Part shown: piece after piece, positions 1 to 64,000 of the stretch
Numbering within the stretch: the stretch's first letter is position 1
Layout of the letters: each line of letters starts with the position of its first letter
Assembly (NCBI GenBank): GCA_965198225.1
Contig: CBDAOY010000004.1
Span: forward strand, 96,001-160,000
Source of the DNA: Terriglobia bacterium
Lineage (GTDB): Bacteria; Acidobacteriota; Terriglobia; 20CM-2-55-15
Direction of reading: 5' to 3'
Length of the DNA stretch: 64,000 nucleotides
Position numbers and translations under genes: made by a program
The notes under the pieces: generated by a model
Seen by the model: only the letters and a program-made list of their open reading frames with translations
What the model was told of the DNA's origin: nothing
Databases searched by the model: none

Positions 1-1265
1 TTGAATACTTCCCACCGGACGAAGCCTGCACGACTACGACTGCTGAGCATTTGGCGCCAGTAACGTTCCACGGCCCGAGCGACGTGCTGCAGAGCCCGGA
101 GGTTCCCGGCAATGCCATAGTAGGCGTAGTGCCCGCGCAAGACTCGGTTCAGATTGTGCACTTGCTCCCGGACCGGCAAGTGACGCATTCGCCTCATCAC
201 GCCGCGTAGATGAGCCAGACTGCGTCGAAGTCGAGACTTCTCTGTTCGCAGTCCCACTCTAAAATTGCCTTTGCGATTACGCGTACAGTACAGGGTCATG
301 CCCAGAAAATAGATCGTCTCTGGACGTTTTCTCCCGCGCCGGACGACATCGCGCTGGGCATAGCGGCCGAATTCGACGAGCTTCGTCTTGGTCGGCTCCG
401 GAACCAGTCCAAACTTTCCCAGTCGCTTGCGCAGAACGTTCTGGAAACGAAGCGCATCGTCCCGATATTGGAAACACACGACAAAGTCGTCGATGTACCG
501 CACCAGATACGCTTCACCCTTCAGGCGTGGCCGGACCATCCGGTCAAACCACAGGTCAAGCACATAATGCAGGTACAGATTGCTCAGCAGAACGCTGATC
601 GACCCACCTTGCGGGGTTCCCTCTTCGTTCGAATGCAATTCCCCGTCTTCGAAAACGCCCGCCTTTAACCATCGTCGTATCAGACTGATGATCCGCGGAT
701 CTCCGACTCGATGCTCCACAAAGCGGAGTAGCCATCCATGGTCTAAACTCCCGAAAAAGTTCTTCAAGTCCGCCTCCAACACCCAACTCACCTTGCATCC
801 GGAAATCACCTCATGGAGGGTTGCCAGTGCATTGTGGGCGCCCAGCCCAGGCCGGCCACCAAAGGAACAGGGCAAGAAGTCCTGCTCGTAGATGGCGACC
901 AATACCTCGGCCACGCTGCGCTGAAGGGCCCGATCTTGAACACAGGGCACGCCCAGGGGACGTTTCTCCTGCTTGCCGGGCTTGGGGATATACACCCGCC
1001 GAATCGGCGGAGCGCGATATCCCTTCTGGTGAACAGACTGGAGCATTGGCTCCACCCAGACTCCGAATTCCTCCTTCGCCTCCGGTACCCTCTGACCATC
1101 ACATCCGGGAGCCGTGTTGCGGGGCACTTGACACAGGTTCTTCCACACACGCTCTCGGGTGACATGATGCGCCAGTGACGTGAACCGGAGCTTTGGCTCA
1201 CTCCGAGCTTTCGCCGCTATTCGTTCCAGTTTCGTTTCCATGACTGGTTGTTCCTCTCGTTGCAT
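1..1265 (-). CDS. ltrA: Group II intron reverse transcriptase/maturase (class E-like), runs off window edge
   Basis: Reverse complement of the 56338-57602 RT ORF (position x maps to 57603-x); GTPQGG and YIDD motifs. Confidence 0.93.
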   Translation of the reverse strand, partial: MQREEQPVMETKLERIAAKARSEPKLRFTSLAHHVTRERVWKNLCQVPRNTAPGCDGQRVPEAKEEFGVWVEPMLQSVHQKGYRAPPIRRVYIPKPGKQEKRPLGVPCVQDRALQRSVAEVLVAIYEQDFLPCSFGGRPGLGAHNALATLHEVISGCKVSWVLEADLKNFFGSLDHGWLLRFVEHRVGDPRIISLIRRWLKAGVFEDGELHSNEEGTPQGGSISVLLSNLYLHYVLDLWFDRMVRPRLKGEAYLVRYIDDFVVCFQYRDDALRFQNVLRKRLGKFGLVPEPTKTKLVEFGRYAQRDVVRRGRKRPETIYFLGMTLYCTRNRKGNFRVGLRTEKSRLRRSLAHLRGVMRRMRHLPVREQVHNLNRVLRGHYAYYGIAGNLRALQHVARAVERYWRQMLSSRSRAGFVRWEVF

Positions 1266-1367
1266 AGAGGACCGTATCCTCCCGTTGCATGGAGCTCATG
1301 TTTCCCAAGAACGAGTCCACTTCTGCTGGCCGCTTCCCCATGTGATCGGCTCTCCCGACCTCGGAGT

Positions 1368-2438
1368 GTAGAGTCGAAAGTGGTCGGGCCGATCGGCCCT
1401 TCCACCGTCCGCTCAATCAAACGGCTCGTGCGGTTTTCCCGCAAGCCGCTTTCCTCAGTTGCTCCTCGTTCGGAATTCGCTGTGTGGCGGCAGGTGGCGG
1501 CTTCGTTCGTACCGCGTTTGGGTCTTTCGCTAAGGGAACTATCCAAGTTCGCACATTCACGATATCTCCTCCACCGTCCGCTCAATCAAACGGCTCGTGC
1601 GGTTTTCCCGCAAGCCGCTTTCCTCAGTTGCTCCTCGTTCGGAATTCGCTGTGTGGCGGCAGGTGGCGGCTTCGTTCGTACCGCGTTTGGGTCTTTCGCT
1701 AAGGGAACTATCCAATTCCACGATCTCCGCGTTTCCCATCGCTCGCACATTCACGACTGAGTACGGGGACTTCCCCCTCCAACGGGCCTTTTGGACCCGC
1801 CAGCGCCGCTGCTCGAAGCAACGATCCGAGACCTTATGTTTGCCGTCTCGTTCCTGAGTACTATTCCCCGATCCGATTCCTGACACCGCGTCGGCCGGAA
1901 TTTCGCTCTCGCTTATATCCGCACCTACCGCGCAGGGCTCTAGGTCGATGTTTGTCTTCTCGGTTGCCCGCCCTTTCGTCTGCGGGTGCCACATCATCTC
2001 GACCTTACCTTCCGCTCGGACGATACCAGGCCTCCCTGGGTCACTCGCGTCTCTTCTCCACCGTGTCGCCCGCACACACCTTGGTGCGATGGGGTGGAAC
2101 CAATGCGCCTTCGCCCCAATAGTGCGGGCTCGACCATTCCCCATCTTTGGCCGACCGGTTCATCCTCGGGATGGCTCCCGTCGATTACGACCCGGTGGTT
2201 CTCCTCATGCCCTTCAGACCCCACCTCGCGGTGGGCGCCCTGCCCTCCAAAGTTTCCGTAGCTGGCTCCAGCTTTGCCTTGGCCGTATCCGGCTTTCGCC
2301 TTCGTGCCCGTTTAGGCATCTGCACTACCTGTCTACACTTCGGCCAGTGAGGCATTACCCCCACTTGTTGGATATCGACCCGTGGCCTCGGGCCGAGCGG
2401 GACTTTAACCCGCCGGAAACGCGTGCTGCCAGGCACGC
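1368..2438 (-). mobile_element. ORF-less group II intron (copy of 55332-56235) with an internal 146-bp duplication
   Basis: Starts GCGTG and ends GACTCTAC; domain V AAAGCGGCTTGCGGGAAAACCGCACGAGCCGTTT; no RT ORF. Confidence 0.85.
1401..1715. repeat. Tandem duplication 1401-1546 / 1570-1715 covering domain V
   Basis: Direct comparison; absent from the 55332-56235 copy. Confidence 0.9.
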
Positions 2439-2839
2439 ACTATCAGCCAGTCTGACTTCCGACAGGCCTTCGGGTCTTCCTCGCGTTGTTGGCTTGTCCA
2501 ACCCTACAAGCTCCGCTTGAACCTGACGGATCTCCCTTGTTCCCATGAAATCCTTGGTTGCATGCCGGCGGTACGAACCCCGGAAGCACCCCAGGGCACT
2601 TGCCATTGCGTGCCCTGCGATTCCGCCTTCCCCCTAGAGCGACAGGGTCGGCTACTTCAACCACGTTCGATTTCGGGGCTATCTTTCCGTTCACTGGTGT
2701 TCCGGCCTACTCCCTCCCTGTCTACGCTTCGCAGTGTCCGTCACCGACCACCACGCAAGACTCGGTACGTGGCTGCCGGCTAGGCTCTGCCACGGCCGCC
2801 ATCTCAGGCGACTGGATCTCATGCGCTTGCAAGGCGCAA

Positions 2840-3807
2840 CGCTCCCGGAACCCTGCGTCCTGATGCACCAGCAGCATCCGCACCCGGACATCGGCTGCCA
2901 GTCCGCTCAAGGTGTCCGATACGATCAGGCCGCTGCCGAGGTCCACGCCCGCGCCCGTCTCGGCGTCCCCGCCGTCGCGCCGCAGCCCGATCTCGACGGT
3001 CGGCGTCAGCGCCAGTCGGCCTGCGAGGCGGTAGTGCCGCGAGCCTTCGAGCCCCGTCCGGAACCGGGTGACCGTCGCCGTGGTCGCCGCCAGCCGCCCG
3101 GTCGGGCCGTCCACCGCGTCGCTTGCCGTGCCGACCCACAGGGCGTCGGCCTTGAACGCCAGCGCGAAGCCGCCCACCACCGAGTCCGCCAGATCGCCCC
3201 GCAGGCCTCCGGCCGCCATGGCCATCGACAACCCGCTCTTGAGCGTTGGTCCCCCGCCCGGCGTCAACGCCAGCGCGCCCTTGCCGTATCCGGTCACGCC
3301 CCACAGGGTGATCCGGTCGGTCACCTTGTAGCCTAGCCAAGGGTAAAGGCCCGTCACCGACGAGATTACCTCGCCGGCGTCGGCTCCCGAGTAGCCGCCC
3401 CGGCCCCGGCTGTGTGCCAGCGACAGGCCCGCCACCAGCGGCCCTCGCGCGTAGTCGGCCCCGACCATCGTCGTGCGCACGTCGCCGCCCAGCGACAGAT
3501 CGCCCTCGCGGCCAGCGAAGCGCGACTGCGCCCCCCGGCTCCAGAACGAGAGGATGCCGCCGCGCGTCTCGCGGGTGAGCGCAACGTCGGAGCCGGTCAG
3601 CAAGTCGCCGCCGCCGAGACCCATCCGGAGCAGCCCGCCGGTGTGCATCATCCCGTCGCCGGCGCCCGGCGGCTGCCCGCCGGCCAGACCGCTGAGATGG
3701 CTGAGCACGTTGAGCGCGATGTCGCGCTCCATGCCCCGTCGCAGTTCCCGGCCGGCGACCCGGCCCCGGAAGCCGGGCTCGCGGGGCGCCGCCAGCCGGG
3801 CCTCCAC
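2840..3807 (-). pseudogene. Autotransporter beta-domain protein, truncated and intron-interrupted
   Basis: Beta-barrel pattern (TTMVGADY, GLYPWLGY, EIGLRRDGGDAETGAGVDLG); last strands replaced by intron. Confidence 0.75.
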
Positions 3808-4319
3808 ATGCTCGTGTGGCGCTCACCCGAACAGGCGGCACCGGACAAACCCGGCGAGGAGGTCCGTGGCCGACGTGCCGACGCGGGGGATAAACGGCCA
3901 AAGAGCAGGGGACGTGACGGACGCCCACAGGGCGAGTTGGAACGATCTGGCCGCGGCCCCTGACGCCGTGACCCGCGGAGGAAGCCGAAGGACGGGTAAA
4001 TGGCACCACAAACATGCGGAACTGTGAATGGGGGCCGGCCCGGACGGAGCAAGGAAAGCGAGGGCTTGTGCATTGCCCAAGCGTAAAGAACCGAGAAAAT
4101 AGGGCGAGCCTGGAGCGATGCAGTGTGTTGAGGTCGTTGATCACCGCGCTCATTGGCGGGAGCCGTCCGCATTTTGACGGTGCCCCGGCTTCAACGAGCA
4201 CGGTCACAACCGCCGGAATTGTGTTTGGTACATGGGCTGGCACATTGAACGCAAGCATTGACTTGGGCATCGCGCAGTATTAATGTGATGCAATTGACAT
4301 TGAGTGACTTCGGAGTATC

Positions 4320-4541
4320 ATGAGCCAGATCACCGCACGCTTGCCGGATACAGTTGTTGATGCCCTGGACGCGGCTGCGAGCCGTCTCAAGCGCAGCCGC
4401 GCTGAGATCGTTCGTCAAGCGATCGAGCGTTACCTTGAAGACTTCGACGATCTCTCGGTGGCCATCGAACGGCTCCATGATCCGAACGACCCGGTAATGG
4501 ACTGGGAGCCGGTCAGGCGTGAGCTACTCAATACGGATTAA
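4320..4541 (+). CDS. Ribbon-helix-helix (CopG/RelB-like) antitoxin
   Basis: ITARLPD...SRAEIVRQAIERYLEDFDD; overlaps a RelE toxin. Confidence 0.85.
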   Translation: MSQITARLPDTVVDALDAAASRLKRSRAEIVRQAIERYLEDFDDLSVAIERLHDPNDPVMDWEPVRRELLNTD

Positions 4542-4785
4542 GGGCAGCGCCGCCAAGGAATTGGGGCGTCTTGCAAAGCCGAACCGGGCGCGCATTGTTG
4601 ATGCCATCGACCGGTTGGCAGAGAACCCTTTCTTAGGCAACGCGCTGAAGGGAGAATTGCGGGGCCTGCGGCGAATTCGCGTCGGCGATCACCGCGTGCT
4701 GTACGAAGTGCAAGACGATGCGCTCATTGTGCTGGTCATCCGTATTGCTCACCGGCGGAATGCATATCGCCGGCGAGCAGGATGA
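4519..4785 (+). CDS. relE: RelE/ParE-family toxin
   Basis: LKGELRGLRRIRVGDHRVLYEV...VIRIAHRRNAY. Confidence 0.9.
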   Translation: MSYSIRIKGSAAKELGRLAKPNRARIVDAIDRLAENPFLGNALKGELRGLRRIRVGDHRVLYEVQDDALIVLVIRIAHRRNAYRRRAG

Positions 4786-4903
4786 ACATCGACTTTCCCC
4801 GCGCCGCCGAAGGAGCGCCGCCACGAAGCCGACCCCATCGCCGCCCACTGCGACTCGTCCTCCCCCTCCTGCTCCAATACCATCCCTACTGCCCGTTCAA
4901 GAC

Positions 4904-5296
4904 CTAGCTATTCGAGATCCCGGTCATGCCCATCGACTGGACCAGGGCATCGACCGACCGGGTCGACACGCCCTGGATGTAGGCTTCCTGGATCACGGCC
5001 GCCAGGGCTTTCTCCGCGGTCCGTCGCGGCTCGAGGAATCCGGGGAAATAGCTGCCTTTTCGAAGCTTCGGAATCCGAAGGTCGATGGTCCCGCTTCGGG
5101 TGTCCCAATCGCGCTCCCGATAGCCGTTCCGGCCGTTCACACGGTCGGTGCGGCGCTCACCGTATCCGGCCGCACACAGCCCCTCCACGTCCAGTTCCAT
5201 CAGCCGCTGGGCTATGTACTGGATCATCGGGCACAGAACATCGATGTCGGATCCCTTTTCTGAGAGCTCGGTTAATGAGATGCTGGGCTTGGTCAT
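4904..5296 (-). pseudogene. IS256-family transposase, N-terminal fragment
   Basis: [42 protein letters not shown]; truncated. Confidence 0.9.
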
Positions 5297-5660
5297 TGTG
5301 GTTTCTCCTTCGTTGAGGTTAAGGGTTTTGGTTGAACCACAACCTTAACCGAGAACCACACTGACCGCCCTTTTTCGGCGGCGCTTCATACACCACGGGC
5401 TGGGACGCTACTGTCGAAAGTGGCGACCACAGAGCCTTTCCTCCATCAGTTCTGCGTATTGGGGCGACTGTAGCCAGTATTGAAGCTCTTTAATTGCCTC
5501 TGGAAATGCGTCACCGCAGCGATACACAACCTGCTGAAACATTCCGAGACCTCCGGAAAACTCGGCGCTGTTCAGTTACTCCATACGGACTGAGTTCAGA
5601 AATTAAAGGAAAAGACGATGCCTATCCAGCCCATTCATTCGACACTGATGTTTGCCGCAC

Positions 5661-6527
5661 TTCGGCGATCAGGTTGTGCTCAGTGTCGACAGCGATCTGG
5701 ACGTTGTAGCCGACTCCGACCCGTGTCCCGGAATGCATTGACCGGGAGTCCGGATCCGTAAGCGACAGCTGGGCTTCTCCGGTATCGTCCAGCGTCTGCC
5801 GATGCCCCTCCAAGGTCTCCTTTCTCTTACGGATCGATGCGATCTTCTCCTGAAGATCCGCCACGGCAGCCGCTCTGCCGCCGGCATCATCCGCGTCGGC
5901 CTCGTTCACCTGGTCGAGGTAGCGGTCGAGTCGGTCGTCGATACGCTGCAGGTCCGTCTTCAGCTTGGCCCGCGTGAAGTTGCGGTCCCGGTGGTTCACC
6001 GCCTTGATGCGCGTGCCGTCCACGGCGATCAACTCCCGCCCGTACAGGTCGAGTTCCCGGCACAACCGCACGAACCGCCGAAACACCGCCCGGAACGCAT
6101 GCCGATTGTCGCGCCGGAAGTCGGCGATCGTCTTGAAGTCGGGCTTCAGCTGGCGTAGCAGCCAGATCGCCTCGAGGTTGCGATGCGTCTCTGTCTCCAG
6201 CCTGCGGCTCGACCGAATACGATTCAGATACCCGTAGATATACAGCTTCAGCAGATCCGCGGGATCGTAGCCTGGACGGCCCTTGTCGTTGGGCCGAACG
6301 CGCTGGAATCCAGCCGCCTCAAGGTCGAGACCGTCGACGAATGCATCAATGAAACGGACCGGGTTGTCCGGTCCCACGTAGTCGTCCACAGTATCGGGCA
6401 GAAGCAGAAGCTGGGAACGGTCTTCACCGGTGATATGTGCCATGACACATTTTACCAACCGCCATGGGGAACCTGATGCCAGTTCACCGACTCCCGCCCG
6501 GCTGTCGCCGACTTTTCACACAGTCTG
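5661..6527 (-). mobile_element. IS1182-family element, partial (one end plus 5' half of transposase)
   Basis: Matches ~46718-47584; terminal IR ACTTTTCACACAGTCTG. Confidence 0.9.
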
Positions 6528-6659
6528 GTTCGTTTGACACATATGGGCGATGGCGCCTTCCTGCGAGCGCCTCCGTGTGTCTTATCCCGTGTGTGATTCT
6601 ATGTATTGCCTACGTCGATCAAAAGAGAATGGCTCGGCGAACCGTTCTGACAAGCCCGG

Positions 6660-6747
6660 CATCTATTTTCTCAGAGACTGAGTGGGCTAGATTGGCCAGC
6701 TTTCTCGATGAAATCCCGAGCGATGACCTGATTCACAGATTCACCGT
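6660..6747 (+). pseudogene. Tn3-family transposase N-terminal (DUF4158-like) fragment
   Basis: SIFSETEWARLASFLDEIPSDDLIHRFT; near-identical fragment at 44662-44745. Confidence 0.5.
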
Positions 6748-7059
6748 GATCTCCAAACATTCCCATGTCCTCCAGAGAGCCCACATGAACAAGATTAGGG
6801 CGGCGAGGTAGTTGATTCTCGCAACTCCGGGATGCGTCAGAGGAATTCCAACCACGAGACGACACACGACCCATACTGCGCTGACCCACGACAGGACCAC
6901 TACCCCGTAAAAAACCAAGCCGCTGGCAACGCAGCTCACGAGGCGGGCTACAGACAATTGGCCGGAGACCAGGAGCCAGAAGGCCGAGAGGATCAGCACC
7001 AGAAAAACCATGCCGCCCAGCTGATACGCAATGTGTTCCGGATTTTCCAGGCTCGACAT
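6733..7059 (-). CDS. Small hypothetical membrane protein
   Basis: Several hydrophobic segments; GGAGG upstream. Confidence 0.5.
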   Translation of the reverse strand: MSSLENPEHIAYQLGGMVFLVLILSAFWLLVSGQLSVARLVSCVASGLVFYGVVVLSWVSAVWVVCRLVVGIPLTHPGVARINYLAALILFMWALWRTWECLEITVNL

Positions 7060-7183
7060 CTAGCAGTACCTCCAAGGTGCGTCCCATTCTCACACGCGGC
7101 GAGGGTAGCCCCTTGACCTCTTTCCCCTACTTATTTCCGCATGATATGGTTCAGCCATACGCACACACGATGGCGGACTTGCA

Positions 7184-7420
7184 ATGAAGACCACACTCAA
7201 TCTGAACGATCAGGTCCTGCGCCAAGCCAAGGGTCGGGCCGCACGGGACGGAATCACGCTCACCCGATTCGTCGAGGACGCGCTCCGTGCCCGGTTGGCG
7301 CCGTCGCGCGAAGCCGGGCAGCCGTTCCGGTTGCGGCTGGAGACCGTAACCGGAGAAAGGCCTCCCAAAATCGATGTCTCCGACCGGGACGCGCTTTATG
7401 ACGTAATCGACCGCGCATGA
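7184..7420 (+). CDS. vapB: VapB-like antitoxin
   Basis: MKTTLNLNDQVLRQAK...LTRFVEDALR; coupled by ATGA to a PIN gene. Confidence 0.85.
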   Translation: MKTTLNLNDQVLRQAKGRAARDGITLTRFVEDALRARLAPSREAGQPFRLRLETVTGERPPKIDVSDRDALYDVIDRA

Positions 7421-7845
7421 TCGCCGTCGATACCAACATCCTGATTTACGCGCATCGGGGCGAAACAGAGTTGCATGACCGCGCAGCGGCGCAGCTCGTC
7501 ACCTTAGCCGAAGGTGTGGAACGGTGGGCGCTCCCGGTCTTCTGCGTAACCGAGTTCATGCGGGTGGTGACGCACAGGCGCGTGTTCAGCCCGCCGTCAA
7601 CATTGGCGCAGGCGGCCACGTTCATCAAGGGGATTACCGCCGCTCCGAACTGCGAGATCCTCCAACCCGGGGCCGAGTTTCTTGACCGGCTTCTCGCGGC
7701 CGCCTTCGAGGCCGATGCACACGGAAACCTGATGTTCGATTCCCAGATCGTCGCCCTGTGCAGGGAGCACGGCATCGATACCGTCCTTACGAACGATCGC
7801 GACTTCGAACTGTTCGAAGCGTTGCACGTTCGCCGTCTGGACTAG
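7417..7845 (+). CDS. vapC: VapC PIN-domain toxin
   Basis: MIAVDTNILIYAH...DSQIVALCREHG...LTNDRDF. Confidence 0.92.
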   Translation: MIAVDTNILIYAHRGETELHDRAAAQLVTLAEGVERWALPVFCVTEFMRVVTHRRVFSPPSTLAQAATFIKGITAAPNCEILQPGAEFLDRLLAAAFEADAHGNLMFDSQIVALCREHGIDTVLTNDRDFELFEALHVRRLD

Positions 7846-8081
7846 CGGCAGGACCAAACCTGCGCCGCCCTCTCGGAACCGAGACCGTGGGTGCCACCGG
7901 CAAGGCGCCCGGCGTTGTCGGTAAAGGCGCGCCAGCCAACGCCGGATTGTAGCGCCCCTGATTTCTTGGACAGAGAGAACACAGCATAATCAAGCTGCGG
8001 GGAGGCAAAATATTGTGGTCGGCTGGTCGACCAGCTGGCCGGTTCACACGTGCTTTGGAACAGCCTTAAACTCAGCAACGT

Positions 8082-8699
8082 TCACGCTTGGTCATACGGC
8101 TTAGCAATATTGAATGAATTGTGGACCTCATGGATACCAGGCCCGCCATTCTTGTCGAATATTTCCCACACGATTTTGTAAAAACGATCTTCGCGGTCGA
8201 CGAATTTAATCGTTTTGCTTGCAACTTCACAACGAACTACGAGCTTGCTGATATTCTCTGCGGCGTCAGGAGACTTCACCGTTAACGGAATATCCTGGAT
8301 AACCTGAATGTACAGATGGAAGAAGTTTGACCAGCCGTCCACGCCCTGCGCTACTGGCGGGAGGCCATAACTTTCGAGAAAGCTTGTCAGCTCCTTCTCA
8401 AAAGATTCCATTCCAGATATGTCCTTGATCTTATTTTCGAGTTCTCGCGGCAGATTCATTCCGCTCTTCCAGAGAGGGTGCGCCTTGTCAAATTCTCGGA
8501 GAATCTCTTTCGCGCCGGATCGATCGAGTTCAGAATGAAGGACCCAATCACAATAGAAGTTCAACTTGGAATACTGTTTCCTTTGATCATCACGCTCGAT
8601 GAGCTTCCGAATCCCGACCAGTAGATACACGACCTGAACCTCAGTTGTGATTCCGTTGTTCAGTTGCGCGGTCAGTTTTCTGATTATTTCCTCTGTCAT
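8082..8699 (-). CDS. Hypothetical protein (lower GC)
   Basis: 205-aa ORF with protein-like composition. Confidence 0.65.
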   Translation of the reverse strand: MTEEIIRKLTAQLNNGITTEVQVVYLLVGIRKLIERDDQRKQYSKLNFYCDWVLHSELDRSGAKEILREFDKAHPLWKSGMNLPRELENKIKDISGMESFEKELTSFLESYGLPPVAQGVDGWSNFFHLYIQVIQDIPLTVKSPDAAENISKLVVRCEVASKTIKFVDREDRFYKIVWEIFDKNGGPGIHEVHNSFNIAKPYDQA

Positions 8700-9244
8700 G
8701 TAATCAATTCGTGGCCGTTTGGGCACCATGGCGGCGCGCTGTCCCAATTGAACCCCCTCGGCTCCGCGTTCGGTAACCGACTGATTTTGCTGGTGCGATA
8801 TTTGTCCAGAACAGACTAATGTTCAACTGGGACGACATCGCATGCCAAGACGCCAGACCAAGATTACGGAAATCTAGTTCGCATACTTTCGTGGAAGGAG
8901 CTTGGCGATCTTCCTCTAGAGCGGCCCGATCCCCTCCTGCACGTTCTTGTTTATCGTGTCGATCCGGCTGTTCAGGCGTTGCTCAACACCGCCGATCTCC
9001 TGACGCAACTCCCGGCGCAACTCACCCATCTCCTCACGCAACCCGTCGATCTCCTGCTTCGTTGATTCTTGAATCGGCCGGAAGCGGGTGGCGCGCCTGA
9101 TGAAAGCGGCCGGTCTGGAGGGCGCCAGCCGCCGCAAACGGGCTCGGACGACGGTTCGGGATCGCGATGCCCGTCCGGCTCCGGATCTGGTCGATCGGAA
9201 TTTTCAGGCGAAGCATCCGGACGAACTCTGGGTGGCCGACATCA

Positions 9245-11452
9245 GTGCGCCATGAAGGCGCGGTTGGAGGAATCCAGCCAAGCTGGCTGGTTTCTGACCG
9301 GCAGTTGAGATACTGCCCCACTCGGTCAGGGAGCCGAGTGGAAGGGGGTTGCAAAGCTTCGCCATATGCCGATGGCGGGGTGTCATGAGCAGCGCAGCCT
9401 GAACTGTACCAGACGCGATCCATTCATCGTGGGCTGGGCTACCGCAGGACCTATGGCGAGACAACGAAGCATGCGGGGGAAGCCCCTGTATTTAGCCGGA
9501 CAACCCTCGTAACGGAATGGATTGGGGGGATGTGGTGCGAACTGGCCGGACTTTATGTTTCCGGCTGGTGGCTGCGTCGGACGCTGCCGATGATGGGAGT
9601 TCCCCATTGCCATCATCCAGAGCCACCAGGGGTAGAGCATGCCACCTACAGGGTCCACAGGTTGGGAACCGGAACATGGGAACCCGCCATCTTCCGCCCG
9701 TAAACGGATACGGGCTAACCGCGGCGGTCGGCGAAGGAAGGCGGTGGGGGCGGAGTCTCCGTAGTAGTCCGAGACCGGGAAAGCCGGTTACATGGCGAAG
9801 GGAGACAGGGAGTCGATAAGCTTTCGAAGCCGGAGGAGCGATCTGTGGACACAGATCAACGGGCGGACCGAGCCTGGTTACTCGGCGTGCAGCGGAAGTT
9901 GTATCAATGGAGTCGGGAACACCCCGGCGAAACGTATCGTGAACTGTGGAATTGGGTGACCGATATCCGCAACTTGCGGTGCGCCTGGAATCGTGTGTCC
10001 CAGAATCGGGGCCACCGCACACCAGGTATCGACGGGCAGACGGTAGGAAAGATTCGCCGCAGGTTGGGCGAGGAAGCCTTCCTGGAGGGGCTACGCTGCG
10101 AACTGCGGGCGGGGGCATTCACACCCAGTCCGTGTCGCCGAAAGCTCATTCCCAAGGTAGGCAAACCGGGGCAGTTCCGACCTCTGGGGATTCCTACGGT
10201 CACCGACCGCGTGGTGCAATGCGCGGTCAAACAGCTTCTGGAGCCGATAGTCGAAGCGCGGTTCTGGCACGTCTCGTACGGTTTTCGACCGGGTCGAGGA
10301 TGTCACGGCGCTTTGGAGCATATTCGGATGGCAATGCGACCGCGACGACGGAACGACGCGGACGGCAAACGTCACGATCCCCCTTACCAATGGGTGATCG
10401 AAGGCGACATCAAGGGTTGCTTCGATCATATCGATCACCATCTGTTGATGAACCGGGTGCGTCGGCACTGCGGGGATCGCAAGGTGAATCGATTGCTCGT
10501 GCAGTTCCTGAAAGCCGGCGTTCTGGCGGAGGATCAGTTCCTCAGAACTGATGCCGGGACGCCGCAGGGAGGAATCATCTCGCCGCTGCTTGCGAACATC
10601 GCGCTCAGTATCATCGAGGAGCGGTACGAGCGGTGGGTGAACCACCAGACCAAGCGTCAGGCACGACGGACATCGAGCGGGATCAAGGCGGCGCTGGAGG
10701 CTCGGAGCACGGATCGCCGGTCAGGCCGGAACGTGTTCTTCCCGATCCGGTACGCTGATGATTTCGTCGTACTCGTCTGTGGGACTGAAGCTCAGGCTCA
10801 GGCTGAACGGACAGCATTGGAAGCAGTGCTGATGGACAGCATGGGATTGACTCTGTCACCTGAGAAGACTCGAATCACTGCCTTAACGCGAGGATTCGAG
10901 TTTCTCGGACACCGCGTGCGACTGCGTTGGGATCCTCGATACGGCTGGACGCCGCGCGTCGAGATTCCGAAACACAAAGTCGCCGATTTGCGCTATCGGG
11001 TCAAACAGTGGACCGGTCGCGCAACGACGCCTTGGCCTTTGCCGAAGTTATTTCGGAAGCTGAATCCCATCCTCCGTGGTTGGGCGCACTTCTATCGTTA
11101 CTGTACCGGGGCCAAGAAGATTCTCTTCAGTCTCGACTGGTATGTTCGAGATCGGCTCTGGCGTTGGCTACGGAAGAAGATGCCGAAGGCGCAAGTCTCA
11201 TCGTTGTTGCGGTTTCGGAAGCCGAGTTCGATCCGTCCTGCGTGGCGGGTCTGGCGAGACGGCCGATCCGAACAGTTTCAGATGGGATGGCTGACGGTTC
11301 AGCGCTACCGTCGCGGCTGGATGCGAGCCCCCGACTTTACATGGACTTCTGGAGAGCCGGATGCATAACGAAAGGTGCACGTCCGGTTCGGCGAGAGGGC
11401 ATGCGAAACCTCCGCTGGTTAACAGCGGCTCGGCGCGCATGCCCTACTCAAC
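9245..11452 (+). mobile_element. Group II intron (class A-like) inserted in the DITY codons of the IS3 transposase
   Basis: GTGCG start; domain V GAGCCGGATGCATAACGAAAGGTGCACGTCCGGTTC; end CTACTCAAC; splicing restores GAC ATC ACC TAC. Confidence 0.92.
9845..11368 (+). CDS. ltrA: Group II intron reverse transcriptase/maturase
   Basis: RPLGIPT, GDIKGCFD, GTPQGG, RYADDF; QRKLYQW N-terminus. Confidence 0.95.
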   Translation: MDTDQRADRAWLLGVQRKLYQWSREHPGETYRELWNWVTDIRNLRCAWNRVSQNRGHRTPGIDGQTVGKIRRRLGEEAFLEGLRCELRAGAFTPSPCRRKLIPKVGKPGQFRPLGIPTVTDRVVQCAVKQLLEPIVEARFWHVSYGFRPGRGCHGALEHIRMAMRPRRRNDADGKRHDPPYQWVIEGDIKGCFDHIDHHLLMNRVRRHCGDRKVNRLLVQFLKAGVLAEDQFLRTDAGTPQGGIISPLLANIALSIIEERYERWVNHQTKRQARRTSSGIKAALEARSTDRRSGRNVFFPIRYADDFVVLVCGTEAQAQAERTALEAVLMDSMGLTLSPEKTRITALTRGFEFLGHRVRLRWDPRYGWTPRVEIPKHKVADLRYRVKQWTGRATTPWPLPKLFRKLNPILRGWAHFYRYCTGAKKILFSLDWYVRDRLWRWLRKKMPKAQVSSLLRFRKPSSIRPAWRVWRDGRSEQFQMGWLTVQRYRRGWMRAPDFTWTSGEPDA

Positions 11453-11840
11453 CCTACGTGCCCACATGGGCGGGTTTCCTGTATCTGGCCGTCGTTGTCG
11501 ACGTTTTCAGTCGCCGTGTGGTTGGCTGGTCGATGGCGAATCATCTGCGCACCGCACTCGTCTTGCAAGCGATGAACATGGCGATCTGGCAACGCCGCCC
11601 CGAGGAAGTCATTCATCACTCCGACCAAGGCACGCAATACACGTCGATCGCATTCGGACATCGCTGTAAGGAACTCGGCGTGCGACCATCGATGGGATCT
11701 GTCGGGGACTGCTATGACAACGCCCTATGTGAGAGTTTCTTCGCCACCCTGGAATGCGAGCTTCTCGACCGGAATAGTTTCCGCTCTCATGCCGACGCGC
11801 GGATGGCGATCTTTGACTTCATCGAGGGCTGGTACAGCAG

Positions 11841-12138
11841 TTTCAAACCTTGGCTTGAAACCCAACTATGAAACTGTCCACGAAAGCGGGGTAACTCCAG
11901 ATCACTTACCTTTTTTGTTTTGGGGTGATTCACTTTTTTTGATGATTCTTGCTTCGGCATTCGTCGCTGGACTATCTGTCACCGGCCTGCTACGAGCAGC
12001 GGTTTCAAACCTTGGCTTGAAACCCAACTATGAAACTGTCCACGAAAGCGGGGTAACTCCAGATCACAGATTCCACGATCCGCACTTACCTTTTTTGTTT
12101 TGGGGTGATTCACTTTTTTTGATGATTCTTGCTTCGGC
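11841..12138. repeat. Scrambled direct duplication of the IS3 right end and flank
   Basis: ~11841-11958 repeated at ~12003-12138. Confidence 0.85.
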
Positions 12139-12152
12139 TTTTTGGGCCTCCG

Positions 12153-12449
12153 CTATGCTCGATTTTTGTTGAATTCGGACTCTACGCCTTTCGACTCGGG
12201 AGACGATTTTTGTTGAATTCGGACTGGAGGACCACCCCGCACGGGATCAATTCCATCGGGCAGATGCTCCTTTAGGCGCGCGGTAACTCGACCTCTCTTT
12301 GCGACACCGACATAGAGAAGGTTCCTCTTGTCGTCCTCGATCGACCGTCTTGTCCTTTGCGAGGCCTTCAACCCGTAGACGACCGTCTTGTCCTTTGCGA
12401 GGCCTTCAATTCCTTCGTTGTCAAATTTACCGCTCTTCTTGCTAGGCAT
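12153..12449 (-). CDS. Small GIY-YIG-like protein, possibly disrupted
   Basis: VVYGL...LLYVGVAKRGRVTARLKEH; short internal duplication. Confidence 0.55.
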   Translation of the reverse strand: MPSKKSGKFDNEGIEGLAKDKTVVYGLKASQRTRRSIEDDKRNLLYVGVAKRGRVTARLKEHLPDGIDPVRGGPPVRIQQKSSPESKGVESEFNKNRA

Positions 12450-12832
12450 ACCTATCTCCTTTGTGACTTATGACGTAAAGACCTTGTTCTGAAGCCACCC
12501 CCGTAGTCCTCTCTAGGGCGACCAAACGATTCCGGTCTGCGACTCCCGGGTTTATACACGCACCTTTCGACTTCTAAGATTATGGGGCCGGACCATCGAG
12601 TCTACCGTAGTGCTTGACTTCTTCGATGCTAAGAGTGGCGAGTTGCTGGCCTAGCAAGGGTACAACCCAGATTCGTGTAGAGTCGACGACTGGCGCGGTA
12701 GCGTCTCATCGCCGCCGCTACGACCACCAACCGTCGACCCTTTCCGGGCACATGCCCCACGCGCGAGTCCACCGGCGACTGGGCCGGGGTCGCCGCCCGC
12801 TGTGGAGATCGTTGAGTGAACCACGGATCCCG

Positions 12833-13624
12833 TTAGAACGCGTACCGCAAGGACATGCTGACGCTATGGAGGGATAGGTCCGCTGTCGTTGCGCCAAGAT
12901 CCAATGCAAGAGGTCCACGGCTCCGGTCCTGCCAGACGACGTGGCCGACGGCTTGCCCAGTTTCGACCGCCCCCATATCCGAATAAGACCAAGCGAAATC
13001 GATCCGCCAGTTTTCCGTCAGCGATGTCGCCAGTCCCGCCGTCAGCATCCACGCGGCATTGACCCGTTGGCCGTTCGGAACGATCGTCGTTGTGCGGGGA
13101 AAAATCATACGCATTTCGGCGATCGTGACTCGGGAGACGCCGGCGCCGATGCCGGCGAAAGGCATGAATCGATGGTAACTGATTTCAGGAAAGTCACGAT
13201 GAATCGCAAGCATCCCCGAGAGTGAGGACAAATCGGCTGTGACACTCTGTTCGGTTGCGGTTTGGACGAAATTAGCCCGGCCTTGGAAGGCGAAGTTCGG
13301 GCGATAACGAAGAATGGCTTCCAACCGTACAGCTGACTCGAGGGCATAGCCCACCCCGAGTTCGACACCGCCTGTCCTTGCAAAATTCCCAACGGAACCG
13401 ATCGGAGTGCCATCCACTCCGGTTCCGCACCCATACAGGGCGGCCGGGGAGATGCTGGAACAGTCGGTGTCCCGAAATCGCGTCGTACCAAGCCAGTCCA
13501 GGACCAGCCCCGTCCGGACATACATGCCGTCCGAAGGCTCCTGCGCGACGGCGATGTTCGGGACACCGACTGCGATCAGTGTCAGGGCCATAGCCACCCG
13601 GCAACCTGATGACAACAACTTCAC
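12833..13624 (-). CDS. Outer-membrane beta-barrel protein (opacity/porin-like)
   Basis: Signal peptide, PFAGIGAG, terminal LRYAF. Confidence 0.8.
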   Translation of the reverse strand: MKLLSSGCRVAMALTLIAVGVPNIAVAQEPSDGMYVRTGLVLDWLGTTRFRDTDCSSISPAALYGCGTGVDGTPIGSVGNFARTGGVELGVGYALESAVRLEAILRYRPNFAFQGRANFVQTATEQSVTADLSSLSGMLAIHRDFPEISYHRFMPFAGIGAGVSRVTIAEMRMIFPRTTTIVPNGQRVNAAWMLTAGLATSLTENWRIDFAWSYSDMGAVETGQAVGHVVWQDRSRGPLALDLGATTADLSLHSVSMSLRYAF

Positions 13625-14344
13625 CGTAAGTCCTTTCCTACCGTCGGGTCGGGAGGGTTGGGGTGCATCCAGTCCTCACGGGTGCACTAAAGGTATAGAG
13701 TTGCTCCCTAACGGGCTTCACGGCCCACCCTCCGTTGCTTGGCTACTGGTGCTTGGATCAGTTCGATCGACAGGATCTGTCGCACGAGTTCGAGGATTTC
13801 TCCGAACGACATGCCTCGACCCCGGGCGGCGGCGTGTTCGCGCAACAGTTTCGCCGCGGTAGCACCAGCCTTGCGCCAGCGTAATCTGGGAAGGTCGCAG
13901 CAGACGTCGTCGAACGTCTCGTAGTCCAGACAAATGGGGATTACGAAGTGTCTTCTACCTTGTTCCTGGTCCGACGTACGGGCGGCTTCTTGCCAGGGTT
14001 TCCGCTCTTTTCCATGTATTTCTGTCCGAGCTTCATCCCGAATGCTCCCGCCAACAGGTACGTGATGTGGACCCCATCCACCGCCGCTGGACCCATGGCG
14101 GCTCTCACCGCCATCATCCCGATCGCCCGCCAGCAAAGCGATGAGCGACATGAGTCTGGCTGTGGAGGCTTGCCCGGCATCATCTGACAAAATCTGTTTG
14201 AGGAATTCCAACACTTTGGAGTCACCGCTATGCTCGATTCTTGTTTAATTCCAACTTTCGCTCCATCACGGGTTGTTTGCGGGATGGGGCGAAATCCTAC
14301 GGTAAACGGGTGCTCGGTCAACAGTGGGGTCTTCCGGCTCAGGA

Positions 14345-14430
14345 GGCGAGGGCTTTCTGTCTCGACTTCGAAAGCGCGGTCTGCGGGGTGTGGAGTTCGT
14401 GATGACCGAAGACCATGCCGGGTTGGAGCT
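14345..14430 (+). pseudogene. IS256 transposase fragment
   Basis: FLSRLRKRGLRGVEFVMTEDHAGL. Confidence 0.65.
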
Positions 14431-14596
14431 CGGCGGCGAGCTCGACGTTCAGATCAGACCGGGAAATCTATTGTCTTTTCAGGACGAATATCGATTGATC
14501 GTTGGACAGTGCACCGGGAAACAAGGCGGGGGCAGATTGAAACGATGTCTGTGAATCGCACATCTTCACTTTTCAGTGATCGTTTACACTGCTGAC

Positions 14597-14752
14597 TGGC
14601 CGAGCGGCGACCGGCATGACACGGCGTGAAACCGGCGGGAGGCTCTCGGGCGGAACGTGGGAACCTGGCGCTCCGATGCCAAGGGAGACCTCCAGACGGC
14701 ACCCACGAGAAGCCGAGTACCAATGTGGAGCGCAGGGACGGCCGGGTCTGCC
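14597..14752 (+). mobile_element. Class D-like group II intron RNA relic (3' part of domain I and domain II)
   Basis: GCGGAACGTGGGAACCT...CGATG..AAGGGAGA shared with the introns at 52400 and 54282. Confidence 0.65.
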
Positions 14753-14785
14753 CGATTAATTCATTCAGTGCGAGGATTCGTGAGT

Positions 14786-15275
14786 ATGCTGAAGACAAAG
14801 ACAAAATGGTTGGGCTCGCCATGGGTTCTGGCCGGTGTTCTTGCGGTTACGGTTGGCGCCTCAACTGACGCGGCAGCGCAAGCGGTCAAGAAGTCCTCCT
14901 CGGGCATTTGTCATTGTCCAGGCGGGCAGTTCTATGATCGGACGACGAACTTCACGGAATACGAAACCCTAGAGGCCTGTCTGGACAGCGGCGGCCGAGA
15001 GCCACGGCGCGGTCAAGTGGATTGCCGAATGGAGTCTTCTTCCGACGCTACCGCATTAATGCGGCCACCGGACCGTTATGAGCGGAGCGCGTTCGGGGGG
15101 TGGAGCGACGAGGATGGCGACCGCCAGAACACGCGGCACGAGCGCCTCATTGCACGATCCACGGCACCGGTAGAGCTTTCCGAAGACGGCTGCCAGATTC
15201 TCCGTGGCCGCTGGATGGACCCCTACACTGGAAACGTCCATGTTGCGGCTCAGGAGATCGAGATCGACCACCTAG
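14786..15275 (+). pseudogene. Secreted DUF1524/HNH-like nuclease, truncated by a MITE
   Basis: Signal peptide; YERSAFGGWSDEDGD, GRWMDPYTG, IEIDHL. Confidence 0.7.
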
Positions 15276-15397
15276 GAGCCTGTCGGACTAGGGATAGCCG
15301 ATTCACCCATCTCATTGATATTATTGCGTTTAAAATTTTGTTCTGGAAAGACCCCGTGTTGAAAAGAAAGGCCTTACGCCGAAAGTCCGACAGACTG
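15276..15397. mobile_element. 122-bp MITE flanked by CTAG duplication
   Basis: IRs GAGCCTGTCGGACT / AGTCCGACAGACTG (12/14); CTAG at 15272-15275 and 15398-15401. Confidence 0.8.
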
Positions 15398-15848
15398 CTA
15401 GTGGTAGCCTAAACTCTGTAACGTTAACAGGGACTCCCGATTCGTCGGCCCCCCTGCTCAATATAACAGCCATAACTCAAGGTGCAGGGTAGCTCCCGGC
15501 GCCTGTGGCGAATATGCAGGACTCTGGGACGTTGCAAGGCCCGGCACCCCTTTGCTGCGGCCCTCAATCAGAAATGGAGGCAAACATGCCCAAGATGAAA
15601 CTGATCGCGCTTGCGCTCCTAGTGGCGGCCAGCCTGTTGGTTGTGGCGGTTCAAGCTCAGACGACAACGACGACAGAAGAAGCGGCTACGACAGACGCCA
15701 GCATAGAGTGGAAAATGTTCTCCGGAAATATCGCCGGGTACGGTGGTGCTGTAGAAACGCGCTGGAAACCTCTCCCGAAGATTGTGGAACAGCCCGTCAT
15801 ATGGGGGTGTCTAAGCGAGCAGAATTATTGCCCAGGGAGAACGGCCAT

Positions 15849-16655
15849 ATGAAAGCACTCCTGCGTGCGCTGATCATCTCGCTTCTGACTGCCACCAACT
15901 CTGCCGCACAAGTTGAAGTCGAGCCATCGGTAGCCGAGGTGCGAGCTGCATTTCTGGATTACGTTGACGCCGAGAACGAGGCCGACGTCGATCGCATCGC
16001 GGAGCACTACTTTCCAGGGACATTCAGCAGTTTTGGCCCGCGCGGCGGACACTTGAACTTGAGCGACCTGGATGGGTCGGCAGAAACATTGAAGAACTCT
16101 GTTGCGGCCGAAATAGCCGCCGGTCGAGAAATCAGTATCTTCACCAGGGATCTGAAAGTTCATGTCTATGGAAGAAGCGCCGTCGTTACCGGTTATTGGG
16201 GTGGCAGCATCAAGTCGGCAGCGGAACGACTACCGGATTTTGGCCCCTGGCGGTTCTCTTCCATTTGGGTGAAGGACGGAGGCGACTGGAAGGAAGCTCA
16301 TCGGCATACTTCGTTGCTGGAAGCTCAATTGCCAGGCGCCGTGCCACCCCCTCCTCCGCCACCGCCATCGCGCATGCGAGTCAGACCGCAGGTCATGGAA
16401 CGCAACCTGACCCAGTATGTTCGTCCGGAGTATCCAATGGCGGCCCAGGAGGCCCGAATAGAAGGTTCGGTGATGCTGGAGGTCGTCGTGGACGTTCTCG
16501 GTGCAGTCGCGAGTATCCGAGTGATCAGCGGGCATCCGCTATTGCGGTCCTCTGCCACCGATGCCGTAGGGCAGTGGCGCTATAGACCGATACAGCTCAA
16601 CGGCCAACCCGTAGAGGCTGTAACCACTGTTACGATCGTGTTCCCACCGGAATGA
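15849..16655 (+). CDS. Secreted NTF2/DUF4440-like domain fused to a TonB C-terminal domain
   Basis: Signal peptide, SnoaL-like region, polyproline linker, PEYPMAAQEARIEGSV...GHPLL...QWRYRP. Confidence 0.8.
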   Translation: MKALLRALIISLLTATNSAAQVEVEPSVAEVRAAFLDYVDAENEADVDRIAEHYFPGTFSSFGPRGGHLNLSDLDGSAETLKNSVAAEIAAGREISIFTRDLKVHVYGRSAVVTGYWGGSIKSAAERLPDFGPWRFSSIWVKDGGDWKEAHRHTSLLEAQLPGAVPPPPPPPPSRMRVRPQVMERNLTQYVRPEYPMAAQEARIEGSVMLEVVVDVLGAVASIRVISGHPLLRSSATDAVGQWRYRPIQLNGQPVEAVTTVTIVFPPE

Positions 16656-16715
16656 ACCCCTGGAAGAGGATCGACGATACCGACTGTCTTCGGTGGAGAA
16701 TTCAGCCCTGCGAAC

Positions 16716-17721
16716 TGTAGATATGTAGGAGGCTATCGGACAGTCTTATTCTGATTTGTCCCCCAGAAGGAGGCTGTATCGATGAACCAAGATCAACGGG
16801 AGATTCGAAGGAAGCGTCGGATACTGGAACACGCTCAAAGAACCGGAAACATCAGCAAGACGTGTCGATATTTCGGCGTCTCTCGGTCGACATTCTATTT
16901 GTGGGAGCAAGCGTATCAGGCCGGTGGAGAGCAGAGTCTCGTTCGGAAGAAGCCAATTCCGCATCAGATGCCGAACCAGACAACCGCCGAAGTGGTGGAA
17001 AAGGTTCTGCATCTGCGCCGAACTTATCACCTGGACCCGATTCGGATCGTCTGGTACCTGGAACGCTACCATGCCATCCGGATCTCCGACGCCGGCGTGT
17101 ATCGGATTCTAAGGCGCCATGGATTGAACAGGTTGCCGCGTCGGGTGGGTCGCCGGGCTGTCCATACCCAACGCTATAACAAGCAGGTTCCAGGGCACCA
17201 CGTCCAGGTCGACGTCAAGTTCTTGACCCTATGCAAGAGCGACGACCCACCCGTCAAACGGTATCCATACACCGCCATTGACGACGCAACCCGAATCCGG
17301 GCCCTGAAGATCTATCCGCGCCACACGCAAAAGAACGCGATCGCATTCGTCGATCATGTACTGGAAACGTTCCCGTTTCGTGTGCAGAGTATCCGAACTG
17401 ACCGGGGGCACGAGTTCTAGGCCAAGTTTCACTGGCACGTCGAAGACAAAGGCATTCGGCACGTCTATATCAAACCGCGTTCTCCGCAGCTGAACGGTAA
17501 AGTCGAACGCTCTCACCGCACTGATCAGGAAGAGTTCTACCAGCTTCTCGACTACGTCAACGATGTGGATTTGACCAAGAAACTCGCCGAGTGGGAACGC
17601 TTCTACAACCTCACTCGACCCCATTGGGTATTCCGCTTTCGGCGGCCAAACCCCCTATGAGGCACTCCGAGAACGATTACAATAGACCCTCTTACTGTCC
17701 GACCAGCTCGTGCATATCACA
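16716..17721 (+). mobile_element. IS481-family element with inactivated transposase
   Basis: TGT...ACA ends with imperfect IRs; ORF from 16782 stops at TAG 17418-17420 and homology continues (SPQLNGKVERSH). Confidence 0.88.
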
Positions 17722-17926
17722 AGTGGCACCGGCTTCCCCATCGGCTCGACCTCCTTCCCGACAGGTGCGGCCCACACGCGGCGGGGCCGCGTGTGGAAAC
17801 CATGCCCCGATTTCCTGGACAGCGCGACTCTGGCCGGATTCCGGCGCATGCTCCACTCGCCATGAGATCGCCGGACGCCGGCTGCGGCCGATCCTCATTC
17901 GGAATAATGAATTCTTTACCCTCGGC

Positions 17927-17970
17927 GGTCACCCAAAACCGGCCAATGGTGGTCACCTGAAAACCGGCCA
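17927..17970 (+). repeat. IS21-like terminal repeat relic
   Basis: GGTCACC(C/TG)AAAACCGGCCA twice. Confidence 0.5.
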
Positions 17971-18473
17971 ACGAAGTGACCACCGACCCGGAGGCCGAGA
18001 ATCCGGTTTCGGCAGAGTCGTCGGCTCCCCCTCCAAGCCCACCGTCGGGCAGTTCCTGCGACGTTCTCCCGCCCGTAGGGCGCCAGCGCGAATTGAATCC
18101 CTTCAATAGTGCCCTCCCGGTGCCGGCGCTGCCGAACCAGGCGGGCCGGTTCGCCAACGCGCAGCTCGGAGGCCTCCACGCCGGGAGGAATCGATTCGTA
18201 TTCAATCGTCATTCTTTGAGTGGGCCGCCGAGCGCTGGAATGGCGGCCCTGGAGTGCCGGCGCCGCCGCCGACCATCGGGCCGAGCGGATATTGCGGGGC
18301 TGGACCGCAGACTTCAAAGACGGGCCCGAGGCCAGGGGAACGCCGGTCCGGATCGACACGTTCGAGGTCTGGCGGTCCGCGCGGATTTTCGGCGGGGAGG
18401 CCTGAGTCCCGGGAGCGACAGACATGGCGGTTTCGCGTCCTGAAATAAGGTTCTCTTTCCCGGAGGGTTCTTC

Positions 18474-18870
18474 CCTCCTCCGTGCCGCACCAGCGGGGGT
18501 AGCTTTTCACACCCTCCGTGCCGCACCGCGGTGTGAAAAATACAGGTGGGGGGTATTCACACCCTCCGTGCCGCACCAGCAGGAGGGGCTTTTCACACGG
18601 CCGTGCCGCATCAGCGGGGGTTTTTCTCGGCTGAGAATTGCAGTATGTCATTCACGATGAAAGAGTTAAGCGCTATACCGGCGGGGGAAGCCCCTCACAC
18701 GCCCGTGCCGCACCAGCGGGGGGTGGCTCTCACGGCACGAATGCCGGGAGCGACCCCCCTTTTTACCCCTCTAGTGCGGCACGGCACCCCGGGTTTTTTC
18801 ACACCCTCCGTGCCGCACCAGCAGGGGGGGCTTTTCACACGGCCGGCCTGGCCGGCCGTGTGAAAAAAAG
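18474..18870. repeat. Iteron-like repeat cluster upstream of rep
   Basis: CCGTGCCGCA core at ~18480, 18516, 18566, 18601, 18703, 18808 plus an inverted copy near 18775. Confidence 0.75.
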
Positions 18871-18942
18871 GGAGGTCGCTCCCGTCTCATTTATCCCTGC
18901 GGGAAGGCTCGGAACCGACCCGGTCCGGAGGACCCTTCTGAT

Positions 18943-19235
18943 ATGCAATGGCGGCATGTGGTCCTGATCCTTCTCGGGCTCGCGGTGGCGGTTGGGCGGT
19001 CCATCGTCTGGCCGTTTCCCGACCCCTCCACCGTCCCGGTCCTGGTCCTGATCGGAGTGGCTTCGCCCCGCCTCCTTGCGGCCATCCACGCATGGTATGT
19101 CGCCGCGCCCGGGCTGGTCCTGGAAGTCAAGGGCGACTTCTGCCATGACATCCGGCGCATTCTCTCCGAGACGGGCCGGGGGATCGGATTACGTCGAATT
19201 GAGCATGAATGGCCGCTGGTACTGGAACCCCCTCT
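18943..19235 (+). pseudogene. Conjugative coupling protein (TraD/VirD4-like) relic
   Basis: TM segment then GLVLEVKGDFCHDIRRIL..GR, frameshift, DYVELS...WNPL. Confidence 0.55.
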
Positions 19236-19288
19236 CATCCGGGCGAGTCCCCCAACCTGTCCCGACCCAACCCGAAGATGAATTCTTA

Positions 19289-20203
19289 ATGAAGAACCAC
19301 GGAGAGGACGGATGGAAACCTCAGGTGAAGCATCATTTCTCTCTGCTTGACCAAGTGAACGCCTTGGTCGGGGCGCGTGACGCCGATCCGGAAGTGGGCT
19401 TCATGGCGCGGCTGCTGGCACTGTGCATCCTGCCCCGCACCAATCCCGGCGAACAGTATCAGTACAAGCGCATCAATGGGCCGTACCAGCTCATCTTGAG
19501 TCGGACGGGCGACTATAGGCTGCCCTTCGGCAACCTGCCCCGACTGCTTCTGGCCTGGGTCTGCACCGAAGCGGTCCGGACCCAGAGCCGCGAACTCGTC
19601 CTTGGGCGCTCGCTCTCGGAGTTCATGCGCAAGATGGACATTCTGAGCAGCGACAGTGGAGGTGCCTGGGGAATCCGGACGCGGCTACGCAACCAAATGG
19701 ATCGGCTGTTTCACGCGACTGTTCAGTTGATGTACAAGGATGAGAAAGGAACCGCAAGCGTGGGATCGCTGATCGCCGACCGCACGGAACTCTGGTGGGA
19801 TCCCAAGAGCCCCGATGAGGCGGTCCTGTGGGAGAGCAAGCTCCGGCTGGGTGAAGAGTTCTTCAACGAAATCATCCGCCGTCCCGTGCCGCTGGACATT
19901 CACATCCTGAAGGCGCTGAAGAGGTCACCGCTGGGCCTCGACCTGTACATGTGGCTAGTCTACCGGACCTTTGCATTGAATCGTCAAGTGCAGATCTCTT
20001 GGCCGATGCTTTACCGGCAGTTCGGGGCGGACCCATCTCGGGCGACTGATAACTGCACCGTCCAAGATTTCCGCAAGGACTGCCTTCGCGAGTTGAAGAA
20101 GATCCAAACGGCCTGGCCGGGTCTGAACTACGGCACAGCCAAGGGCGTGTTGTTTCTCCGCCCGTCTGAGCCATCGGTTCCTCGTCTTACCCTCGTTGAG
20201 TAG
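19289..20203 (+). CDS. repA: Plasmid replication protein RepA (RepA_C family)
   Basis: LPFGNLPRLLLAWVCTEAVRT, GRSLSEFM, PVPLD...SPLGLDLYMWL, QFGA. Confidence 0.88.
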   Translation: MKNHGEDGWKPQVKHHFSLLDQVNALVGARDADPEVGFMARLLALCILPRTNPGEQYQYKRINGPYQLILSRTGDYRLPFGNLPRLLLAWVCTEAVRTQSRELVLGRSLSEFMRKMDILSSDSGGAWGIRTRLRNQMDRLFHATVQLMYKDEKGTASVGSLIADRTELWWDPKSPDEAVLWESKLRLGEEFFNEIIRRPVPLDIHILKALKRSPLGLDLYMWLVYRTFALNRQVQISWPMLYRQFGADPSRATDNCTVQDFRKDCLRELKKIQTAWPGLNYGTAKGVLFLRPSEPSVPRLTLVE

Positions 20204-20335
20204 TGTTCTTCTCTGGGGGTGTCCCTCCCTCCAGTTGTGGTCTCCGGATCCTCCGGGTCTGCACCAGAGTTTTTCAACAATTGCCGCCTTTCCCGCTAGT
20301 TGAATAAACTACTTGTTCTTACTACTTAGAGGGTG

Positions 20336-20405
20336 GGGTGTTTATGCGGGTACTTTACGGCCTATATGGGGTGTTTATGCGGAATGCCTATAGGGTGTTT
20401 ATGCG
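20336..20405 (+). repeat. Three iteron-like GGGTGTTTATGCG repeats beside an AT-rich tract (putative oriV)
   Basis: 20336-20348, 20369-20381, 20393-20405; AT-rich ~20270-20330. Confidence 0.7.
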
Positions 20406-20941
20406 TGGAAAACTCCCCGAAATCACAGCGTTCTGTGGAAAAGCCTAAACGGCCCTCAGCGGGCGTCTGGCGGTTTTGAAGCTGGCTGGTAGGTCCCGTC
20501 CGAACGGTCGTTCGTCGCTCTTGGGCGATCTTGGGGCGTTCTATGGAAGGGGCTTTGCTTGGCGGCCTTTCGTCCGGCGGCGGGAGTGGCGATACCGGAG
20601 GCATTTCTGGCACGAGGGATCGGCCGCGTCGACTTGCTCACGCAGGACGAAGAGCCCGCATAGCGTCGGGGTTAGCCCTCCGGGTACGTCCCTGGTCGGG
20701 TCTTGGATGTGGGTTTTCGGCTTTGCCATGGGAAGTGGGTCCCCTTCCAGCTCGAGAAAAAGCGGCGGACCCGGCAACTGCAGCGCGCGGCCGGTCTGTC
20801 AGGTTTCAGTCTTGCGTCAGTGCCGCTCGATCGGATGTCCACAGGCCGAGCAGTAAGCCATCTCAATCGCGAGGTCGGGCTCGATGTTCCTGTGACAATT
20901 GGGGCAGGATGGTGCCTCTTCCTGCGGGGATCTTTTCGTAG

Positions 20942-21672
20942 TCATCGATTTCCTTCCGTTTCCGATCCTAACCGAAATCGCCGTCCCATAGTGCAGACCG
21001 AGATGCGCTCGACGATGTTGCGGGTGACACGGCGGGCGCGGCGGTCATAGACCTGGGTGGAGGAGGAGGCGCTGTGACCGACCAAATATTGCACATCCTT
21101 GACGGGGACGTTCTGGGACAGCAGGTCGGTGACGACCATCACGCGGAACGAGTGCGGGCTGATGATGTCGGGTAGGCCGACATCGCGGAGCTAGCGGCTT
21201 GAGCATGAAACGGATCGTCTGGGCGGCGATGCCGCGGTCCTGGACGGCGCGGCGGCGGAACCAGGCGGCGCGAAAAGCGGGGAGTCCTTCGGATCGTCGG
21301 CAATGCCGGCCGCGGCGATGTATTCCTGGAGCCACTGGTCGAGGTCATCGCGAACTGGGATCTCCCGTTCCTTCCCCCCTTTCTCCTGAAACCGCAGCGT
21401 ACGGTGCTCGCCGTGATCCCGGAGATCGCGCAGGGCCAGGCGCGCAATGGCGCCGACGCGGGCGCCGGTGTAGGTGAGGGTGCCAGGAACCGGCGGATGG
21501 TGCGGCCGTAGGCGCGGTGGGTGTGGGGGTTGGAGATGCGGGCCGAGAAGAACTCCTCGGCTGCCAAGCAGGCGCTTGCGCCGGCCCGCTCGAGGATCGC
21601 CGGGAAGCCGCCGGCCCACCCTCCGGAAGGGACCTCTGCCGGCTGGGGAGCAGTGGGAACCAGATCGTTCAT
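20942..21672 (-). pseudogene. Tyrosine recombinase/integrase, frameshifted
   Basis: YTGARVGA, EKGGKEREIP, HSFR, LVGHS...TQVYDRR split over frames. Confidence 0.85.
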
Positions 21673-21707
21673 AAACACACCGATAACATATTCTGTAGCG
21701 GCCGAAG

Positions 21708-22010
21708 CATGCTGGAAATTTCGGCTTGCGCGCCGGGTTGTGTGGATGGCCGTCGTGGCCATCATTCTGGCGCCGCTGGTGGAACTGGTGGCCCGGGGGG
21801 TGAGCCCTTGGCTGAACGCCGTGCAGGTTTTGCGGACGGTCTTCACCCGGCCCGCTCGCCCAACGGGCTGCCCCTGATCGCGATTGTCATCGGAGGACTG
21901 ATATTTGCTTTCGGAGAGGGCGGGAGCAAATGCGTGATCGCTGGCATCGTCTTCGGGTTGGGCATGGCGCTGGGCGCGACGAACTTCCTGAACTGGCTTT
22001 TCCCCGGCTC
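21708..22010 (+). pseudogene. TrbC/VirB2-family pilin, frameshifted
   Basis: SPWLNAVQVL..FT then LIAIVIGGLIFAFGEGGSK...ALGATNFLNWLF. Confidence 0.7.
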
Positions 22011-22395
22011 GATCCGCCGTGTGTGGCCTCTGCCGAAAGATCCGCCCGGTTGGGAACGGATCTATGAGGGTTCCTTCCTCGAAGCCGCGCGGGTTACGCA
22101 GCTCTCCGGAGACTCCCCGGGCCGGTTCTCGCCAACATTGCCCTGACCTGCAACGGATACTGATTCGCTGCGGCGGCCGCACGGTCGGTACGGCCGTCGG
22201 CGTGGACAACGCCGACCAAGAGCAGCTGGCCATCGGGTTTCGCACCGGCTCATTTTCCCGGACGGCCGCTCAGGGCCCAGGACCTTTCCGCTCTCGATCA
22301 GCTCGTCCATTGGGGCGTACAGCTTCGCGCCGAACGATTAAGTATGATATGTTATAGTATGATACTAAATAATATTAAATCATATAGGACGAGTA

Positions 22396-23040
22396 ATGAT
22401 TGTTTTGATCGGTGGCGAGAAGGGCGGCACAGGGAAAACCACGATCGCGACCAATCTGGCCGCGCTGCGTGCCTTGACTGGCAGCGATGTGCTCCTTGTG
22501 GACACGGACCCACAAGGTAGCGCCAGCTATTGGACAACATCTCGGGCCGAGAATGACATCAAACCACGCGTGGCCTGCATTCAGAAGTTTGGGGAGGGTT
22601 TGCAGCAGGAACTACAGGATCTCGCGAACCGATACCAGGACATTATTGTCGACGCCGGCGGCCGAGACTCGGTCGAACTCCGCGCTGCAATGCTCGTAGC
22701 CCATAAGACCTATGTGCCTATTCAAGCGTCACAATTCGATATCTGGACCCTCTCGCAAACGAACGATCTGATAGTTACGGCGCAGGGATTTAACCCCAAT
22801 CTGCGCGCCTGGGTCGTAATCAACCGCGGATCGACCAACCCGTCCGTAAAGGAGATTCCCGAGGCTGTAGAGATCATGGGCGATTTCGAGCACTTGGGCC
22901 TCGCTACCAGTGTCGTTCGCGATCGTATCGCGTACCGCAAGGCGGTGCGTGATGGTCTCTCAGTAGTGGAGATGAAGCCACCGGACGCGAAGGCCAGCCG
23001 CGAAATTAACGCGTTTTATGTGGAGGTCTTCAAACGATGA
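22396..23040 (+). CDS. parA: ParA-family partition ATPase
   Basis: Deviant Walker A GEKGGTGKTT, VDTDPQGS, VDAGG. Confidence 0.92.
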   Translation: MIVLIGGEKGGTGKTTIATNLAALRALTGSDVLLVDTDPQGSASYWTTSRAENDIKPRVACIQKFGEGLQQELQDLANRYQDIIVDAGGRDSVELRAAMLVAHKTYVPIQASQFDIWTLSQTNDLIVTAQGFNPNLRAWVVINRGSTNPSVKEIPEAVEIMGDFEHLGLATSVVRDRIAYRKAVRDGLSVVEMKPPDAKASREINAFYVEVFKR

Positions 23041-23426
23041 CGAGCAAGCTCCGGAGCAAGCCACCCAGTACTAGCGCCGCGGAATTCATAAGCGGCGCGC
23101 ATCAGCGAACTGCGGAAATGGAACAAAATGAAACTCTGCAGCTGCAGGAAAGCCGTCAATCAAAGCCGCGCCGCATGCTAGTCGCGTCAGTTATATCGGC
23201 GCCATGGGAGGATCCTCAGGTGCGGGATGACGTGCTGAAGGTTTACAACCTGCGTTTACCTGAGCCGTATTTGCTCAAGCTAAAGTACATCGCGGCACAC
23301 ACGCCTGACAGCATGCATCAATTCTGTATCGGCGTGCTCTTGCCGGCGATTGACAAGAAAGTTGAGGAGTTGGCCGATTTGAGTGGGGGTGAGAAGATCA
23401 GTACCAGCCGGGGCAAAGATAACTGA
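23037..23426 (+). CDS. Putative ParA partner (ParG-like DNA-binding protein)
   Basis: ATGA-coupled to parA; KVYNLRLPEPYLLKL. Confidence 0.65.
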   Translation: MTSKLRSKPPSTSAAEFISGAHQRTAEMEQNETLQLQESRQSKPRRMLVASVISAPWEDPQVRDDVLKVYNLRLPEPYLLKLKYIAAHTPDSMHQFCIGVLLPAIDKKVEELADLSGGEKISTSRGKDN

Positions 23427-23429
23427 CCG

Positions 23430-24869
23430 GCATCGCTGTGCTCATCGTCTCTACGTAGGGCTCGCAGGAACACTGCCCGAAGCAGGCGCCGCAAGATATT
23501 CACCTGCCGGCACGGCACGGCGGGCGAAGAAGGGCCTTGCGCTGCCGATATCATCACGACGCTGGCACGGCGTGCGTTTCGCCGGCCGTTGACGGATGAG
23601 AATGTCGAGGAGCTGATGAGCGCTTACCAGGAAGGAGCCAACCAGGATTTCGACACGGGGATCCGAATGGCGTTGCAGTTCATCATTGCGAACCCCGAAT
23701 TCGTGTTCCGTGTGGAGCGCACACCCGCCAACGCCGTCGCGGGTGCAAACTATCGCATCAGCGACCTGGAGCTGGCTTCCCGCTTGGCGTTTTTCCTGTG
23801 GAGCAGCCTCCCCGACGACGAACTCATCACCCTGGCCAGCCAGGAACAACTCAAGGATCCGGCGATACTCGAGCAGCAGGTGCGCCGCATGCTGGCCGAC
23901 CCTCGCTCGGAAGCATTGGCGAAAAACTTTGCGGGGCAGTGGCTGCACTTGCGCAACCTCAGGGAATTGCTCCCCGATGTTTACCTCTATGCGGACGCGG
24001 ACCAGAACTTGCTCGAATCGATGCGAAGGGAGACGGAGTTGCTCTTCGACAGCATCGTGCGCGAGAACCGAAGTGTTGTCGATCTGCTGACGGCGGACTA
24101 CACGTTTGTCAATGAGCGTCTCGCGAAACACTACGGGATTCCGAATGTCCTGGGGAATAGATTCCGGCGCGTGAAGCTACAGGATGAGAGCCGTTTTGGA
24201 CTGTTGGGCCAGGGGAGCATTCTGTCGGTAACGTCGTTCTCCAACCGGACCTCCCCCGTGGTGCGTGGCAAGTGGATTCTGGAGGAGATTCTGGGCGTGA
24301 CTGCTCCGATACCTCCTCCCAACGTGCCGCTCCTGGAGGAGAACACCTTGGGCAGAGGCGGTGAACCGCTCAGGCTTCGATCGGTGCGCGACCGTCTGGA
24401 ACAGCACCGCACGAGGGAACCGTGCGCCTCCTGCCATAAAATCATGGATCCGATGGGCCTGGCGTTGGAGAATTTTGACGCGATCGGGGCATGGCGAACC
24501 CACGACAGTGGCTTCCCTGTCGAGGCGGGGAGTGAGTTGGTTGACGGAACCAAAGTAAACAACCCGGCCGACCTGCGGCAGGCACTCCTGAAATACTCTG
24601 ATGCCTATGTCCGGAACTTCATCGTAAAGCTGGTGACCTATGCTTTAGGCCGTGAATTCACGTACGTCGACATGCCGGTGGTTCGCGAGATCGAACGGCA
24701 GGCCGCCCGGAACGACAGCCGGTTCACTTCAATCGTCATGGGTATCGTGAACAGCATGCCATTCCAAATGAGAAAGGTGGAGCATCCCTCAGACACGAGT
24801 TCCGCCCCCGCCGCCGCACTGAGTCCGGACGCCGGGAAGCGGAGACACGAGGCCGTTCCCCGCCGTTAG
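23430..24869 (+). pseudogene. DUF1592/DUF1588/DUF1585 protein, 5'-truncated
   Basis: ELASRLAFFLWSSLPD, NFAGQWL, TSPVVRGKW, CASCH; N-terminus missing. Confidence 0.85.
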
Positions 24870-24922
24870 CGGACTCGATTAAACCGAAACAAACGATCCA
24901 AGTACGGAGAGGGTACCAACAG

Positions 24923-26095
24923 ATGTTTATCACGAAGAAGCATATCTCCCGACGCACGGTTCTCCGAGGCATGGGTGCTGCGGCGGCGCTGCCGTTTCTG
25001 GAGTCGATGGTGCCTGCCCAGACACCTTTGCGCAAGACGGCCGCGGCCCGACCGCCCCGCCTCTGCACCATCGAACAGGTTCATGGCGCGGCAGGCAGCA
25101 CGCGGACAGGCCAGAAGCTTCACTACTGGTCGCCCGAAAGAGAAGGCTCCGATTTCGAGTTCACTTCCAGTTTGAAGTCGCTCGAACCTTATCGGGAGTA
25201 CATCACGATCGTTACAAATACGGACCTCGAGAACGCAAGGGCACGGACCTCGAACGAGGAGGGCGCCGATCATACCCGCTCATCGGCGGTGTACTTGACC
25301 GCAGCCCATCCGAAGAAAACGGAGGGAGCGGATTACTTTTGCGGCCCTTCGATCGACCAGATCTACGCGCAGCGGTTCGGCCGGGACACACCGTTGCCGT
25401 CGCTCCAGCTCTGCATCGAGTCCGCGGGTTCCTTGTCGGCTGCCTGCGGGTACGGCTACAGCTGTGTTTACACCGACACCATCTCCTGGTCATCACCGAC
25501 CACTCCGTTACCCATGGAGAGGAATCCGCGCGTGACTTTCGAACGCCTGTTCGGCGGCGGTGGCACATCGGAAGAGCGCGCCACCCGGCTGCGGGAGAAC
25601 GGAAGCATTCTGGACAGGATCGCGCGCTCAGCAGCTCGGCTACAAAGGGAAGTGGGCCCGAACGACCGCAACCGTCTTAACAGTTACCTCGAGAACGTCC
25701 GCGAGATCGAGCGGCGGATTCAGAAGATCGAACGATACAACGCGGAACATGACGGAGAGAGACAGCTGCCGGACGCCCCGATTGGCGTGCCGGACTCGTG
25801 GGCGGAGCATATGAGCCTGATGCTCGATTTGCAGGTACTGGCTTTCATGACGGAGACCACCCGCGTTTCAGCGTTCAAGCTGGCGCGTGACGTTAGTTCG
25901 GCGGTCTACCCGGACAGCGGGGTCTCGATTCCCTTCCACTCGGCTTCGCATCACGGACAAGATCCGAGGAGTATCGCCGAGTTCGCCCGGTTGAATCAGT
26001 ATCATGTCAGTACAGTGGCCCCCTTCATCGAGAAGTTGAAAAACACGCCCGACGGCGACGGCAACCTCTTAGACCACACCTTGGGGTGCATTTAA
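24923..26095 (+). pseudogene. DUF1552 (HXXSHH) protein, 3'-truncated by a mini-Tn3
   Basis: SRRTVLRG Tat-like motif, FHSASHH, breaks at GNLLDHT. Confidence 0.85.
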
Positions 26096-26868
26096 ACAAA
26101 GGTACCAAATCCGTCATAGCGATCACGGTTAACCTTTGCTGCCTCTAGCGTTTGCGCCGAAATTCATACTCCCAGTTTCAACCCACCTCGAAGTGACGGA
26201 TTTTGGGCACCTCCAGACCGACCGAATCTTGCAGCTTCTCGGCCGCGAAATCGTACTCGCCGTGCAGGTTGATGTGCTGCCGGGCAACGACCGATCCGGA
26301 GGCGACTCGAGGGCTTCCTTCTCGTTCGCAGTTCGAATGCTCATCCGTGCCAGTTCATGTCTCCCTACCCACCCGAGCACGCGCCAGGCGGGATCCTGTT
26401 TCGGCAGTCTGAGGGTGACACATAGGGTTTCCAGAGATTTCTGCTGACACTGAGCGCGAAAAACCGGGCTTTCAGCAGCTTGAGATTACTGCCAACTAGA
26501 CTGTCCACCGTGTCGCTTTCGAACAGATGGAAAAAGCGATATTCGACGGCACGATCAAGACGGTCATCGTCTGGAAACTCGACCGAATCTCGCGTCGACT
26601 TCAAGACGGCATCAATCTGATCGCCGATTGGGGCGAGCGCGGCGTGCGCGTTGTTTCGATCACCCAACAGATTGACCTCAGCGGTCCCGGTGGGCCGGAT
26701 GGTAGCCCGGAGATCGTCAATGCACTCGCTGTCAGCGAAAGGACCGTATTCCGATATTTGACCCAGGTGCCCCGCTCCTGCTTCCAGCCCTCGACCTGAG
26801 TGCCTAGTAGCCTCGCAATTCGGACCGATTTCTATGACGGATTTGGTACCTTTGTTTAATTGCACCCC
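26083..26868. mobile_element. Non-autonomous Tn3-family mini-element with a resolvase remnant
   Basis: 37-bp IRs GGGGTGCATTTAAACAAAGGTACCAAATCCGTCATAG / CTATGACGGATTTGGTACCTTTGTTTAATTGCACCCC; VIVWKLDRISR at 26527-26799. Confidence 0.88.
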
Positions 26869-26930
26869 AGATTGTTTGGTTCCCCTCAGTTTCCAGCTGG
26901 ACGCTCAAGCCGCCGGGGGGAGCAACGCTG

Positions 26931-29637
26931 TTAATCTAGGAGCGTCGTCTGGTCGAGTTCAGGTTCCGGCCGGTGGCCGCCGCCGGTGGTCGGCACCGGA
27001 TCGATCGCGGCATCCTCGTCCGCCAGTTGGACGTGTATCGCAGCCTTCTTCTCAACCCGGTAGCTGTCCATGTCGATGGACTCAAGGATGCCCTTGGACA
27101 GATCCTCTTCCACGGGAGCGGGAAGCTTTGGAACAAGGAAGTTGAGGAAGATCGAGAGCTTCTCCCACTCGGCGTTCGTATAAGGCAGGATCGAGGCGAG
27201 GAAGCCGTACGCGCGCATGAACGCCTTGGCCTTGCCCTTGAAGTCCAGCTGCCCGTCCTCATCGAGTTGTCCCTTGTAGGCCGCGACGCAGGCATCAAGG
27301 ATGGGGTCGAGCCGGTCGCGGTCGGACCCTCCCAGGTAGAGCGTCACGAGCCGGTCGATCTCCGCGTCGGCATACACCTGATAGGCGTCGAGCGCGGCCT
27401 TGAGGTCGTGCAGCTTGTTGGGGTCGGTCTCCTCGCTGAGGATCGTCGTCCGGTAGTAGTCGGCGAACGCCTCTTGGATGGTATCGGCGTCGTTCATGAA
27501 GTCGAGGACAAACACGTCGTGTTTCTTCGGGTGTGCCCTGTTGAGACGCGACAGCGTCTGCACGGCCTTGATCCCGGACAAGATCTTGTCCACGTACATG
27601 GTGTGCAATAGCGGCTCGTCGTACCCGGTCTGGAACTTGTCGGCGCAAATCAGGAACCGATACGGGTCCCGCTGGATCGCATCGGCGATCCGCCCGGACC
27701 GGAAGCCGTTGAGGGACGCCTCACTGGTCTTCACCCCGCCTAAATCGTGTTCGCCCGAGAAGGCGGCAATGGCCTGGTACGGGCTTTTGCGCTCCAGCAG
27801 GTACTGCCGGATCGCGTGGTAATACTGGACCGCGCGCTCGATGCCGCTCGTCACCACCATGGCGCGGGCCTTGCCGCCGATCTTTTTGAGCGCCAGCACC
27901 TGTTCGTGAAAATGGTCCACCATGATCTCGGCCTTGAGCCGGATGGCATACTCGTGGCTCTCCACGTAGCGCCGCAGCTTCTTCCGGGCGCGTTTGGTGT
28001 CGAACTCAGGATCGCCCTCGATCTTCTTGATGAGCTTGTAGTAGCTCTCGATCGGCGTGTAGTGCCGCAGCACATCCAGGATGAAGCCCTCCTGGATCGC
28101 CTGCTTCATGGTGTAACCGTGGAACGGGCGGTGCCGGGTCTGCCCTCCCGCGTCGTACGCCTCGCCGAAGATCTCCAGCGTCTTGTTCTTGGGCGTGGCG
28201 GTGAAGGCGAAGTAGCTCGCATTCCCGAGGAGCTGCCGCGCCTCCATGATGCGGTTGATCTTGTCCTCGGTGGTCTCGTCCTCCTCCCCGGCGCCCGCCT
28301 CGGAAAGCGCCATGCTGACCGCTGCCGAGGTCTTGCCGCCCTGGCTCGAATGCGCCTCGTCGATGATGATGGCGAAGCGCCGGCCCCGCTGCTCGTTCCC
28401 GATCGCGTCGAGAATGAACGGGAACTTCTGCACCGTCGAGATGATGATCTTCTTGCCGCTCTCGATAAGCGCACGGAGGTCACTCGAGTGCTCGGCATGG
28501 CCGACGGTGGCCCCAACTTGGGCGAACTGCTTGATCGTGTCGCGGATCTGCTTGTCGAGGAGGCGCCGGTCGGTGACCACGATGATGGATTCGAACACCG
28601 CGGCGGCGTCCTTCTGGAGCCCGATCAACTGGTGGGCGAGCCAGGCGATGGAGTTGGACTTCCCGCTGCCGGCCGAATGCTGGATAAGATACCGCTTCCC
28701 TGCGCCGTGCCGGCGCGTGTCGGCCAAGAGCCGGCGCACCGCGTCGAGTTGATGGTAGCGCGGCCAGATCTGCACCTTCTTCTTCCTTCCCGTCTGCTCA
28801 TCCTTGGTTACGACGACCTGCGCATAATTCTCCAGGATGTCGGTCAGCCCGTCGCGGCTGAGCAGGCGTGTCCAGAGGTAGTCGGTCTTGAGGCCGTCCG
28901 CGTTGGGGGGGGTTGCCGGCACCGTCGTTCCAGCCCTGGTTAAAGGGCAGGAACCACGAGCCTTTGCCCTTCAGGTGCGTGCAGAACCGCACTTCGTGGT
29001 CGTCCACCGCGAAATGCGCCACCGAGCGGCCGAACTCGAAGAGTTTCTCGCGGGGGTCGCGGTCGCGCTTGTACTGCTCCACGGCGTCCTCGACCGTCTG
29101 CTTGGTGAGGCTGTTCTTCAGCTCGAACGTGGCGACCGGAATGCCGTTGATGAACAGGCCGAGGTCGAGCGCCCGCTGGGTCTCGTCGCGGCTGTAGCGG
29201 AGCTGGCGCGTGACCGAGAAGCGGTTCTGCGTGTAGCGTTCGGCAGCGGAGGGGTTGCCGGGAGACGGTGTGCCATAGAAGAGTTCGACGTGATGCGGCC
29301 CGTCCTTGACCCCCTTGCGGAGCACATCGATGACACCGCGCTTGCTAACCTCGCCCTGCAGCCGGGCCAGGAATTTACGCCGCGTCGGACCCCCTTCGGC
29401 CAACGCCAGCGACTCGGCGGCCTCCGGCTGCGTCGACTTCAGGAACGCCGCGAGCTGGATCCGATCAACACAGAACTCGCGGTCGTAGTCCTGGGGATTG
29501 CCGCAGACCCAGCCTGTTCCGCCATCGCCGCGAGGCGCTTCTACGACGCGGCCTTCTTTCGGCGGATCGCAAGGATGACCGGTGAGCGCCGTGCAGATCA
29601 GGCGTTCCAGTCCTCTCTCGGTGGTATCGGTGGTCAC
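26931..29637 (-). pseudogene. hsdR: Type I restriction enzyme R subunit, +1 frameshift in a C8 run and probably C-terminally truncated
   Basis: FELKN nuclease motif; QHSAGSGKS, DEAH, FTATP, TGYDEP; frames join at 28905-28912. Confidence 0.9.
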
Positions 29638-29650
29638 GCCTCGGCTCTCT

Positions 29651-29968
29651 TCAAATGGCGACCTCCCTCAATTCCCCAGGCTCCATCTCGTTTACCCCAG
29701 CGCTGATGTCGTCGGCCTTCTGCCGGATGAGGGGCCAAGCGGTTGAGAGCAGCACCAGGATGGCGATATTCCTGTTGGCGAGGTATTGCTGGTGCCGGAT
29801 ATTCTGGTCGGTGGTAATCAGGAGGTCATAGTCCTCGTCTTCCGCAGCTTCGAGCAAATCCCCGTTATCGAGGTCGGACCAACCCCGTTCTGCGGCGGTG
29901 TCCACCGAGTGTGCGGCCAGATAGTTGCGGAGCGGCCGCGGAGTGCCTTGATCGAATAGGATCTTCAC
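29651..29968 (-). CDS. DUF5615/PIN-like toxin
   Basis: MKILFDQGTP...LLITTDQNI. Confidence 0.8.
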   Translation of the reverse strand: MKILFDQGTPRPLRNYLAAHSVDTAAERGWSDLDNGDLLEAAEDEDYDLLITTDQNIRHQQYLANRNIAILVLLSTAWPLIRQKADDISAGVNEMEPGELREVAI

Positions 29969-30192
29969 ACGACAGCCGAGTCCGACAGGGACTTCATTTC
30001 GTGCTCAAGAACCGCTTTGACTTGCCACTCCTCTACACCTTGGAACCAGTCCAGGAATTGCTCCGTTGATGCTCCTTCCTTGAGGTTTTCGAATAGAGCA
30101 GATACAGGCACACGAGTTCCTTGAAAGACCCAGGCTCCGCTGAGCTTTTCCGGGCGGCGTTCGACGGCCGGACACGTCTTCCAGTTCGTCAT
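29965..30192 (-). CDS. DUF433 antitoxin
   Basis: PEKLSGAWVFQGTRVPVSALFENL. Confidence 0.85.
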   Translation of the reverse strand: MTNWKTCPAVERRPEKLSGAWVFQGTRVPVSALFENLKEGASTEQFLDWFQGVEEWQVKAVLEHEMKSLSDSAVV

Positions 30193-31649
30193 ACGGTTGC
30201 CTCATTTTTCATTGCAAGTTCCCTTAGTGACTCGATGGTGGTTTCCGGTTCCATCACACTGGTCTCCGCCGCCTGTATCGGCGCATCGAATTCGTCTGCG
30301 AGGGAATCGACTTCAGGCAGTCGCGCCGCCATCTCGCGTACGTCGAGCTTGCCTGTGACGACATCGGAGATCAGCCGGGTGCGGTATTCGCGGAACCGTT
30401 CTATCTGGCGTTTGGTTTTTTCTTGTATACGTACAATTGCTGAAAGTCTTTCTTCGGTCCACCGCACAATCTCTTCTTGCTCACGCTGTGGCGGTAGGAG
30501 AATAGGATAATTCTTCACGTCGTCAAGCGAGAGGCCATCCTTCGTTCCACCGTAAAGACACATCTGGCCATGAGTTTGCCCCACCGTAGAGAGAAGTACA
30601 TAACCAATCCACATCGCGTAAGTCTCTGGCGAAGGTTCGCAACGGGCTACGTGCTGACTAACGTAGGCTTCGCCTAAGTCGTCAGGAGCAACTCCCACCG
30701 ATCCAATATATGCAGTGACCGAAATCAAGACGTCGCCAGCCTTGATGCGCGTTCGACCAGCCTCCGACGTCCCCGGGAGATCCAGCCGCACAATGTCGTT
30801 GAAACGCAATCGCAGCGAACCACGCCTGAGGTTGGTCACTCGGACGAACAAGGGACCGGTGTCTGAAGCATAAGATGACCAGCCTCGGGAGCCTGTCGTA
30901 ACCACTGATACTACATTCCTTAGCCGACACTGCTTCCAATGCCCCGGAACGTCCCCCAGCCACTCCACACCGGAGTCCTTGTAGCCAGGGTACGGCTGGC
31001 CGGTTCGGACGTCGATCTGGCCGGTGACGGCTTGTTGGATGATGGCCTGCTTTTGCTCCTCCAGGAGCGCAATCAGCTTCTGCTTGGCGCGGATGTAGCG
31101 CCGGATGCGCCGGTCGGCGTGGTCGAGATAGCGGACGATGGCGGCTTGCTCGGGGAGGGGTGGAAGCGCGACGGCCATTCCACCCATGAACTGCCAGTCA
31201 GCGCGAGGCATCTTCGCCCCGAAGGTAGAGCTGTTGACTGCGTCAATGGTCTGTTTTGAGCGAAGCAATTGCTCCATATAGGGAGCAGTGACGTTGGAAT
31301 GGCGCGGCCGAAGGACCAAGAACTCCCCGACGCAAACACCGTCACTAGTCGGCTTAGTCACCTTTGCGAGATACGGACGCAGTTTCCCGAAGAGGACATC
31401 TCCAGATCGAAAGTACTTCACCTGACTATCGAATGTGACATCTAGACCAGCATGTCTGAGGCGACCAGTCCAGCTTTCGACGTGTTCCAGGGCGACGTAG
31501 AGGTCGGCACCTTGCCGTTCGCTGGTTTGCTCCACGATGTTGTTCATCGCCGACTTGAGTCGCTCGGTTGTCCAGTGCTCCGGCACGTCCCCCAGCCACT
31601 CCACACCCGAGTCCTTCATGGCGGGATAGGGCTTGATGTCGGCGATCAT
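30189..31649 (-). CDS. hsdS: Type I RM specificity subunit
   Basis: Two KDSGVEWLGDVP repeats, PPLPEQ, two target recognition domains. Confidence 0.93.
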   Translation of the reverse strand: MIADIKPYPAMKDSGVEWLGDVPEHWTTERLKSAMNNIVEQTSERQGADLYVALEHVESWTGRLRHAGLDVTFDSQVKYFRSGDVLFGKLRPYLAKVTKPTSDGVCVGEFLVLRPRHSNVTAPYMEQLLRSKQTIDAVNSSTFGAKMPRADWQFMGGMAVALPPLPEQAAIVRYLDHADRRIRRYIRAKQKLIALLEEQKQAIIQQAVTGQIDVRTGQPYPGYKDSGVEWLGDVPGHWKQCRLRNVVSVVTTGSRGWSSYASDTGPLFVRVTNLRRGSLRLRFNDIVRLDLPGTSEAGRTRIKAGDVLISVTAYIGSVGVAPDDLGEAYVSQHVARCEPSPETYAMWIGYVLLSTVGQTHGQMCLYGGTKDGLSLDDVKNYPILLPPQREQEEIVRWTEERLSAIVRIQEKTKRQIERFREYRTRLISDVVTGKLDVREMAARLPEVDSLADEFDAPIQAAETSVMEPETTIESLRELAMKNEATV

Positions 31650-31754
31650 TCCGCAGGATCCTCGGCGACAAGCATCCACACCCGCTTCAGGGGCAACTCC
31701 ACCGGGATCTCCGTCGGGAGGTGTTCATAATTTCGGTAGATGGCTCTCACGAGA

Positions 31755-32010
31755 TCACGGCCTTCGAGCAATCGCACCATGAAGTAGTTCCTGCCTCGAC
31801 TCTGCCAGGTCCACCTTGAGCTTTACAGTGGGGGTTCGCCAGGCGATCGGGTGCCGAACCGGGTAGCCTTGGCAGAACGAGTCTAGGAGGTTCCGAACCT
31901 TGCTCGAATCCCAAACGAAGGACCGCTGAATCTCTGGGATGGCGATCTCGGCTGCCTTGCCCCAGGTAAGGATGGTCTCGATGGGATGCAGGGTGACGGA
32001 GTAAACGTTG
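31755..32010 (-). pseudogene. DUF262 (GmrS-like) N-terminal fragment
   Basis: IAIPEIQRSFVWDSSKVRNLLDS...GYPV. Confidence 0.7.
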
Positions 32011-32127
32011 CATGGACATCGGTTAGCTATCCTCTTCGACAATTTCAGCACGTATGCAGCACGGCCGTTAGGAGACCGGAGTCGTACGCCCCGGCCAAGG
32101 CCCCGTTGACGAAACGCTCCTGTCGGA

Positions 32128-32586
32128 TCAGCACGGTGAGGAGCTTAGCAAGTTGATCAGGAGTCGCTTGTTTGAGAGCCTCCGTAGCTCAAGATCTAGT
32201 GCCTTTCCACGAGGGCCTCGATAGCTCAAGCAGCCTCTGCCCGATGCAGCACGGCCGTTAGGAGACCGGAGGAGGCCCCGTTGACGAAACGCTCCTGTGA
32301 TCAGGAGTCGCTTGTTTGAGAGCCTCCCTCGTAGCTCAAGAGCCTCTGGAGTGCCTTTCCACGAGGGCCAATCAAAGCCGATCACCCAGCCTGCCGCATA
32401 CGCAGCCTCGACGAACTGATCAACGGCTTCAGACAGGGTAGTCGGGTACACCATCTGCTCATCCTGTGTGGCCTCACCCGTCGCATAATTCCGGGTAAAT
32501 TCAAAGCCAGGAGCTTCGAAAACCGGGAGGAAGGCCGCGAGAGCATCGAGGCGCGTTCCGAGTGATTGGGCGTGCTGATCGGTCAT
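32128..32586 (-). pseudogene. DUF6508-like protein with scrambled 3' duplication
   Basis: FVEAAYAAGWVIGFDWPSW; mosaic repeats ~32053-32370. Confidence 0.5.
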
Positions 32587-34733
32587 TGGACGCTCCCACC
32601 GATGATCTCGCCGAGCAGCCCCTTGGTCTCCTTCTCCAGCGCCAGGATATCCGCCCGGATTTCCTCCAGCGACCGCATTGGCTGCGGCTTGTAGAAGTAG
32701 CGGGTGAAGCTGATTTCGTAGCCGGTCTTGACGCTCGCCGGGTCGTACCAGACATCAGGCGCGTAGGGCAGCACTTCGCGGCGCAGGAATGCCTCGATGC
32801 CGCCTTCTTCCAACAGCGGGATCTGCTCAGTGTCCCGCAATTCGCTGTCAGGTTCGTACTCGACCACGCGGCGCTTGCCTTTTACCGCGGAGTCGATCAA
32901 GCCACGGATCGGGGCCGTCTCCATCCTGCCCGCCTTGTGGATCTTCTTGATGACGGGTTCGGCCGCCTCGTCCCGCGCCGCCAATGACGTCTGCAGCAGC
33001 TTCTTTCGCTTGGCCGTCAACTTGATGCCATGCTCGGAGATGTCCGTTTCGACGGCCGCCATGAAACGGTTGAAGTCCAGGTGAGGGCCGGCACCCAATG
33101 TTTTGGCCACGCGGTCAACGACATTGTCGAGCGGCTCATCCCGCGCTTCCTCGCAGGAGGCACGGAAGCGGGCGCGTTGTTCGACAGACAGATCGACGGC
33201 CAGCCGCAACGGCCGCTCGACCGTCACCTTCCAGTACCCGAAGCCCTGGTTCGGGAAGATCTTCGACTGCTCGGTCTCCTCGAAGGCCAGGAACGTATCG
33301 CAGATGCGGGTGATGTCTTCTTCGGACAGTTCGCAGTTCTTCTTGCCCAGGTTCTTGCGCAGCGGCTTGAACCACTGCATGGCGTCAATAAGCTGGACCT
33401 TCCCGCGTCGATGGGCGGGCTTCCGGTTGGTCAGCACCCAGACGTAGGTAGCGATGCCGGTGTTGTAGAACATGTTGAGCGGCAGCGCGACAATCGCCTC
33501 CAACCAGTCTTTCTCAATGATCCAGCGGGGGATGTTGCTCTCGCCTTGCCCGGCGTCGCCGGTGAAAAGTGAGCTGCCGTTGTGGACCTCGGCGAGGCGG
33601 CTCCCGAGCTCCGTACCGTGCTTCATCTTCGAGAGCATGTTCGCCAGGAACAGCATCTGACCGTCGCTGGAGCGGGTGATGAGCGAGTACTCGGCATCAC
33701 CGCCGTGTTCGATCAGAAAGCGCGGGTCCTTGATGTCCGCCTTCCCGCCCATGCGCTCCAGGTCACTCTTCCAGCTCTTGCCGTAGGGCGGATTGGAGAG
33801 CATGAAGTCGAACTCGCGGGATGGAAAGGCGTCGTTGGAGAGCGTCGAGTGTTCCGGCCCCCCGATGATGTTGTCGGCGGCTTCCCCCTCGCCCTTGAGG
33901 AGGAGGTCCGCCTTGGCGATGGCATAGGTCTCGGAGTTGATCTCCTGGCCGTAGAGATGGGTTGCGACCTGTTTGCCGCGCTGCTCGGTGATCTGTGTCA
34001 ACGTTTCCTCGGCCACAGTCAACATGCCCCCGGTGCCGCAAGCGCCGTCATAGAGGAGATAAGTGCCGGACTCGATCTCACTGGCGACGGGAAGGAAGAT
34101 CAGCTTGCCCATAAGCTTCACCGCGTCGCGCGGGGTCCAGTGCTCACCCGCTTCTTCGTTGTTCTCTTCGTTGAAGCGCCGCACCAATTCCTCAAAGACC
34201 GTCCCCATCCCGTGGTTGTCAAGACCTGGCTGCTTGACCGAGCCGTCGTCGTTCATCAGCGGCTTGGGGCTAAAATTGATGTCCGGCGATAGAAACTTCT
34301 CGATCAACGTGCCGAGCGCGTCAGCCTTCGAGAGCCGCGGGATCTGGTTGCGAAACTCGAAGTTTTCCAGAATGTCTTCAACGTTCGGTGAGAAGGCGTT
34401 GAGATACGCCTCGAAGTCGGCCTTGAGCTGCTGTTGATTGGCGCGGGCCTTGAGGTCGCGCGGCGTGAACTTCGAGGTGTTGTAGAACGCCTGGCCGGCG
34501 GCCTGACGTAGCGCCTGATCCTGGTGGATGATTTTCGCCTTGTCGAGCGAGGTCTTCATCGCCAGCACCGTCGGCTTGCTCGGCTCCAGCACCGAGTCGA
34601 GTCGCCGCAATACCGTCATTGGCAGGATCACGTCGCGGTACTTGCCGCGGACGTAGAGGTCGCGCAGCACGTCGTCCGCGATGCCCCAGATGAAATTGGC
34701 GATCCAGTTGAGTCGGCCTTCCTCCAAGCTCAT
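32583..34733 (-). CDS. hsdM: Type I RM methyltransferase
   Basis: YDGACGTGGML, NPPY; GGAGG before ATG at 34733. Confidence 0.95.
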   Translation of the reverse strand: MSLEEGRLNWIANFIWGIADDVLRDLYVRGKYRDVILPMTVLRRLDSVLEPSKPTVLAMKTSLDKAKIIHQDQALRQAAGQAFYNTSKFTPRDLKARANQQQLKADFEAYLNAFSPNVEDILENFEFRNQIPRLSKADALGTLIEKFLSPDINFSPKPLMNDDGSVKQPGLDNHGMGTVFEELVRRFNEENNEEAGEHWTPRDAVKLMGKLIFLPVASEIESGTYLLYDGACGTGGMLTVAEETLTQITEQRGKQVATHLYGQEINSETYAIAKADLLLKGEGEAADNIIGGPEHSTLSNDAFPSREFDFMLSNPPYGKSWKSDLERMGGKADIKDPRFLIEHGGDAEYSLITRSSDGQMLFLANMLSKMKHGTELGSRLAEVHNGSSLFTGDAGQGESNIPRWIIEKDWLEAIVALPLNMFYNTGIATYVWVLTNRKPAHRRGKVQLIDAMQWFKPLRKNLGKKNCELSEEDITRICDTFLAFEETEQSKIFPNQGFGYWKVTVERPLRLAVDLSVEQRARFRASCEEARDEPLDNVVDRVAKTLGAGPHLDFNRFMAAVETDISEHGIKLTAKRKKLLQTSLAARDEAAEPVIKKIHKAGRMETAPIRGLIDSAVKGKRRVVEYEPDSELRDTEQIPLLEEGGIEAFLRREVLPYAPDVWYDPASVKTGYEISFTRYFYKPQPMRSLEEIRADILALEKETKGLLGEIIGGSVQ

Positions 34734-35527
34734 ATCCTCCAGGTATTCATGGCAGCGCCTCAATTCTCCCACACCCTCCAGCTGGCCCAATAACAACCAG
34801 CCAGACAAACTCTTGGCTGGCGGATGTGTCGCAGGTTTCAAAAAGCGGCAGAAGACAGCTTGGCCGGGTCGACCGGGCGCTGTTTCATGCTGCCACGTCG
34901 AACAGTTTGTTGATGAAATGAATCTGCCGCCGAACCTCCGAACCGCGTACTCTTGCCCGCCAGCGCCTTAAGAATTCGCGGCACGCATGGATTGAGGGAA
35001 TGGATCGCTGGAAGACTGTCCCTGTCGTGGTCGTGGAAGCCAGCATTTTCCTGTGCTACAGTCAGAAGTGGCTCTCCTGCCGCGAACGAGATATCCTCGA
35101 GCGGACGCACCGCACTCCGTTATGCAGATGTGTGATGCGGGGTGAGTCAGAGGAGACGTGAAAGTGCCATCAGGCAGACGGGCAGAACCTTGGGTTCGAA
35201 TCCGGGCGTCTCAGCAACAGCGAGTGCTGCTGCGACTTCAACGTTAACTTTCTTCAGTTCTTCTAGAGTGTCTGCTCGGTTGAACGAAATGGAGGATAAA
35301 ACAATGAAGAATCAACAGCAGATGACTCGTCTTCGGATTTTGATGGGGTTTGTTGTCCGTGTACAAATCAGTTTTGTCGCGGTGGCAGTCCTGGTACTGG
35401 GATCGGGGGACGTGGCTTCCCTTTCTGCCTGATGGCATCTTCTAGCCTTCGGCTGCAACTCCAGATGACAGCAGTTCCAGCCTCAGAGGGATGAGGTGGA
35501 TGACGGAAGAATCCTCTCCCGCAGCGT

Positions 35528-36100
35528 CTACCCCGCGAGCCGTTCGAGTTCGCTGACAACCCGGTCCAACTCGTCAACGAGCGGCGTCCTGCCCGCTTGG
35601 ACGAGGCGATCGAGCACCGACCGGTAGTACCACAGCGTTCCTTCCTTCCGGGCTTCAAACCGTTTCCAGATTTTCTCACCGACGTCGCGGTAGTCGCTTA
35701 GGATGCTGCGCGCGTTGTGAAGCTTGTCGGCGGCACAGACGAGCCGGACCGATGCAGATGATTCACTGAGGCTCGCGATGTAGACCCGCTTTCGCTCCTC
35801 CCACGGAGGCTTCGGAATCGTTTCGGAGTCCGTACAGCCATCAACAATCCCGGTCACGCGCGCGCCGAAACGGTCACGAATCTTCTCCCGTGTCGTCACA
35901 CCGCCCTGGTCCTCGACGGCATCGTGCAGCAGTGCCGCGATAGCTTCATCCTCGTCTCCGCCATGTTCGATCACCAGCGCCGCAACGGCTAACAGGTGTG
36001 AAACATAAGGGACGTTGGAGCCCTTCCTCCGCTGCTCTCGGTGGAGTTGCGCGGCGAACACGAGGGCTTGCTCAAAACGGCTGGTCATCGCAACAGGCAT
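35528..36100 (-). CDS. HD-domain protein (SpoT/Mesh1-like small alarmone hydrolase family)
   Basis: HREQRRK..VPYVSH, ALLHDAVED, ADKLHN. Confidence 0.85.
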   Translation of the reverse strand: MPVAMTSRFEQALVFAAQLHREQRRKGSNVPYVSHLLAVAALVIEHGGDEDEAIAALLHDAVEDQGGVTTREKIRDRFGARVTGIVDGCTDSETIPKPPWEERKRVYIASLSESSASVRLVCAADKLHNARSILSDYRDVGEKIWKRFEARKEGTLWYYRSVLDRLVQAGRTPLVDELDRVVSELERLAG

Positions 36101-36612
36101 CGCAGCACATTACCCTACCTCGCGGCTGGTTCACAGTCACGCCCATTGTCTGCCGGAGCCACCAAGTCCGCAGGCGTGATGCAGACGAGTTGATCTGACG
36201 GGGAGCACTCCGATTGTAAGCGTTGTCGGATTGCCTTCTTCATGATCTCTTCAGGCTACCAGCCGGCGGCGGCCAAAGTTGTAACACAACCAACCCCGGG
36301 GTAGTCTCGAATCAGGCTGCGGGCGTTGGGCTCGAAGCCGCGTCTGGTTGGCGAGATTCTGTGAACGAGTGGAGACGCGGAGGGGAGGCGACGGTTTTCA
36401 AGGCGGCGTCCACGAAAAGGTCAAATGGGGCCTATGTCGGACTGTTAACGACGATAGTATCCAAAACATTATGTGACCAGATAGCATCGAACCTGACGTC
36501 CGTTTGTTTCGAACAGAACCGTACCGTTCAGAGTCATCACACGCCCACCTGCGAATCTCCAGAGAAATTTTCCATCCTAACCTCCTGCCCTGGGTTTTAC
36601 CCCGATTTCCGC

Positions 36613-36909
36613 CTACGGCGCTGGCGACGGCTCGTAGCGCTCCACCTTGATGCGGTCCTGATCCTTGCGCGCTTGCGCTAACTCGTAGGCGGTTTGCAGG
36701 CGCAGCCAATGGTCGGCGTTGGACCATCCGGCCTTCTCCAGGCGGATCGCCATATCAGGGGAGATTCCGTTTTGCCCATTGATCACGCGCGAGAGCGTGT
36801 TGCGGGTGACGCCCAAGACCTTCGCACCTTCGGTTATATTGAGACCAAGCGGCTCCAAACAGGCGTCCTTGATCGAGCGGCCCGGATACGGCGGGTTCTT
36901 CATGGGCAT
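36613..36909 (-). CDS. higA: HigA antitoxin
   Basis: [27 protein letters not shown]. Confidence 0.92.
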
Positions 36910-36927
36910 GGCTCTTGCTCCTTTCTT

Positions 36928-37206
36928 CTAGTGGTAGTCGGACAGATCGACCTCGTATGCATCGCCGTCCTTAAAGCAGAAGACGATGCGCCAATTGCTG
37001 GAAATCGTCACGCTCCAGTAGCCCTTCAGGTCACCCTTGAGCGGATGGAGACGATAGCCCGGCAAATCGAGATCACCGGGGGTTTGAGCTTGGTCCAGAT
37101 GGAGCAGCACGTCGTTGATGCGGTTGCGTTGGTCGGCGCGAATTTTGCTGCCGTCTCCCTGCTTATAGAGCCGCTTCAGACCTCGGTGTCTAAAACTCTC
37201 GATCAT
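36928..37206 (-). CDS. higB: HigB toxin
   Basis: MIESFRHRGLK...LHPLKGDLKGYWSVTISSNWRIVF. Confidence 0.92.
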   Translation of the reverse strand: MIESFRHRGLKRLYKQGDGSKIRADQRNRINDVLLHLDQAQTPGDLDLPGYRLHPLKGDLKGYWSVTISSNWRIVFCFKDGDAYEVDLSDYH

Positions 37207-37428
37207 AGGGAACCGTAACATGCAACGGTGCGGGTTGCGATATGCGCGTAGTCCTAAAGATCGCCGCCGCCGTTTCGGGTCTGCTCGCTCTCGCCTCGCG
37301 TCGGTCCGAAACCGAATCCCCGTTTACGTGCTTCCTCACATCCCCCCATAGGTGCGGGTCCCCAGACGTTGCACAAAGCTATTGCCAATCGAATCTCTCC
37401 TGCAATACCTTTTCGCAACGTGGAAAAG

Positions 37429-38433
37429 ATGAAATATCGCCTGTGGCTGAAGTTCCGGATAGGTAAGTCCCTGGATACGTCAGAGAATGCCCTGACAGCA
37501 TCGATCGCCGGCAGGACGGTCACGATCAAGTCAGAGAGGCAGCTGCAGCCGCTCTCGGAGGCATCTTGGTTGGTCATGGGATGTCGCGGTTTCGAAACGG
37601 AGGATCAGGCACGGGAGTTTGGGGATGAACTGCGGCGGGCGGCGCACTTAGCCGGGCTGTGCACCAGGATGGGAGTGGACGCAGGGGACCCAGGTGAAGA
37701 TCGTACAGTGTCGTGGGTCAACCCGGAGATGCTCGGCATCGGTCGAGGTAAGTATCGCGATTTGAGACTCGGACCTGATGTGCATGGCATCGTCGTCCTA
37801 CCGGATGACGGGAACACCGTGTTCTTTCGCGCCAGTCAGCCGACCGTAACGGTTCTGTCCAGCGCGGACCATTTCGTCGGAGCTTTGGAGGAGGCTTCGT
37901 TGGAAAGCGACGCGGGCCGAAGCGGTTCACCGTCGATCCGGCGGGCCATTCGGATATTAAACCTCGCGGAGATGAACGAGGACCCGATCGCCAAAGTGGT
38001 ACTGGCGGTTTCCACAGTCGAGGGCTTGGCGAACGATCCACCGTGGACGGCCGGGCAGAGCGAACTCATCGAACGTGCAGCCGGGTGGCTGGAGCAAGAC
38101 CACAGCGACGGGGAAAAGGCTAAGCAGGTCATTAGTGCGATTCGCCAGGTACGAAGGGAGAGCATTCGCCAACGTGTAAAGAGGCTGCTGGAAGCGAATA
38201 ACCTGTCGAGCGTGTGGGATGACTGGGACAAGCTCTATAAACGGCGTAGCTCTCTGTTCCACGGCCGGTCGGAAGCAGGCGGCGAGCGACAAGGCAGCCA
38301 CTTGGAGAAGACCGAACTACACAGGCTCGGGCAGGAAGCGACCAAGTTGTGCGCAACAATCATCCTCTCGGTGGCTAAGCGAGAAGGGATCGCAGTCCCC
38401 GACCGCGCTAGGGTGCACTTCGGAGTCGAATAG
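37429..38433 (+). CDS. Hypothetical protein with a C-terminal HEPN-like RX4H motif
   Basis: AVSTVEGL...LYKRRSSLFHG. Confidence 0.6.
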   Translation: MKYRLWLKFRIGKSLDTSENALTASIAGRTVTIKSERQLQPLSEASWLVMGCRGFETEDQAREFGDELRRAAHLAGLCTRMGVDAGDPGEDRTVSWVNPEMLGIGRGKYRDLRLGPDVHGIVVLPDDGNTVFFRASQPTVTVLSSADHFVGALEEASLESDAGRSGSPSIRRAIRILNLAEMNEDPIAKVVLAVSTVEGLANDPPWTAGQSELIERAAGWLEQDHSDGEKAKQVISAIRQVRRESIRQRVKRLLEANNLSSVWDDWDKLYKRRSSLFHGRSEAGGERQGSHLEKTELHRLGQEATKLCATIILSVAKREGIAVPDRARVHFGVE

Positions 38434-38663
38434 TATTCGTCAGTACGCCTGAGACTCAGGCGGCAGAGAGGTTCTCCCGCTGGCACGCCATTGCCCCGGT
38501 TGACGTAATGACAGATTCTGCTACCCTGGCAAGCGAAACATCCCTGTTTGGCGGGCCTTTCGCCTCGCCCTGGGTCGGCACTTACAGGGATTCGGCCTCG
38601 AGGCGAAAGCCCTCATCGGGTAGCCACGTAAACCGTGGCATGCCGACCATAAGGAAGGAACCC

Positions 38664-39641
38664 ATGGCGGATCGCGCAGGTTCACTGCCGCCTATAGAGC
38701 CCATAAAGTTTGTCCCAGTCAAAGGGAGCCCCGTGTTCGTGGGCCGCAGAGACAAGGCAGAGAGAATCCGTGAGGCGATCGTTGACCTCCAACTGGTAAT
38801 CGATGGATGCACCGCCAAGCAGCCTTGTGCGTCCGGCGATGTAGTAGCGTCAGTTGCGCGGCATTGCTCCATGTTTCTGAGGAAGATGGTGGTCGGTGAT
38901 GATCGGACCCGCCGCTTGCTGGACGACGAAACCTGTCGAACGGCTGGATTCGGATTCGACAGATTCCGGCGAATTTCAGGCGATCGGAGAATCCTGACCC
39001 TTGTCCCGGTGAACATCTCTGGTGGCGGCGTGAAAATCACGAAGCTGGACGAAGAGACCGGGGAGCCGGAGGCCGTTCATAACGTGCCCATGGGACCGCA
39101 GCGGCTTAGTATTGCCGTCGAGTGGCCGTTGCCCGGAATGGCGGACTGGTTCAGTCAACCGACGTCAGAAAACGCATGGGAGATGAGGCCGGAGGGGTTG
39201 TTCGAGTCACAGTCGAGCCCGAGCCCTGACTGCGATGCATGGCTCGGACAGCAATTGGTGAATTTCAACAACCGGGGGATTACCCTGAAGGATGTCATAA
39301 GGGTGATGGCTAACACAGAGGCGGCCCACTCCCCGCCGGTGCAGCGGCTAATGGTGCCGGCGGGCGACGAGGACAAAACCAGGTTCAGGGTTGTTAAGGA
39401 TAGCGAAATTCACATCCTGAGTTACATCACGGTCTGCGGTGTGAGATACAGCCACGCGATAGTGATCGAGACTGCTATGTACCTGTACCGGAAACTGACT
39501 CGGAACAAGTTGATCAAGCAGGCCGAAGGCGCAGGGGAGATTCTGGTACTCGGCTTCGCGCCCAATGACGTGTTCTTGCCTAGCCAAAACTGGCTTCAAT
39601 TTGATGACCGGGTTTCGTTCTGCCGCGCAGACTCTGGCTGA
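38664..39641 (+). CDS. Hypothetical protein
   Basis: Long ORF with AAGGAAGG upstream; co-oriented with the HEPN-like gene. Confidence 0.6.
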   Translation: MADRAGSLPPIEPIKFVPVKGSPVFVGRRDKAERIREAIVDLQLVIDGCTAKQPCASGDVVASVARHCSMFLRKMVVGDDRTRRLLDDETCRTAGFGFDRFRRISGDRRILTLVPVNISGGGVKITKLDEETGEPEAVHNVPMGPQRLSIAVEWPLPGMADWFSQPTSENAWEMRPEGLFESQSSPSPDCDAWLGQQLVNFNNRGITLKDVIRVMANTEAAHSPPVQRLMVPAGDEDKTRFRVVKDSEIHILSYITVCGVRYSHAIVIETAMYLYRKLTRNKLIKQAEGAGEILVLGFAPNDVFLPSQNWLQFDDRVSFCRADSG

Positions 39642-39981
39642 TGGACTCCTTCGGGGGCGCGGAGCAATCCATATCACACAGAGTAAGGGCTCCGAGGTAA
39701 TGGCACACACGGAGGCCATCCCGTTTGTGGGATAGCCTCCGGTCATAGGGGTCATCGCAAGGTTTGTACCTGAAATTACTCTAAGGGCGAATCTTTGGCG
39801 AACAATCGGACTGCGGAGCACTACGCCCGGTTGTTAGCCGAATTGAGGTGCTACGCAGCATGTCCCGAAAATGCTGTGGTCTATTTTGAGACTGCCCATA
39901 ATTTGGAAACGAATAAAGAGACACTTCGAAAGCCCGGAACGACGGTGAAATAGCCGTCCTGAAGCCGTCTCTGAAACGAAC

Positions 39982-41280
39982 CAGACTGTGTGAAAAGTCC
40001 AAGTCGTGGATCGCTGATCCGGCAACACCGAAGGGCAAGCACGATGACGGACCCGTGGCGACGCAGATCACTCGGGGCTGCCAGCCTTTTCGGTGGCGTG
40101 AGGTGTTGCTGTGACTGGGAAACGCGGGATGGAGGCGGATTGTTGCGCCAAAAACGGGCGGATTACCCGGTCAAACCGCTGCGACGGCAATCAAGGCGGG
40201 AATTCCTACGAGGTTGATTGCGCGGCGCATGTTGTAGGCCAAGGCGGTGAGGCTGAACTCCCCGCGGACATTGCCGAGTCGGCGCGTCAGGAACGCGCCT
40301 TGGCCCATCCACTGCTTGATCGAACCGAAGGGATGCTCGACCGACTCCCGGCGACGATCCATCACCTCGGGCCGGGCGGCGAGACGGTTCGCCATGCGCT
40401 CCATCGTTGCTTCGTTCTCGAAGCGCGTGATGCGCCGATAGGTGTTCTTGGTACATCGTTCGCGTAGACCGCAGCCTCTGCATGCGGCGCGGTTGGCGTA
40501 ACTGACAAGATACGTGCCTGTGCGCGACTTACCGACGCTTCCGCGATACAACGGCACCAGGCGCTCACCAGCGGGGCACCGGTAGGTGTCCGTGGAGTCG
40601 TCGTATTGGAAATCGGACTTCGGAAAGTGGCCACTGCGTCTGGCCGTGCTCCGGTCGGGCTTCGGAACGTAGGGCGTGATCCCGGCGGCTTCGCAGTCCT
40701 CAATGTCTTCGATCTTGTAGTAGCCTCGGTCCGCGACCGCGTCGATCTCGTCGACAGCCAAGTTCTCCCGAGCCGCTGTGGCCGTCTCCGCGAGCAGACC
40801 GAGGTCCGAGACCTTGCTATGGACCTGCTGTTCGGCGATCAGGTTGTGCTCAGTGTCGACAGCGATCTGGACGTTGTAGCCGACTCCGACCCGTGTCCCG
40901 GAATGCATTGACCGGGAGTCCGGATCCGTAAGCGACAGCTGGGCTTCTGTATCGTCCAGCGTCTGCCGATGCCCCTCCAAGGTCTCCTTTCTCTTACGGA
41001 TCGATGCGCTTCTCCTGAAGATCCGCCACGGCAGCCGCTCTGCCGCCGGAATCCGCGTCGGCCTCGTTCACCTGCGAGGTAGCGGTCGAGTCGGTCGTCG
41101 ATACGCTGCAGGTCCGTCTTCAGCTTGGCCCGCGGAACGGTCCCGGTGGTTCACCGCCTTGATGCGCGTGTCCACGGCGATCAACTCCCGCCCTACAGGT
41201 CGAGTTCCCGGCACAACCGCACGAACCGCCGAAACACCGCCCGGAACGCATGCCGATTGTCGCGCCGGAAGTCGGCGATC
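39982..41280 (-). mobile_element. IS1182-family copy, 5'-truncated with many small deletions
   Basis: Matches ~45869-47185; IR CAGACTGTGTGAAAAGT at 39982. Confidence 0.9.
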
Positions 41281-42753
41281 CGAGCCCTGGACACCATCGC
41301 CTCGAGATGTTGGATGCGGGCTCCATCGACCAACGATTCAGCTACGTCATAAGGAGCGGCGATTGACGGCCCTTGCGAGGCGAGAACGCATCAAGCTCGG
41401 CGTAGTTATCGTGCAGGGCAATCTGGAAGCTTACCGGATTGTGAGAGCCGGGTCTTGCTGTGTTTGCACAACCGCACGGACGGCCCGGCCCGTGCGGTCG
41501 AGACCCTTCCTTCCAGAAGTAATTTCATCGAGGACGAGGTCACCGGCGACCGCCTCTGCGTTTTCGATCGTCCTGGCCTTAAGAGGGCGTCGAAAGCCTC
41601 AAGGTTTCATAGGCGGACAGCCCGCGCCGCTGTCGCCCCAGCGCTTCACCATTGATTGCGAAGCCCGCGCTTGAAGGAGGAACCGGTGGCAGCGCTCTGA
41701 TGAACTCCTGGAGGGCCTGTTGCGAGCGTACTGGATCCGTTCGAGATCTGGACGGTTGGTTCGCGCTTGAATTGGTCGCCTTCCAAGTTGTCGGGCGATG
41801 AGTTGCCTGACGACACTGAGATGTTGGTGCGGGACACCATCAGCTCCGGCTAAACGATGTCGTTTGCGAAGCGCAGGAGTACCAGGCCGTGATCGCTCGA
41901 CTACGTGATGCGCCACGCACCGTTTGTGGGCCGGGAGTTGCGTCGACTGGGCAGGCTACGTCCCGGCGAAGTGATGCGACCCGCTCCGCTGGCACCGGTC
42001 CAACACGCTCCTGGGGAGGGTCATCGTGAATCGTCGTCCGCACCGCGGCTCATGAGCCGCCATCCCGGCCCCGCACCCCGACCTCCGCCAACCGCTCTTT
42101 GCTCGAACGACCGGATGTCGGGTGCCTCGAGGCGAAGTGCGCGCCGTCGGCGCTGATCCTGCACGCGCACGTGCCGTCCGATCCCGCCGTGATGCACGCT
42201 TCGACCGGGCTGTTCCCCGACAGGTCGGCCGCGATTACAAGGAAGCCGTCCTCGCTCACCGGCACGCTGGCGATGCCGTCGCCGAAGGTCGAGCAGAAGA
42301 AGCGGACGATCGGCTCCGCGTGCCAGGCCGCCCACGGTGAAGCCCCGCGAATTATGGCTTCTCTGGATGCCGTCCAGGTCTCCCACGCTCAGGCGCTGTC
42401 GCTGACCCTTCGGTGGAGATGATCCCGCCGCAATAGGTGCAGGTTTGGGCTCGCTCGATCCGCTCCATGTAAGCCCGCTCCGTCGCGAAGTCACTTCGTG
42501 GAGGGTGTCTCAGTACCGGACTATCGTTCTCGATATCATCCACGCCAACGCATGCCCGGTGCCGGAGCGCACTCTTGCCTAATATTGTCCGAACTACCAC
42601 ACCGTCAAGCTGCATAGCCCTCCGAAACGCAAGTCACAGGCAACGACAGAAGTTTTCCGCAGGTTTTCCAGCCCCGCCCGCGGTCTGACTATTCATCTGT
42701 AACCTGGAGGTGGGTCCTTTTTACTCGATCGAGGCGGGCTCTTTTTTACGTTG

Positions 42754-43068
42754 TCAAAGCGAACGCTGCACGGCACTGATGTCGAGAGGTTTAATATCCG
42801 AGACATTGACCGTCGTACTCGCCATGGCAAGATCGTAGCTCGTCTGCATATTCATCCAGTAAAGGGGACTTGTCCTGAATACTTTCGCCAGTCGAAACGC
42901 CGTATCCGGTGTCATCGATGTCTGGCCCTTTACGATGCGCTCTATCCGCGTGCGCGGTACGCCCAATTCCTTTGCCAGGGCACCGGCGCTCATCTCAAGT
43001 GGCTTGAGGTACAGTTCATCCAAAACCTCACCCGGATGCATCGGAGCAAGAATTTCGGTCATTTCCAT
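42754..43068 (-). CDS. higA: HigA antitoxin
   Basis: PMHPGEVL...MTPDTAFRLA...WMNMQ. Confidence 0.92.
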   Translation of the reverse strand: MEMTEILAPMHPGEVLDELYLKPLEMSAGALAKELGVPRTRIERIVKGQTSMTPDTAFRLAKVFRTSPLYWMNMQTSYDLAMASTTVNVSDIKPLDISAVQRSL

Positions 43069-43074
43069 CGGTCC

Positions 43075-43374
43075 TCAGTGGTAATCCACAACCTCGACTT
43101 CATCCGGTCCACTATCGGTCCAGACAAAACAGATACGCCATTGCTTGTTTATCCGAACCGAATGGCAACCTTTGCGGTCCCGAGATAACTTCTCAAGATG
43201 ATTGCCTGGCGGAAAGCGAAGATCTTCCAATTCAACTGCCGCATTCAACGCGGTCAGCATGGCATGGGTTCTTCGAAGCAAGTCTGCCTGAAACCCCTTT
43301 GGGGTTTGACCCGCAGCGATCTTTTCGGTCCGCTTATTCTTAAAACCACGTATCACACAAGTGATACGTATCAC
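43075..43374 (-). CDS. higB: HigB toxin
   Basis: DLRFPPGNHLEKL..DRKGCHSVRINKQWRICF. Confidence 0.92.
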   Translation of the reverse strand: MIRITCVIRGFKNKRTEKIAAGQTPKGFQADLLRRTHAMLTALNAAVELEDLRFPPGNHLEKLSRDRKGCHSVRINKQWRICFVWTDSGPDEVEVVDYH

Positions 43375-43730
43375 GCCATGATACGGCTGTCAACCTGTCT
43401 ACAGCCTCATGACAAATTCCAGGTAGCGGAATTGGCGTGTGGTTCAGGAATCCGGGCAGGGAATGGCTGAACGAAACACCGTGTCTCTATCAAAGGGGGC
43501 CTTCCTTCGATTGCGGCCTGGGACCCGTACGAGCCGGGAGCGCTCTCGTTGAAAAGCTCGAGTTGGGTTGTGCTATTCTTTGGTTGCATCTTGGAACCGC
43601 ATCCAAGGTGTCACTCCGTTTGCGCTGGCCGCGCCAAACGAAATGAGAAAGCCTCACGGTTTATTCCGTGGGGCTTTTTCTTTACCTTGCCATTGCATAA
43701 CTCGCAGTGGACACACGCGGTCAATCACCC

Positions 43731-44370
43731 TCACCGTTGCCGCATGATATCGAGACTGAATTGTGCATCGGCGTGACCTTGCTCGGCAGCGAGCCGGTAC
43801 CACTTCATGGCTTCGGCATCGTCTTCCGGCACGCCATCGCCTCTGGCGTACATGTCCCCGAGGTTGTATTGGGCATCGACATTCCCCTGCTCGGCAGCGA
43901 GTCGATACCATTTCACGGCTTCGGCCTTGTCTTCCGCCACGCCCGCACCGGTTTCGTACATGACCCCGAGGCTGTATTGGGCCTGAGCGTGTCCCTGCCT
44001 GGCCGCCTTGCGCCACCACTTGACGGCCTTTTTACTGTCTTGGGGCACGACCTCGCCGTCATCGTACATGTCACCCAGGCTGTATTGGGCACGGGCATTC
44101 CCCTGTGCGGCAGCGAGCCGGTACCACTTCATGGCTTCAGCTCTGTCTTCCGCCACGCCATCGCCGATTTCGTACATGAGACCGAGGTTGAATTGGGCGG
44201 GGGCAGTCCCCTGCTCGGCAGCGAGCCGGTACCAACGCACGGCTTCGGCCTTGTCTTCCGCCACGCCATCACCGTTGCCGTACATGACACCGAGGTTGTA
44301 TTGGGAAGCGGCCTCCCCCTGCTCCGCTGCGAGCCGATACCATTTCACGGCTTCAGCCTTGTCTTCCAAT
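43731..44370 (-). pseudogene. Sel1-repeat protein, 5' part replaced by an IS1182 fragment
   Basis: About six repeats of AQYNLGVMY..G.GVAEDKAEAVKWYRLAAEQG. Confidence 0.85.
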
Positions 44371-44548
44371 AAAACGGACCGGGTTGTCCGGTCCCACGTA
44401 GTCGTCCACAGCATCGGGCAGAAGTAGAAGTTGGGAACGATCTTCACCGGTGATATGTGCCATGACACATTTTACCAACCCCCATGGGGGGACCCGAAGC
44501 CAGTTCACCGACTCCCGCCCGGCTGTCGCCGACTTTTCACACAGTCTG
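44370..44548 (-). mobile_element. IS1182 end fragment (diverged variant)
   Basis: IR plus first ~36 transposase codons, with several substitutions versus the full copy. Confidence 0.85.
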
Positions 44549-45079
44549 GACCGTTTCTGTGACGCCTGAGAACGGAGCGAAATCCGTGCCGTGGGCGGTC
44601 TCACAATCGGTATCTTAAACTACGACTCGGAAACCTTTGGCTCCAATCGGAAGAGACATCAGTGTCGGCATCTATTTTCTCAGAGACTGAGTTGGCTCGG
44701 TTGGCGAGCTTTCCCGAGGAAATCCCGAGCGATGACCTGATCATCGCTTCCCGAAAGATTGAATTCAGGAGGAACGCCCCTTTCACGATCCCCGCATCGG
44801 GCATGTCCGGGTGCTTCGACGAGAAACCGGAACGCCAACTCGATCAGGTCCAGGTGGGCCGGCTCTTTACTGAGAAGGCTTTGGGCAAAGACGCGCTACG
44901 TGCCGAACAGAAAGGTTGCTGCCTTCGCCCGCGAAACCGCTACAGTGCTGGCCCACATCGCCGGTACATCCGATTGGTTGGCTCTAGCGGCTTTCGTGAC
45001 AGTTGTGCGGCTTCCGCTATACTGGAGAATGAGGCTTGAATTTCTAACTTTACAACTATGTAACAAAGGGGCAGCCGCC

Positions 45080-45337
45080 ATGCCAATCGTCAAAGTAAAG
45101 GGCAAATACCAAGTGACACTGCCGTCCTCAGTACGCGATCAGGTGGGTATTGCTGTTGGCGATATCCTTGAGGCCACGGTGGAGAAGGGGAGAATAACAC
45201 TCACACCGAAGAGCATTGTCGATCGCGAGATTGCCAGGGGTCTCGAAGACTTCAAGAAGGGTCGCTCCATCGGTCCGTTCGAGACTGCTGATGTCGCCGC
45301 CAAGGCCCTTCGCCGGACGACCAAACACGGCCGGTAA
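45080..45337 (+). CDS. AbrB/MazE-family antitoxin
   Basis: MPIVKVKGKYQVTLPSSVRDQVGIAVGD. Confidence 0.85.
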   Translation: MPIVKVKGKYQVTLPSSVRDQVGIAVGDILEATVEKGRITLTPKSIVDREIARGLEDFKKGRSIGPFETADVAAKALRRTTKHGR

Positions 45338-45583
45338 GTGAGGGTTGCATTTTCAAATCGTTCTGTCCGCCAGTACAGAAAGCTTCCGGCGGCCGTTCAG
45401 GCGCGTTTCGACAAACAACTCGGTTTTCTTCTTTTAAACCTCCAGCATCCCTCGCTCCGATCCAAGAAATACGATGAGGCTGCCAATATATGGCAGGCTC
45501 GCGTCAATGACCATTACCGCTTCTATTTCCAGATCCACGGCGATACATATCGCGTTTTGAGCATAACTGGACATCCCAAATAG
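45338..45583 (+). CDS. RelE/ParE-like toxin
   Basis: HPSLRSKK...IWQARVNDHYRFYF. Confidence 0.8.
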   Translation: MRVAFSNRSVRQYRKLPAAVQARFDKQLGFLLLNLQHPSLRSKKYDEAANIWQARVNDHYRFYFQIHGDTYRVLSITGHPK

Positions 45584-45621
45584 CTCCACGGATCGTTTCG
45601 CTCATCGAACCGGCGGTTTGA

Positions 45622-45840
45622 TTATGTTGAGTTGACCCCGAGCTGCATGCCCGTGAATAGCAGGAGCTCATCGAGGACCTCGAAGGGCTGCTGCTTCGGG
45701 AAGCGGTTGAGTAGGCGCACAAAGCCGACTTGGTAAGCGAAGCCGAGCTGGTTGTGCGCGCGACGGCAGCCCTGAACCTCCGCAAGATCAACCGCGTCGA
45801 GAGTCGCCCGTTGGGCGAGGTAGTGACGGCTGAATGTCAT
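45622..45840 (-). pseudogene. tnpA: Tn3-family transposase N-terminal fragment
   Basis: DLAEVQGCRRAHNQLGFAYQVGFVRLLNRFP. Confidence 0.75.
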
Positions 45841-45868
45841 CGGGGGGGCGACCGTCGTAAAACCGGTC

Positions 45869-47584
45869 CAGACTGTGTGAAAAGTCCAAGTCGTGGATCG
45901 CTGATCCGGCAACACCGAAGGGCAAGCACGATGACGGACCCGTGGCGACGCAGATCACTCGGGGCTGCCAGCCTTTTCGGTGGCGTGAGGTGTTGCTGTG
46001 ACTGGGAAACGCGGGATGGAGGCGGATTGTTGCGCCAAAAACGGGCGGATTACCCGGTCAAACCGCTGCGACGGCAATCAAGGCGGGAATTCCTACGAGG
46101 TTGATTGCGCGGCGCATGTTGTAGGCCAAGGCGGTGAGGCTGAACTCCCCGCGGACATTGCCGAGTCGGCGCGTCAGGAACGCGCCTTGGCCCATCCACT
46201 GCTTGATCGAACCGAAGGGATGCTCGACCGACTCCCGGCGACGATCCATCACCTCGGGCCGGGCGGCGAGACGGTTCGCCATGCGCTCCATCGTTGCTTC
46301 GTTCTCGAAGCGCGTGATGCGCCGATAGGTGTTCTTGGTACATCGTTCGCGTAGACCGCAGCCTCTGCATGCGGCGCGGTTGGCGTAACTGACAAGATAC
46401 GTGCCTGTGCGCGACTTACCGACGCTTCCGCGATACAACGGCACCAGGCGCTCACCAGCGGGGCACCGGTAGGTGTCCGTGGAGTCGTCGTATTGGAAAT
46501 CGGACTTCGGAAAGTGGCCACTGCGTCTGGCCGTGCTCCGGTCGGGCTTCGGAACGTAGGGCGTGATCCCGGCGGCTTCGCAGTCCTCAATGTCTTCGAT
46601 CTTGTAGTAGCCTCGGTCCGCGACCGCGTCGATCTCGTCGACAGCCAAGTTCTCCCGAGCCGCTGTGGCCGTCTCCGCGAGCAGACCGAGGTCCGAGACC
46701 TTGCTATGGACCTGCTGTTCGGCGATCAGGTTGTGCTCAGTGTCGACAGCGATCTGGACGTTGTAGCCGACTCCGACCCGTGTCCCGGAATGCATTGACC
46801 GGGAGTCCGGATCCGTAAGCGACAGCTGGGCTTCTCCGGTATCGTCCAGCGTCTGCCGATGCCCCTCCAAGGTCTCCTTTCTCTTACGGATCGATGCGAT
46901 CTTCTCCTGAAGATCCGCCACGGCAGCCGCTCTGCCGCCGGCATCATCCGCGTCGGCCTCGTTCACCTGGTCGAGGTAGCGGTCGAGTCGGTCGTCGATA
47001 CGCTGCAGGTCCGTCTTCAGCTTGGCCCGCGTGAAGTTGCGGTCCCGGTGGTTCACCGCCTTGATGCGCGTGCCGTCCACGGCGATCAACTCCCGCCCGT
47101 ACAGGTCGAGTTCCCGGCACAACCGCACGAACCGCCGAAACACCGCCCGGAACGCATGCCGATTGTCGCGCCGGAAGTCGGCGATCGTCTTGAAGTCGGG
47201 CTTCAGCTGGCGTAGCAGCCAGATCGCCTCGAGGTTGCGATGCGTCTCTGTCTCCAGCCTGCGGCTCGACCGAATACGATTCAGATACCCGTAGATATAC
47301 AGCTTCAGCAGATCCGCGGGATCGTAGCCTGGACGGCCCTTGTCGTTGGGCCGAACGCGCTGGAATCCAGCCGCCTCAAGGTCGAGACCGTCGACGAATG
47401 CATCAATGAAACGGACCGGGTTGTCCGGTCCCACGTAGTCGTCCACAGTATCGGGCAGAAGCAGAAGCTGGGAACGGTCTTCACCGGTGATATGTGCCAT
47501 GACACATTTTACCAACCGCCATGGGGAACCTGATGCCAGTTCACCGACTCCCGCCCGGCTGTCGCCGACTTTTCACACAGTCTG
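45869..47584 (-). mobile_element. IS1182-family element, full length
   Basis: IRs CAGACTGTGTGAAAAGTC at both ends; intact 485-aa ORF. Confidence 0.93.
46058..47515 (-). CDS. IS1182-family transposase
   Basis: GRPGYDP, SSRRLE, PDFKTIADFR, VDGT, TDPD, ADRGY, VEHPFGSIK. Confidence 0.93.
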   Translation of the reverse strand: MVKCVMAHITGEDRSQLLLLPDTVDDYVGPDNPVRFIDAFVDGLDLEAAGFQRVRPNDKGRPGYDPADLLKLYIYGYLNRIRSSRRLETETHRNLEAIWLLRQLKPDFKTIADFRRDNRHAFRAVFRRFVRLCRELDLYGRELIAVDGTRIKAVNHRDRNFTRAKLKTDLQRIDDRLDRYLDQVNEADADDAGGRAAAVADLQEKIASIRKRKETLEGHRQTLDDTGEAQLSLTDPDSRSMHSGTRVGVGYNVQIAVDTEHNLIAEQQVHSKVSDLGLLAETATAARENLAVDEIDAVADRGYYKIEDIEDCEAAGITPYVPKPDRSTARRSGHFPKSDFQYDDSTDTYRCPAGERLVPLYRGSVGKSRTGTYLVSYANRAACRGCGLRERCTKNTYRRITRFENEATMERMANRLAARPEVMDRRRESVEHPFGSIKQWMGQGAFLTRRLGNVRGEFSLTALAYNMRRAINLVGIPALIAVAAV

Positions 47585-47729
47585 GTTCGGTTTCGCGACA
47601 GGTAACGGGGAAGGCTCACGACGCAGGATCTGGACGCTGATCGCGTTGCAAAACCCTGTCGCACAAGTCATTGTTGCAATTCTACGGGGTCGCGGCCTTT
47701 CTGCGACACCCAGACAAGGGGGGGGGGGG

Positions 47730-48286
47730 ATGATGCGCATTGGGTATGCACGGGTCTCCACCCAAGACCAGACGCTGCAACTCCAGCACGACGCGCTCAC
47801 CGACGGTGGCTGCGAGAAGCTCTCCGGCACCCGCACGACTCTCCCGGCGAAAGAGAGAAACTCCTCGCGTTCGCGCGCAAGGGCGATGTCGTCGTGGTGT
47901 GGAAACTCGATCGCCTTGGGCGCTCCCTCCGCGATCTGATTGATGTGGTGAACTCGCTCCAGGACCGCGGGGTCGGATTACGGTCTCTCCAGGAAGCCAT
48001 CGACACGACAACACCCGCCGGCAAGCTCACGTTTCACATCTTTGCCGCACTTGCCGAGTTCGAGCGCGACATGATCCGTGAGCGCACCCGTGCCGGCCTC
48101 GTCGCCGCCCACAAGCGGGGCGTGGTCATCGGACGGCCGCGAGCACTCACGCCTGAGCAGATCCTCATGGCCAAGGCGATGACGGCCGACCCCGCCATCT
48201 CAACACGGCAGGTGGCGGAGCAGTTTGGTATCCACCGCTCGACGCTCTATCGGCACCTCAACGCGCGTCAGAAACGCTCCGCTTAG
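47730..48286 (+). pseudogene. tnpR: Tn3-family serine resolvase, frameshifted
   Basis: IGYARVST, then VWKLDRLGRS...AEFERDMIRERT and HTH in another frame. Confidence 0.88.
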
Positions 48287-48319
48287 CGTGCAAAATTACA
48301 CCAATCTGCCTGATACCCT
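48282..48319 (-). repeat. Tn3-family 38-bp terminal inverted repeat
   Basis: Reverse complement AGGGTATCAGGCAGATTGGTGTAATTTTGCACGCTAAG. Confidence 0.8.
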
Positions 48320-48455
48320 GATACAGCCGATCCGTCTAAGACGATGACTGAAGAGAAGCAACGGCCGAAGGATCTGGAGCGAGAGGATGGGGATCATCCT
48401 TGAAGCGTACGCTTTTCTCCATTTCGCGCGAGGTACCCCTTCTTCGACATCGTGA

Positions 48456-49034
48456 CTAGAACCCAAAAAAGATCCCAACGCTGGCCTCGAGAACGTTCAA
48501 AGTGTCATTCTCGATACCGCGTATGGAGTAGATGCGGACATCGAAGCGCAGGCCAGCAGGTGGCATCACCTCCAAATTCAACCCGCCTCCATAGTTGTAG
48601 CTGAACTTCGTTCCGAAACCGCCAAGCCCGCTGCCTCCCGCACGAATGAGACCCGCACCGGCCGTTGCGTAGGGCCGGAATAGAGGTGCTGGGAATTCCA
48701 CCCGCAGATTCGTACTGAAGAGAAAGGCGTTGCCGTCGCTGTCAATGAAATTCGGACTGTATGCGGCGGTGTACTCTAATCCCAGGGGCGCAGCAGTAGG
48801 ATAGAGCCGCACTCCGAAGATTCCAAAGTCCTTAGGGTCGATCTGAAAACCTGAAAGATCACCCGGGGAGCTCAGAGAAGGCACGCCGATGGCCTCGCCC
48901 ACACCGCCCACACCTGAACGCAGTGTGAGGGTGCCCGGATGCTGGAAGCCACCAAATACCGTCATGTCTTGAGCATGGAGCGTACCGGCAAAAACCATCC
49001 ACCCCGCAGTCAGAAATCCGAGTAAGTATTTCAT
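48456..49034 (-). CDS. Outer-membrane beta-barrel protein
   Basis: Signal peptide, RPYATAGAG, terminal F. Confidence 0.8.
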   Translation of the reverse strand: MKYLLGFLTAGWMVFAGTLHAQDMTVFGGFQHPGTLTLRSGVGGVGEAIGVPSLSSPGDLSGFQIDPKDFGIFGVRLYPTAAPLGLEYTAAYSPNFIDSDGNAFLFSTNLRVEFPAPLFRPYATAGAGLIRAGGSGLGGFGTKFSYNYGGGLNLEVMPPAGLRFDVRIYSIRGIENDTLNVLEASVGIFFGF

Positions 49035-49439
49035 TAGAAAACTATCAGCAGTTCCATGCCGGAGTCCAAACTCCCTTCGCCGCTACTCCTCTTCCGCCCA
49101 AACTGGCAGATTATGGCCCAGCGCACAATTCCAAGTGTGCTATCAAACATTGTAAGGGCAAGGTCTTTCAAGGTGCTGTCAAGTTAAGCAGGATCTGTAC
49201 TGCTCCTGATTTCTTGGACAGATAAGACACACCATAATCGAGATGGTTCACTTGATCGGCAAGGGTGAAGTGGCGCCGCGAGCGGCGCCGCGACACATCG
49301 GTCCGGCAGAGAATGATCCCTGTGGAACCGTCTCATAAAACGTTCGTTATTCTAGACACCTGGCCATGATCTTTCCGTCTCGAAGTCAATTGGCAAGCAA
49401 GCAGATCACACGGAAGGGGCGAGCGGAGGCTGTCACCAA

Positions 49440-49543
49440 GGAAGGCCTTGCCGCAACCCTGCTCCCAGCACGTCAGCCCGATCGAATGGGACCACGTCAT
49501 CCTCTACGGCCAGTACGTCCTCGATCGCGCCCTGGTCCGCTAA
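49440..49543 (+). pseudogene. Tn3-family transposase C-terminal fragment
   Basis: QHVSPIEWDHVILYGQYVLDRALVR*. Confidence 0.7.
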
Positions 49544-49799
49544 GGAACGGGTCCTTATGTTGTATTTCAACGTGCGCCGTGAGAAGGCGCCAATCCTCAG
49601 CGGGTGCGAATCCCGCCCGGCAACTGTCGCTCCAGTCGGTAGCAATCGGAGCGGATGGTGGAGGTAACAACATCGTCTGAAGCACTCCGATGACAAAGGG
49701 CCGCCTCGGGCGGCTCAGCGACCACACAGGCCACAACGCGAGTAAACGCCGAGCAGGCCTCGTATGTGGACGCCCCCCTGGTTGGCAAGCCTGACTTCG

Positions 49800-50130
49800 A
49801 ACCGAGGATCGGTGGCATTCAGGTCAGGTACGGTCGTATGTGCGGCCTCTTGATGCGGCACTTGCTGGCCGCGGGCCCGTATGGTGTTCGTGAGATCGGA
49901 TCCAAATCGAAACGACGGGCTCGATGGCCCTTCGAGGCCTACTGGGTTTTCCGATCCCGTCTTGTCGACCGTTTGCCCCTACCTTGTCCGACGTCCTGCT
50001 TGCACTCTCCAGTTGGAACCTCCGTGGCCCGTGTCCATCCGCCCAGGCGGCCAGCCGAACGATTTCCTCTCTCTTCTCCGCGTTTCTGATCTCGCCGACC
50101 CTTCTTCGCTCCACTGATCTGACTCGCAAC
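49800..50130 (-). ncRNA. Predicted bridge RNA/seekRNA of the IS1111 element (ends approximate)
   Basis: Stem-flanked internal loops carrying target-matching (49907-49914, 49931-49940) and donor-matching (49834-49842) segments. Confidence 0.8.
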
Positions 50131-50131
50131 C

Positions 50132-51178
50132 CTACGCTGCAGCCGCAACGGCCTTTGTCATTCCCCGTGCCCTGTAGCTCTCCTCCTTCACCGTCATGGC
50201 CCAGATGATGCGTGCCATCCTGTTGGCCAGAGCCACCGCAACCACCTTCCTCGGCTTTTCGTCCAGCATCCGGCCAAGCCAGGGATCGGTGACCTTCCTC
50301 CGCCGGATGGCACTCGAGATGACCGCCGTCGCCCCCAGGTACAGGAGCCTCCGGATGTCGCGCTGTCCCATCTTTGTGATCCCTCCCAGCCGTTGGCGGC
50401 CACCCGTCGAGGATTCACGCGGCGTGATCCCGACCCATGCCGCAAAGTCACGTCCATTACGGAAGCTCTCCATCGGTGGCGCGAACGCGTGCACCGCCAT
50501 TGCCGTGAGCTCTCCCACCCCTGGAATCGTCATCAGGCGCCCGAGCGCCTCATCTTCCCTCACGATGCGACGGATCTCCCGGTCCAGCTCATCGATCTCC
50601 GCATCCAGATCGTGGGTCCGCTCGATGAGGCGGCGTATGGCGGGAGGCACCAGCGCCGGGAAACACTCTTCACGCTCCGCGAACACCTCCTCCAGCCTCC
50701 CGACGTTGTGGGTCCCAAGCGGAGCGACGAGTCCAAACTCCGCGAGATGACCCCGCAGCGCGTTGATCGTCTGTGTCCGCTGGCGCACCAGCAGTGCCCG
50801 GGCCCGGAACACCACCGATCGTGCCTGCTCCTCCTCGGTCTTCACGGCCACGAACCGCATCGTCGGCCGCTGGGCCGCCTCGACGATCGCTCCCGCGTCG
50901 TTGGCGTCATTCTTCTGCCTCTTGACGTACGGCTTCACATACATCGGGGGAATCAGGCGGACCTCGTGACCGATCTCCTGGATCATCCGCCCCCAATGAT
51001 GGGCGCTGCCGCACACTTCCATCACGACCCGGCAGACAGGCTGCTTGGCGAGGAACTCGAGTAGCTTCGGGCGCGTGAGCTGCCTGCGCAGCACAGGCTC
51101 ACCGCTTGCCGTGGCTCCATGCAGTTGGAAGTACCTCTTTGAAATGTCGATGCCGATGATGGTGATCACCTTGCCCAT
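50132..51178 (-). CDS. IS110-family DEDD recombinase/transposase
   Basis: IGIDISK, VMEVCG, KNDANDA, TIPGVG, SSTGGR. Confidence 0.95.
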   Translation of the reverse strand: MGKVITIIGIDISKRYFQLHGATASGEPVLRRQLTRPKLLEFLAKQPVCRVVMEVCGSAHHWGRMIQEIGHEVRLIPPMYVKPYVKRQKNDANDAGAIVEAAQRPTMRFVAVKTEEEQARSVVFRARALLVRQRTQTINALRGHLAEFGLVAPLGTHNVGRLEEVFAEREECFPALVPPAIRRLIERTHDLDAEIDELDREIRRIVREDEALGRLMTIPGVGELTAMAVHAFAPPMESFRNGRDFAAWVGITPRESSTGGRQRLGGITKMGQRDIRRLLYLGATAVISSAIRRRKVTDPWLGRMLDEKPRKVVAVALANRMARIIWAMTVKEESYRARGMTKAVAAAA

Positions 51179-51577
51179 GTATCCCTCCCTCTATCGTGTT
51201 CTGAACGCACCCCTTGTGCGTTCTGCTGACCCGGCCCATTCTGCCGCCGGGGAGCGGGGGCGTCCACTCCATCGAAACGCACAATGCGGAAGCCGACCCG
51301 CCGTTGAAACGGGGAAGGCTGCCAGCGGTCGGGAAGCGAGCGACGCGAGCACCGACTGGTTCCGCCGGGGTATTGGGCGGTGGCATGTATGGAAGAGGGG
51401 ATTGGACGCAACACGGGAAGCCCTGCCGGTGGCGTGGCACGCGCCAACCGACAGCCCGCGAGGGTCAGGTTGGGCCGACAGGGTGGCGGAGAGGTCCGCA
51501 GTACCAAGAAAGCCGGGTAATGCCGCGTGGAGGGAAGGGACCTCAGTTCGAGAGCAGCGCATGACGGAGGAAGGGCC

Positions 51578-52399
51578 ATGAGGACTGGCGAGAGCCTAAC
51601 AGCCTCGGAGAGAGTTCAGCGACTCCAGACGGCGCTACATGTAGAAAGCGAAGGAAGCCCTGGGCTTCCGGTTCTACTCTCTGAGCGACAAGGTGTGGCG
51701 CGACGACGTGCTCGCAGTCGCCTGGCAGGCCGTGCGACGCAACGGCGGCGCGACACGGGGTGGACGGCGAGACGGTCGCGGACATCGATGCGTTCGAGGT
51801 GGACCGGTGGCTGGGAGCACTGGCGCGGGACCTGAAGGAAGGGACCTATCGGCCGCATGCGGTTCGGCAGGTTCTCATCCCGAAGAAGCAACGAGGGAAG
51901 TTCCGGCCGTTGGGCATTCCGTGTCTCCGGGATCGGGTGGTGCAGACGGCGGCGATGCTGGTGTTATCGCCGATCTTCGAAGCCGACCTGCAACCGGAGC
52001 AGTATGCGTACCGGCCGGGCCGAGACGCGCATGACGCAGTCAGGCGCGTGCATCGGCTGCTGACGACGGGCCACCGGGAGGTGGTGGACGCCGACCTGTC
52101 GGACTACTTCGGCCAGATTCCGCACGCGGACCTGATGAAGTCCATCGCCCGGCGTGTGAGCGACGGGCGGCTGTTGGGCTGGGTCAAGGCGTGGCTGGAG
52201 ATGGCGGTGGAAGAGGACGACGGGCGCGGCGGTCGCCGCCGCACGAACCGGGCGCGTCACGAGCGGAAGGGGACCCCGCAAGGGTCTCCGATCTCGCCGC
52301 TGTTCAGCAACATCTACATGCGGCGCTTCATTCTGGGCTGGAAGGTGCTGGGCTACGCCCGGCACTTCAAGGCGGAAATCGTCAACTACGCGGATGACT
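51578..52399 (+). pseudogene. RT of intron A, frameshifted near the 5' end and cut immediately after YADD
   Basis: VQRLQTALH, RPLGIP, DADLSDYF, GTPQG, NYADD|. Confidence 0.9.
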
Positions 52400-54281
52400 G
52401 TGCGCCACGACGGTGCGTAGAGGAGGCGGTCATGTAGACGCCGAATCGACACAGCCTTGCTGCACGAGAGATGAGGGCGGGCCCCTCGGACTCGGGGTGC
52501 AGGCCCAGGGTCCAAACCGCCGGATGCTGCTCGGACCAAACGGCCGGGGTGGTGAGCGAGACGGAAAAGGCGGGACAAACCCGTCAGGTGAGCGATGGGA
52601 AGACGAACGTGAGTGAACCGCTGATGACGTGTCGAAAGCGTAGGGACGCCATCGAAACCAAGCTCCAGTCGTTGGCCTGGGATGAAGCTCGGGAGGAGCC
52701 TGTTGACTGCCCGAGCGGTGGCCGGCATGAAGGCGGCGTGAGCCCATTGCAGGCTCTTGTGCGGAACGTGGGAACCTATCGCCTCGATGTTAAGGGAGAA
52801 ATCCAAGTGGAGGACCCACAAGGATGAGAATACCGATGCGAGGCGAAGGGGCGGATGGGCTTGTAGGAGCGAAGAAGCCTGGTAATGCGGGTGGAGCAAA
52901 GGGGCCCAACTCTCTGGCCAAGGACGCCGGTCAACCAGCGATGGGAGGAGCCGGTGTCTGAGGCAAAGCCTTATGTGATTCCAAAGCAACTTGTCTGGGA
53001 ATCGTACCAGCGGGTGAAGGCGAACCGCGGTGCAGCGGGCGTGGACGGTGAGTCGCTGGCGGCGTTGGAGAAGGACCTGAAGGGGAATCTCTACAAGGTC
53101 TGGAACCGGATGTCGTCGGGCTCGTACTTCCCGCCGCCCGTGCGGCTCGTTGAGATACCGAAGGATAACGGCGGCAAGCGCCCACTCGGTATTCCCACTG
53201 TTGCCGACAGAGTGGCGCAAACGGTCGTGAAGATGGTGTTCGAGCCCTTGGTGGAGCCGGTATTCCACGAGGACTCGTACGGCTATCGCCCCGGCCGGTC
53301 TGCGCTCGATGCGGTGGGAGTGGCGAGGAAGCGCTGCTGGGGCGCGGATTGGGTCATCGACCTGGACATCAAAGCCTTCTTTGATTCCATCCCGCATGAC
53401 CTCATTGAGCGCGCCGTGGCCCACCACACTGACCTTCCGTGGGTCCGTCTGTACGTTGCGCGGTGGCTTCGTGTCGCTGTGCAGCGGCCAGACGGGATCC
53501 TGGAGGAGCGGACGACGGGCACGCCGCAAGGCGGAGTCGTCAGTCCGCTGCTGGCCAACCTGTTGCTGCACTACGCGTTCGACCTCTGGATGCAAAGGAC
53601 CTTTCCGAGCGTCCAGTTCGAGCGGTATGCGGACGATGCCATCGTCCATTGCAGGAGCGAACGGCAGGCGCGAGCAGTATTGGAGGCCATTCGGGGTCGG
53701 TTCGAGCAGTGCGGTTTGGAGCTTCATCCTGTGAAGACCCGTATCGTTTACTGCAAGGACGACGACCGGCCTGGGGACTACGAACACGTCAAGTTCGACT
53801 TCCTCGGGTACACCTTCCAACCTCGGCGGGCGAAGAATCGCTGTTGGAAATTCTTCGTGAGCTTCCTACCGGCGATCAGCGCCAAGGCCGCCAAGAAGAT
53901 CCGGGCCACCATCCGCGAATGGCGGATGGCGTCCACCAGGAACAACCAGCGTCTGGAGGACTTGGCACGGCTCATCAACCCGTCGGTACGTGGCTGGATG
54001 AACTACTACGGACGGTTCTACCGGTCGAAGTGTGTTCAGGTCCTTCGCCATCTCAACGAGGCCCTCGCGGCATGGGCGCGATGGAAATACAAGCGGTTTC
54101 GGCGACGTGAGCGTGCGTCGATGCACTGGCTGGGGCGCATCGCGCGACGGGACAGGCAGCTGTTTGTCCTGTGGCAACTCGGCATCGTACCCGAGGCTGG
54201 AGAGTAGGAGCCGGATGAGGCGAGAGTTTCACGTCCGGTTCTGGGAGGGCCCGGGGGGGAAGTTCCCCCGGGCTACTCGAC
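52400..54281 (+). mobile_element. Group II intron B (class D-like), complete
   Basis: GTGCG start; domain V GAGCCGGATGAGGCGAGAGTTTCACGTCCGGTTC; end CTACTCGAC; EBS1 AGTCGT at 52667-52672. Confidence 0.92.
52954..54207 (+). CDS. ltrA: Group II intron RT/maturase (RmInt1-like)
   Basis: VKANRGAAGVDG, WNRMSSGSYFP, GTPQGG, ERYADD. Confidence 0.95.
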   Translation: MSEAKPYVIPKQLVWESYQRVKANRGAAGVDGESLAALEKDLKGNLYKVWNRMSSGSYFPPPVRLVEIPKDNGGKRPLGIPTVADRVAQTVVKMVFEPLVEPVFHEDSYGYRPGRSALDAVGVARKRCWGADWVIDLDIKAFFDSIPHDLIERAVAHHTDLPWVRLYVARWLRVAVQRPDGILEERTTGTPQGGVVSPLLANLLLHYAFDLWMQRTFPSVQFERYADDAIVHCRSERQARAVLEAIRGRFEQCGLELHPVKTRIVYCKDDDRPGDYEHVKFDFLGYTFQPRRAKNRCWKFFVSFLPAISAKAAKKIRATIREWRMASTRNNQRLEDLARLINPSVRGWMNYYGRFYRSKCVQVLRHLNEALAAWARWKYKRFRRRERASMHWLGRIARRDRQLFVLWQLGIVPEAGE

Positions 54282-54749
54282 GTGTGCCACGAGCACTGAC
54301 GGGCGCAAGTCGGGTCAGTGCGCAACTGTTTCACTGATGAGGGAGGGCCCCTCGGAGCCGGCGTGCAGGAGCCGGCTTCAAACCACCTTCGGTGGCTGTG
54401 GTTAAAAGCCATGGTCGTGAGCGCAGAAGGAAAAGGCCCGGGAAGAACCGGGTCAGGTGGCTGGCAAGAAGAGGACCGCAAGGGAATCACTGATGACGTG
54501 TCGAAAGCGTAGGGACGATGTCAGAACCGTGGGGAGTCATTACCGCGGGATCAGTTCAGACGAGAATCTGCTTACGGGCTGAGCGGCATCCGGCATAAAG
54601 GTGGCCTGAGCTTGTCGAGAGGCGGTGAAACGGAACGTGGGAACCTGAGATTCCGATGCTAACGGAGACGCCACAAGTGGAAGAACCACGAGGGCCAGAG
54701 TACGAACCATCCTGGCTCGCGGAGTCTCAGGGGCGGAATGGCCCGTAGT
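54282..54749 (+). mobile_element. Group II intron C (class D-like), 5' part up to domain III
   Basis: GTGTG start directly after intron B; shares CTGATGACGTGTCGAAAGCGTAGGGACG with B; EBS1 AGTCAT at 54535-54540. Confidence 0.85.
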
Positions 54750-55331
54750 GCGTGCCTGGCAGCACGCGTTTCCGGCGGGTTAAAGTCCCGCTCGGCCCGA
54801 GGCCACGGGTCGATATCCAACAAGTGGGGGTAATGCCTCACTGGCCGGAGTGTAGGCAGGTATGGCAAATGCCTAAACGGGCACGAAGGCGAAAGCCGGA
54901 CACGGACAAGGCAAAGCTGGAGCCACCTACGGAAACTTTGGAGGGCAGGGCGCCCACCGCGAGGTGGGGTCTGAAGGGCATGAGGAGAACCACCGGGTCG
55001 TAATCGACGGGAGCCATCCCGAGGATGAACCGGTCGGCCAAAGATGGGGAATGGTCGAGCCCGCACTATTGGGGCGAAGGCGCATTGGTTCCACCCCATC
55101 GCACCAAGGTGTGTGCGGGCGACACGGTGGGGAAGAGACGCGAGTGACCCAGGGAGGCCTGGTATCGTCCGAGCGGAAGGTAAGGTCGAGATGATGTGGC
55201 ACCCAAGGCAGACGAAAGGGCGGGCAACCGAGAAGACAAACATCGACCTAGAGCCCTGCGCGGTAGGTGCGGATATAAGCGAGAGCGAAATTCCGGCCGA
55301 CGCGGTGTCAGGAATCGGATCGGGGAATAGT
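54750..55331 (+). mobile_element. ORF-less intron, variant copy, 5' part up to its own domain III
   Basis: Paralog of ~55332-55910 with about ten differences; broken at GGAATAGT|. Confidence 0.85.
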
Positions 55332-56235
55332 GCGTGCCTGGCAGCACGCGTTTCCGGCGGGTTAAAGTCCCGCTCGGCCCGAGGCCACGGGTCGATATCC
55401 AACAAGTGGGGGTAATGCCTCACTGGCCGAAGTGTAGACAGGTAGTGCAGATGCCTAAACGGGCACGAAGGCGAAAGCCGGATACGGCCAAGGCAAAGCT
55501 GGAGCCAGCTACGGAAACTTTGGAGGGCAGGGCGCCCACCGCGAGGTGGGGTCTGAAGGGCATGAGGAGAACCACCGGGTCGTAATCGACGGGAGCCATC
55601 CCGAGGATGAACCGGTCGGCCAAAGATGGGGAATGGTCGAGCCCGCACTATTGGGGCGAAGGCGCATTGGTTCCACCCCATCGCACCAAGGTGTGTGCGG
55701 GCGACACGGTGGAGAAGAGACGCGAGTGACCCAGGGAGGCCTGGTATCGTCCGAGCGGAAGGTAAGGTCGAGATGATGTGGCACCCGCAGACGAAAGGGC
55801 GGGCAACCGAGAAGACAAACATCGACCTAGAGCCCTGCGCGGTAGGTGCGGATATAAGCGAGAGCGAAATTCCGGCCGACGCGGTGTCAGGAATCGGATC
55901 GGGGAATAGTACTCAGGAACGAGACGGCAAACATAAGGTCTCGGATCGTTGCTTCGAGCAGCGGCGCTGGCGGGTCCAAAAGGCCCGTTGGAGGGGGAAG
56001 TCCCCGTACTCAGTCGTGAATGTGCGAGCGATGGGAAACGCGGAGATATCGTGGAATTGGATAGTTCCCTTAGCGAAAGACCCAAACGCGGTACGAACGA
56101 AGCCGCCACCTGCCGCCACACAGCGAATTCCGAACGAGGAGCAACTGAGGAAAGCGGCTTGCGGGAAAACCGCACGAGCCGTTTGATTGAGCGGACGGTG
56201 GAAGGGCCGATCGGCCCGACCACTTTCGACTCTAC
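55332..56235 (+). mobile_element. ORF-less group II intron, complete (~0.9 kb)
   Basis: GCGTG start, domain V at 56151-56184, end GACTCTAC, no RT; EBS1 ACTATT at 55647-55652. Confidence 0.87.
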
Positions 56236-57771
56236 ACTCCGAGGTCGGGAGAGCCGATCACATGGGGAAGCGGCCAGCAGAAGTGGACTCGTTCTTGGGA
56301 AACATGAGCTCCATGCAACGGGAGGATACGGTCCTCTATGCAACGAGAGGAACAACCAGTCATGGAAACGAAACTGGAACGAATAGCGGCGAAAGCTCGG
56401 AGTGAGCCAAAGCTCCGGTTCACGTCACTGGCGCATCATGTCACCCGAGAGCGTGTGTGGAAGAACCTGTGTCAAGTGCCCCGCAACACGGCTCCCGGAT
56501 GTGATGGTCAGAGGGTACCGGAGGCGAAGGAGGAATTCGGAGTCTGGGTGGAGCCAATGCTCCAGTCTGTTCACCAGAAGGGATATCGCGCTCCGCCGAT
56601 TCGGCGGGTGTATATCCCCAAGCCCGGCAAGCAGGAGAAACGTCCCCTGGGCGTGCCCTGTGTTCAAGATCGGGCCCTTCAGCGCAGCGTGGCCGAGGTA
56701 TTGGTCGCCATCTACGAGCAGGACTTCTTGCCCTGTTCCTTTGGTGGCCGGCCTGGGCTGGGCGCCCACAATGCACTGGCAACCCTCCATGAGGTGATTT
56801 CCGGATGCAAGGTGAGTTGGGTGTTGGAGGCGGACTTGAAGAACTTTTTCGGGAGTTTAGACCATGGATGGCTACTCCGCTTTGTGGAGCATCGAGTCGG
56901 AGATCCGCGGATCATCAGTCTGATACGACGATGGTTAAAGGCGGGCGTTTTCGAAGACGGGGAATTGCATTCGAACGAAGAGGGAACCCCGCAAGGTGGG
57001 TCGATCAGCGTTCTGCTGAGCAATCTGTACCTGCATTATGTGCTTGACCTGTGGTTTGACCGGATGGTCCGGCCACGCCTGAAGGGTGAAGCGTATCTGG
57101 TGCGGTACATCGACGACTTTGTCGTGTGTTTCCAATATCGGGACGATGCGCTTCGTTTCCAGAACGTTCTGCGCAAGCGACTGGGAAAGTTTGGACTGGT
57201 TCCGGAGCCGACCAAGACGAAGCTCGTCGAATTCGGCCGCTATGCCCAGCGCGATGTCGTCCGGCGCGGGAGAAAACGTCCAGAGACGATCTATTTTCTG
57301 GGCATGACCCTGTACTGTACGCGTAATCGCAAAGGCAATTTTAGAGTGGGACTGCGAACAGAGAAGTCTCGACTTCGACGCAGTCTGGCTCATCTACGCG
57401 GCGTGATGAGGCGAATGCGTCACTTGCCGGTCCGGGAGCAAGTGCACAATCTGAACCGAGTCTTGCGCGGGCACTACGCCTACTATGGCATTGCCGGGAA
57501 CCTCCGGGCTCTGCAGCACGTCGCTCGGGCCGTGGAACGTTACTGGCGCCAAATGCTCAGCAGTCGTAGTCGTGCAGGCTTCGTCCGGTGGGAAGTATTC
57601 AACCGGATTCAGCTGCACTTTCCGTTACAGCGTCCCAAGTTGGCTCTCCGCTATCGGGAGTTCCAGTCTCTCGCTGTGCTGTAAATCCAATTCTGAAGAG
57701 CGCAGTGCGGGAAATCCGCACGCTGCGTTCTGTGGGAGCCGGAGGCGGGCAACTGCCTCCGGCCACCCGGT
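56236..57771 (+). mobile_element. Class E-like intron, 3' part (domain III to end)
   Basis: Resumes ACTCCGAGG; domain V GAGCGCAGTGCGGGAAATCCGCACGCTGCGTTC; end CACCCGGT. Confidence 0.85.
56338..57684 (+). CDS. ltrA: Group II intron RT/maturase (class E-like)
   Basis: RFTSLAHH, RPLGVP, GTPQGG, RYIDDF. Confidence 0.95.
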   Translation: MQREEQPVMETKLERIAAKARSEPKLRFTSLAHHVTRERVWKNLCQVPRNTAPGCDGQRVPEAKEEFGVWVEPMLQSVHQKGYRAPPIRRVYIPKPGKQEKRPLGVPCVQDRALQRSVAEVLVAIYEQDFLPCSFGGRPGLGAHNALATLHEVISGCKVSWVLEADLKNFFGSLDHGWLLRFVEHRVGDPRIISLIRRWLKAGVFEDGELHSNEEGTPQGGSISVLLSNLYLHYVLDLWFDRMVRPRLKGEAYLVRYIDDFVVCFQYRDDALRFQNVLRKRLGKFGLVPEPTKTKLVEFGRYAQRDVVRRGRKRPETIYFLGMTLYCTRNRKGNFRVGLRTEKSRLRRSLAHLRGVMRRMRHLPVREQVHNLNRVLRGHYAYYGIAGNLRALQHVARAVERYWRQMLSSRSRAGFVRWEVFNRIQLHFPLQRPKLALRYREFQSLAVL

Positions 57772-57880
57772 GCGACTGGAAACGAAGCCACGGCGAGGAG
57801 TGAGGCACCGGAATCGGCGAAAGCCACCGGCAACAGCTACCCCCTTTGCCTACCGCCACCGCGCCAGTCGTCGACTCTAC
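57772..57880 (+). mobile_element. Orphan domain VI and 3' end of an outer group II intron
   Basis: GCGACTGG...CCAGTCGT stem ending CGACTCTAC. Confidence 0.75.
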
Positions 57881-60800
57881 AACGGATGGGTTGAAGTTCT
57901 GGGTACAGGGCGCGTTACAGGTTTTCTCGCATACTCGGAATCCAATGCCGGCGGTGTTGCCGTCGTTCCGGTCCAGAATCAACCCGGCCCGCGACTCCTA
58001 TTCGGGCACATCGCTGCGCGCGTTCCATGGTCGACCGGTATAGCGGTCCTGAACGCGACAGCGACGGACACAGTCGTCGAGTTTTTTGCCATCACACCCG
58101 GCGGCGCCTTGATGGGCGGTCCCGAAGAGTCACCGCTTGCCCGCGTCGAACTTCCCTCAGGAACCAAAATTGCCAAGCTCATCAATGAATTGATACCGAA
58201 CACAGAGGGCCTAGTGGCGGACGGGGGCTTCGTCTATGCCCGAACGACGAATGATGTCGAGATCTATGGAATCGAACTGTTTTTCCTCCGCAACCTCTTT
58301 GTCTTCTCCAACGTGTCTGCGGACATCAGCATTCCGTTCGAACCGCCCGTAAGAAACCTCCCGATGCCGATGGACGGGACGTTGACGCCGGGCGACCTGC
58401 TGGCGGGGACGATCGACGCGCCGGGCGAGGTCGACGTGGTGACCCTGGCTGGGCAGACCAACGACAGAATCGTGTTGACGTTGGTCGAGACGACGGACTG
58501 GGGCGGCTTCCTCGGGGCGAATGATGTGCAGGCGACGCTGTTTGCGCCGAGCGGCGCCGAGCTCGAGGTGTTCGATTCGGACAGCCAGCAGCAGTTCACG
58601 CTCGCGGAGACGGGCGTCTACGTCATCCAGGTGAATGCGAACAACCTGGTCAGCACGGGGTCGTACACGCTGGGGCTGGAGCGGCTCGACCCGGTGGGGC
58701 CGCTCGACGGGACCTTGACGCCGGGCGACCTGCTGGCGGGGGCGATCGACGCGCCGGGCGAGGTCGACGTGGTGACCCTGGCTGGGCAGACCAACGACAG
58801 AATCGTGTTGACGTTGGTCGAGACGACGGACTGGGGCGGCTTCCTCGGGACGAATGATGCGCAGGCGACGCTGTTTGCGCCGAGCGGCGCCGAGCTCGAG
58901 GTGTTCGAATCGGACAGCCAGCAGCAGTTCACGCTCGCGGAGACGGGCGTCTACGTCATCCAGGTGAATGCGAACAACCTGGTCAGCGCCGGGTCGTACA
59001 CCCTGGGCCTGGAGCGGCTCCACCCGTTGGGGCCGCTTGACGGGACGTTGACGCCGGGCAACCTGCTGGCGGGGGCGATCGACGCGCCGGGCAAGGTCGA
59101 CGTGGTGACCCTGGCTGGGCAGACCAACGACAGAATCGTGTTGACGTTGGTCGAGACGACGAACTGGGGCGGCTCCTTCGGGGCGAATGATGTGCAGGTG
59201 ACGCTGTTTGCGCCGAGCGGTGCCGAGCTGGGGGTGTTCGATTCGGACAGCCAGCAGCAGTTCACGCTCGCGGAGTCAGGCGTCTACGTCATCCAGGTGA
59301 ACGCGAACAACCTGGTCAGCATCGGGTCGTACGCCGTGGGGCTGGAGCGGCTCCACCCGGTGGGGCCGCTGGACGGGACGTTGACGGTGGGCGACCTGCT
59401 GGCGGGGGCGATCGACGCGCCGGGCGAGGTCGACGTGGTGACCCTGACTGGGCAGACCAACGACATAATCGTGGTGACGTTGGTCGAGACAGGGGCGAAT
59501 GATGTGCATGCGAGGCTGATTGCGCCGAGCGGCGCGGAGCTCGGGGTGTTCGCGGACGTCGGGCAGCAGTTCACGCTCGGGGAGACGGGCGTCTACATCA
59601 TCCAGGTGAGCACGAACGACCTGATCAGCACGGGGTCGTACACCCTGGGGCTGGAGCGGCTCGACGCGGCCTGTAGCGCAAGCCGGCCTTGCTTTACCGA
59701 CGTGACCGCGCAGGCCGGCCTCCTTCAAGGCCCGCCGCCGGATGGCCTGCCGTTCGCCCAGGTGACCGACGTCATGACCGGAGCCGCCGCCGCCGGGGAC
59801 ATTGATAATGACGGCAACGTAGATTTGTATGTATCCCGAATCGATGCCCTCGATTCACTCTATCGAAACAAAGGCGATGGAACGTTCGAGGACATTGCGA
59901 CCGCTTCCGGTATCAATCGCGGCAGCAATTCCAACGGGGCCGCCTTCGGCGACATCGACAACGATGGCGACCTGGACTTATACGTAACCGCCGTGTCGTC
60001 CGCCGAACGAGGCACCCAAACTAGATTCTATTTGTATGTCAATGACGGCCGTGGCAATTTCAGTGAAGAAGCGATTAGTCGCGGTGCGGCGATTGCAGGC
60101 GCCGATGCACATCAGGGCTGGAGCGTGGCGTTCGGGGACTACGACAGTGACGGATACTTGGACATCCACGTCTGCGAATGGCGACTGGACTCCTTGAATT
60201 CCAGCGCTGCGCTGTCCAATTCGAGGCTTCTGCGGAACCTCGGCAGCGCTAATCCCGGAGCGTTTGAGGACGTCACAGTAGAGGCAGGTGTCGCTCTCGA
60301 CGCGGTCCAGGGCAAGTTGCGCGATCCGCAAAGAGGAACGTTCAGTTTCAGCTCAAACATCGTCGACATGGACGGCGACAGCCATCCAGACCTGATTATC
60401 GCGGCAGATTTCGGCGAGAGCCGCCTGTTCTGGAACAACGGGGACGGAACATTCACGGACGGCACCGCAGCCGCGGGAGTCGGTCTCGATGAGAACGGCA
60501 TGGGCTCGGCCGTCGGCGATATCAACGGTGATGGTCTCCTGGATTGGTTTGTCACGTCGATCTCAGGAGGCCTTTTACCTCCGTACACCGGTAACTTCAT
60601 GTACCTCAACAACGGCGATCGGACCTTCACTGACTATACCGAGGCGGCCGGCGTGCGGGACGGGTTCTGGGGATGGGGCGCGACTTTCCTGGACTATGAC
60701 AACGACGGCGACCTGGATCTGACGATGGTGAACGGGTTTCCGAACTCTGTGTTCAGCCTGATCTCGTGTTGCAATCCGATGCGGTTTTGGGAAAACGATG

Positions 60801-61246
60801 GGTCGGGACACTTCACGGAGATATCTCTGTCGGTAGGACTGCTTGATGCGCGACAGGGCAAGGGTATTTTGAGCTTCGATTACGACAACGACGGTGACCT
60901 TGATCTATTCGTGACGAACAATGCCAGTACGCCTGTGCTCTACAACAACGACGGTACAAACTCCGGGGACTGGCTGCGGATTGAGTTCGACCGAGAGGAG
61001 CCGTTTATTGGTGCGCGCATTGTCGTAACGGCGGAAGTTGACGGGGCCGAACAGCTACGTGTCGTGAACGCCGGCAATAACTACCTGAGCCAGAATGAGG
61101 TCACCGCGCACTTCGGCCTCGGTGTCGGCGCCCTGCCCGTGCATCACGTCAAGGTGACAATGCCTTCGGGCGAGATACGGGAGTTTCGTGACGTGCCGAG
61201 AAACACGACCTTGACGGTGCGTGCTCAAGAGCCCGGACTTCAGTAG
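57881..61246 (+). pseudogene. Large surface protein (PPC-like repeats, FG-GAP/CRTAC1, ASPIC-UnbV), 5' end lost to the intron stack
   Basis: Multiple GDIDNDGDLDL motifs, C-terminal YLSQNEVTAHFGLG; no own start codon. Confidence 0.85.
58373..59666 (+). repeat. Four intragenic 333-bp tandem repeats (last one shortened)
   Basis: Units start at 58373, 58706, 59039, 59372. Confidence 0.92.
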
Positions 61247-61279
61247 GGAAGCCATTCAGTAGGCGGCTGCGCCGCCGTC

Positions 61280-63208
61280 TCAGAATCGAAAACCGGCCGC
61301 CTGGAATGCCGGCCGGCCATCCACCAGGGTCAGGAGGATCGATTCCTCCATGTCGAGTATCCGTTCCGGATTCCGTTCCAGCTCCCGAATATCCCGAAGA
61401 TCCAACACGACGAGATCGGCGACCTTCCCCGGCTCGAGGCTACCGTTCCACTCATCGGAGTATGTGAGGTAGGCATTGTTGATGGTCATCGCCCGGAGGG
61501 CGTCTTCGATGCCGAGCGTCTCGTTCGCATTGTGAACGTCACCCCACAGGTCCCGACGGGTCAGGAGCGCGTAGAGACTGATCCAGGGGCTGTAGGGGGA
61601 GGTCCCGTAGTCCGAGCCCACGGCGACTTTGACGCCGGCCTCGACGTAGCTCCGGAAGGGCTGGAGCCGGCCCATTCGTTCCTCGCCGAGGTTCCGGGAG
61701 AAGGAACGGCCCTGGTGCCAGATGAAGGACGGGTTGACGGCGGCGATGATTCCGTTTTCTGCCATCGCGGCCAGCATGTTCGTGCCTTCTTCCTTGGGGA
61801 GGTAGGCGTGGATCACGCTCCAGCGCAGGTCCGCCTCGGGGTCCTCGGCGCGGACCCCCTCCATGAGCTTCACGTAGAGGTCCACGGTCTGACGCATCCC
61901 GAGGTCGCCTGTGGAGTGAATGTGGACTTCCCACCCCCGGTCGACGACTTCACGTAGCTGAGCCTCCCGGAGCGCGTCGTCCGCCCAGTGGTAGCCGTGA
62001 TTGGGCTCGCCCTCGATCGTTTGCCAATCCACGAAGGGTTCGCTCACCCAGGAACTGCGGGTCCCGGCTCCGCCGTCGATCTGCCACTTCGTTCCACGCC
62101 ATCGGAGGAAGCGGTCTCCCAGATTCTGGAACGGAATGGAGTCGAAGTGCGCACCGATCTCCTCCGGTGCCTGCGTGTTCCACATTCCCTCGTAAACCTG
62201 GAGGATCCTCAACTTGAGCCAGCCCCGGCGGTAGGCTTCCTGGTAGGCGCGCATCACACGGCCGCCACCCGCCGGATCGACGATGCCGGTTACGCCCAGG
62301 CGCGTCATCTCCTCGCTGCCGTAGCGGACCGCCTCCACCTGGTCATCGATGTCGGGTGCCGGAGCGCGGGCCGTCACCAGCCGGGCCGCGTTGCTCAGGA
62401 ACATCCCGGTGGGAACCTCGAGCTGGCGTGGTTGATCGTTGACGGTTACGGTCCGAGTCTCCCGGAAGATCTTGTCGTCCGGTCCGAACGATTCCGGGTC
62501 CTCGAGCCACCATTCGGGCCACGAGGAGGGATCGTCGTCCCGGATGCCCATCAGTTCGAAAGCGGCGGTGTTGACCGCAAGCCCACGGTAGACCCGATTG
62601 AGCTGCACCGGATTGTCCGGGGCGACGGCGTCGATGTCCCAACGCGTGAATGGCCGCTCGTACTTGTACTCGTCCCAACCCCGGCCGACCAGCCACTCGC
62701 CTTCGCTCGGCAGCCGGCGCTCGACCAGTTTTCTGATTTCCTCAGCCACCGCGGACACGCTCATCGCGCGCCGTAGGTCCGCCTGGAACGCCGCCTCGAT
62801 ACCCAGAAGCGAAAAGTGAAGATGCGAGTCGATGATGCCCGGGATGACGACCCGGCCGTCGAGGTCCGTGACCTCGGTGTCAGGGTCGCCGAGGGCCAGG
62901 ACCTCCTCGTCCGAGCCCACAGCCATGATCTCCGAGCCCGCGGGACTGAACCGGATGGCCAGCGCCTCGGCGATGCGGAAGTCCTCGTCCACCGTCACGA
63001 TCTGACCGTTGTGGAGAATCCGATCGGCAGTGAGCAAGGTGGCCGGGGATTGCCATCCCATTCCGACTGGGGGAAAGGCCAGCAGGATCAGGGCGCACGC
63101 GGCCGCTCCAACGTGGAGGCGCCGACGACAAGCCTGGGTGAATCGTGATCGCTGAACGCTCATACAAGACTCCTTGTCGGGGTTGCCAAGGCGGTCGGCA
63201 TTGTGCAC
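61280..63208 (-). CDS. Amidohydrolase family 3 protein
   Basis: PGIIDSHLH, IHSTGD, GSD, GSLEPGKVADLVVL. Confidence 0.92.
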   Translation of the reverse strand: MHNADRLGNPDKESCMSVQRSRFTQACRRRLHVGAAACALILLAFPPVGMGWQSPATLLTADRILHNGQIVTVDEDFRIAEALAIRFSPAGSEIMAVGSDEEVLALGDPDTEVTDLDGRVVIPGIIDSHLHFSLLGIEAAFQADLRRAMSVSAVAEEIRKLVERRLPSEGEWLVGRGWDEYKYERPFTRWDIDAVAPDNPVQLNRVYRGLAVNTAAFELMGIRDDDPSSWPEWWLEDPESFGPDDKIFRETRTVTVNDQPRQLEVPTGMFLSNAARLVTARAPAPDIDDQVEAVRYGSEEMTRLGVTGIVDPAGGGRVMRAYQEAYRRGWLKLRILQVYEGMWNTQAPEEIGAHFDSIPFQNLGDRFLRWRGTKWQIDGGAGTRSSWVSEPFVDWQTIEGEPNHGYHWADDALREAQLREVVDRGWEVHIHSTGDLGMRQTVDLYVKLMEGVRAEDPEADLRWSVIHAYLPKEEGTNMLAAMAENGIIAAVNPSFIWHQGRSFSRNLGEERMGRLQPFRSYVEAGVKVAVGSDYGTSPYSPWISLYALLTRRDLWGDVHNANETLGIEDALRAMTINNAYLTYSDEWNGSLEPGKVADLVVLDLRDIRELERNPERILDMEESILLTLVDGRPAFQAAGFRF

Positions 63209-63264
63209 CGGGTCAATCGTGTTCGCCGGGTCGGGCCCGAGCGCCAGGCCGCCGCGCGTGGAAT

Positions 63265-64000
63265 CTACTGGCTTGTCATCAATGGGCCCTTCCTCAGATG
63301 GTCGTCGAAGAACCGTTCGGCCCGCGTCCAGGCGTCGCGCAGGACAAACGCGCGGCGGAAGAAGTGGATCTCGCCAGGATAGATCACGGTCTCAAAGTCC
63401 TTGCCCAGTTTCACCAGGACGTCGATCAATCGCAGCGAATCGTGGAACGCGACGTTCGTGTCGTTGGTGCCGTGCATGACCATCAACGGCCGCTCGAGCC
63501 GGTCCATGTGTTTTACGGGCGCGGAGATGTCGTAGATCTCCGGATTTTCAACCGGCGTACCCAGGCGCGGTGTCGTGTAGCCTGCCCCGTAGGTCGCCCA
63601 GTCGACCACTCCGGCAACGTTGATCCCGCAACGCCAGAGCTCGGGATCAGTGTTGAGCGCCTGAAGCGTCATGAACCCCCCGTAGCTGAGTCCCCACACG
63701 CCGATTCTGTCCGGGTCCACGTAGTCGAGGGTCTTCAGGTAATCCGCCCCCGAAGCCACGTCGGCCGTGTCGGAAACGCCGACTCCCATGTGGACGCCCG
63801 TGGTCCATTCGCGGCTGTACCCCGAGCTTCCACGGTAGTCCGGCGTCAGGATGATGTAGCCCTGCTGCACCAGGTACTGGTGCACCGAGTAGTACATCCT
63901 GTAGGCGCCTGGGTGCCAGCCGATGTAGTTCTGATCGGAACCGGACCCGTGAATCCAGACGATCGCCGGATGTTTGCGTGTCCGATCCAGGTTCTCGGGG
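63265..64000 (-). CDS. S9 prolyl oligopeptidase, partial
   Basis: GLSYGG nucleophile, HGTNDTNV, YPGEIH. Confidence 0.92.
   Translation of the reverse strand, partial: PENLDRTRKHPAIVWIHGSGSDQNYIGWHPGAYRMYYSVHQYLVQQGYIILTPDYRGSSGYSREWTTGVHMGVGVSDTADVASGADYLKTLDYVDPDRIGVWGLSYGGFMTLQALNTDPELWRCGINVAGVVDWATYGAGYTTPRLGTPVENPEIYDISAPVKHMDRLERPLMVMHGTNDTNVAFHDSLRLIDVLVKLGKDFETVIYPGEIHFFRRAFVLRDAWTRAERFFDDHLRKGPLMTSQ

Follow-up and report, generated by a model that had tools for sequence, protein, structure and literature searches.

Nested arrays of group II introns have been described in Methanosarcina acetivorans (Dai and Zimmerly 2003, cited here after the review PMC4424553), where up to five introns accumulated through repeated site-specific homing into other group II introns, their ORFs included. 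According to the same review, growth of these arrays is offset by deletions through homologous recombination and no coding exons of the host need protection; the arrays were termed a 'perpetual homing site', and the concept of a sink is already published for this organism (PMC4424553). Twintrons of Thermosynechococcus elongatus formed when ORF-less introns mobilised in trans entered one conserved site of ORF-containing introns; their inner copies are identical and their outer copies diverged, which was read as independent insertions, and the same account includes an IS targeted by one intron family and a non-G 5' residue in one intron (Mohr et al. 2010, PMC2882425). Trichodesmium has one functional twintron, located in a conserved gene, whose sequential splicing was demonstrated (Pfreundt and Hess 2015, PMC4649490). 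For insertion sequences of the IS1111 group that use bridge RNAs, the references of Durrant et al. 2024 (PMC11208160) list members targeting Tn21 inverted repeats, attC sites and REP elements. Among the papers listed by our searches, none links IS110 or IS1111 elements to intron targets; relevant targets may appear in the supplementary files of Mohr 2010 and Durrant 2024. As far as these accounts go, intron-into-intron homing with subsequent losses by recombination has already produced arrays in M. acetivorans and T. elongatus; the nest described here is unusually layered.

We analysed a 64,000-nt stretch of DNA from a Terriglobia bacterium (the window), using Rfam, Pfam and a BLAST map of the window against its own genome, which together gave the order of the elements. 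The 8.3 kb at 49572-57880 are a single group II intron, A, interrupted by other mobile elements; the initial annotation had placed a nested community here, and both of its end coordinates are the exact ends of A. On the plus strand, A nt 1-191 (49572-49762; 5' end GTGCG and domain I, RF02003 at 49598-49741) are 100% identical to an intact A copy in the same genome. They are followed by the insertion sequence IS1 (1509 nt, minus strand, 49763-51271) and then, again on the plus strand, by A nt 189-1314 (51272-52399; the remainder of domains I-IV and, as far as YADD plus a T, the RT ORF), the complete intron B (1882 nt, 52400-54281), only the 5' 468 nt of the B-like intron C' (54282-54749), two stretches of the ORF-less intron X (54750-55331 and 55332-56235), nt 399-1934 of intron D (its 3' 1536 nt, 56236-57771) and A nt 1886-1994 (57772-57880), with domain VI and the 3' end CUCUAC. 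The sequence of parts had been read correctly at the outset, and some of the names had not: what had been called an 'orphan domain VI' is the last 109 nt of A itself, which match the end of the intact copy at 100% identity, and the two ORF-less copies are X present twice but as 0.64 plus 1 copy (1.64 in total), with 55911-56235, previously assigned to the 3' part, belonging to the second X copy and containing its own DV-DVI. Comparison with the intact A copy and with loci that carry A and D shows what the window is without: A nt 1315-1885 (571 nt, A's DV among them), the 3' half of C' and D nt 1-398. We consider it very probable that this locus represents a graveyard-like nest of selfish elements, with a single copy of A as its foundation.

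Intact A measures 1994 nt and begins, as do B and C', with GUG(C/U)G; RF02003 matches at gathering score. Its EBS1, GUUGAAA at 51303-51309, pairs with the 5' exon UUUCAAC, and by sequence A sits at its own homing site. Pfam RVT_1 covers 51760-52437 in the truncated A ORF, and the intron-encoded protein (IEP) is spread over three frames in the window. The DV of intact A folds as a bulged hairpin, which is missing from the window copy. Because DV is gone and the IEP is both truncated and frameshifted, the outer intron can presumably no longer splice. Seven of the eight A copies in this genome that retain at least 1 kb hold a foreign element, and the sole uninterrupted copy among them has a frameshifted IEP, a pattern compatible with, though no demonstration of, invasions inactivating the host intron. 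About ten other loci in the genome hold similar nests.

The transposase of IS1 (50132-51178, minus strand) matches Pfam DEDD_Tnp_IS110 (PF01548, 2.9e-15) and Transposase_20 (PF02371, 1.2e-21). The element has a short end of 93 nt, a long end of 369 nt and a 12-bp subterminal inverted repeat, GTGGACGCCCCC, lying 3-4 nt from each end. On these features we assign IS1 to the IS1111 group of the IS110 family, for which PMC11208160 gives a DEDD recombinase, a short left end, a long right end and subterminal inverted repeats of 7-17 bp. Its target in domain I of A is GGCCTCGAAAC, entered at GGCCTCG|AAAC, and all three copies in the genome occupy the identical A site. The long end holds two guide-like segments, 49931-49940 and 49907-49914 on the minus strand, on either side of a small hairpin within 49907-49940; guide 1 matches, over 10 nt, the top strand of A left of the site together with the core, and guide 2 matches, over 8 nt, the bottom strand on the right, again together with the core. 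None of 500 shuffles of the long end reached both matches. The predicted fold of this end puts the guides around an internal loop (z = 0.66), and for neither IS1 nor a second IS is the predicted long-end fold more stable than those of shuffled sequences (z = 0.66 and -0.51). One further genome record (L045) contains an IS at 81% identity that has the same flanks and lies in an A-type intron, and in the relative L050 an altered guide matches its own altered flank. Of 20 scanned loci of IS1 relatives a single one borders an intron, a search of the other 33 family genomes found no IS1 DNA, and only two of four copies of the second IS are in A; site specificity of the IS elements is genome-specific. 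We propose that IS1 integrated into domain I of A with guides in its long non-coding end matching both sides, as in bridge-RNA-directed recombination. IS1 would thus resemble the systems of PMC11208160 in its right-end guide-like segments and its preference for repeated mobile DNA, and differ from those described there in that its target is the ribozyme domain I of a group II intron.

Intron B (RF01999 at 52473-52589, RF00029 at 54206-54281, Pfam RVT_1 and GIIM) encodes a 440-aa IEP at 52885-54207, and C' is matched by RF01999 at 54339-54458, which reaches gathering score for both introns. Their landing site is GATGACT| at the YADD codons of A. EBS1 of C' is AGUCAU (54535-54540); that of B is AGUCGU (52667-52672), in a loop located by alignment with relatives. 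Genome G020 has a full C'-like intron, its 3' half included, whose 5' part shares 97% identity with C', and a C' 3' half was not found anywhere in the 6.4-Mb assembly of the window's own genome. Since the true C' 3' half is seen in G020 and the true D 5' part at six loci, we rejected the reading of the C' 5' part and the 3' part as one intron. In relatives, EBS1 and IBS1 covary: AGUCAU stands with AUGACU, and UACUGU with ACAGUA in G015. The YADD codons were not the site of any of four B/C'-like introns examined in relatives, and YADD was rejected as a family-wide target; site specificity of B and C' is genome-specific. C' would have retrohomed into the DNA encoding A's YADD motif, its AGUCAU pairing with AUGACU, and B would have entered the same site later, just upstream of C'. 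Consistent with this order, one contig of run X17 lacks B and has 54282 directly after 52399; the shorter side of this join measures 27 nt.

The ORF-less intron X is present more than 20 times in the genome at 96-100% identity, and its full-length parent elsewhere in the genome encodes a 479-aa IEP (Pfam RVT_1 and GIIM). In the window, a partial copy made up of X's first 582 nt and lacking DV-DVI (54750-55331, from the BLAST map) forms a direct repeat, at 97%, with the complete 904-nt copy (55332-56235), which starts with GCGUG after the exon GU and ends with CUCUAC. Rfam gives only sub-threshold RF02001 matches (E 0.09-0.11), and DV-DVI, at about 56153-56235, were read by eye only. The boundaries come from uninterrupted hosts: D-like introns read GAUAGUACUC at the X site at six loci, and the X|C' junction in G020 agrees with them. 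A 5' end at GUGCG was rejected because D-like introns, X itself and C'-like introns, where uninterrupted, all keep GU before the site; GT is kept at the internal junction of 14/14 single X copies and absent from 5/5 second-half junctions. The landing site is ..AUAGU|AC.., labelled domain III by position alone (downstream of the Rfam D1-D4 block, some 100 nt before the IEP). In this genome X follows ..AGU at 18 of 20 5' junctions lying inside other group II introns, and it invades at least six intron types as well as itself. EBS1 (ACUAUU, 55647-55652 in the complete copy) covaries with IBS1, ACUAUU standing with GAUAGU or AAUAGU and ACUAUG with CGUAGU in G020 and G047. A host intron was detected around none of seven X-family copies in G047, which gives no support there to X as an obligate intron parasite; the evidence is weak, because Rfam misses X itself too. 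Site specificity of X is genome-specific. X is probably mobilised in trans by the protein of its parent, and would have entered C', D and X itself after ..AGU at the domain III/IV border, ACUAUU pairing with (A/G)AUAGU.

The D part of the window carries a 448-aa IEP at 56338-57684 (Pfam RVT_1 and GIIM) and DV-DVI at 57696-57771 (Rfam RF00029). The full D 5' part is present at six other loci of the genome, and RF02005 matches it, at gathering score, at 2570-2804 of the window. At four of these six 5' junctions, D lies at A 1885|1886, between DV and DVI, reading GAUGAGCG|GCGAC. D nt 1-399 are 100% identical at five of the six loci, its A hosts are 92-99.7% identical, and the D IEP is 100% identical in six copies; D thus appears to have homed independently into its A hosts. 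D begins with UUGCG in all genomes seen, and its family occurs in 8 of 34 family genomes; G020 and G046 contain D and X parts that are 100% identical to those of the window's genome. Among 12 D 5' junctions checked for a DV fold, seven have a DV-shaped hairpin and a 7-8-nt linker directly upstream, four have only an end like the DV 3' strand, and one is a non-intron site with the same IBS1. The DV-DVI linker is the site of D family-wide, in seven genomes, and EBS1 CGCUC stands with GAGCG in G000 and G020, versus CUCUC with GAGGG or GAGAG in five other genomes. D probably retrohomed into the linker between domains V and VI of A, its CGCUC pairing with GAGCG.

The four landing sites named in the initial annotation (A domain I, the YADD codons, X's AUAGU and A's DV/DVI linker) were found as it described them, and a sequence complementary to the landing site was found in each invader. 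EBS1 pairs with IBS1 over 5-7 bp in A, B, C', D and X, at homologous loops, and for B/C', D and X the relatives show it to covary with the 5' exon. The broader proposal of the annotation, that each element is guided to a conserved intron motif, stands as far as complementary guides and repeated site-specific insertion go, and does not generalise as motif targeting: family-wide enrichment holds for D, and the preferences of B/C', X and the IS elements are confined to this genome. Because B/C', X, the second IS and IS1 relatives often lie outside such sites, the targets are short guide-matched sequences rather than intron motifs as such, with D the exception.

It is very improbable that no targeting took place, with a single composite copied by duplication or gene conversion behind the repeated junctions and chance behind the guides. 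A second locus (C5 888811-892508) does hold a near-identical composite, B 3' part-C'-X-D3'-A end, and therefore some shared structure spread by duplication, not fresh insertion; the A copies with IS1 are about 99.6% alike, and the YADD junction is unique to A of this genome. Yet identical D copies occupy A hosts differing by up to 8%, in other genera the DV hairpins that precede D-family members differ, EBS1 and IBS1 covary in three separate cases, no shuffle matches the IS1 guides and the IS guide covaries with its flank in L050, all of which argue for real targeting.

Guided insertion would account for the gains at the locus; the losses would stem from homologous recombination of the X inside C' with the X inside D, removing the C' 3' half, A nt 1315-1885 and D nt 1-398 and leaving C'5'-X-X-D3'. 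Judged from the missing sequence, such recombination is the likely cause of the absent segments, and the order of events given here is likewise reconstructed. The sink, described initially as self-growing, did grow by insertion, and it also lost about 3 kb, probably by recombination; that it limits intron spread, as first suggested, is a conjecture. B, the second X copy and the IEP of D can probably still act, since B and this X copy are intact and the D IEP ORF is intact.

An assembly artefact, in which two loci (A with B and C' at YADD; A with D at the DV-DVI linker) were joined through near-identical X repeats, would also produce an apparent deletion and a tandem X. The abundance of X and the six D copies at 100% leave room for such a join, which would pass through about 1.5 kb of X. 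We hold it to be very unlikely: the leftover C' 3' half that it predicts is absent from the whole assembly, the same C'5'-X-D3'-A end join recurs at the second locus with different flanks, and the assembly resolved many 2-kb identical repeats into 9 contigs. Words spanning the A|B, B|C', C'|X and X|D junctions also occur in contigs of four public runs; these contigs are short, each junction having <31 nt on one side, and the order itself comes from the assembly.

That the host keeps the array for a function, such as staged splicing that regulates a downstream FG-GAP repeat gene, is barely credible: the 5' exon (ending ATG TTG TAT TTC AAC) is in frame with a long ORF continuing at 57881, and A lies five codons into the gene if that ATG is the real start, but the outer intron is presumably not removable with its catalytic domain V and part of its IEP deleted, A follows these 5'-exon words elsewhere too, at loci whose 3' flanks are unrelated and of which one gives a stop after 9 codons, and similar nests recur at some ten other loci.

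As a nest of selfish elements, the locus shares with the M. acetivorans arrays, as reviewed in PMC4424553, precise intron-in-intron boundaries at repeated sites and a deletion, which here is deduced from missing segments. Unlike those arrays, it belongs to a bacterium with at least seven intron families (IEPs 30-39% identical pairwise) and shows a strict hierarchy in which D and C' enter A, X enters D and C', and X also enters X; the D lineage keeps one niche, the DV-DVI linker, across genera and host intron types, and putatively RNA-guided IS elements take part. The account of T. elongatus (PMC2882425) offers parallels in a trans-mobilised ORF-less intron at a conserved site, identical inner and diverged outer copies, and a non-G 5' residue; its target lies between two IEP start codons, whereas here the YADD codons, the DV-DVI linker and the DIII/DIV border are used, and nesting here is three levels deep, X self-insertion included. 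The Trichodesmium twintron (PMC4649490) is similar in having one group II intron inside domain I of another, unrelated one, and differs in that here the outer intron is apparently dead and several families pile up at many loci.

Tentatively, and with somewhat less than even confidence, we suggest that the D lineage, joined here by X and two IS1111-group elements, consists of hyperparasites living mainly on other group II introns and reading short sequences constrained by function. Spliceosomal introns and retroelements presumably descend from group II introns, and what limits or promotes the spread of the latter is therefore a standing question. The genome is a natural system in which nesting reaches at least three levels, D homes to the DV-DVI linker of any intron that it encounters, and putatively RNA-guided IS elements carry guides that match an intron ribozyme. 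The guide and target pairs are explicit, and each is therefore directly testable. They are natural examples of both kinds of RNA-guided mobile element becoming retargeted onto other mobile DNA. If the suggested hyperparasitism is real, the constant ribozyme and RT sequences would let hyperparasites pass between unrelated host introns and between genera, nearly every host intron copy would be disabled, and mobile elements themselves would restrain the intron load of the genome.

The nest is a single outer group II intron, A, into which other mobile elements are set. Comparison with copies in the same genome confirmed that positions 49572 and 57880, which the initial annotation gave as its limits, are the two ends of A. 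The uninterrupted form of A is 1994 nt long (own genome, contig C6 7952-5959). We drew boundaries by BLAST of the nest region against the window's own genome, and they are sharp because each element is also present elsewhere, intact or in other contexts. The order in the window is A 1-191, an insertion sequence of 1509 nt (IS1, in domain I of A), A 189-1314 up to the YADD codons of its reverse transcriptase (RT), intron B (1882 nt), the 5' 468 nt of the B-like intron C', 582 nt and then 904 nt of the ORF-less intron X, intron D 399-1934 and A 1886-1994. Rfam places group II 5' blocks at 49598-49741 (RF02003), 52473-52589 and 54339-54458 (both RF01999) and domains V and VI (DV-DVI) at 54206-54281 and 57696-57771. 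Pfam identifies an IS110-family transposase at 50132-51178 (minus strand), an RT fragment at 51760-52437 and complete RT and maturase ORFs at 52885-54207 and 56338-57684.

The site of IS1 in uninterrupted A is GGCCTCGAAAC, and TCG flanks both sides once IS1 is in. IS1 has a 93-nt short end, a 369-nt long end and 12-bp subterminal inverted repeats, the IS1111-group layout of Durrant et al. (PMC11208160). The long end, which is non-coding and lies downstream of the transposase, contains the guide-like sequences AGGCCTCGAA and CGTTTCGA, separated by 16 nt; the first matches the top strand on the left-hand side of the site, the second the bottom strand on its right-hand side, and each reaches the core. 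Both matches together were found in 0 of 500 shuffles, and predicted folds of the IS long ends are not statistically remarkable. All 3 copies of IS1 in this genome lie in A. Another genome record (L045) holds an 81%-identical element with the same flanks within an A-type intron; in a closer relative (L050) the first guide differs and matches its own differing flank. IS2 (1455 nt), another element of IS1111 type, has 4 identical copies in the genome, two in A (C5 608366-609820 and 744857-746311, L001) at GAAAGCCG/GGUAAUGC and two at look-alike sites elsewhere. The site in A is a hairpin just upstream of the intron-encoded protein (IEP), cut between GCCG and GGUAAUGC, and the IS2 long end carries guide-like AAGCCG and TTACCCGG on either side of a hairpin of its own, in the layout of IS1. 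Other insertion sequences are also present: one with a DDE_Tnp_1_4 transposase (508 aa) separates two D copies (L003, C5 815632-817038), and an IS5-like DDE element, which occupies window 46058-47515 and has a copy in L010, cuts one IS1 copy short.

For the YADD site, alignment with relatives identifies one loop, AGUCGU in B and AGUCAU in C', that is complementary to AUGACU, the final six nucleotides of GAT GAC T. In a relative from genome G015 the same loop is UACUGU and the 5' exon ends ACAGUA. The 3' end of B, now directly before C', mismatches the C' guide loop EBS1, and a contig from the public run X17 joins the YADD of A directly to C' (only 27 nt on one side). C' therefore probably arrived before B, which later entered the 5' exon while it was still intact. 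In G020, tandem 3' fragments of B-like introns lie upstream of a C'-like intron (L021, contig C9 of G020, ~8000-14700), which has a ~2.4-kb insert in its RT coding region (about residues 160-216).

Intron D sits at the DV-DVI linker. Its loop CGCUC is opposite GAGCG; five other genomes have the loop CUCUC and exons ending GAGGG or GAGAG. Of 6 full D 5' junctions in this genome, 4 are in A at 1885/1886, one lies behind DV-like sequence and one is outside any intron, at a site that shares AUGAGCG. A second nest at the window start (1-2839, minus strand; C4 95723-98839) contains D carrying X and then the last 109 nt of A; there the D 5' end adjoins non-A sequence resembling the 3' strand of DV (..GGGTTCCGGGAGCG).

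X has the loop ACUAUU opposite GAUAGU in D and AAUAGU in X itself; in G020 and G047 a variant loop, ACUAUG, is opposite CGUAGU. Uninterrupted D-like introns read GAUAGUACUC, and GT is kept at the internal site in 14 of 14 single X copies and missing from 5 of 5 downstream junctions; X thus begins with GCGUG and the GU before it belongs to the exon, so that this unusual 5' end looks like GUGCG. Across the genome X has 20 5' junctions: D hosts 6, X itself 4 and C' 2, another 6 fall within five further intron types, and the remaining 2 lie in unidentified sequence. The site is labelled domain III by its position. Full-length, ORF-containing parents of X (IEP of 479 aa) are present at C5 501714-503867, C6 343788-345943 and C6 408309-409881, and ORF-less X is without ~1250 nt of them. 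Another group II intron in the window (9911-11452; RF00029 match at 11352-11452) has an IEP 31% identical to that of the X parent and is unrelated to the families of the nest.

The nest lacks the 571 nt of A after YADD and the first 398 nt of D. At two other loci A extends past YADD for these 571 nt to ...GAUGAGCG, and D begins UUGCGCC directly afterwards. No 3' half of C' was found anywhere in the window's own genome; G020 has a 97%-identical intron with X at the same place that retains its own 3' half and IEP. X is present in all 6 D 5' halves of this genome. X occupies the homologous position in both C' and D, so recombination between these direct copies would most simply account for the missing segments. 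The extra partial X fits insertion of X into X: other loci arrange it as first half, first half, second half, second half, or in partly collapsed forms, and G020 has the same tandem.

The 5' exon of A (49557-49571) ends ATG TTG TAT TTC AAC, in frame with a 1253-aa FG-GAP/ASPIC ORF that resumes at 57881. Should translation begin at that ATG, the 8.3-kb insert, which could not be spliced out, would interrupt the gene just past its fifth codon. Two other A loci, whose 3' flanks are unrelated, have these exon words ahead of the intron as well. The FG-GAP ORF contains a 333-nt tandem duplication (58366-58998, 97% identity).

Of 8 A copies in the genome retaining at least 1 kb, 7 are interrupted and the eighth has a frameshifted IEP; at C9 902443-903254 A fragments are scrambled and partly inverted. 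On the INDEPENDENCE of insertions, D copies are 100% identical and their A hosts 92-99.7% identical, the argument that Mohr et al. 2010 (PMC2882425) made for T. elongatus. Part of the spread was by duplication: a 5'-truncated copy of the composite adjoins unique kinase-like sequence at C5 888811. We infer the order of insertion events. D 5' parts and X copies in other genera (G020, L024 and L113; G046, L114) are 100% identical to those here, which suggests recent horizontal transfer of both introns. The initial annotation had each invader guided to a different conserved intron motif. Guide and target pairs for B/C', D, X and the IS elements partly bear this out within the genome, and D-family introns, found in 8 of 34 family genomes, lie mostly directly behind the DV hairpin of varied host introns. 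However, 0 of 4 B/C'-like introns examined in relatives are at YADD, 0 of 7 X-family copies in G047 have a detectable host intron, and of the 20 IS1-relative loci scanned only 1 adjoins an intron. From these site counts, only the D lineage looks to have a conserved intron niche; B/C', X and the IS elements are guide-matched to sequences for which introns are the main source in this genome.

The core idea of nested intron arrays is already known. The review by Zimmerly and Semper (PMC4424553) treats the arrays of M. acetivorans, in which as many as five introns are nested, as a perpetual homing site: introns home repeatedly and site-specifically into others, and deletions by recombination offset this. 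Mohr et al. report twintrons and an intron family targeting an IS. No paper on IS1111-group elements guided to ribozyme sequence was found in the open-access literature, and this appears to be an addition here. Further features that appear to be additional are how many families and nesting levels there are, the range of hosts of X together with its self-insertion and its odd 5' end, and the conserved DV-DVI-linker niche of D.

Follow-up and report, generated by a model that had tools for sequence, protein, structure and literature searches.

The window analysed here, i.e., a stretch of 64,000 nucleotides of DNA from a Terriglobia bacterium, contains a group II intron (intron A) that is interrupted within domain I by an insertion sequence (IS) of the IS1111 type on the opposite strand. 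The features of the locus, with the basis of each assignment in brackets, are as follows.

49573-49762, plus strand, 5' section of group II intron A, comprising domain I as far as the IS (RF02003; homology to uninterrupted copies)
49763-51271, minus strand, IS1111-type insertion sequence, 1509 bp as delimited in the original prediction
49763-49765, minus strand, 3-nt right extension ATA, after the right repeat (sequence)
49766-49777, minus strand, right subterminal inverted repeat, 12/12 against the left repeat (sequence; kept in relatives)
49763-49965, minus strand, conserved part of the 3' non-coding region, putative bridge/seekRNA gene of ~200 nt (identity to relatives and consensus fold)
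49834-49889, minus strand, donor-binding region (3' arm covaries with the IS end; hairpin pair changes)
within 49834-49889, minus strand, donor stem GGCC/GGCC around a GCGGC/GCCGC hairpin (alignment fold)
49894-49956, minus strand, target-binding loop (arm/site matches, two-sided pair changes, arm/flank covariation)
49906-49914, minus strand, arm 2 of the target-binding loop, RNA CGUUUCGAU (match to the intron site)
50132-51178, minus strand, transposase gene, 348 aa, DEDD transposase (Pfam PF01548 and PF02371)
51256-51267, minus strand, left subterminal inverted repeat, reading GTGGACGCCCCC along the IS, with the 7-nt extension CGATGGA before it (sequence)
51272-52399, plus strand, continuation of intron A past the IS (homology to uninterrupted copies stops at 52399)
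52473-52589, 52885-54207 and 54206-54281, nested second intron (RF01999, reverse transcriptase/maturase ORF and RF00029, respectively)

Intron A opens with GTGCG at 49573. Its 5' part closes with the left copy of a TCG (49760-49762), and the part after the IS, which contains the start of a reverse transcriptase frame, begins with the right copy (51272-51274). The host carries the characteristics of a group II intron, i.e., a match to a domain I RNA model (Rfam RF02003 group-II-D1D4-4 on 49598-49741, plus strand, 82.8 bits, gathering score 49), GUGCG at the 5' end, and a reverse transcriptase frame of the intron type (Pfam RVT_1, 1.6e-26, in the ORF 51760-52437 downstream of the IS). A second group II intron (window 52400-54460) is nested inside the reverse transcriptase frame of intron A, and another RF01999 match is found at 54339-54458, after the RF00029 match of this nested intron. 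The left junction of the IS reads CAGGCC-TCG/TATGTGGACGCCCCCC (49760-49762/49763) and the right junction GGGGGCGTCCACTCCA/TCG-AAACGC (51271/51272-51274). It had been predicted that excision of 49763-51271 together with one TCG rebuilds the intron, and the 33-nt product of this excision is indeed found, without any difference, at two other places in the genome.

The region hit by the IS is highly conserved. In an alignment of 15 introns that are 70-97% identical, GAGCAGGCCTCGAAA is unchanged in all 15 and the adjoining hairpins vary with compensation. Within this alignment GCCUCG is predicted to pair with CGGGGU, which is equally invariant, and the target site in domain I may tentatively be assigned to kappa. 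Relatives of the intron, as judged from domain I, occur in 33 of the 150 genomes sampled within the class. The related GCCCCGAAAT that had been attributed to another intron is present in the RF02005 alignment at window 2570-2804.

The element between the two junctions had been taken for an IS1111-type IS with a guide RNA encoded 3' of its gene, an identification that holds on the basis of protein domains, repeats, RNA fold and covariation. The 348-aa transposase contains PF01548 DEDD_Tnp_IS110 (2.9e-15) and PF02371 Transposase_20 (1.2e-21; both Pfam) and matches the transposases of ISCro4 (9t56) and IS621 (8wt6) by sequence. Residues D11, E54, D91, and D94 are unchanged across 21 aligned homologs and presumably represent the DEDD tetrad. 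Read in the orientation of the gene, the IS starts with CGATGGA-GTGGACGCCCCC and finishes with GGGGGCGTCCAC-ATA, and the transposase gene is flanked by 369 nt of non-coding DNA on its 3' side as opposed to 93 nt on its 5' side. The length of the IS becomes 1512 bp (49763-51274) if the repeated CGA is assigned to the 7-nt left extension, following the Hall/Ataide convention. In the available text of PMC11187229 the hallmarks of IS1111 are subterminal inverted repeats of ~11-13 bp with a left extension of 7 (or 6) nt and a right one of 3 nt, and the guide RNA is encoded downstream of the gene (PMC11187229 and PMC11208160, available text). The DEDD/Transposase_20 protein, the 12-bp repeats, the 7/3-nt extensions, and the 3' non-coding region therefore place the element in the IS1111 group. 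It differs from IS110 proper, as IS621 carries its RNA in the left (5') end and has repeats of 2-3 bp (PMC11208160, available text), whereas our element has its guide in the right (3') end and repeats of 12 bp. None of the curated RNA families in Rfam fits the 3' region (49500-52500 scanned, E up to 1), the intron model alone being matched. Folded as a single sequence the whole 369-nt region is no better than its shuffles (z = -0.41), and it is the alignment fold alone that is informative.

Written as RNA, the 3' region has the sequence ...GGGAUCGGAAAACCCAGU-AGGCCUCGAA-GGGCCAUCGAGCCC-GU-CGUUUCGAU-UUGGAUCCGAUC... All parts of the proposed target-binding loop were recovered where they had been predicted, i.e., the closing stem GATCGGA/TCCGATC (49894-49900/49950-49956, plus strand), arm 1 (TTCGAGGCCT, 10 nt, 49931-49940, plus strand; RNA AGGCCUCGAA), arm 2 (TCGAAACG, 8 nt, 49907-49914, plus strand), and between the arms a GGGC/GCCC hairpin (49917-49920/49927-49930; hairpin span 49917-49930). 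Arm 1 is the reverse complement of TT-CG-AGGCCT, and arm 2 has the target sequence CGTTT-CG-A(T) as read in the direction of the IS, so that the arms read opposite strands and overlap at the CG core as in the published systems. Together they match both halves of AGGCCTCGAAACG in domain I, and the match is perfect across the 13 nt covered. When the 369-nt region was shuffled 5000 times with dinucleotide composition preserved, 93 shuffles gave any match of at least 10 to the reconstructed site and nine gave at least 10 on one strand plus at least 8 on the other; judged from one element alone, the two-arm match is uncommon, not extreme.

Similarly, the donor 3' arm predicted at 49834-49842 (TCGTATGTG, plus strand) is upheld, its RNA CACAUACGA being equal over 9 nt to the right IS end plus the core. 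This arm follows the IS end in relatives (ACATACG, ACACACG, ACAGATG, ATAGACG, ATATACG). The 5' donor arm (49879-49889, RNA AACACCAUACG) matches the left end in part, as had been claimed; it has CCAU plus CG with an extra A and is without visible covariation across relatives. At the donor hairpin pair 119/135 the alignment fold has five two-sided changes. The donor-binding bases flank a stem-hairpin, unlike the simple internal loop of IS621, a feature that the available text of PMC11208160 notes for many IS1111 elements.

A protein search with the transposase returned thousands of homologs, among them proteins with 84-89% identity (P0003-P0011), and a scan of species genomes gave 80 related loci with transposases 53-87% identical to the one in the window. 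The last ~240 nt of the 3' regions of relatives have 70-85% DNA identity, which is above expectation from transposases that are only ~60% identical. Both IS ends could be placed by the inverted-repeat motif (GGACGCC core) in 49 of the 80 loci, the others being off contig or without the exact motif. From these 49 loci and the element of the window, 22 were dropped because they were near-duplicates with the same guides (L026, L028, L030, L036, L068, L069, L080, L085, L090, L094, L096, L097, L098), had longer 3' regions that could not be aligned (L038, L040, L042, L043, L052, L055, L086), or were flanked by part of a second copy (L031, L075), leaving 28 non-redundant rows for covariation. The covariation of arm and target implied by the original prediction is present in this set: the arms match their own flanks at 8.36 of 11 variable positions compared to 2.94 in cross pairings, a total that was reached by none of 100000 permutations. 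For six rows (L027, L029, L044, L045, L060, L092) the arm 1 score is as low as 0-1 of 6 owing to an alignment shift of 1-2 nt, and with the register corrected most of them do match. Closing stem, inter-arm hairpin, and donor stem-hairpin are all present in the alignment fold, in which 8 of 30 pairs are changed on both sides, and in the target loop the stem and hairpin columns 32/89 and 55/68 each have two-sided changes in 14 of the 28 sequences.

A reverse transcriptase was found within 3 kb of the related IS at none of the 80 loci (one match was spurious, being aligned to a non-coding part of the query), and there was no intron RNA match beside the related IS at the 20 loci scanned for it. 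The closest relative in a genome, L020 (87% aa identity), has different arms and adjoins a hairpin repeat. As the relatives examined target other, non-intron sequences, intron targeting is a trait of the lineage and not of the family, and the guide of these relatives is readily reprogrammed. The original claim that the IS is guided to a motif in domain I of group II introns stands for one intron lineage and falls for group II introns generally.

Taken together, it is very probable that an IS1111-group IS moves by bridge/seekRNA-guided recombination, with a natural guide directed at an invariant motif of 13 nt in domain I of one intron lineage. The 3' non-coding region would be transcribed and form two loops, of which the donor loop would read the joined IS ends (...CCACATA-CG-ATGGAG...) and the target loop both strands of the intron site, arm 2 (CGUUUCGAU) corresponding to the left half plus core, GCGTTT-CG, and arm 1 (AGGCCUCGAA) being read as the reverse complement of TT-CG-AGGCCT. 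Strands would be exchanged by the DEDD transposase at the CG core, and exchange at this position would always leave the IS antisense to the intron and duplicate nothing past the common core. Insertion would break the conserved domain I helix GCCUCG/CGGGGU, which most likely deprives the invaded intron copy of its ribozyme activity. The anatomy of the element, the complementarity of the guide to target and donor, the covariation among relatives, and the occupancy and conservation of the site are direct observations, whereas production and binding of the RNA, formation of a circle, catalysis, and loss of intron function are inferred. The term hyperparasite used in the original prediction fits the position of the element, and would imply an effect on the intron and a gain for the IS.

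The genome (9 contigs, 6.4 Mb searched) contains three copies of the IS, which are 100, 99.5, and 98.3% identical, the 98.3% copy being truncated. Had the IS inserted elsewhere, copies in unrelated DNA could be expected; all three are found at the intron site, at three distinct intron loci, and none at a non-intron position. Uninterrupted copies of intron A have the site as well, since AGGCCTCGAAACG is intact three times in the genome and always in empty intron copies. The three conditions that had been named as refuting the original prediction, i.e., copies at unrelated sites, arms that fail to covary with targets, and uninterrupted introns lacking the motif, have thus all been decided in its favour. 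The empty-site joint (49759 to 51272) is also present in contigs from four of four sequencing runs, one of which may be the source sample. The three host introns differ in their upstream DNA: one is 5'-truncated by 2-3 nt with unrelated DNA upstream, and upstream of the other two, just ~20 nt of sequence from the homing site are common to both. With regard to a second IS (see below), intron copies are found that carry both ISs, either one alone, or neither. The different loci and these four combinations indicate that the insertions were separate events, or at least did not arise by one block duplication. It is conceivable that the copies are dead relics, so that the guide match records a past event of an element that is now immobile, and the truncation of one of the three copies would agree with this. 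On the other hand two copies retain the full 348-aa frame (100 and 99.4% identity) and the arms are intact in all three, which makes such a state unlikely; that three empty perfect sites remain is neutral either way.

When metagenome contigs were scanned for the pattern of the occupied junction, two matches were obtained. One of them, L154, was rejected as a chance 22-nt match inside unrelated sequence. In the other, L155, an intron identical at 151 of 190 positions (~79%) is joined at the same base to an IS identical at 582 of 699 positions (~83%) and readable over 1167 nt, with arms that are still TCGAAACG and ATCGAGGCCT. The IS and the intron in L155 have thus both diverged by about a fifth, with guide and site kept. 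The occupied junction was found in one of 401 genomes sampled in the phylum, namely that of the window, and in none of the 400 others; the IS was found in none of 33 other genomes of the order, the junction pattern in no viral contigs, and no IS sequence at a contig end of G058 that lies near the site.

A second IS1111-type element of 1455 bp (G000:C5:608366-609820), the transposase of which is 36.7% identical to that of the first IS, is present in four copies, two in copies of intron A and two inside a multi-copy DDE transposase gene. Its site in the intron lies 240 nt downstream of the first and is unoccupied in the window (51515/51516). The RNA has a layout like that of the first IS, and the two arms, one being TTACCCGG and the other complementary in reverse to CGGCTTC, fit the second intron site and, nearly as well, the site in the DDE transposase gene, with matches of 10-12 nt at both. 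In G023 none of the 12 loci checked for copies of the second IS type was in the intron. A database protein (P0081) consists of ~197 aa of the N-terminus of a group II intron reverse transcriptase reading through into a 62%-identical IS110-family transposase, which points to another relative inside an intron ORF, and together with the second IS this suggests that nesting in other mobile elements is common in the clade. In another protein (P0112) the N-terminus of a DDE transposase is fused to a nearly identical IS.

The double residence of the second IS, with similar matches at both of its sites, raises the possibility that also for the first IS insertion is guide-directed and the intron a near-cognate or secondary site, the original target being elsewhere and absent from this genome. 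The ready reprogramming of relatives is compatible with this. However, the first IS matches the intron without a single mismatch over the 13 nt of its two arms, and L155 has the same guide and intron site at ~83% IS identity. The genome furthermore contains 15 one-mismatch versions of AGGCCTCGAAACG, three in a 90%-identical intron variant and 12 elsewhere, and all are unoccupied, including each of the 12 non-intron sites. We therefore consider a target outside the intron very improbable. Natural one-mismatch variants of the intron site are TCGGAACG and TCGTAACG; that the three intron variants, in which the mismatch adjoins the core, are empty agrees with specificity and could also be due to chance. 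Least probable of all is a single chance insertion into one intron copy, followed by duplication, gene conversion, or intron mobility. The intron flanks of the three copies are identical for at least 80 nt, and the 98-100% identity of the intron copies would make gene conversion possible. Against this, the arms spell the site and predict flanks family-wide, the three loci differ in upstream DNA, every combination with the second IS occurs among the intron copies, a diverged pair is joined at the same site in L155, and retrohoming would presumably be prevented by 1.5 kb of foreign DNA in domain I.

A further reading of the guided insertion is that the IS lineage is specialised on an invariant motif of the ribozyme core of a widespread group II intron lineage and would be a true hyperparasite, disabling intron copies, using them as a multi-copy safe harbour, and following its hosts. 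It is tempting to speculate along these lines as the motif cannot easily mutate, which could allow the IS to follow introns between hosts, but we hold such specialisation to be doubtful rather than probable. It would extend to two introns, L124 (G032:C1) and L132 (G150:C1), as possible scars of guided deletion. Homology in these introns stops at domain I positions 190 and 188, respectively, at most 2 nt from the core site. No IS110-type transposase is located within 1.5 kb of the breaks. The position of the breaks could be fortuitous or could represent a scar of recombination.

IS4321/IS5075 and the IS1111-attC group reportedly target the terminal repeats of the Tn21 family or attC (Partridge & Hall 2003; Post & Hall 2009). 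They are like the present element in being mobile elements within a mobile element; what they target are recombination sites in the DNA of transposons and integrons, whereas the target here is DNA encoding a core helix of the ribozyme of a retroelement. As far as given in the available text of Siddiquee et al. (2024; PMC11187229), ISEc11, ISKpn4, ISPst6, and ISPa11 share with our element the DEDD transposase, subterminal repeats of 11-13 bp and the 7/3-nt extensions, and the seekRNA elements of that study share the long downstream non-coding region with two target-matching segments as well as a fixed orientation and no added duplication. Their targets are a short linear site, an integron-cassette attC, or a REP, in contrast to the group II intron motif found here. 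The bridge RNA of IS621/IS110 (Durrant et al., 2024; PMC11208160, available text) is likewise a programmable guide with two loops, for target and donor, in which each arm reads one strand with a short core overlap. Mechanism and anatomy are thus those of the published IS1111 seekRNA elements and only the content of the guide differs, so that what we describe is a known mechanism with a notable target. The literature found contains no IS110/IS1111 element aimed at a group II intron, although the target-listing supplements of PMC11208160 and PMC11187229 could hold one, and the word intron occurs zero times in the main text of the two papers as available. The suggestion that this target class is undescribed is borne out to this extent, i.e., for literature other than the supplementary target tables.

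The locus provides a clean natural example of bridge/seekRNA elements choosing safe, repeated landing sites. The landing site is here the most conserved stretch of another selfish element, where a change would break its ribozyme. Retroelements can consequently be added to integron attC sites, Tn21 ends, and REPs as hosts for nesting of IS1111 elements. For intron biology the insertions suggest an overlooked cause of dead intron copies. In addition, an alignment of ~28 naturally reprogrammed guides with their targets is now at hand for an RNA to which no Rfam model matches.

Some minor observations concern the guide region and the surroundings of related elements. A 111-nt contig (run X1, record 1) that corresponds to window 49880-49990 has seven differences from the window, two of which are in target arm 1 (49931, 49936) and one adjoining arm 2 (49915); it may represent a sister element from this sample in which the guide is altered. 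In L024, 2 kb from a related IS, there is a type II hammerhead ribozyme (L024:6490-6558; RF02276, 40.7 bits). Finally, the region L056:4298-6909 consists of ~20 tandem units of 131 nt that correspond to the last 120 nt of the right end of that element, a stretch beginning at the donor arm and reaching the IS terminus, and single partial repeats of this kind are found in L031, L047, and L075. The donor arm has the same DNA sequence as the IS end plus core, and these repeats may have been produced by recombination between the two stretches.

Follow-up and report, generated by a model that had tools for sequence, protein, structure and literature searches.

The primary description of intron arrays in archaea is reportedly that of Dai and Zimmerly in 2003. 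Arrays in Methanosarcina have been summarised as the outcome of two opposing processes, repeated homing into other introns and deletion by homologous recombination (Zimmerly and Semper 2015, PMC4424553). The group II introns M.a.I5, UA.I3, P.l.I2 and B.th.I3 were described as homing into RYADD codons; they lack an endonuclease domain, and their sites are conserved only in IBS1 and IBS2 (Tourasse and Kolsto 2008, PMC2504315). In Thermosynechococcus elongatus, an ORF-less intron homes to a conserved domain IV site of ORF-carrying introns (Mohr et al. 2010, PMC2882425). Side-by-side twintrons, in which two related introns occupy one site, have been reported for group I introns of fungal mitochondria, and they have been suggested to splice serially, in a "ratchet" manner (PMC6279837, PMC8393795). 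We found no tandem group II introns at one site in the literature covered, which includes neither Dai and Zimmerly 2003 nor Hafez and Hausner 2015.

Here, we analysed a window of 64,000 nucleotides from the genome of a Terriglobia bacterium (G000), which gave seven Rfam matches over its whole length and carries a stack of group II introns. The outermost member, intron A, extends from 49572 to 57880, limits that were set by comparison with an intact copy of 1994 nt elsewhere in the genome (G000:C6:7952-5959, minus strand). The window holds A as three pieces on the plus strand. The first piece (49572–49762, A positions 1–191, 100% match to the intact copy) starts with GTGCGCC after a 5′ exon ending in ...ATTTCAAC, the same 5′ exon as at other A copies, and contains a match to Rfam group-II-D1D4-4 at 49598–49741. 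The second piece (51272–52399, A positions 189–1314, 99% match) comprises domain IV with the reverse transcriptase (RT) gene up to the Y-A-D-D codons and one further nucleotide. The third piece (57772–57880, A positions 1886–1994, 100% match) is the last 109 nt of the intron and ends with ...GACTCTAC; positions 1315–1885 are missing. The first two pieces are separated by an insertion sequence of the IS110 family on the minus strand (49763–51271, boundaries ambiguous by 3 nt; transposase ORF 50132–51178; Pfam DEDD_Tnp_IS110 and Transposase_20), which is absent from the intact A copy. No Pfam family matched the antisense ORFs at 51964–53820 and 54659–55822. The RNA run X13 has low or zero cover over parts of the stretch, which is not a measure of expression.

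An earlier note, made from the letters alone, had the RT frame of intron A stopping at TAC GCG GAT GAC T and running directly into GTGCG, and the sequence at 52387–52400 bears this out. The frame ends at 52399, GTGCGCC of intron B follows from 52400, and the Pfam RVT_1 match of the A protein covers profile positions 1–156 of 205 only. The position 52399/52400 is the true insertion point because the intact A copy reads uninterrupted through GATGACT TCGCGGTTC at the corresponding place.

Intron B is complete, with 1882 nt on the plus strand (52400–54281), and is covered by perfect public contigs. It starts with GTGCG, in keeping with the GUGYG expected at the 5′ end of a group II intron, and ends with ...CTACTCGAC at 54281. 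Domain I matches Rfam group-II-D1D4-2 (RF01999) at 52473–52589 with 92 bits, and domains V/VI match RF00029 at 54206–54281 with 59 bits, the last model position falling on 54281. The RT/maturase ORF in domain IV (52885–54207, 440 aa) contains the whole RVT_1 profile (1–205 of 205, E 2e-40) followed by GIIM (E 4e-14). These are the only Pfam families in the protein; no endonuclease domain family of Pfam matched it, and the ORF ends 28 residues past GIIM. Intron B looks like the only functional member of the stack in the window.

Intron C starts with GTGTGCC at 54282, with zero spacer after the last base of B, and the junction that the earlier note had placed at 54281/54282 thus agrees with both the sequence and the end of the domain V/VI model. 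In the window, C consists of its 5′ 466 nt on the plus strand (54282–54747, domains I–III to the start of domain IV), including a group-II-D1D4-2 (RF01999) match at 54339–54458 with 107 bits. The earlier note had extended the feature to 54749, which is not the end of C: a further intron-like element breaks into the intron at 54747/54748, and C's own 3′ half is missing. A full C copy exists in G020, a genome from another genus of the same family, and the window copy shares 96.8% identity with its 5′ part. B and C share approximately 69% identity over their 5′ parts, and the protein of the full G020 copy is 55–63% identical in amino acids to the RT of B, values by which B and C are related but clearly different group II introns.

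The element that interrupts C, which we call XY, is intron-like, without an ORF, 906–909 nt long, and starts with GTGCG. Both of its copies in this stack lie on the plus strand. A first copy is represented by its 5′ 582 nt (X, 54748–55329), a sequence with many copies in G000, and is followed by a complete XY (55330–56235, with X at 55330–55907 and Y at 55908–56235). XY has a weak match to Rfam D1D4-3 (E 0.011), and its 3′ end folds as hairpins resembling domains V and VI (z −5.2). In the full C of G020, XY sits at the same C position as in the window, between the 5′ part and C's own RT and domains V/VI; the two X copies of the window differ from the G020 X at 24 and 25 positions in a compared slice that was offset by 8 nt. 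What follows XY in the window is the 3′ part of a further intron, E (56236–57771, plus strand), with an RT ORF at 56338–57684 (Pfam RVT_1 and GIIM) and domains V/VI at 57696–57771 (RF00029). The E protein is only 30% identical to the RT of B. Elsewhere in G000, E lies inside A between A positions 1885 and 1886 and is itself split by XY into a 5′ and a 3′ part; at four G000 loci, E's own 5′ part precedes XY inside A. This 5′ part is of the Rfam D1D4-6 type, as at 2570–2804 of the window, and begins with TTGCG.

The order after B in the window is therefore the 5′ part of C, X, XY, the 3′ part of E and A positions 1886–1994. C has no domains V/VI of its own, and the 3′ part attached to it belongs to E, which makes C a chimera. 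The simplest account of C's missing half is apparently that the XY copies of C and E underwent homologous recombination, which would have deleted the 3′ half of C, A positions 1315–1885 and the 5′ part of E. As it stands in the window, the stack is a fossil. B and C lie inside A, XY inside C and E inside A, in the manner of nested twintrons. B and C are not nested in each other: position 54281 abuts 54282, neither intron interrupts the other, and the guides of both are aimed at one exon, so that the pair forms a tandem, side-by-side arrangement.

We located the guide loops by covariation in an alignment of relatives and not by folding; minimum-free-energy folds of the 5′ parts of B and C were set aside for this purpose because folds of long ribozymes are unreliable. 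C-like 5′ parts are present in 15 of 60 related genomes, G000 counted, and the nine copies that could be read with their flanks made up the alignment. One loop covaries with the last six exon bases (ACTATA/TATAGT, TCTTCT/AGAAGA, ACAGTA/TACTGT, GCCATG/CATGGC, GTTTCC/GGAAAT), and a second loop, directly after the conserved GTCGAAA, covaries with exon bases −14 to −9. Unrelated exons precede the six more distant C-like copies, and the EBS1 loop is complementary to its own exon in five of these; the sixth (L007) is disrupted and has no alignable EBS1 loop. By this placement, EBS2 is found at 52638–52643 in B and 54507–54512 in C, reading GCGTAG in both introns, whereas EBS1 reads AGTCGT in B (52667–52672) and AGTCAT in C (54535–54540). 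The homing site common to both on the plus strand consists of IBS2 CTACGC (52386–52391), a gap of 2 nt and IBS1 ATGACT (52394–52399). B and C each match this CTACGC-GG-ATGACT site of A at 6 of 6 positions in both loops, whereas the guides of C match its present left flank, the 3′ end of B, at only 4 of 6.

The pairing was examined in a wider family set of 80 loci from a collection of species-representative genomes, chosen only by a conserved domain I block of 21 nt. All needed parts could be extracted automatically for 46 of these loci, which together with B and C gave 48 cases. EBS1 pairs with its own exon at 6 of 6 positions in 32 of the 48, compared with 317 of 2216 cross-pairings, the own-exon score being lowered by a few cases (e.g. 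L078 and L092) with a mis-set 5′ end; in the subset away from YADD codons, the full pairing is seen in 21 of 29. This covariation confirms the loops that the earlier note had picked out as EBS1. In 26 of the 80 loci, the first intron base comes exactly one nucleotide after TAY/TTC GCN GAY GAY, that is, after [Y/F]ADD. These 26 span many phyla, including one archaeal bin and Wolbachia, and the YADD-placed loci in the alignment carry GCGTAG and ...AGTCGT... almost without exception. B and C are best explained as members of a lineage whose RNA guides pair with the DNA encoding Y-A-D-D in the RTs of other group II introns and which inserts one base past the motif. The earlier note was right to take homing into RT ORFs as established, and according to PMC2504315 this holds for the YADD codons themselves.

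The zero-spacer arrangement is not confined to this window. In G020 (L021, minus strand), the 3′ end (...GACTCACC) of a partial C is followed at once by the first base of a full C. The partial C in turn begins at YADD+1 of C's own RT codons, where the 3′ end of a further partial C immediately precedes it. G020 therefore shows two arrangements, a C|C tandem and an insertion of C into another C at YADD+1. On the metagenome contig L177, an outer RT reads ...RYADD+T; next come an ORF-less family member (748 nt) and, directly after it, a second copy, whose first 106 nt are identical to those of the ORF-less copy and which runs to the contig end; this contig may be affected by intron-circle reads if its source contained RNA. 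Another metagenome contig, L139, has a C-like intron immediately after the 3′ end of an intron; the guides of the C-like intron, AATCGT and GCGAAT, correspond to TTC GCN GAC GAT T (F-A-D-D). The pattern used on metagenomes was too loose: among the at least 120 matches listed, four passed a crude domain V filter and two (L139 and L177) were real junctions between introns, numbers that do not amount to a frequency.

Zero-spacer stacks are rare. None was seen among the 26 YADD-inserted family loci, and the pattern of a domain V end joined to a family 5′ end, applied to 401 genomes of the phylum, occurred only in G000, at two places, and in 0 of the 400 others, a sample to which G020 evidently does not belong. 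The claim of the earlier note that zero-spacer stacking is the unusual part is thus upheld. Over approximately 3.7 kb, the locus of the second B|C junction of the genome (G000:C5:889500/1) differs from the one in the window by no more than 2 SNPs, a deletion of 11 nt, a single X unit and some minor changes, and it is a duplicate by descent and not an independent event. An independent B insertion at G000:C5 was considered and rejected on these grounds; the 0 differences of B in 690 nt are not significant, and no clean retro-copy is visible in the flanks of that locus.

How might two introns have come to share one phosphodiester bond? In a first step, intron C would have retrohomed into the YADD codons of intron A. 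That C is aimed at these codons follows from its guides, which match the A site fully at both loops and the present left flank at four of six positions. Retrohoming of the endonuclease-less type would require essentially the 5′ exon alone (IBS2 and IBS1), which an insertion leaves unchanged. Because the 5′ exon survives, B could have reverse-spliced into the same bond, between ATGACT and the first G of C, and the outcome of this second homing would be the A exon followed by B and C with zero spacer. A reverse-splicing newcomer would enter directly after IBS1, between the exon and the resident intron, and B, which sits next to the exon, would therefore be the later arrival. The 3′ exon of B now begins with G in place of the T of the empty site, so that any +1 pairing (EBS3) would be lost. 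In an intact stack, the introns would be expected to leave one after another, beginning at the 5′ end, and every excision would recreate the same 5′ exon for the intron behind it.

The order proposed in the earlier note, with C first and B then reusing the same 5′ exon, is supported by the guide matches and by one Logan contig in run X3, which joins 52399 to 54282 and skips exactly the 1882 nt of B. This contig is single, with 27 letters on the shorter side and 90% likeness, and such joints can come from relatives or repeats; the kind of run X3 is not on record, and the A|C joint could represent either an allele without B or RNA from which B was spliced. The junction between the 3′ end of C and A is gone from the genome, and we infer C's original residence at the YADD site from its guides and the X3 contig. 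The intact state of B, set against the interruption and chimeric structure of C, is also consistent with B being last. Taken as a whole, we consider it probable that C and then B homed to the same YADD bond of A and that recombination between XY copies later truncated the stack.

A single event could in principle have produced the same junctions, if the synthesis of a cDNA on C had jumped to the 3′ end of a free B RNA as its new template, or if an existing B|C tandem had moved as a unit. Group II RTs are capable of end-to-end template switching. For twintrons, a composite movement of nested introns has also been put forward (PMC2882425). However, the A|B junction coincides exactly with the canonical site and the guides of both introns fit it, so that two ordinary homings suffice; after complete reverse splicing the template runs on into the exon and offers no free end for switching, and the X3 joint shows a form without B. 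We therefore regard one event as unlikely.

The reverse order, in which B came first and C inserted later at B's 3′ splice junction, would require C to be aimed at intron 3′ ends and not at YADD codons. The near-identical C 5′ ends of the window, its duplicate (L016) and G020 (L002) are indeed all preceded by the last base of an intron, the very pattern that the earlier note had singled out as one that would tell against its order if other C copies followed it consistently. Yet both EBS1 and EBS2 of C pair with the 3′ end of B at four of six positions, compared with six of six at the A site. The 3′ end that precedes C in G020 is C's own, a different sequence (..GACTCACC) that likewise finds no match in the guides of C, and the six distant C-like copies follow unrelated exons, with all five alignable EBS1 loops matching their own. 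Reverse splicing would also put a newcomer right after IBS1, which is the place of B, and the X3 contig joins A directly to C. A late arrival of C is thus very improbable, and the account with C first and B second remains the preferred one.

That the A|B|C junction is an artefact of repeat joining during assembly is hardly credible, even though the region is a nest of multi-copy repeats and none of the contigs listed spans the whole stretch, because the B|C junction is seen twice in an assembly of nine contigs, the same type of junction occurs in G020 and in the two metagenome contigs, and error-free contigs from runs X1 and X3, which belong to different studies, extend beyond B by 19–27 nt into A and by 29–30 nt into C, overhangs that are shorter than the 31-letter bridging rule and have lengths typical of unitigs at repeat borders.

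Two successive homings to one bond would mean that the occupied homing site of an endonuclease-less, 5′-exon-guided group II intron is not immune to further invasion, and that repeated hits at the exon–intron boundary yield side-by-side arrays instead of nested twintrons. This bears on the growth and collapse of intron nests, on whether tandem group II introns splice serially and on the annotation of such nests, whose outer and truncated members are missed by automatic tools. The guides themselves allow a further, more tentative thought. G residues in EBS1 (5′-AGUCGU) and EBS2 (5′-GCGUAG) face the synonymous third positions of the Tyr codon and both Asp codons, where either C or U can therefore pair, and the Ala codon has its four-fold degenerate third position in the unpaired 2-nt gap of the site. 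A single guide consequently fits every TAY GCN GAY GAY. It is conceivable, albeit rather doubtful, that the guide evolved to read a protein motif and not one DNA sequence, and that occupied YADD sites, of which only the 5′ exon is read, stay landing pads for serially spliced stacks.

Among the described systems, M.a.I5, UA.I3, P.l.I2 and B.th.I3 are close to B and C by site and description. As in B and C, the RYADD codons of another RT gene serve as IBS2 and IBS1, the insertion lies just after them, and twintrons result; the published proteins, like that of B, lack an endonuclease domain, and ...GATGACT is the end of the published B.th.I3 site as it is of the A site here. The published introns are, however, described as nested, whereas B and C stand side by side at one bond. 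A further mark of the lineage of the M.a.I5, P.l.I2 and B.th.I3 type is 58–67% whole-length identity to these named introns, together with the "B-like" RNA class; what B and C show is Rfam D1D4-2 membership and a shared domain I block. The nested arrays of Methanosarcina acetivorans show the same combination of site-specific homing into group II introns and deletions by recombination, with no host gene affected; unlike those arrays, as summarised in PMC4424553, the present case comes from a bacterial genome and has a zero-spacer tandem instead of, or besides, nesting. XY in C and E resembles the ORF-less intron of T. elongatus in its domain IV-type homing, although the T. elongatus site lies between two start codons, and PMC2882425 describes no tandem arrangement. 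The fungal group I side-by-side twintrons resemble B and C in that two related introns occupy a single site and no exon separates them. They depend on homing endonucleases, whereas B and C are both group II retroelements whose RNA finds the target by pairing with the 5′ exon. The stack introduces no new principle, as both the YADD homing target and the turnover of nests by recombination are already in print, and the heterotypic zero-spacer stack of group II introns is a modest new variant of these known systems.

Introns B and C, the two group II introns stacked without a spacer in the reverse transcriptase (RT) gene of intron A, belong to a lineage whose guide loops, EBS1 (AGUCGU) and EBS2 (GCGUAG), pair with the YADD codons of the homing site. 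At the site in A (window 52386-52399) and in the loci L022-L097 of the intron family, G residues of these loops face the wobble position in the codons for Tyr and for both Asp residues; that of the Ala codon falls in the unpaired 2-nt gap of the guide-target pairing. Among the 26 exons ending in YADD or FADD codons, Tyr is encoded by TAT in 17 and by TAC in 8, the remaining one having TTC; the first Asp codon is GAC in 14 and GAT in 12, and the second is GAC in 17 and GAT in 9. The third base of the Ala codon is G in 11, C in 8, A in 6, and T in one. Across these same 26 exons, the EBS1 and EBS2 guides are nearly invariant.

Intron A also hosts another group II intron, E, inserted at 57771/57772 in the window and, in the source genome (G000), at C5:760168, C6:839761, C5:812466, and C5:606913. 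Its place of insertion is the unusually long tail of A past domain V, where about 117 nt separate domain V from the 3' end. The 5' end of E reads TTGCG, not GTGYG. A near-identical second copy of the stack lies at G000:C5:888811-892508, comprising the 3' 690 nt of B, the 5' part of C, the ORF-less intron-like element XY, the 3' part of E, and the end of A. Its B portion is cut at position 1193 of the intron, where it adjoins the N-terminal part of an ORF that, judged by eye, resembles a Ser/Thr kinase, and the copy ends exactly at the 3' end of A.

XY occupies an identical domain IV position in C and E. Its arrangements, X|XY at window 54748-56235 and X|X|Y|Y at G000:C6:840162-841980, fit self-insertion of XY at position 580/581, with partial deletions afterwards. 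A further E/XY nest lies at the window start (1-2900, minus strand; Rfam D1D4-6 at 2570-2804), and the plus strand carries, at 11352-11452, a match to domains V/VI and, at 14589-14741, a fragment resembling B/C.

The RT of the window's A is broken into several ORFs, indicating that this copy has decayed beyond its insertions. Reading window 51700-51800 by eye against an intact copy gave an apparent 1-nt insertion near 51750. In the related genome G020, the RT gene of C is broken up at positions 4775-7024 of locus L021 (G020:C9) by an element roughly 2.25 kb long whose ends (GACTCCCCGTACGCAAAAGG...) are inverted. Three copies of A are interrupted at one identical position by the same IS110-family element (window 49763-51271, G000:C5:746567-748067, and C5:826162-827312), which suggests that this element targets an intron sequence site-specifically.

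Follow-up and report, generated by a model that had tools for sequence, protein, structure and literature searches.

Positions 54750–56235 of the window, a 64,000-nucleotide stretch of a Terriglobia bacterium contig, carry an ORF-less group II intron of ~904 nt that inserts into domain III (D3) of other group II introns. This element is very probably an ORF-deleted member of an RT-encoding, endonuclease-less clade that normally homes to the domain III loop N-R-U-A-G-U↓A (↓, insertion point). The element start, GCGTGCCTGG, occurs at 54750 after CGTAGT (54744–54749), at 55332 after AATAGT (55326–55331), and at 2438 on the minus strand after GATAGT (2444–2439). Each of these copies contains ACTATT inside a predicted GCCC/GGGC hairpin (55065–55070, 55647–55652, and 2123–2118 minus). 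At both window loci (56235/56236 and 1368/1367), ACTCC follows the 3′ end, ...CTCTAC. The boundaries GCGTG...CTCTAC are unambiguous because the host intron called H6 is empty in seven of its eight copies, where 300 nt of upstream and 300 nt of downstream flank adjoin directly; the eighth copy is occupied. The coordinates of the three starts, their preceding hexamers, and the ACTATT loops given in the original prediction all check, as does the restored junction GATAGT↓ACTCC that it proposed for the left copy. The features are collected in Table 1.

Table 1. Features of the element, its hosts, and related loci in the same genome.
Feature	Position	Strand	Basis or detail
Host intron H2, 5′ part (D1 to 5′ strand of D3)	54282..54749	+	RF01999 54339–54458, 106.6 bits
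IBS1 of outer copy (CGTAGT), host D3 internal loop	54744..54749	+	
A1, orphan 5′ part of resident outer copy (D1, D2, 5′ half of D3)	54750..55331	+	
EBS1 (ACTATT) of A1	55065..55070	+	
Element's own D3 loop AATAGT, IBS1 of inner copy	55326..55331	+	6/6 complement of ACUAUU
Complete ORF-less intron, inner copy, 904 nt	55332..56235	+	
EBS1 (ACTATT) of complete copy, GCCC/GGGC hairpin	55647..55652	+	Fold, covariation
Domain III of complete copy, stem CGGGGA/UCCCCG closing loop AUAGUA / GGAAG	55900..56006	+	Fold
Domain IV junction, site of RT ORF deletion	56129..56135	+	Unit positions 798/804
Domain V, AGC triad, 2-nt bulge, GAAAA loop	56152..56184	+	Fold
Domain VI, bulged A at 56229, 3′ end ...CUAC	56189..56235	+	Fold
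Right host intron, 3′ part	56236..57771	+	D3 3′ strand CGGCCAG 56271–56277, RT ORF 56338–57684, DV/DVI 57696–57771
ORF-less copy with internal duplication of ~150 nt (unit 720–871)	1368..2438	-	EBS1 2123–2118
Host H1, 5′ part, ending in D3 strand CUGGCUG and loop GATAGT (2444–2439)	2439..2840	-	RF02005 2570–2804, 137.2 bits
Host H1, 3′ part	1..1367	-	D3 3′ strand CGGCCAG 1332–1326, then RT ORF cut by window edge
RT-encoding sibling copies	C5:501714-503866 and C6:343788-345941		
Intact nested array A[AB]B	C6:840163-841975 and C5:62160-64012		
Nested array A[A′B′]B	C8:158737-160383		
Array A-B-B	C5:812868-814096		

The element ribozyme is complete, with a D1 that carries EBS1, a D3, a short D4, DV, and DVI. 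The DV/DVI region (56148–56235) folds with a minimum free energy of −46.4 kcal/mol (z −5.5), a value equaled by 0/200 shuffles, and the bulged A of the canonical DVI lies 7 nt from the 3′ end. An RT ORF is absent from 54750–56235. The intact DV and 3′ end and the lack of an RT are thus as originally described. Rfam models barely register the element: RF00029 did not match the DV of the window copy at E ≤ 1 and matched that of a sister copy at 33.4 bits, under its gathering threshold of 40, and the D1 matches to RF02001 (24.9 and 24.5 bits) are below the threshold of 32. Copies in this genome and in one Terriglobia MAG begin with GCGUG in place of the canonical GUGYG, and 12 of the 14 other aligned relatives have GUGUG or GUGCG there. 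By eye, the U2C change is matched by an A-to-G change at position 17 of a possible 5′ hairpin. The internal duplication gives the left copy two DVs (1620–1588 and 1451–1419).

The insertion sites were tabulated across the genome. The unit matches 17 loci with 20 5′ ends, and (A/G)TAGT directly precedes 18 of these. Of the 5′ ends, 14 interrupt the internal loop of domain III in other group II introns, which span three subfamilies (Rfam D1–D4 labels, not Zimmerly classes, here and for all hosts and clade members below), four are in the element's own domain III, and two are in ordinary genes. The 5′ exon hexamers are GATAGT (8), AATAGT (4), CATAGT (3), CGTAGT (2), AGTAGT (1), CGTAAT (1), and GATGGC (1). 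These copy counts are inflated by the repetition of whole host-plus-element units; H1 with the element occurs six times and H2 with the element twice, with identical downstream sequence. Intron domain III accounts for 8 of the 10 distinct insertion contexts. RTAGTA occurs 1672 times in the genome, both strands counted, and even if 100 of these sites are granted to intron domain III, the bias is significant (binomial p < 1e-8). All of the domain III insertions are in the sense orientation relative to the host intron, and the two insertions outside introns run antisense to the genes that they interrupt. All six copies of H1 are occupied, and seven H6 copies with a perfect CATAGT↓A match are empty. 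The site is the (A/G)UAGU of domain III in other introns and in the element itself, as the original prediction had it.

The sequence on the same strand upstream of the element matches a host RF02005, RF02001, or RF01999 intron, and the insertion site is in the last stem-loop before the ORF-bearing domain. The 5′ side of the site consists of a J2/3-like motif, 7 nt, and then NRUAGU↓A, a consensus that was read by eye for the genome-locus flanks, not tallied position by position. In hosts H1, H4, H5, and H8 and at loci L015, L022, and L023, a partner strand that follows GAAG complements the 7-nt strand at 7/7 positions, and the stem sequences of these seven are all different. Hosts H2 and H3 pair poorly across the site, at best 5/7 and 6/7. 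In the window, H2 starts directly after the 3′ end of a preceding intron (DV/DVI 54206–54281) and has the J2/3-like GGGGCGGA plus the 7-nt stem strand before CGTAGT. The 3′ part of the right host is identical to the 3′ part of H1, so this host intron is probably a chimera on sequence grounds.

The ACUAUU loop is the EBS1 of the element, and the target is read by pairing of EBS1 (ACUAU-N) with the last six exon bases. The ACUAUU hairpin aligns to the corresponding hairpin of RF02001. In the genome, EBS1 is ACUAUG in all three copies that follow CATAGT, and 12 of the 14 ACUAUU copies follow G/A-ATAGT or AGTAGT. In metagenomes, the EBS1–IBS1 pairing is 6/6 in 37 and 5/6 in 14 of the 51 scored copies, the score leaving out 15 of 66 copies whose hairpin was not parsed by the pattern. 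Compensatory pairs are found there at −2 (CATATT with AATATG or AGTATG), −5 (CGTAGT with ACTACG), and −6 (GATAGT with ACTATC). The first 3′ exon base is nearly always A. The element's own domain III reads AAUAGU↓A, and the ACUAUU variant of EBS1 thus invades itself. We did not detect a conserved or covarying EBS2 partner for positions −7 to −12, which differ between hosts. An AGCCAG in the element D1 matches the CUGGCU at −12 to −7 of H1 over 6 nt, and an AGCCAC variant accompanies the other EBS1 variant. AGCCAG was rejected as a general EBS2; its subdomain is missing at loci L016, L017, L033, and L034, its position is 5′ to the kappa-zeta region, and the other hosts mismatch. Six or seven recognized bases cannot alone explain 1672 unused RTAGTA sites, so recognition has a further part. 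A IIC-like hairpin was not found immediately upstream of the site; the upstream 7 nt pair instead with a strand 34–161 nt downstream of it.

The same genome contains two intact RT-encoding copies and one broken copy whose RNA is ~96% identical to the element. Their RT ORF occupies 1253 nt of domain IV at the homologous position (junction 798/804) and has no ATG start. The encoded protein matches TIGR04416 at 392 bits and contains RVT_1 plus GIIM, and an endonuclease domain is absent from its profile matches. Twelve ORF-less copies align straight across one deletion junction, and since this one junction is found in at least nine different contexts, the copies moved after ORF loss. By these alignments, the element is a precise ORF-deletion derivative, of single origin, of an RT-encoding intron family. 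The element is ORF-less, as predicted for a non-autonomous intron, but it is not a stand-alone oddity.

Relatives outside this genome use the same site. In 15 other assemblies, RTAGT ends 22 of 23 resolved 5′ junctions, and a D1–D4 Rfam match lies upstream at 18 of these 23 loci; two regex matches from the assembly loci that did not align with the family (L051:1098 and L053:817) were dropped. The metagenome set comprised 80 loci; at 6 of them the upstream sequence was too short, and at 8 the 5′ end was not recognizable. RTAGT precedes 50 of the 66 resolved copies, and a host D1–D4 match is present in 28 of the 30 with at least 480 nt of upstream sequence (RF02005, 11; RF02003, 7; RF01999, 6; RF02001, 4). 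An RTAGT↓GYGYG junction was not found in the verrucomicrobial relatives with ~40% RT identity (L041–L046, L050, and L054), which were treated as outside the clade. These junctions indicate that domain III homing is a property of the whole clade, not of the ORF-less element alone. The clade, as traced by sequence, is found in many bacterial phyla, and its target is common to four Rfam D1–D4 subfamilies. The original prediction named three outcomes that would count against it, namely most copies lying outside domain III, ACTATT lying outside the EBS1 loop, and a splice junction mapping elsewhere; none of them occurred in the genome or metagenome tabulations.

The right locus of the window was predicted to hold a copy of the element inside its own copy. 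Use of the element's own AATAGT site was borne out, but the nested pair is not intact. The locus consists of a 582-nt 5′ part, A1, followed by the complete 904-nt copy, and the outer copy lacks its 325-nt 3′ part, an order written A-A-B for 5′ (A) and 3′ (B) parts. The window has twintrons in the sense of a complete element inside hosts H1 and H2. A1 shares 97.9% identity with the next copy and 98.6% with the one in the paralogous locus C5:889958. The inner copy matches C5:758799-759702 at 100% identity across all 904 nt. Elsewhere in the genome there are intact A[AB]B arrays, together with an A-B-B array. Taken together, the sequences identify the window A-A-B as a derivative of a nested pair, and recombination between tandem parts may have trimmed A[AB]B arrays to A-A-B, as here, or to A-B-B.

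The original prediction was that homing to domain III places the element beside a host RT that it might borrow in trans. RT/maturase genes do lie downstream of the site in hosts H1/H2, H4, and H6, all six H1 copies are occupied, and related Thermosynechococcus intron proteins are described as able to mobilize ORF-less introns (PMC2882425). Those cross-mobilizing proteins are reported there to be 84–100% identical, whereas the host RTs share only 32% and 39% identity with the element family's own RT. Three of the seven host types (H3, H5, and H8) are themselves ORF-less, with the host DV 180–800 nt downstream. RT-encoding clade members in other genomes use the same site, so site choice is independent of lacking an RT. 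Dependence on the host RT is thus improbable, and with cognate siblings in the same genome, trans supply by these is the likelier source; the two intact siblings are candidate donors whose RT/maturase may act in trans on the ORF-less RNA. Another possibility is that the copies are immobile relics multiplied by duplication of host introns or larger segments, with A-A-B a slippage duplication at TAGT microhomology. The repeated H1 and H2 units with their identical downstream sequence fit this idea, and the TAGT at both ends of A would permit microhomology-mediated duplication. It is hard to reconcile with one deletion junction in at least nine flank contexts, two ordinary genes included, with EBS1 variants that match their own sites, with the 99–100% identity of copies in different hosts, and with the existence of intact A[AB]B arrays. 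A1 diverges by 2% from A2, the 5′ part of the complete copy; A2+B has an identical counterpart elsewhere in the genome, and A1 resembles the copy in the paralogous locus, a pattern that fits invasion by a second copy and makes simple tandem duplication less likely. We consider the relic explanation highly improbable.

A mobile element with the same site could also have taken an RNA route, in which it reverse splices into the D3 loop of the host RNA and reaches the genome through cDNA and recombination. The site lies unpaired within an RNA that is both abundant and highly structured, and such an internal loop would explain the preference for D3 over 1672 other RTAGTA sites without an IBS2. The sense orientation of all D3 insertions also agrees with an RNA target, but IBS1 forces this orientation under either model. 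Both non-intron insertions are antisense to genes, which is unexpected for mRNA targets and fits DNA. We regard the RNA route as unlikely. Retrohoming with priming at replication forks has been described for endonuclease-less introns. The ORF-deleted member of the endonuclease-less clade would move in this way, by reverse splicing into DNA and priming at replication forks.

Splicing of the element was looked for in assembled read contigs, which leave parts of the locus without cover and from which levels, starts, and strands are not obtainable. One metatranscriptome contig (depth 2, side 30), from one of two RNA runs, joins the host D3 halves exactly across 904 nt. We did not detect this joint in the second RNA run, X15, or in two runs of unrecorded type taken as DNA. 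The contig hints at splicing, and an empty-site strain or DNA in the library would give the same joint. Separately, other joints were observed outside the element in runs of unrecorded type.

We did not find a description in the literature of a lineage that homes to domain III of other introns, and the known systems each share part of the pattern. Nested group II introns of Methanosarcina acetivorans arise by repeated site-specific homing into introns (Dai and Zimmerly 2003, as reviewed in PMC4424553). As here, the review describes arrays in which nesting is offset by deletion through homologous recombination, a perpetual homing site, and ORF-less and RT-encoding members side by side. By the title of that work and the review, the target there is intron ORFs in domain IV, whereas here it is a ribozyme motif in domain III. 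The TeI3/TeI4 introns of Thermosynechococcus elongatus (Mohr et al. 2010, PMC2882425) resemble the present family in their proliferating ORF-less derivatives with common break points, in proteins that act, or here would act, in trans, and in the insertion of some copies at a conserved site of another mobile intron. The features seen here, a common deletion junction at different sites and a cognate RT elsewhere in the genome, are like those of TeI3. The TeI3/TeI4 site is described as lying between two ORF start codons in domain IV of closely related introns of one family, and the proteins as endonuclease-containing and of CL/IIB1 type (PMC2882425). The present family is endonuclease-less, and its target is a catalytic-core domain across subfamilies. 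Lycopodiaceae mitochondrial cox1i1149g2 is likewise inserted into its own copy and into other introns (Zumkeller et al. 2020, PMC7049729), but the self-insertion reported there occupies domain IV and the remaining sites are varied and ectopic, in contrast to one motif used clade-wide. Group IIC introns are also endonuclease-less, with very short target pairing and a structure-associated niche; their target is given as a DNA hairpin (terminator) just upstream of a short IBS1 (PMC12584367), which spans 3–4 nt. The element here has no immediate upstream hairpin, pairs through six EBS1 bases, and has another ribozyme as its niche. In Euglena plastid twintrons, inner introns interrupt functional domains of the outer introns, so splicing must be sequential (PMC4424553). 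According to the same review, these are organellar, degenerate, and at diverse positions, whereas a single mobile clade with one conserved target is seen here.

We put at roughly even odds a broader reading in which a widespread, undescribed bacterial clade consists of obligate introns of introns, or hyperparasites, at home in a conserved, probably kink-turn-like domain III loop. As parts of this one reading, the site would be common to at least four structural subfamilies in many phyla; recognition would combine the 6-nt EBS1 pairing with a reading of the J2/3-plus-stem context or of a folded single strand; each insertion would make host catalysis depend on prior splicing of the guest; and the ORF-less branch found here would have become self-targeting by changing one EBS1 base, G to U. 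By their own account, published annotation pipelines exclude twintrons or miss the outer intron (PMC4028801; PMC8919778), which could explain why the lineage has gone unnoticed and suggests that nested introns are undercounted in censuses.

Group II introns are already known to occupy specialized niches at terminators, at start and stop codons, in insertion sequences, and in the ORFs of related introns. If the broader reading is true, a conserved catalytic-core motif is a new niche, one that is renewed by every intron copy in any genome and crosses intron classes, and the activity of one ribozyme is conditional on the splicing of another. The CATACT of H5 relatives and the TGTAGG at 52860–52867 of the window, both in unoccupied hosts, are possible resistance alleles. 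Spliceosomal introns and non-LTR retroelements presumably descend from group II introns, and the way in which these introns locate safe sites to occupy is a central question. The clade would offer a natural system for ordered splicing, target recognition by very short pairing, and parasite-on-parasite dynamics.

The element, an ORF-less group II intron of ~904 nt, lies at two loci of the window, and a sequence check found every feature listed in the original prediction where it had been placed. Rfam at gathering scores places seven pieces of group II introns in the window, none of them within the element. At relaxed thresholds, the ACTATT hairpin region gives weak RF02001 matches (24.9 and 24.5 bits; gathering score, 32) and aligns with the equivalent hairpin of that model. 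The final 88 nt fold as a textbook domain V, which carries the AGC triad, a bulge of 2 nt, and the loop GAAAA, and as a domain VI with a bulged A seven bases before the 3' end (minimum free energy −46.4 kcal/mol, z = −5.5, equaled by 0 of 200 shuffles). By eye, intron bases 1–6 can pair with bases 13–18 (window 54750-54767 and aligned relatives): G at position 17 stands opposite the atypical C at position 2 (GCGUG), and in relatives position 15 covaries with Y4; a 5'-terminal hairpin spanning the 5' splice site is possible in the element and its relatives.

The unit consists of a 5' part, A, and a 325-nt 3' part, B, and was found at 17 loci of the genome (6.4 Mb, nine contigs), with 20 copies of the 5' end. 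The right locus, originally read as a copy inside a copy, instead holds A-A-B: segment A1 precedes a complete unit that opens with a second A (A2; 97.9% identity to A1) and closes with B. This arrangement fits the loss of one B from a nested pair, probably by recombination between tandem B parts; other nested and decayed arrays are tabulated. A2 plus B is 100% identical to the copy C5:758799-759702, and the nearest relative of A1 is the copy in the paralogous locus of the same host intron, H2, at C5:889958 (98.6%). These differing closest matches favor invasion by a second copy over local duplication. A review describes nesting and decay in Methanosarcina acetivorans with the same dynamics as the present arrays (PMC4424553).

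Coordinates of the element, its siblings, and its arrays (window positions unless one of contigs C5–C8 is named)
Feature	Location	Strand	Remarks
A1, 582-nt segment	54750-55331	+	first piece of right locus
Complete 904-nt unit	55332-56235	+	second piece of right locus
Left locus, single unit	2438-1368	minus	internal duplication of ~150 nt giving two domain V copies
Left copy, domain IV-to-VI region	1368-1745	minus	duplicated; two tandem domain V; rearranged 15-nt joint
A[AB]B, intact	C6:840163-841975
A[AB]B, intact	C5:62160-64012
A[A'B']B, degenerate	C8:158737-160383		non-intron site
A-B-B	C5:812868-814096
A-B-B, truncated	C5:3834-4942
RT-encoding sibling	C5:501714-503866
RT-encoding sibling	C6:343788-345941
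H1 in RF02003-type intron	C6:837500-845500		locus L008
H1 in RF02003-type intron	C5:606xxx
H1 in RF02003-type intron	C5:760xxx
H1 in RF02003-type intron	C5:812xxx

The boundaries were set by host intron H6, which has eight copies. In seven of these the upstream flank runs straight into the downstream flank, so the element is GCGTG...CTCTAC with unshiftable ends. The 5' exon hexamer is GATAGT in eight copies, AATAGT in four, CATAGT in three, CGTAGT in two, and AGTAGT, CGTAAT, and GATGGC in one each, and the first base of the 3' flank is A for all full-length copies. Fourteen copies are spread over seven distinct host sequences, H1–H6 and H8, all with a same-strand group II D1–D4 Rfam match closely upstream (RF02005 for H1, H5, and H8; RF02001 for H4 and H6; RF01999 for H2 and H3). 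Four copies are self-inserted behind the AATAGT of another element copy. Two, both antisense, interrupt ordinary genes: a membrane-protein gene (locus L001) and a methyltransferase-like gene (L002), the latter cut on its 3' side by an IS256-like element. The genome contains 1672 RTAGTA sites, so the finding that 8 of 10 insertion contexts are intron sites is beyond chance. The seven bases recognized are insufficient for this specificity, and an additional determinant is proposed from outside them. One copy, C5:605957-606511, is cut at unit position 555 and fused to the middle of the host RT ORF, a deletion across the element 3' part and host domain IV. Upstream of the insertion into an ordinary gene at L001 lies a sequence of ~80 nt (~3786-3868 of that locus, C8:158522-158604) that recurs at ~268 further places with 85–91% identity; the matches listed are all on contig C8, some arrayed ~130 nt apart (C8:109102-109826).

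The target site is identified as domain III. All hosts share one layout, in which a J2/3-like motif (GAAGUCAGA or GGGGCGGA) is followed by seven bases and N-R-U-A-G-U/A, the slash marking the insertion point. As in the original prediction, RUAGU is read as a recognized consensus of group II intron domain III. In H1, H4, H5, H8, and three hosts from other genomes (L015, L022, and L023), the seven bases before the motif have a perfect complementary 7-mer 34–161 nt downstream, preceded by GAAG. No two of these seven stems are alike in sequence, and the preserved pairing gives covariation support for a stem closing an internal loop of AUAGUA opposite GAAG. This stem-loop is the last before the ORF-bearing domain in H1, H4, H6, and the RT-encoding siblings of the element, which makes it domain III by definition. 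Domain III of the element itself folds alike, with the stem CGGGGA/UCCCCG. The D3 strands of H2 and H3 pair only partly, and an RF01999-type 5' half is joined in both to a 3' half identical or similar to RF02005-type hosts; H2 and H3 are probably chimeras from recombination between element copies. A kink-turn with internal-loop architecture, possibly the same loop as the present one, is reported for domain III of group IIC introns in a recent structural survey (PMC12306022).

The original assignment of ACTATT as EBS1 is borne out by variants that match their exons in the genome and in relatives and by compensatory changes in metagenomes: ACUAUU is EBS1. The genome has two variants, ACUAUU (14 copies) and ACUAUG (five copies). 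Exon position −6, the first base of the hexamer, is G in eight ACUAUU copies (GATAGT or GATGGC), A in four (AATAGT or AGTAGT), and C, unpaired, in two (CGTAGT); the ACUAUG exons are CATAGT (three), CGTAAT (one), and GATAGT (one). Relatives in other genomes mostly have ACUAUG behind C-R-TAGT, and one (L034) has ACUAUC behind GATAGT. Among 51 metagenome copies scored, 37 pair at all six positions and 14 at five. Compensatory changes occur at −2 (IBS1 CATATT with EBS1 AATATG or AGTATG), −5 (CGTAGT with ACTACG), and −6 (GATAGT with ACTATC). The G-to-U change of EBS1 in the ORF-less branch of this genome creates a perfect complement to the element's own AAUAGU. In each of the four self-insertions the variant involved is ACUAUU; at C8:159308 the degenerate inner copy has an unreadable EBS1.

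A 1253-nt insertion at unit position 798/804 is present at three loci; the frame is open for ~410–475 codons in two and is frameshifted and fragmented in the third. The sibling frame scores 392 bits against TIGR04416 (group II intron RT/maturase) and also matches Pfam RVT_1 and GIIM, with no endonuclease domain among the TIGR/Pfam profile matches. It lacks an ATG start, and its RT active-site motif is WADD (F/Y/WADD among relatives). Twelve ORF-less copies align unbroken across the same junction. This shared junction indicates that the ORF was lost once and that the product later spread to at least nine contexts, which argues for a protein acting in trans. The original prediction suggested that the RT might be borrowed from a host intron. 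That source is less likely: the sibling RNAs are ~96% identical to the ORF-less form, the host-intron RTs share only 32% and 39% identity with the family RT, and H3, H5, and H8 have no RT because their domain V comes 180–800 nt on. We infer that the RT/maturase of the siblings serves the ORF-less element in trans.

Occupancy was counted for Rfam matches at or above gathering, with the element within 450 nt after. RF01999 is occupied in 3 of 4 matches, RF02005 in 8 of 16, RF02001 in 3 of 10, and RF02003 in 0 of 11. The seven unoccupied H6 copies have CATAGT/A. The motif is CATACT in three unoccupied H5 relatives (C6:296603, C8:79172, and C5:569943) and TGTAGG (52860-52867) in the unoccupied RF01999 intron at window ~52400-54281. 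A single base separates each from the motif that is invaded, which may reflect resistance of these alleles or chance. For a genome of 6.4 Mb, introns are unusually numerous: RF00029 matches 32 times at E ≤ 0.001, and 24 of these matches exceed the cut-off. The hosts are themselves arrayed. H1 is inserted 7 nt past domain V of an RF02003-type intron at four loci (...GGUUCGAUGAGC/GUUGCGCC), so arrays are three or four introns deep; it also occurs at two other, unrelated sites, and the element occupies all six H1 copies. An intron with domains V/VI at 54206-54281 stops at 54281 and H2 starts at 54282 (GTGTGCC), head to tail with zero exon between; the same pair recurs at C5:889425-889960. Another RF02005-type host carries, behind its CATAGT, a ~70-nt 5'-end fragment of a second, diverged subfamily of the clade (C9:984564-984640, start GTGTGCTGAGCAGCGCAC), which ends abruptly.

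Of the 24 runs listed, 16 contain at least half of the words sampled from the window, including two sponge metatranscriptomes (0.66 and 0.63 of words). Reads were placed on a simple H1 locus (element, 1500-2403). In one RNA run (X16), one contig passes directly from 1499 to 2404 and omits exactly 904 nt (depth 2, side 30). The joint was absent from the other RNA run and from two runs of unrecorded type taken as DNA. This contig hints weakly at splicing at the predicted junctions.

Homing was followed beyond this genome with the sibling RT as query against species-representative genomes. There were 44 loci, of which 23, from 15 assemblies, had the 5' end of the family together with 6 nt or more of flank. 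The assemblies are labeled Terriglobia, Terriglobales, Desulfobacterales, delta-, alpha-, and gammaproteobacteria, Desulforhopalus, Nitrospinota, Ignavibacteriaceae, Neomarinimicrobiota, Geminicoccaceae, and one plain "bacterium." The 5' junction is RTAGT in 22 and GTAGG in one, and a D1–D4 match lies closely upstream of 18 of the 23 (7 of 15 scanned plus 11 of 11 scanned). In one gammaproteobacterial MAG, a single RT-encoding intron recurs in five or more different hosts of three subfamilies. In that MAG a different intron, with 5' end GTGTGCCACTGC, sits inside another intron's ORF (L026:2512 and L036:3969), directly behind the codons of the RT active-site motif YADD with an exon ending GATAGT, a second kind of intron-in-intron homing. 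Metagenome contigs were scanned with a 21-nt D1 stretch of the window, a query unbiased as to exon. At least 120 stretches matched, 80 were taken, and 66 had a resolvable 5' end: 50 exons are RTAGT, 16 are near variants, and 49 copies have GA at −14/−13. Rfam was run on every locus with 480 nt or more upstream, 30 in all, and 28 have a same-strand D1–D4 match closely upstream (RF02005, 11; RF02003, 7; RF01999, 6; RF02001, 4). The pattern is absent from Verrucomicrobia relatives with ~40% RT identity.

In the accessible parts of the literature, insertions into intron ORFs or domain IV are described for Methanosarcina, Thermosynechococcus, Porphyridium, and lycophytes (PMC4424553, PMC2882425, and PMC7049729 among the sources) and into domain I for Trichodesmium and one lycophyte case. 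By their own account, two annotation pipelines exclude twintrons or miss the outer intron (PMC4028801, PMC8919778). The accessible parts of PMC4424553, PMC4476101, PMC2882425, PMC7049729, PMC4649490, PMC12584367, PMC8919778, PMC7306698, PMC3552965, PMC4028801, and PMC12306022 describe no domain III-homing lineage; prior mention elsewhere, including the original archaeal paper, is possible.

The original observation is confirmed as a whole and the core of its interpretation stands, including domain III homing; the RT source and the structure of the right locus were wrong or incomplete, as was the scope, domain III homing being a property shared by a clade. The most likely mechanism is EBS1-guided retrohoming, in which RT-encoding siblings would supply the protein in trans and the ORF-less derivative would enter the domain III loops of other introns and its own.
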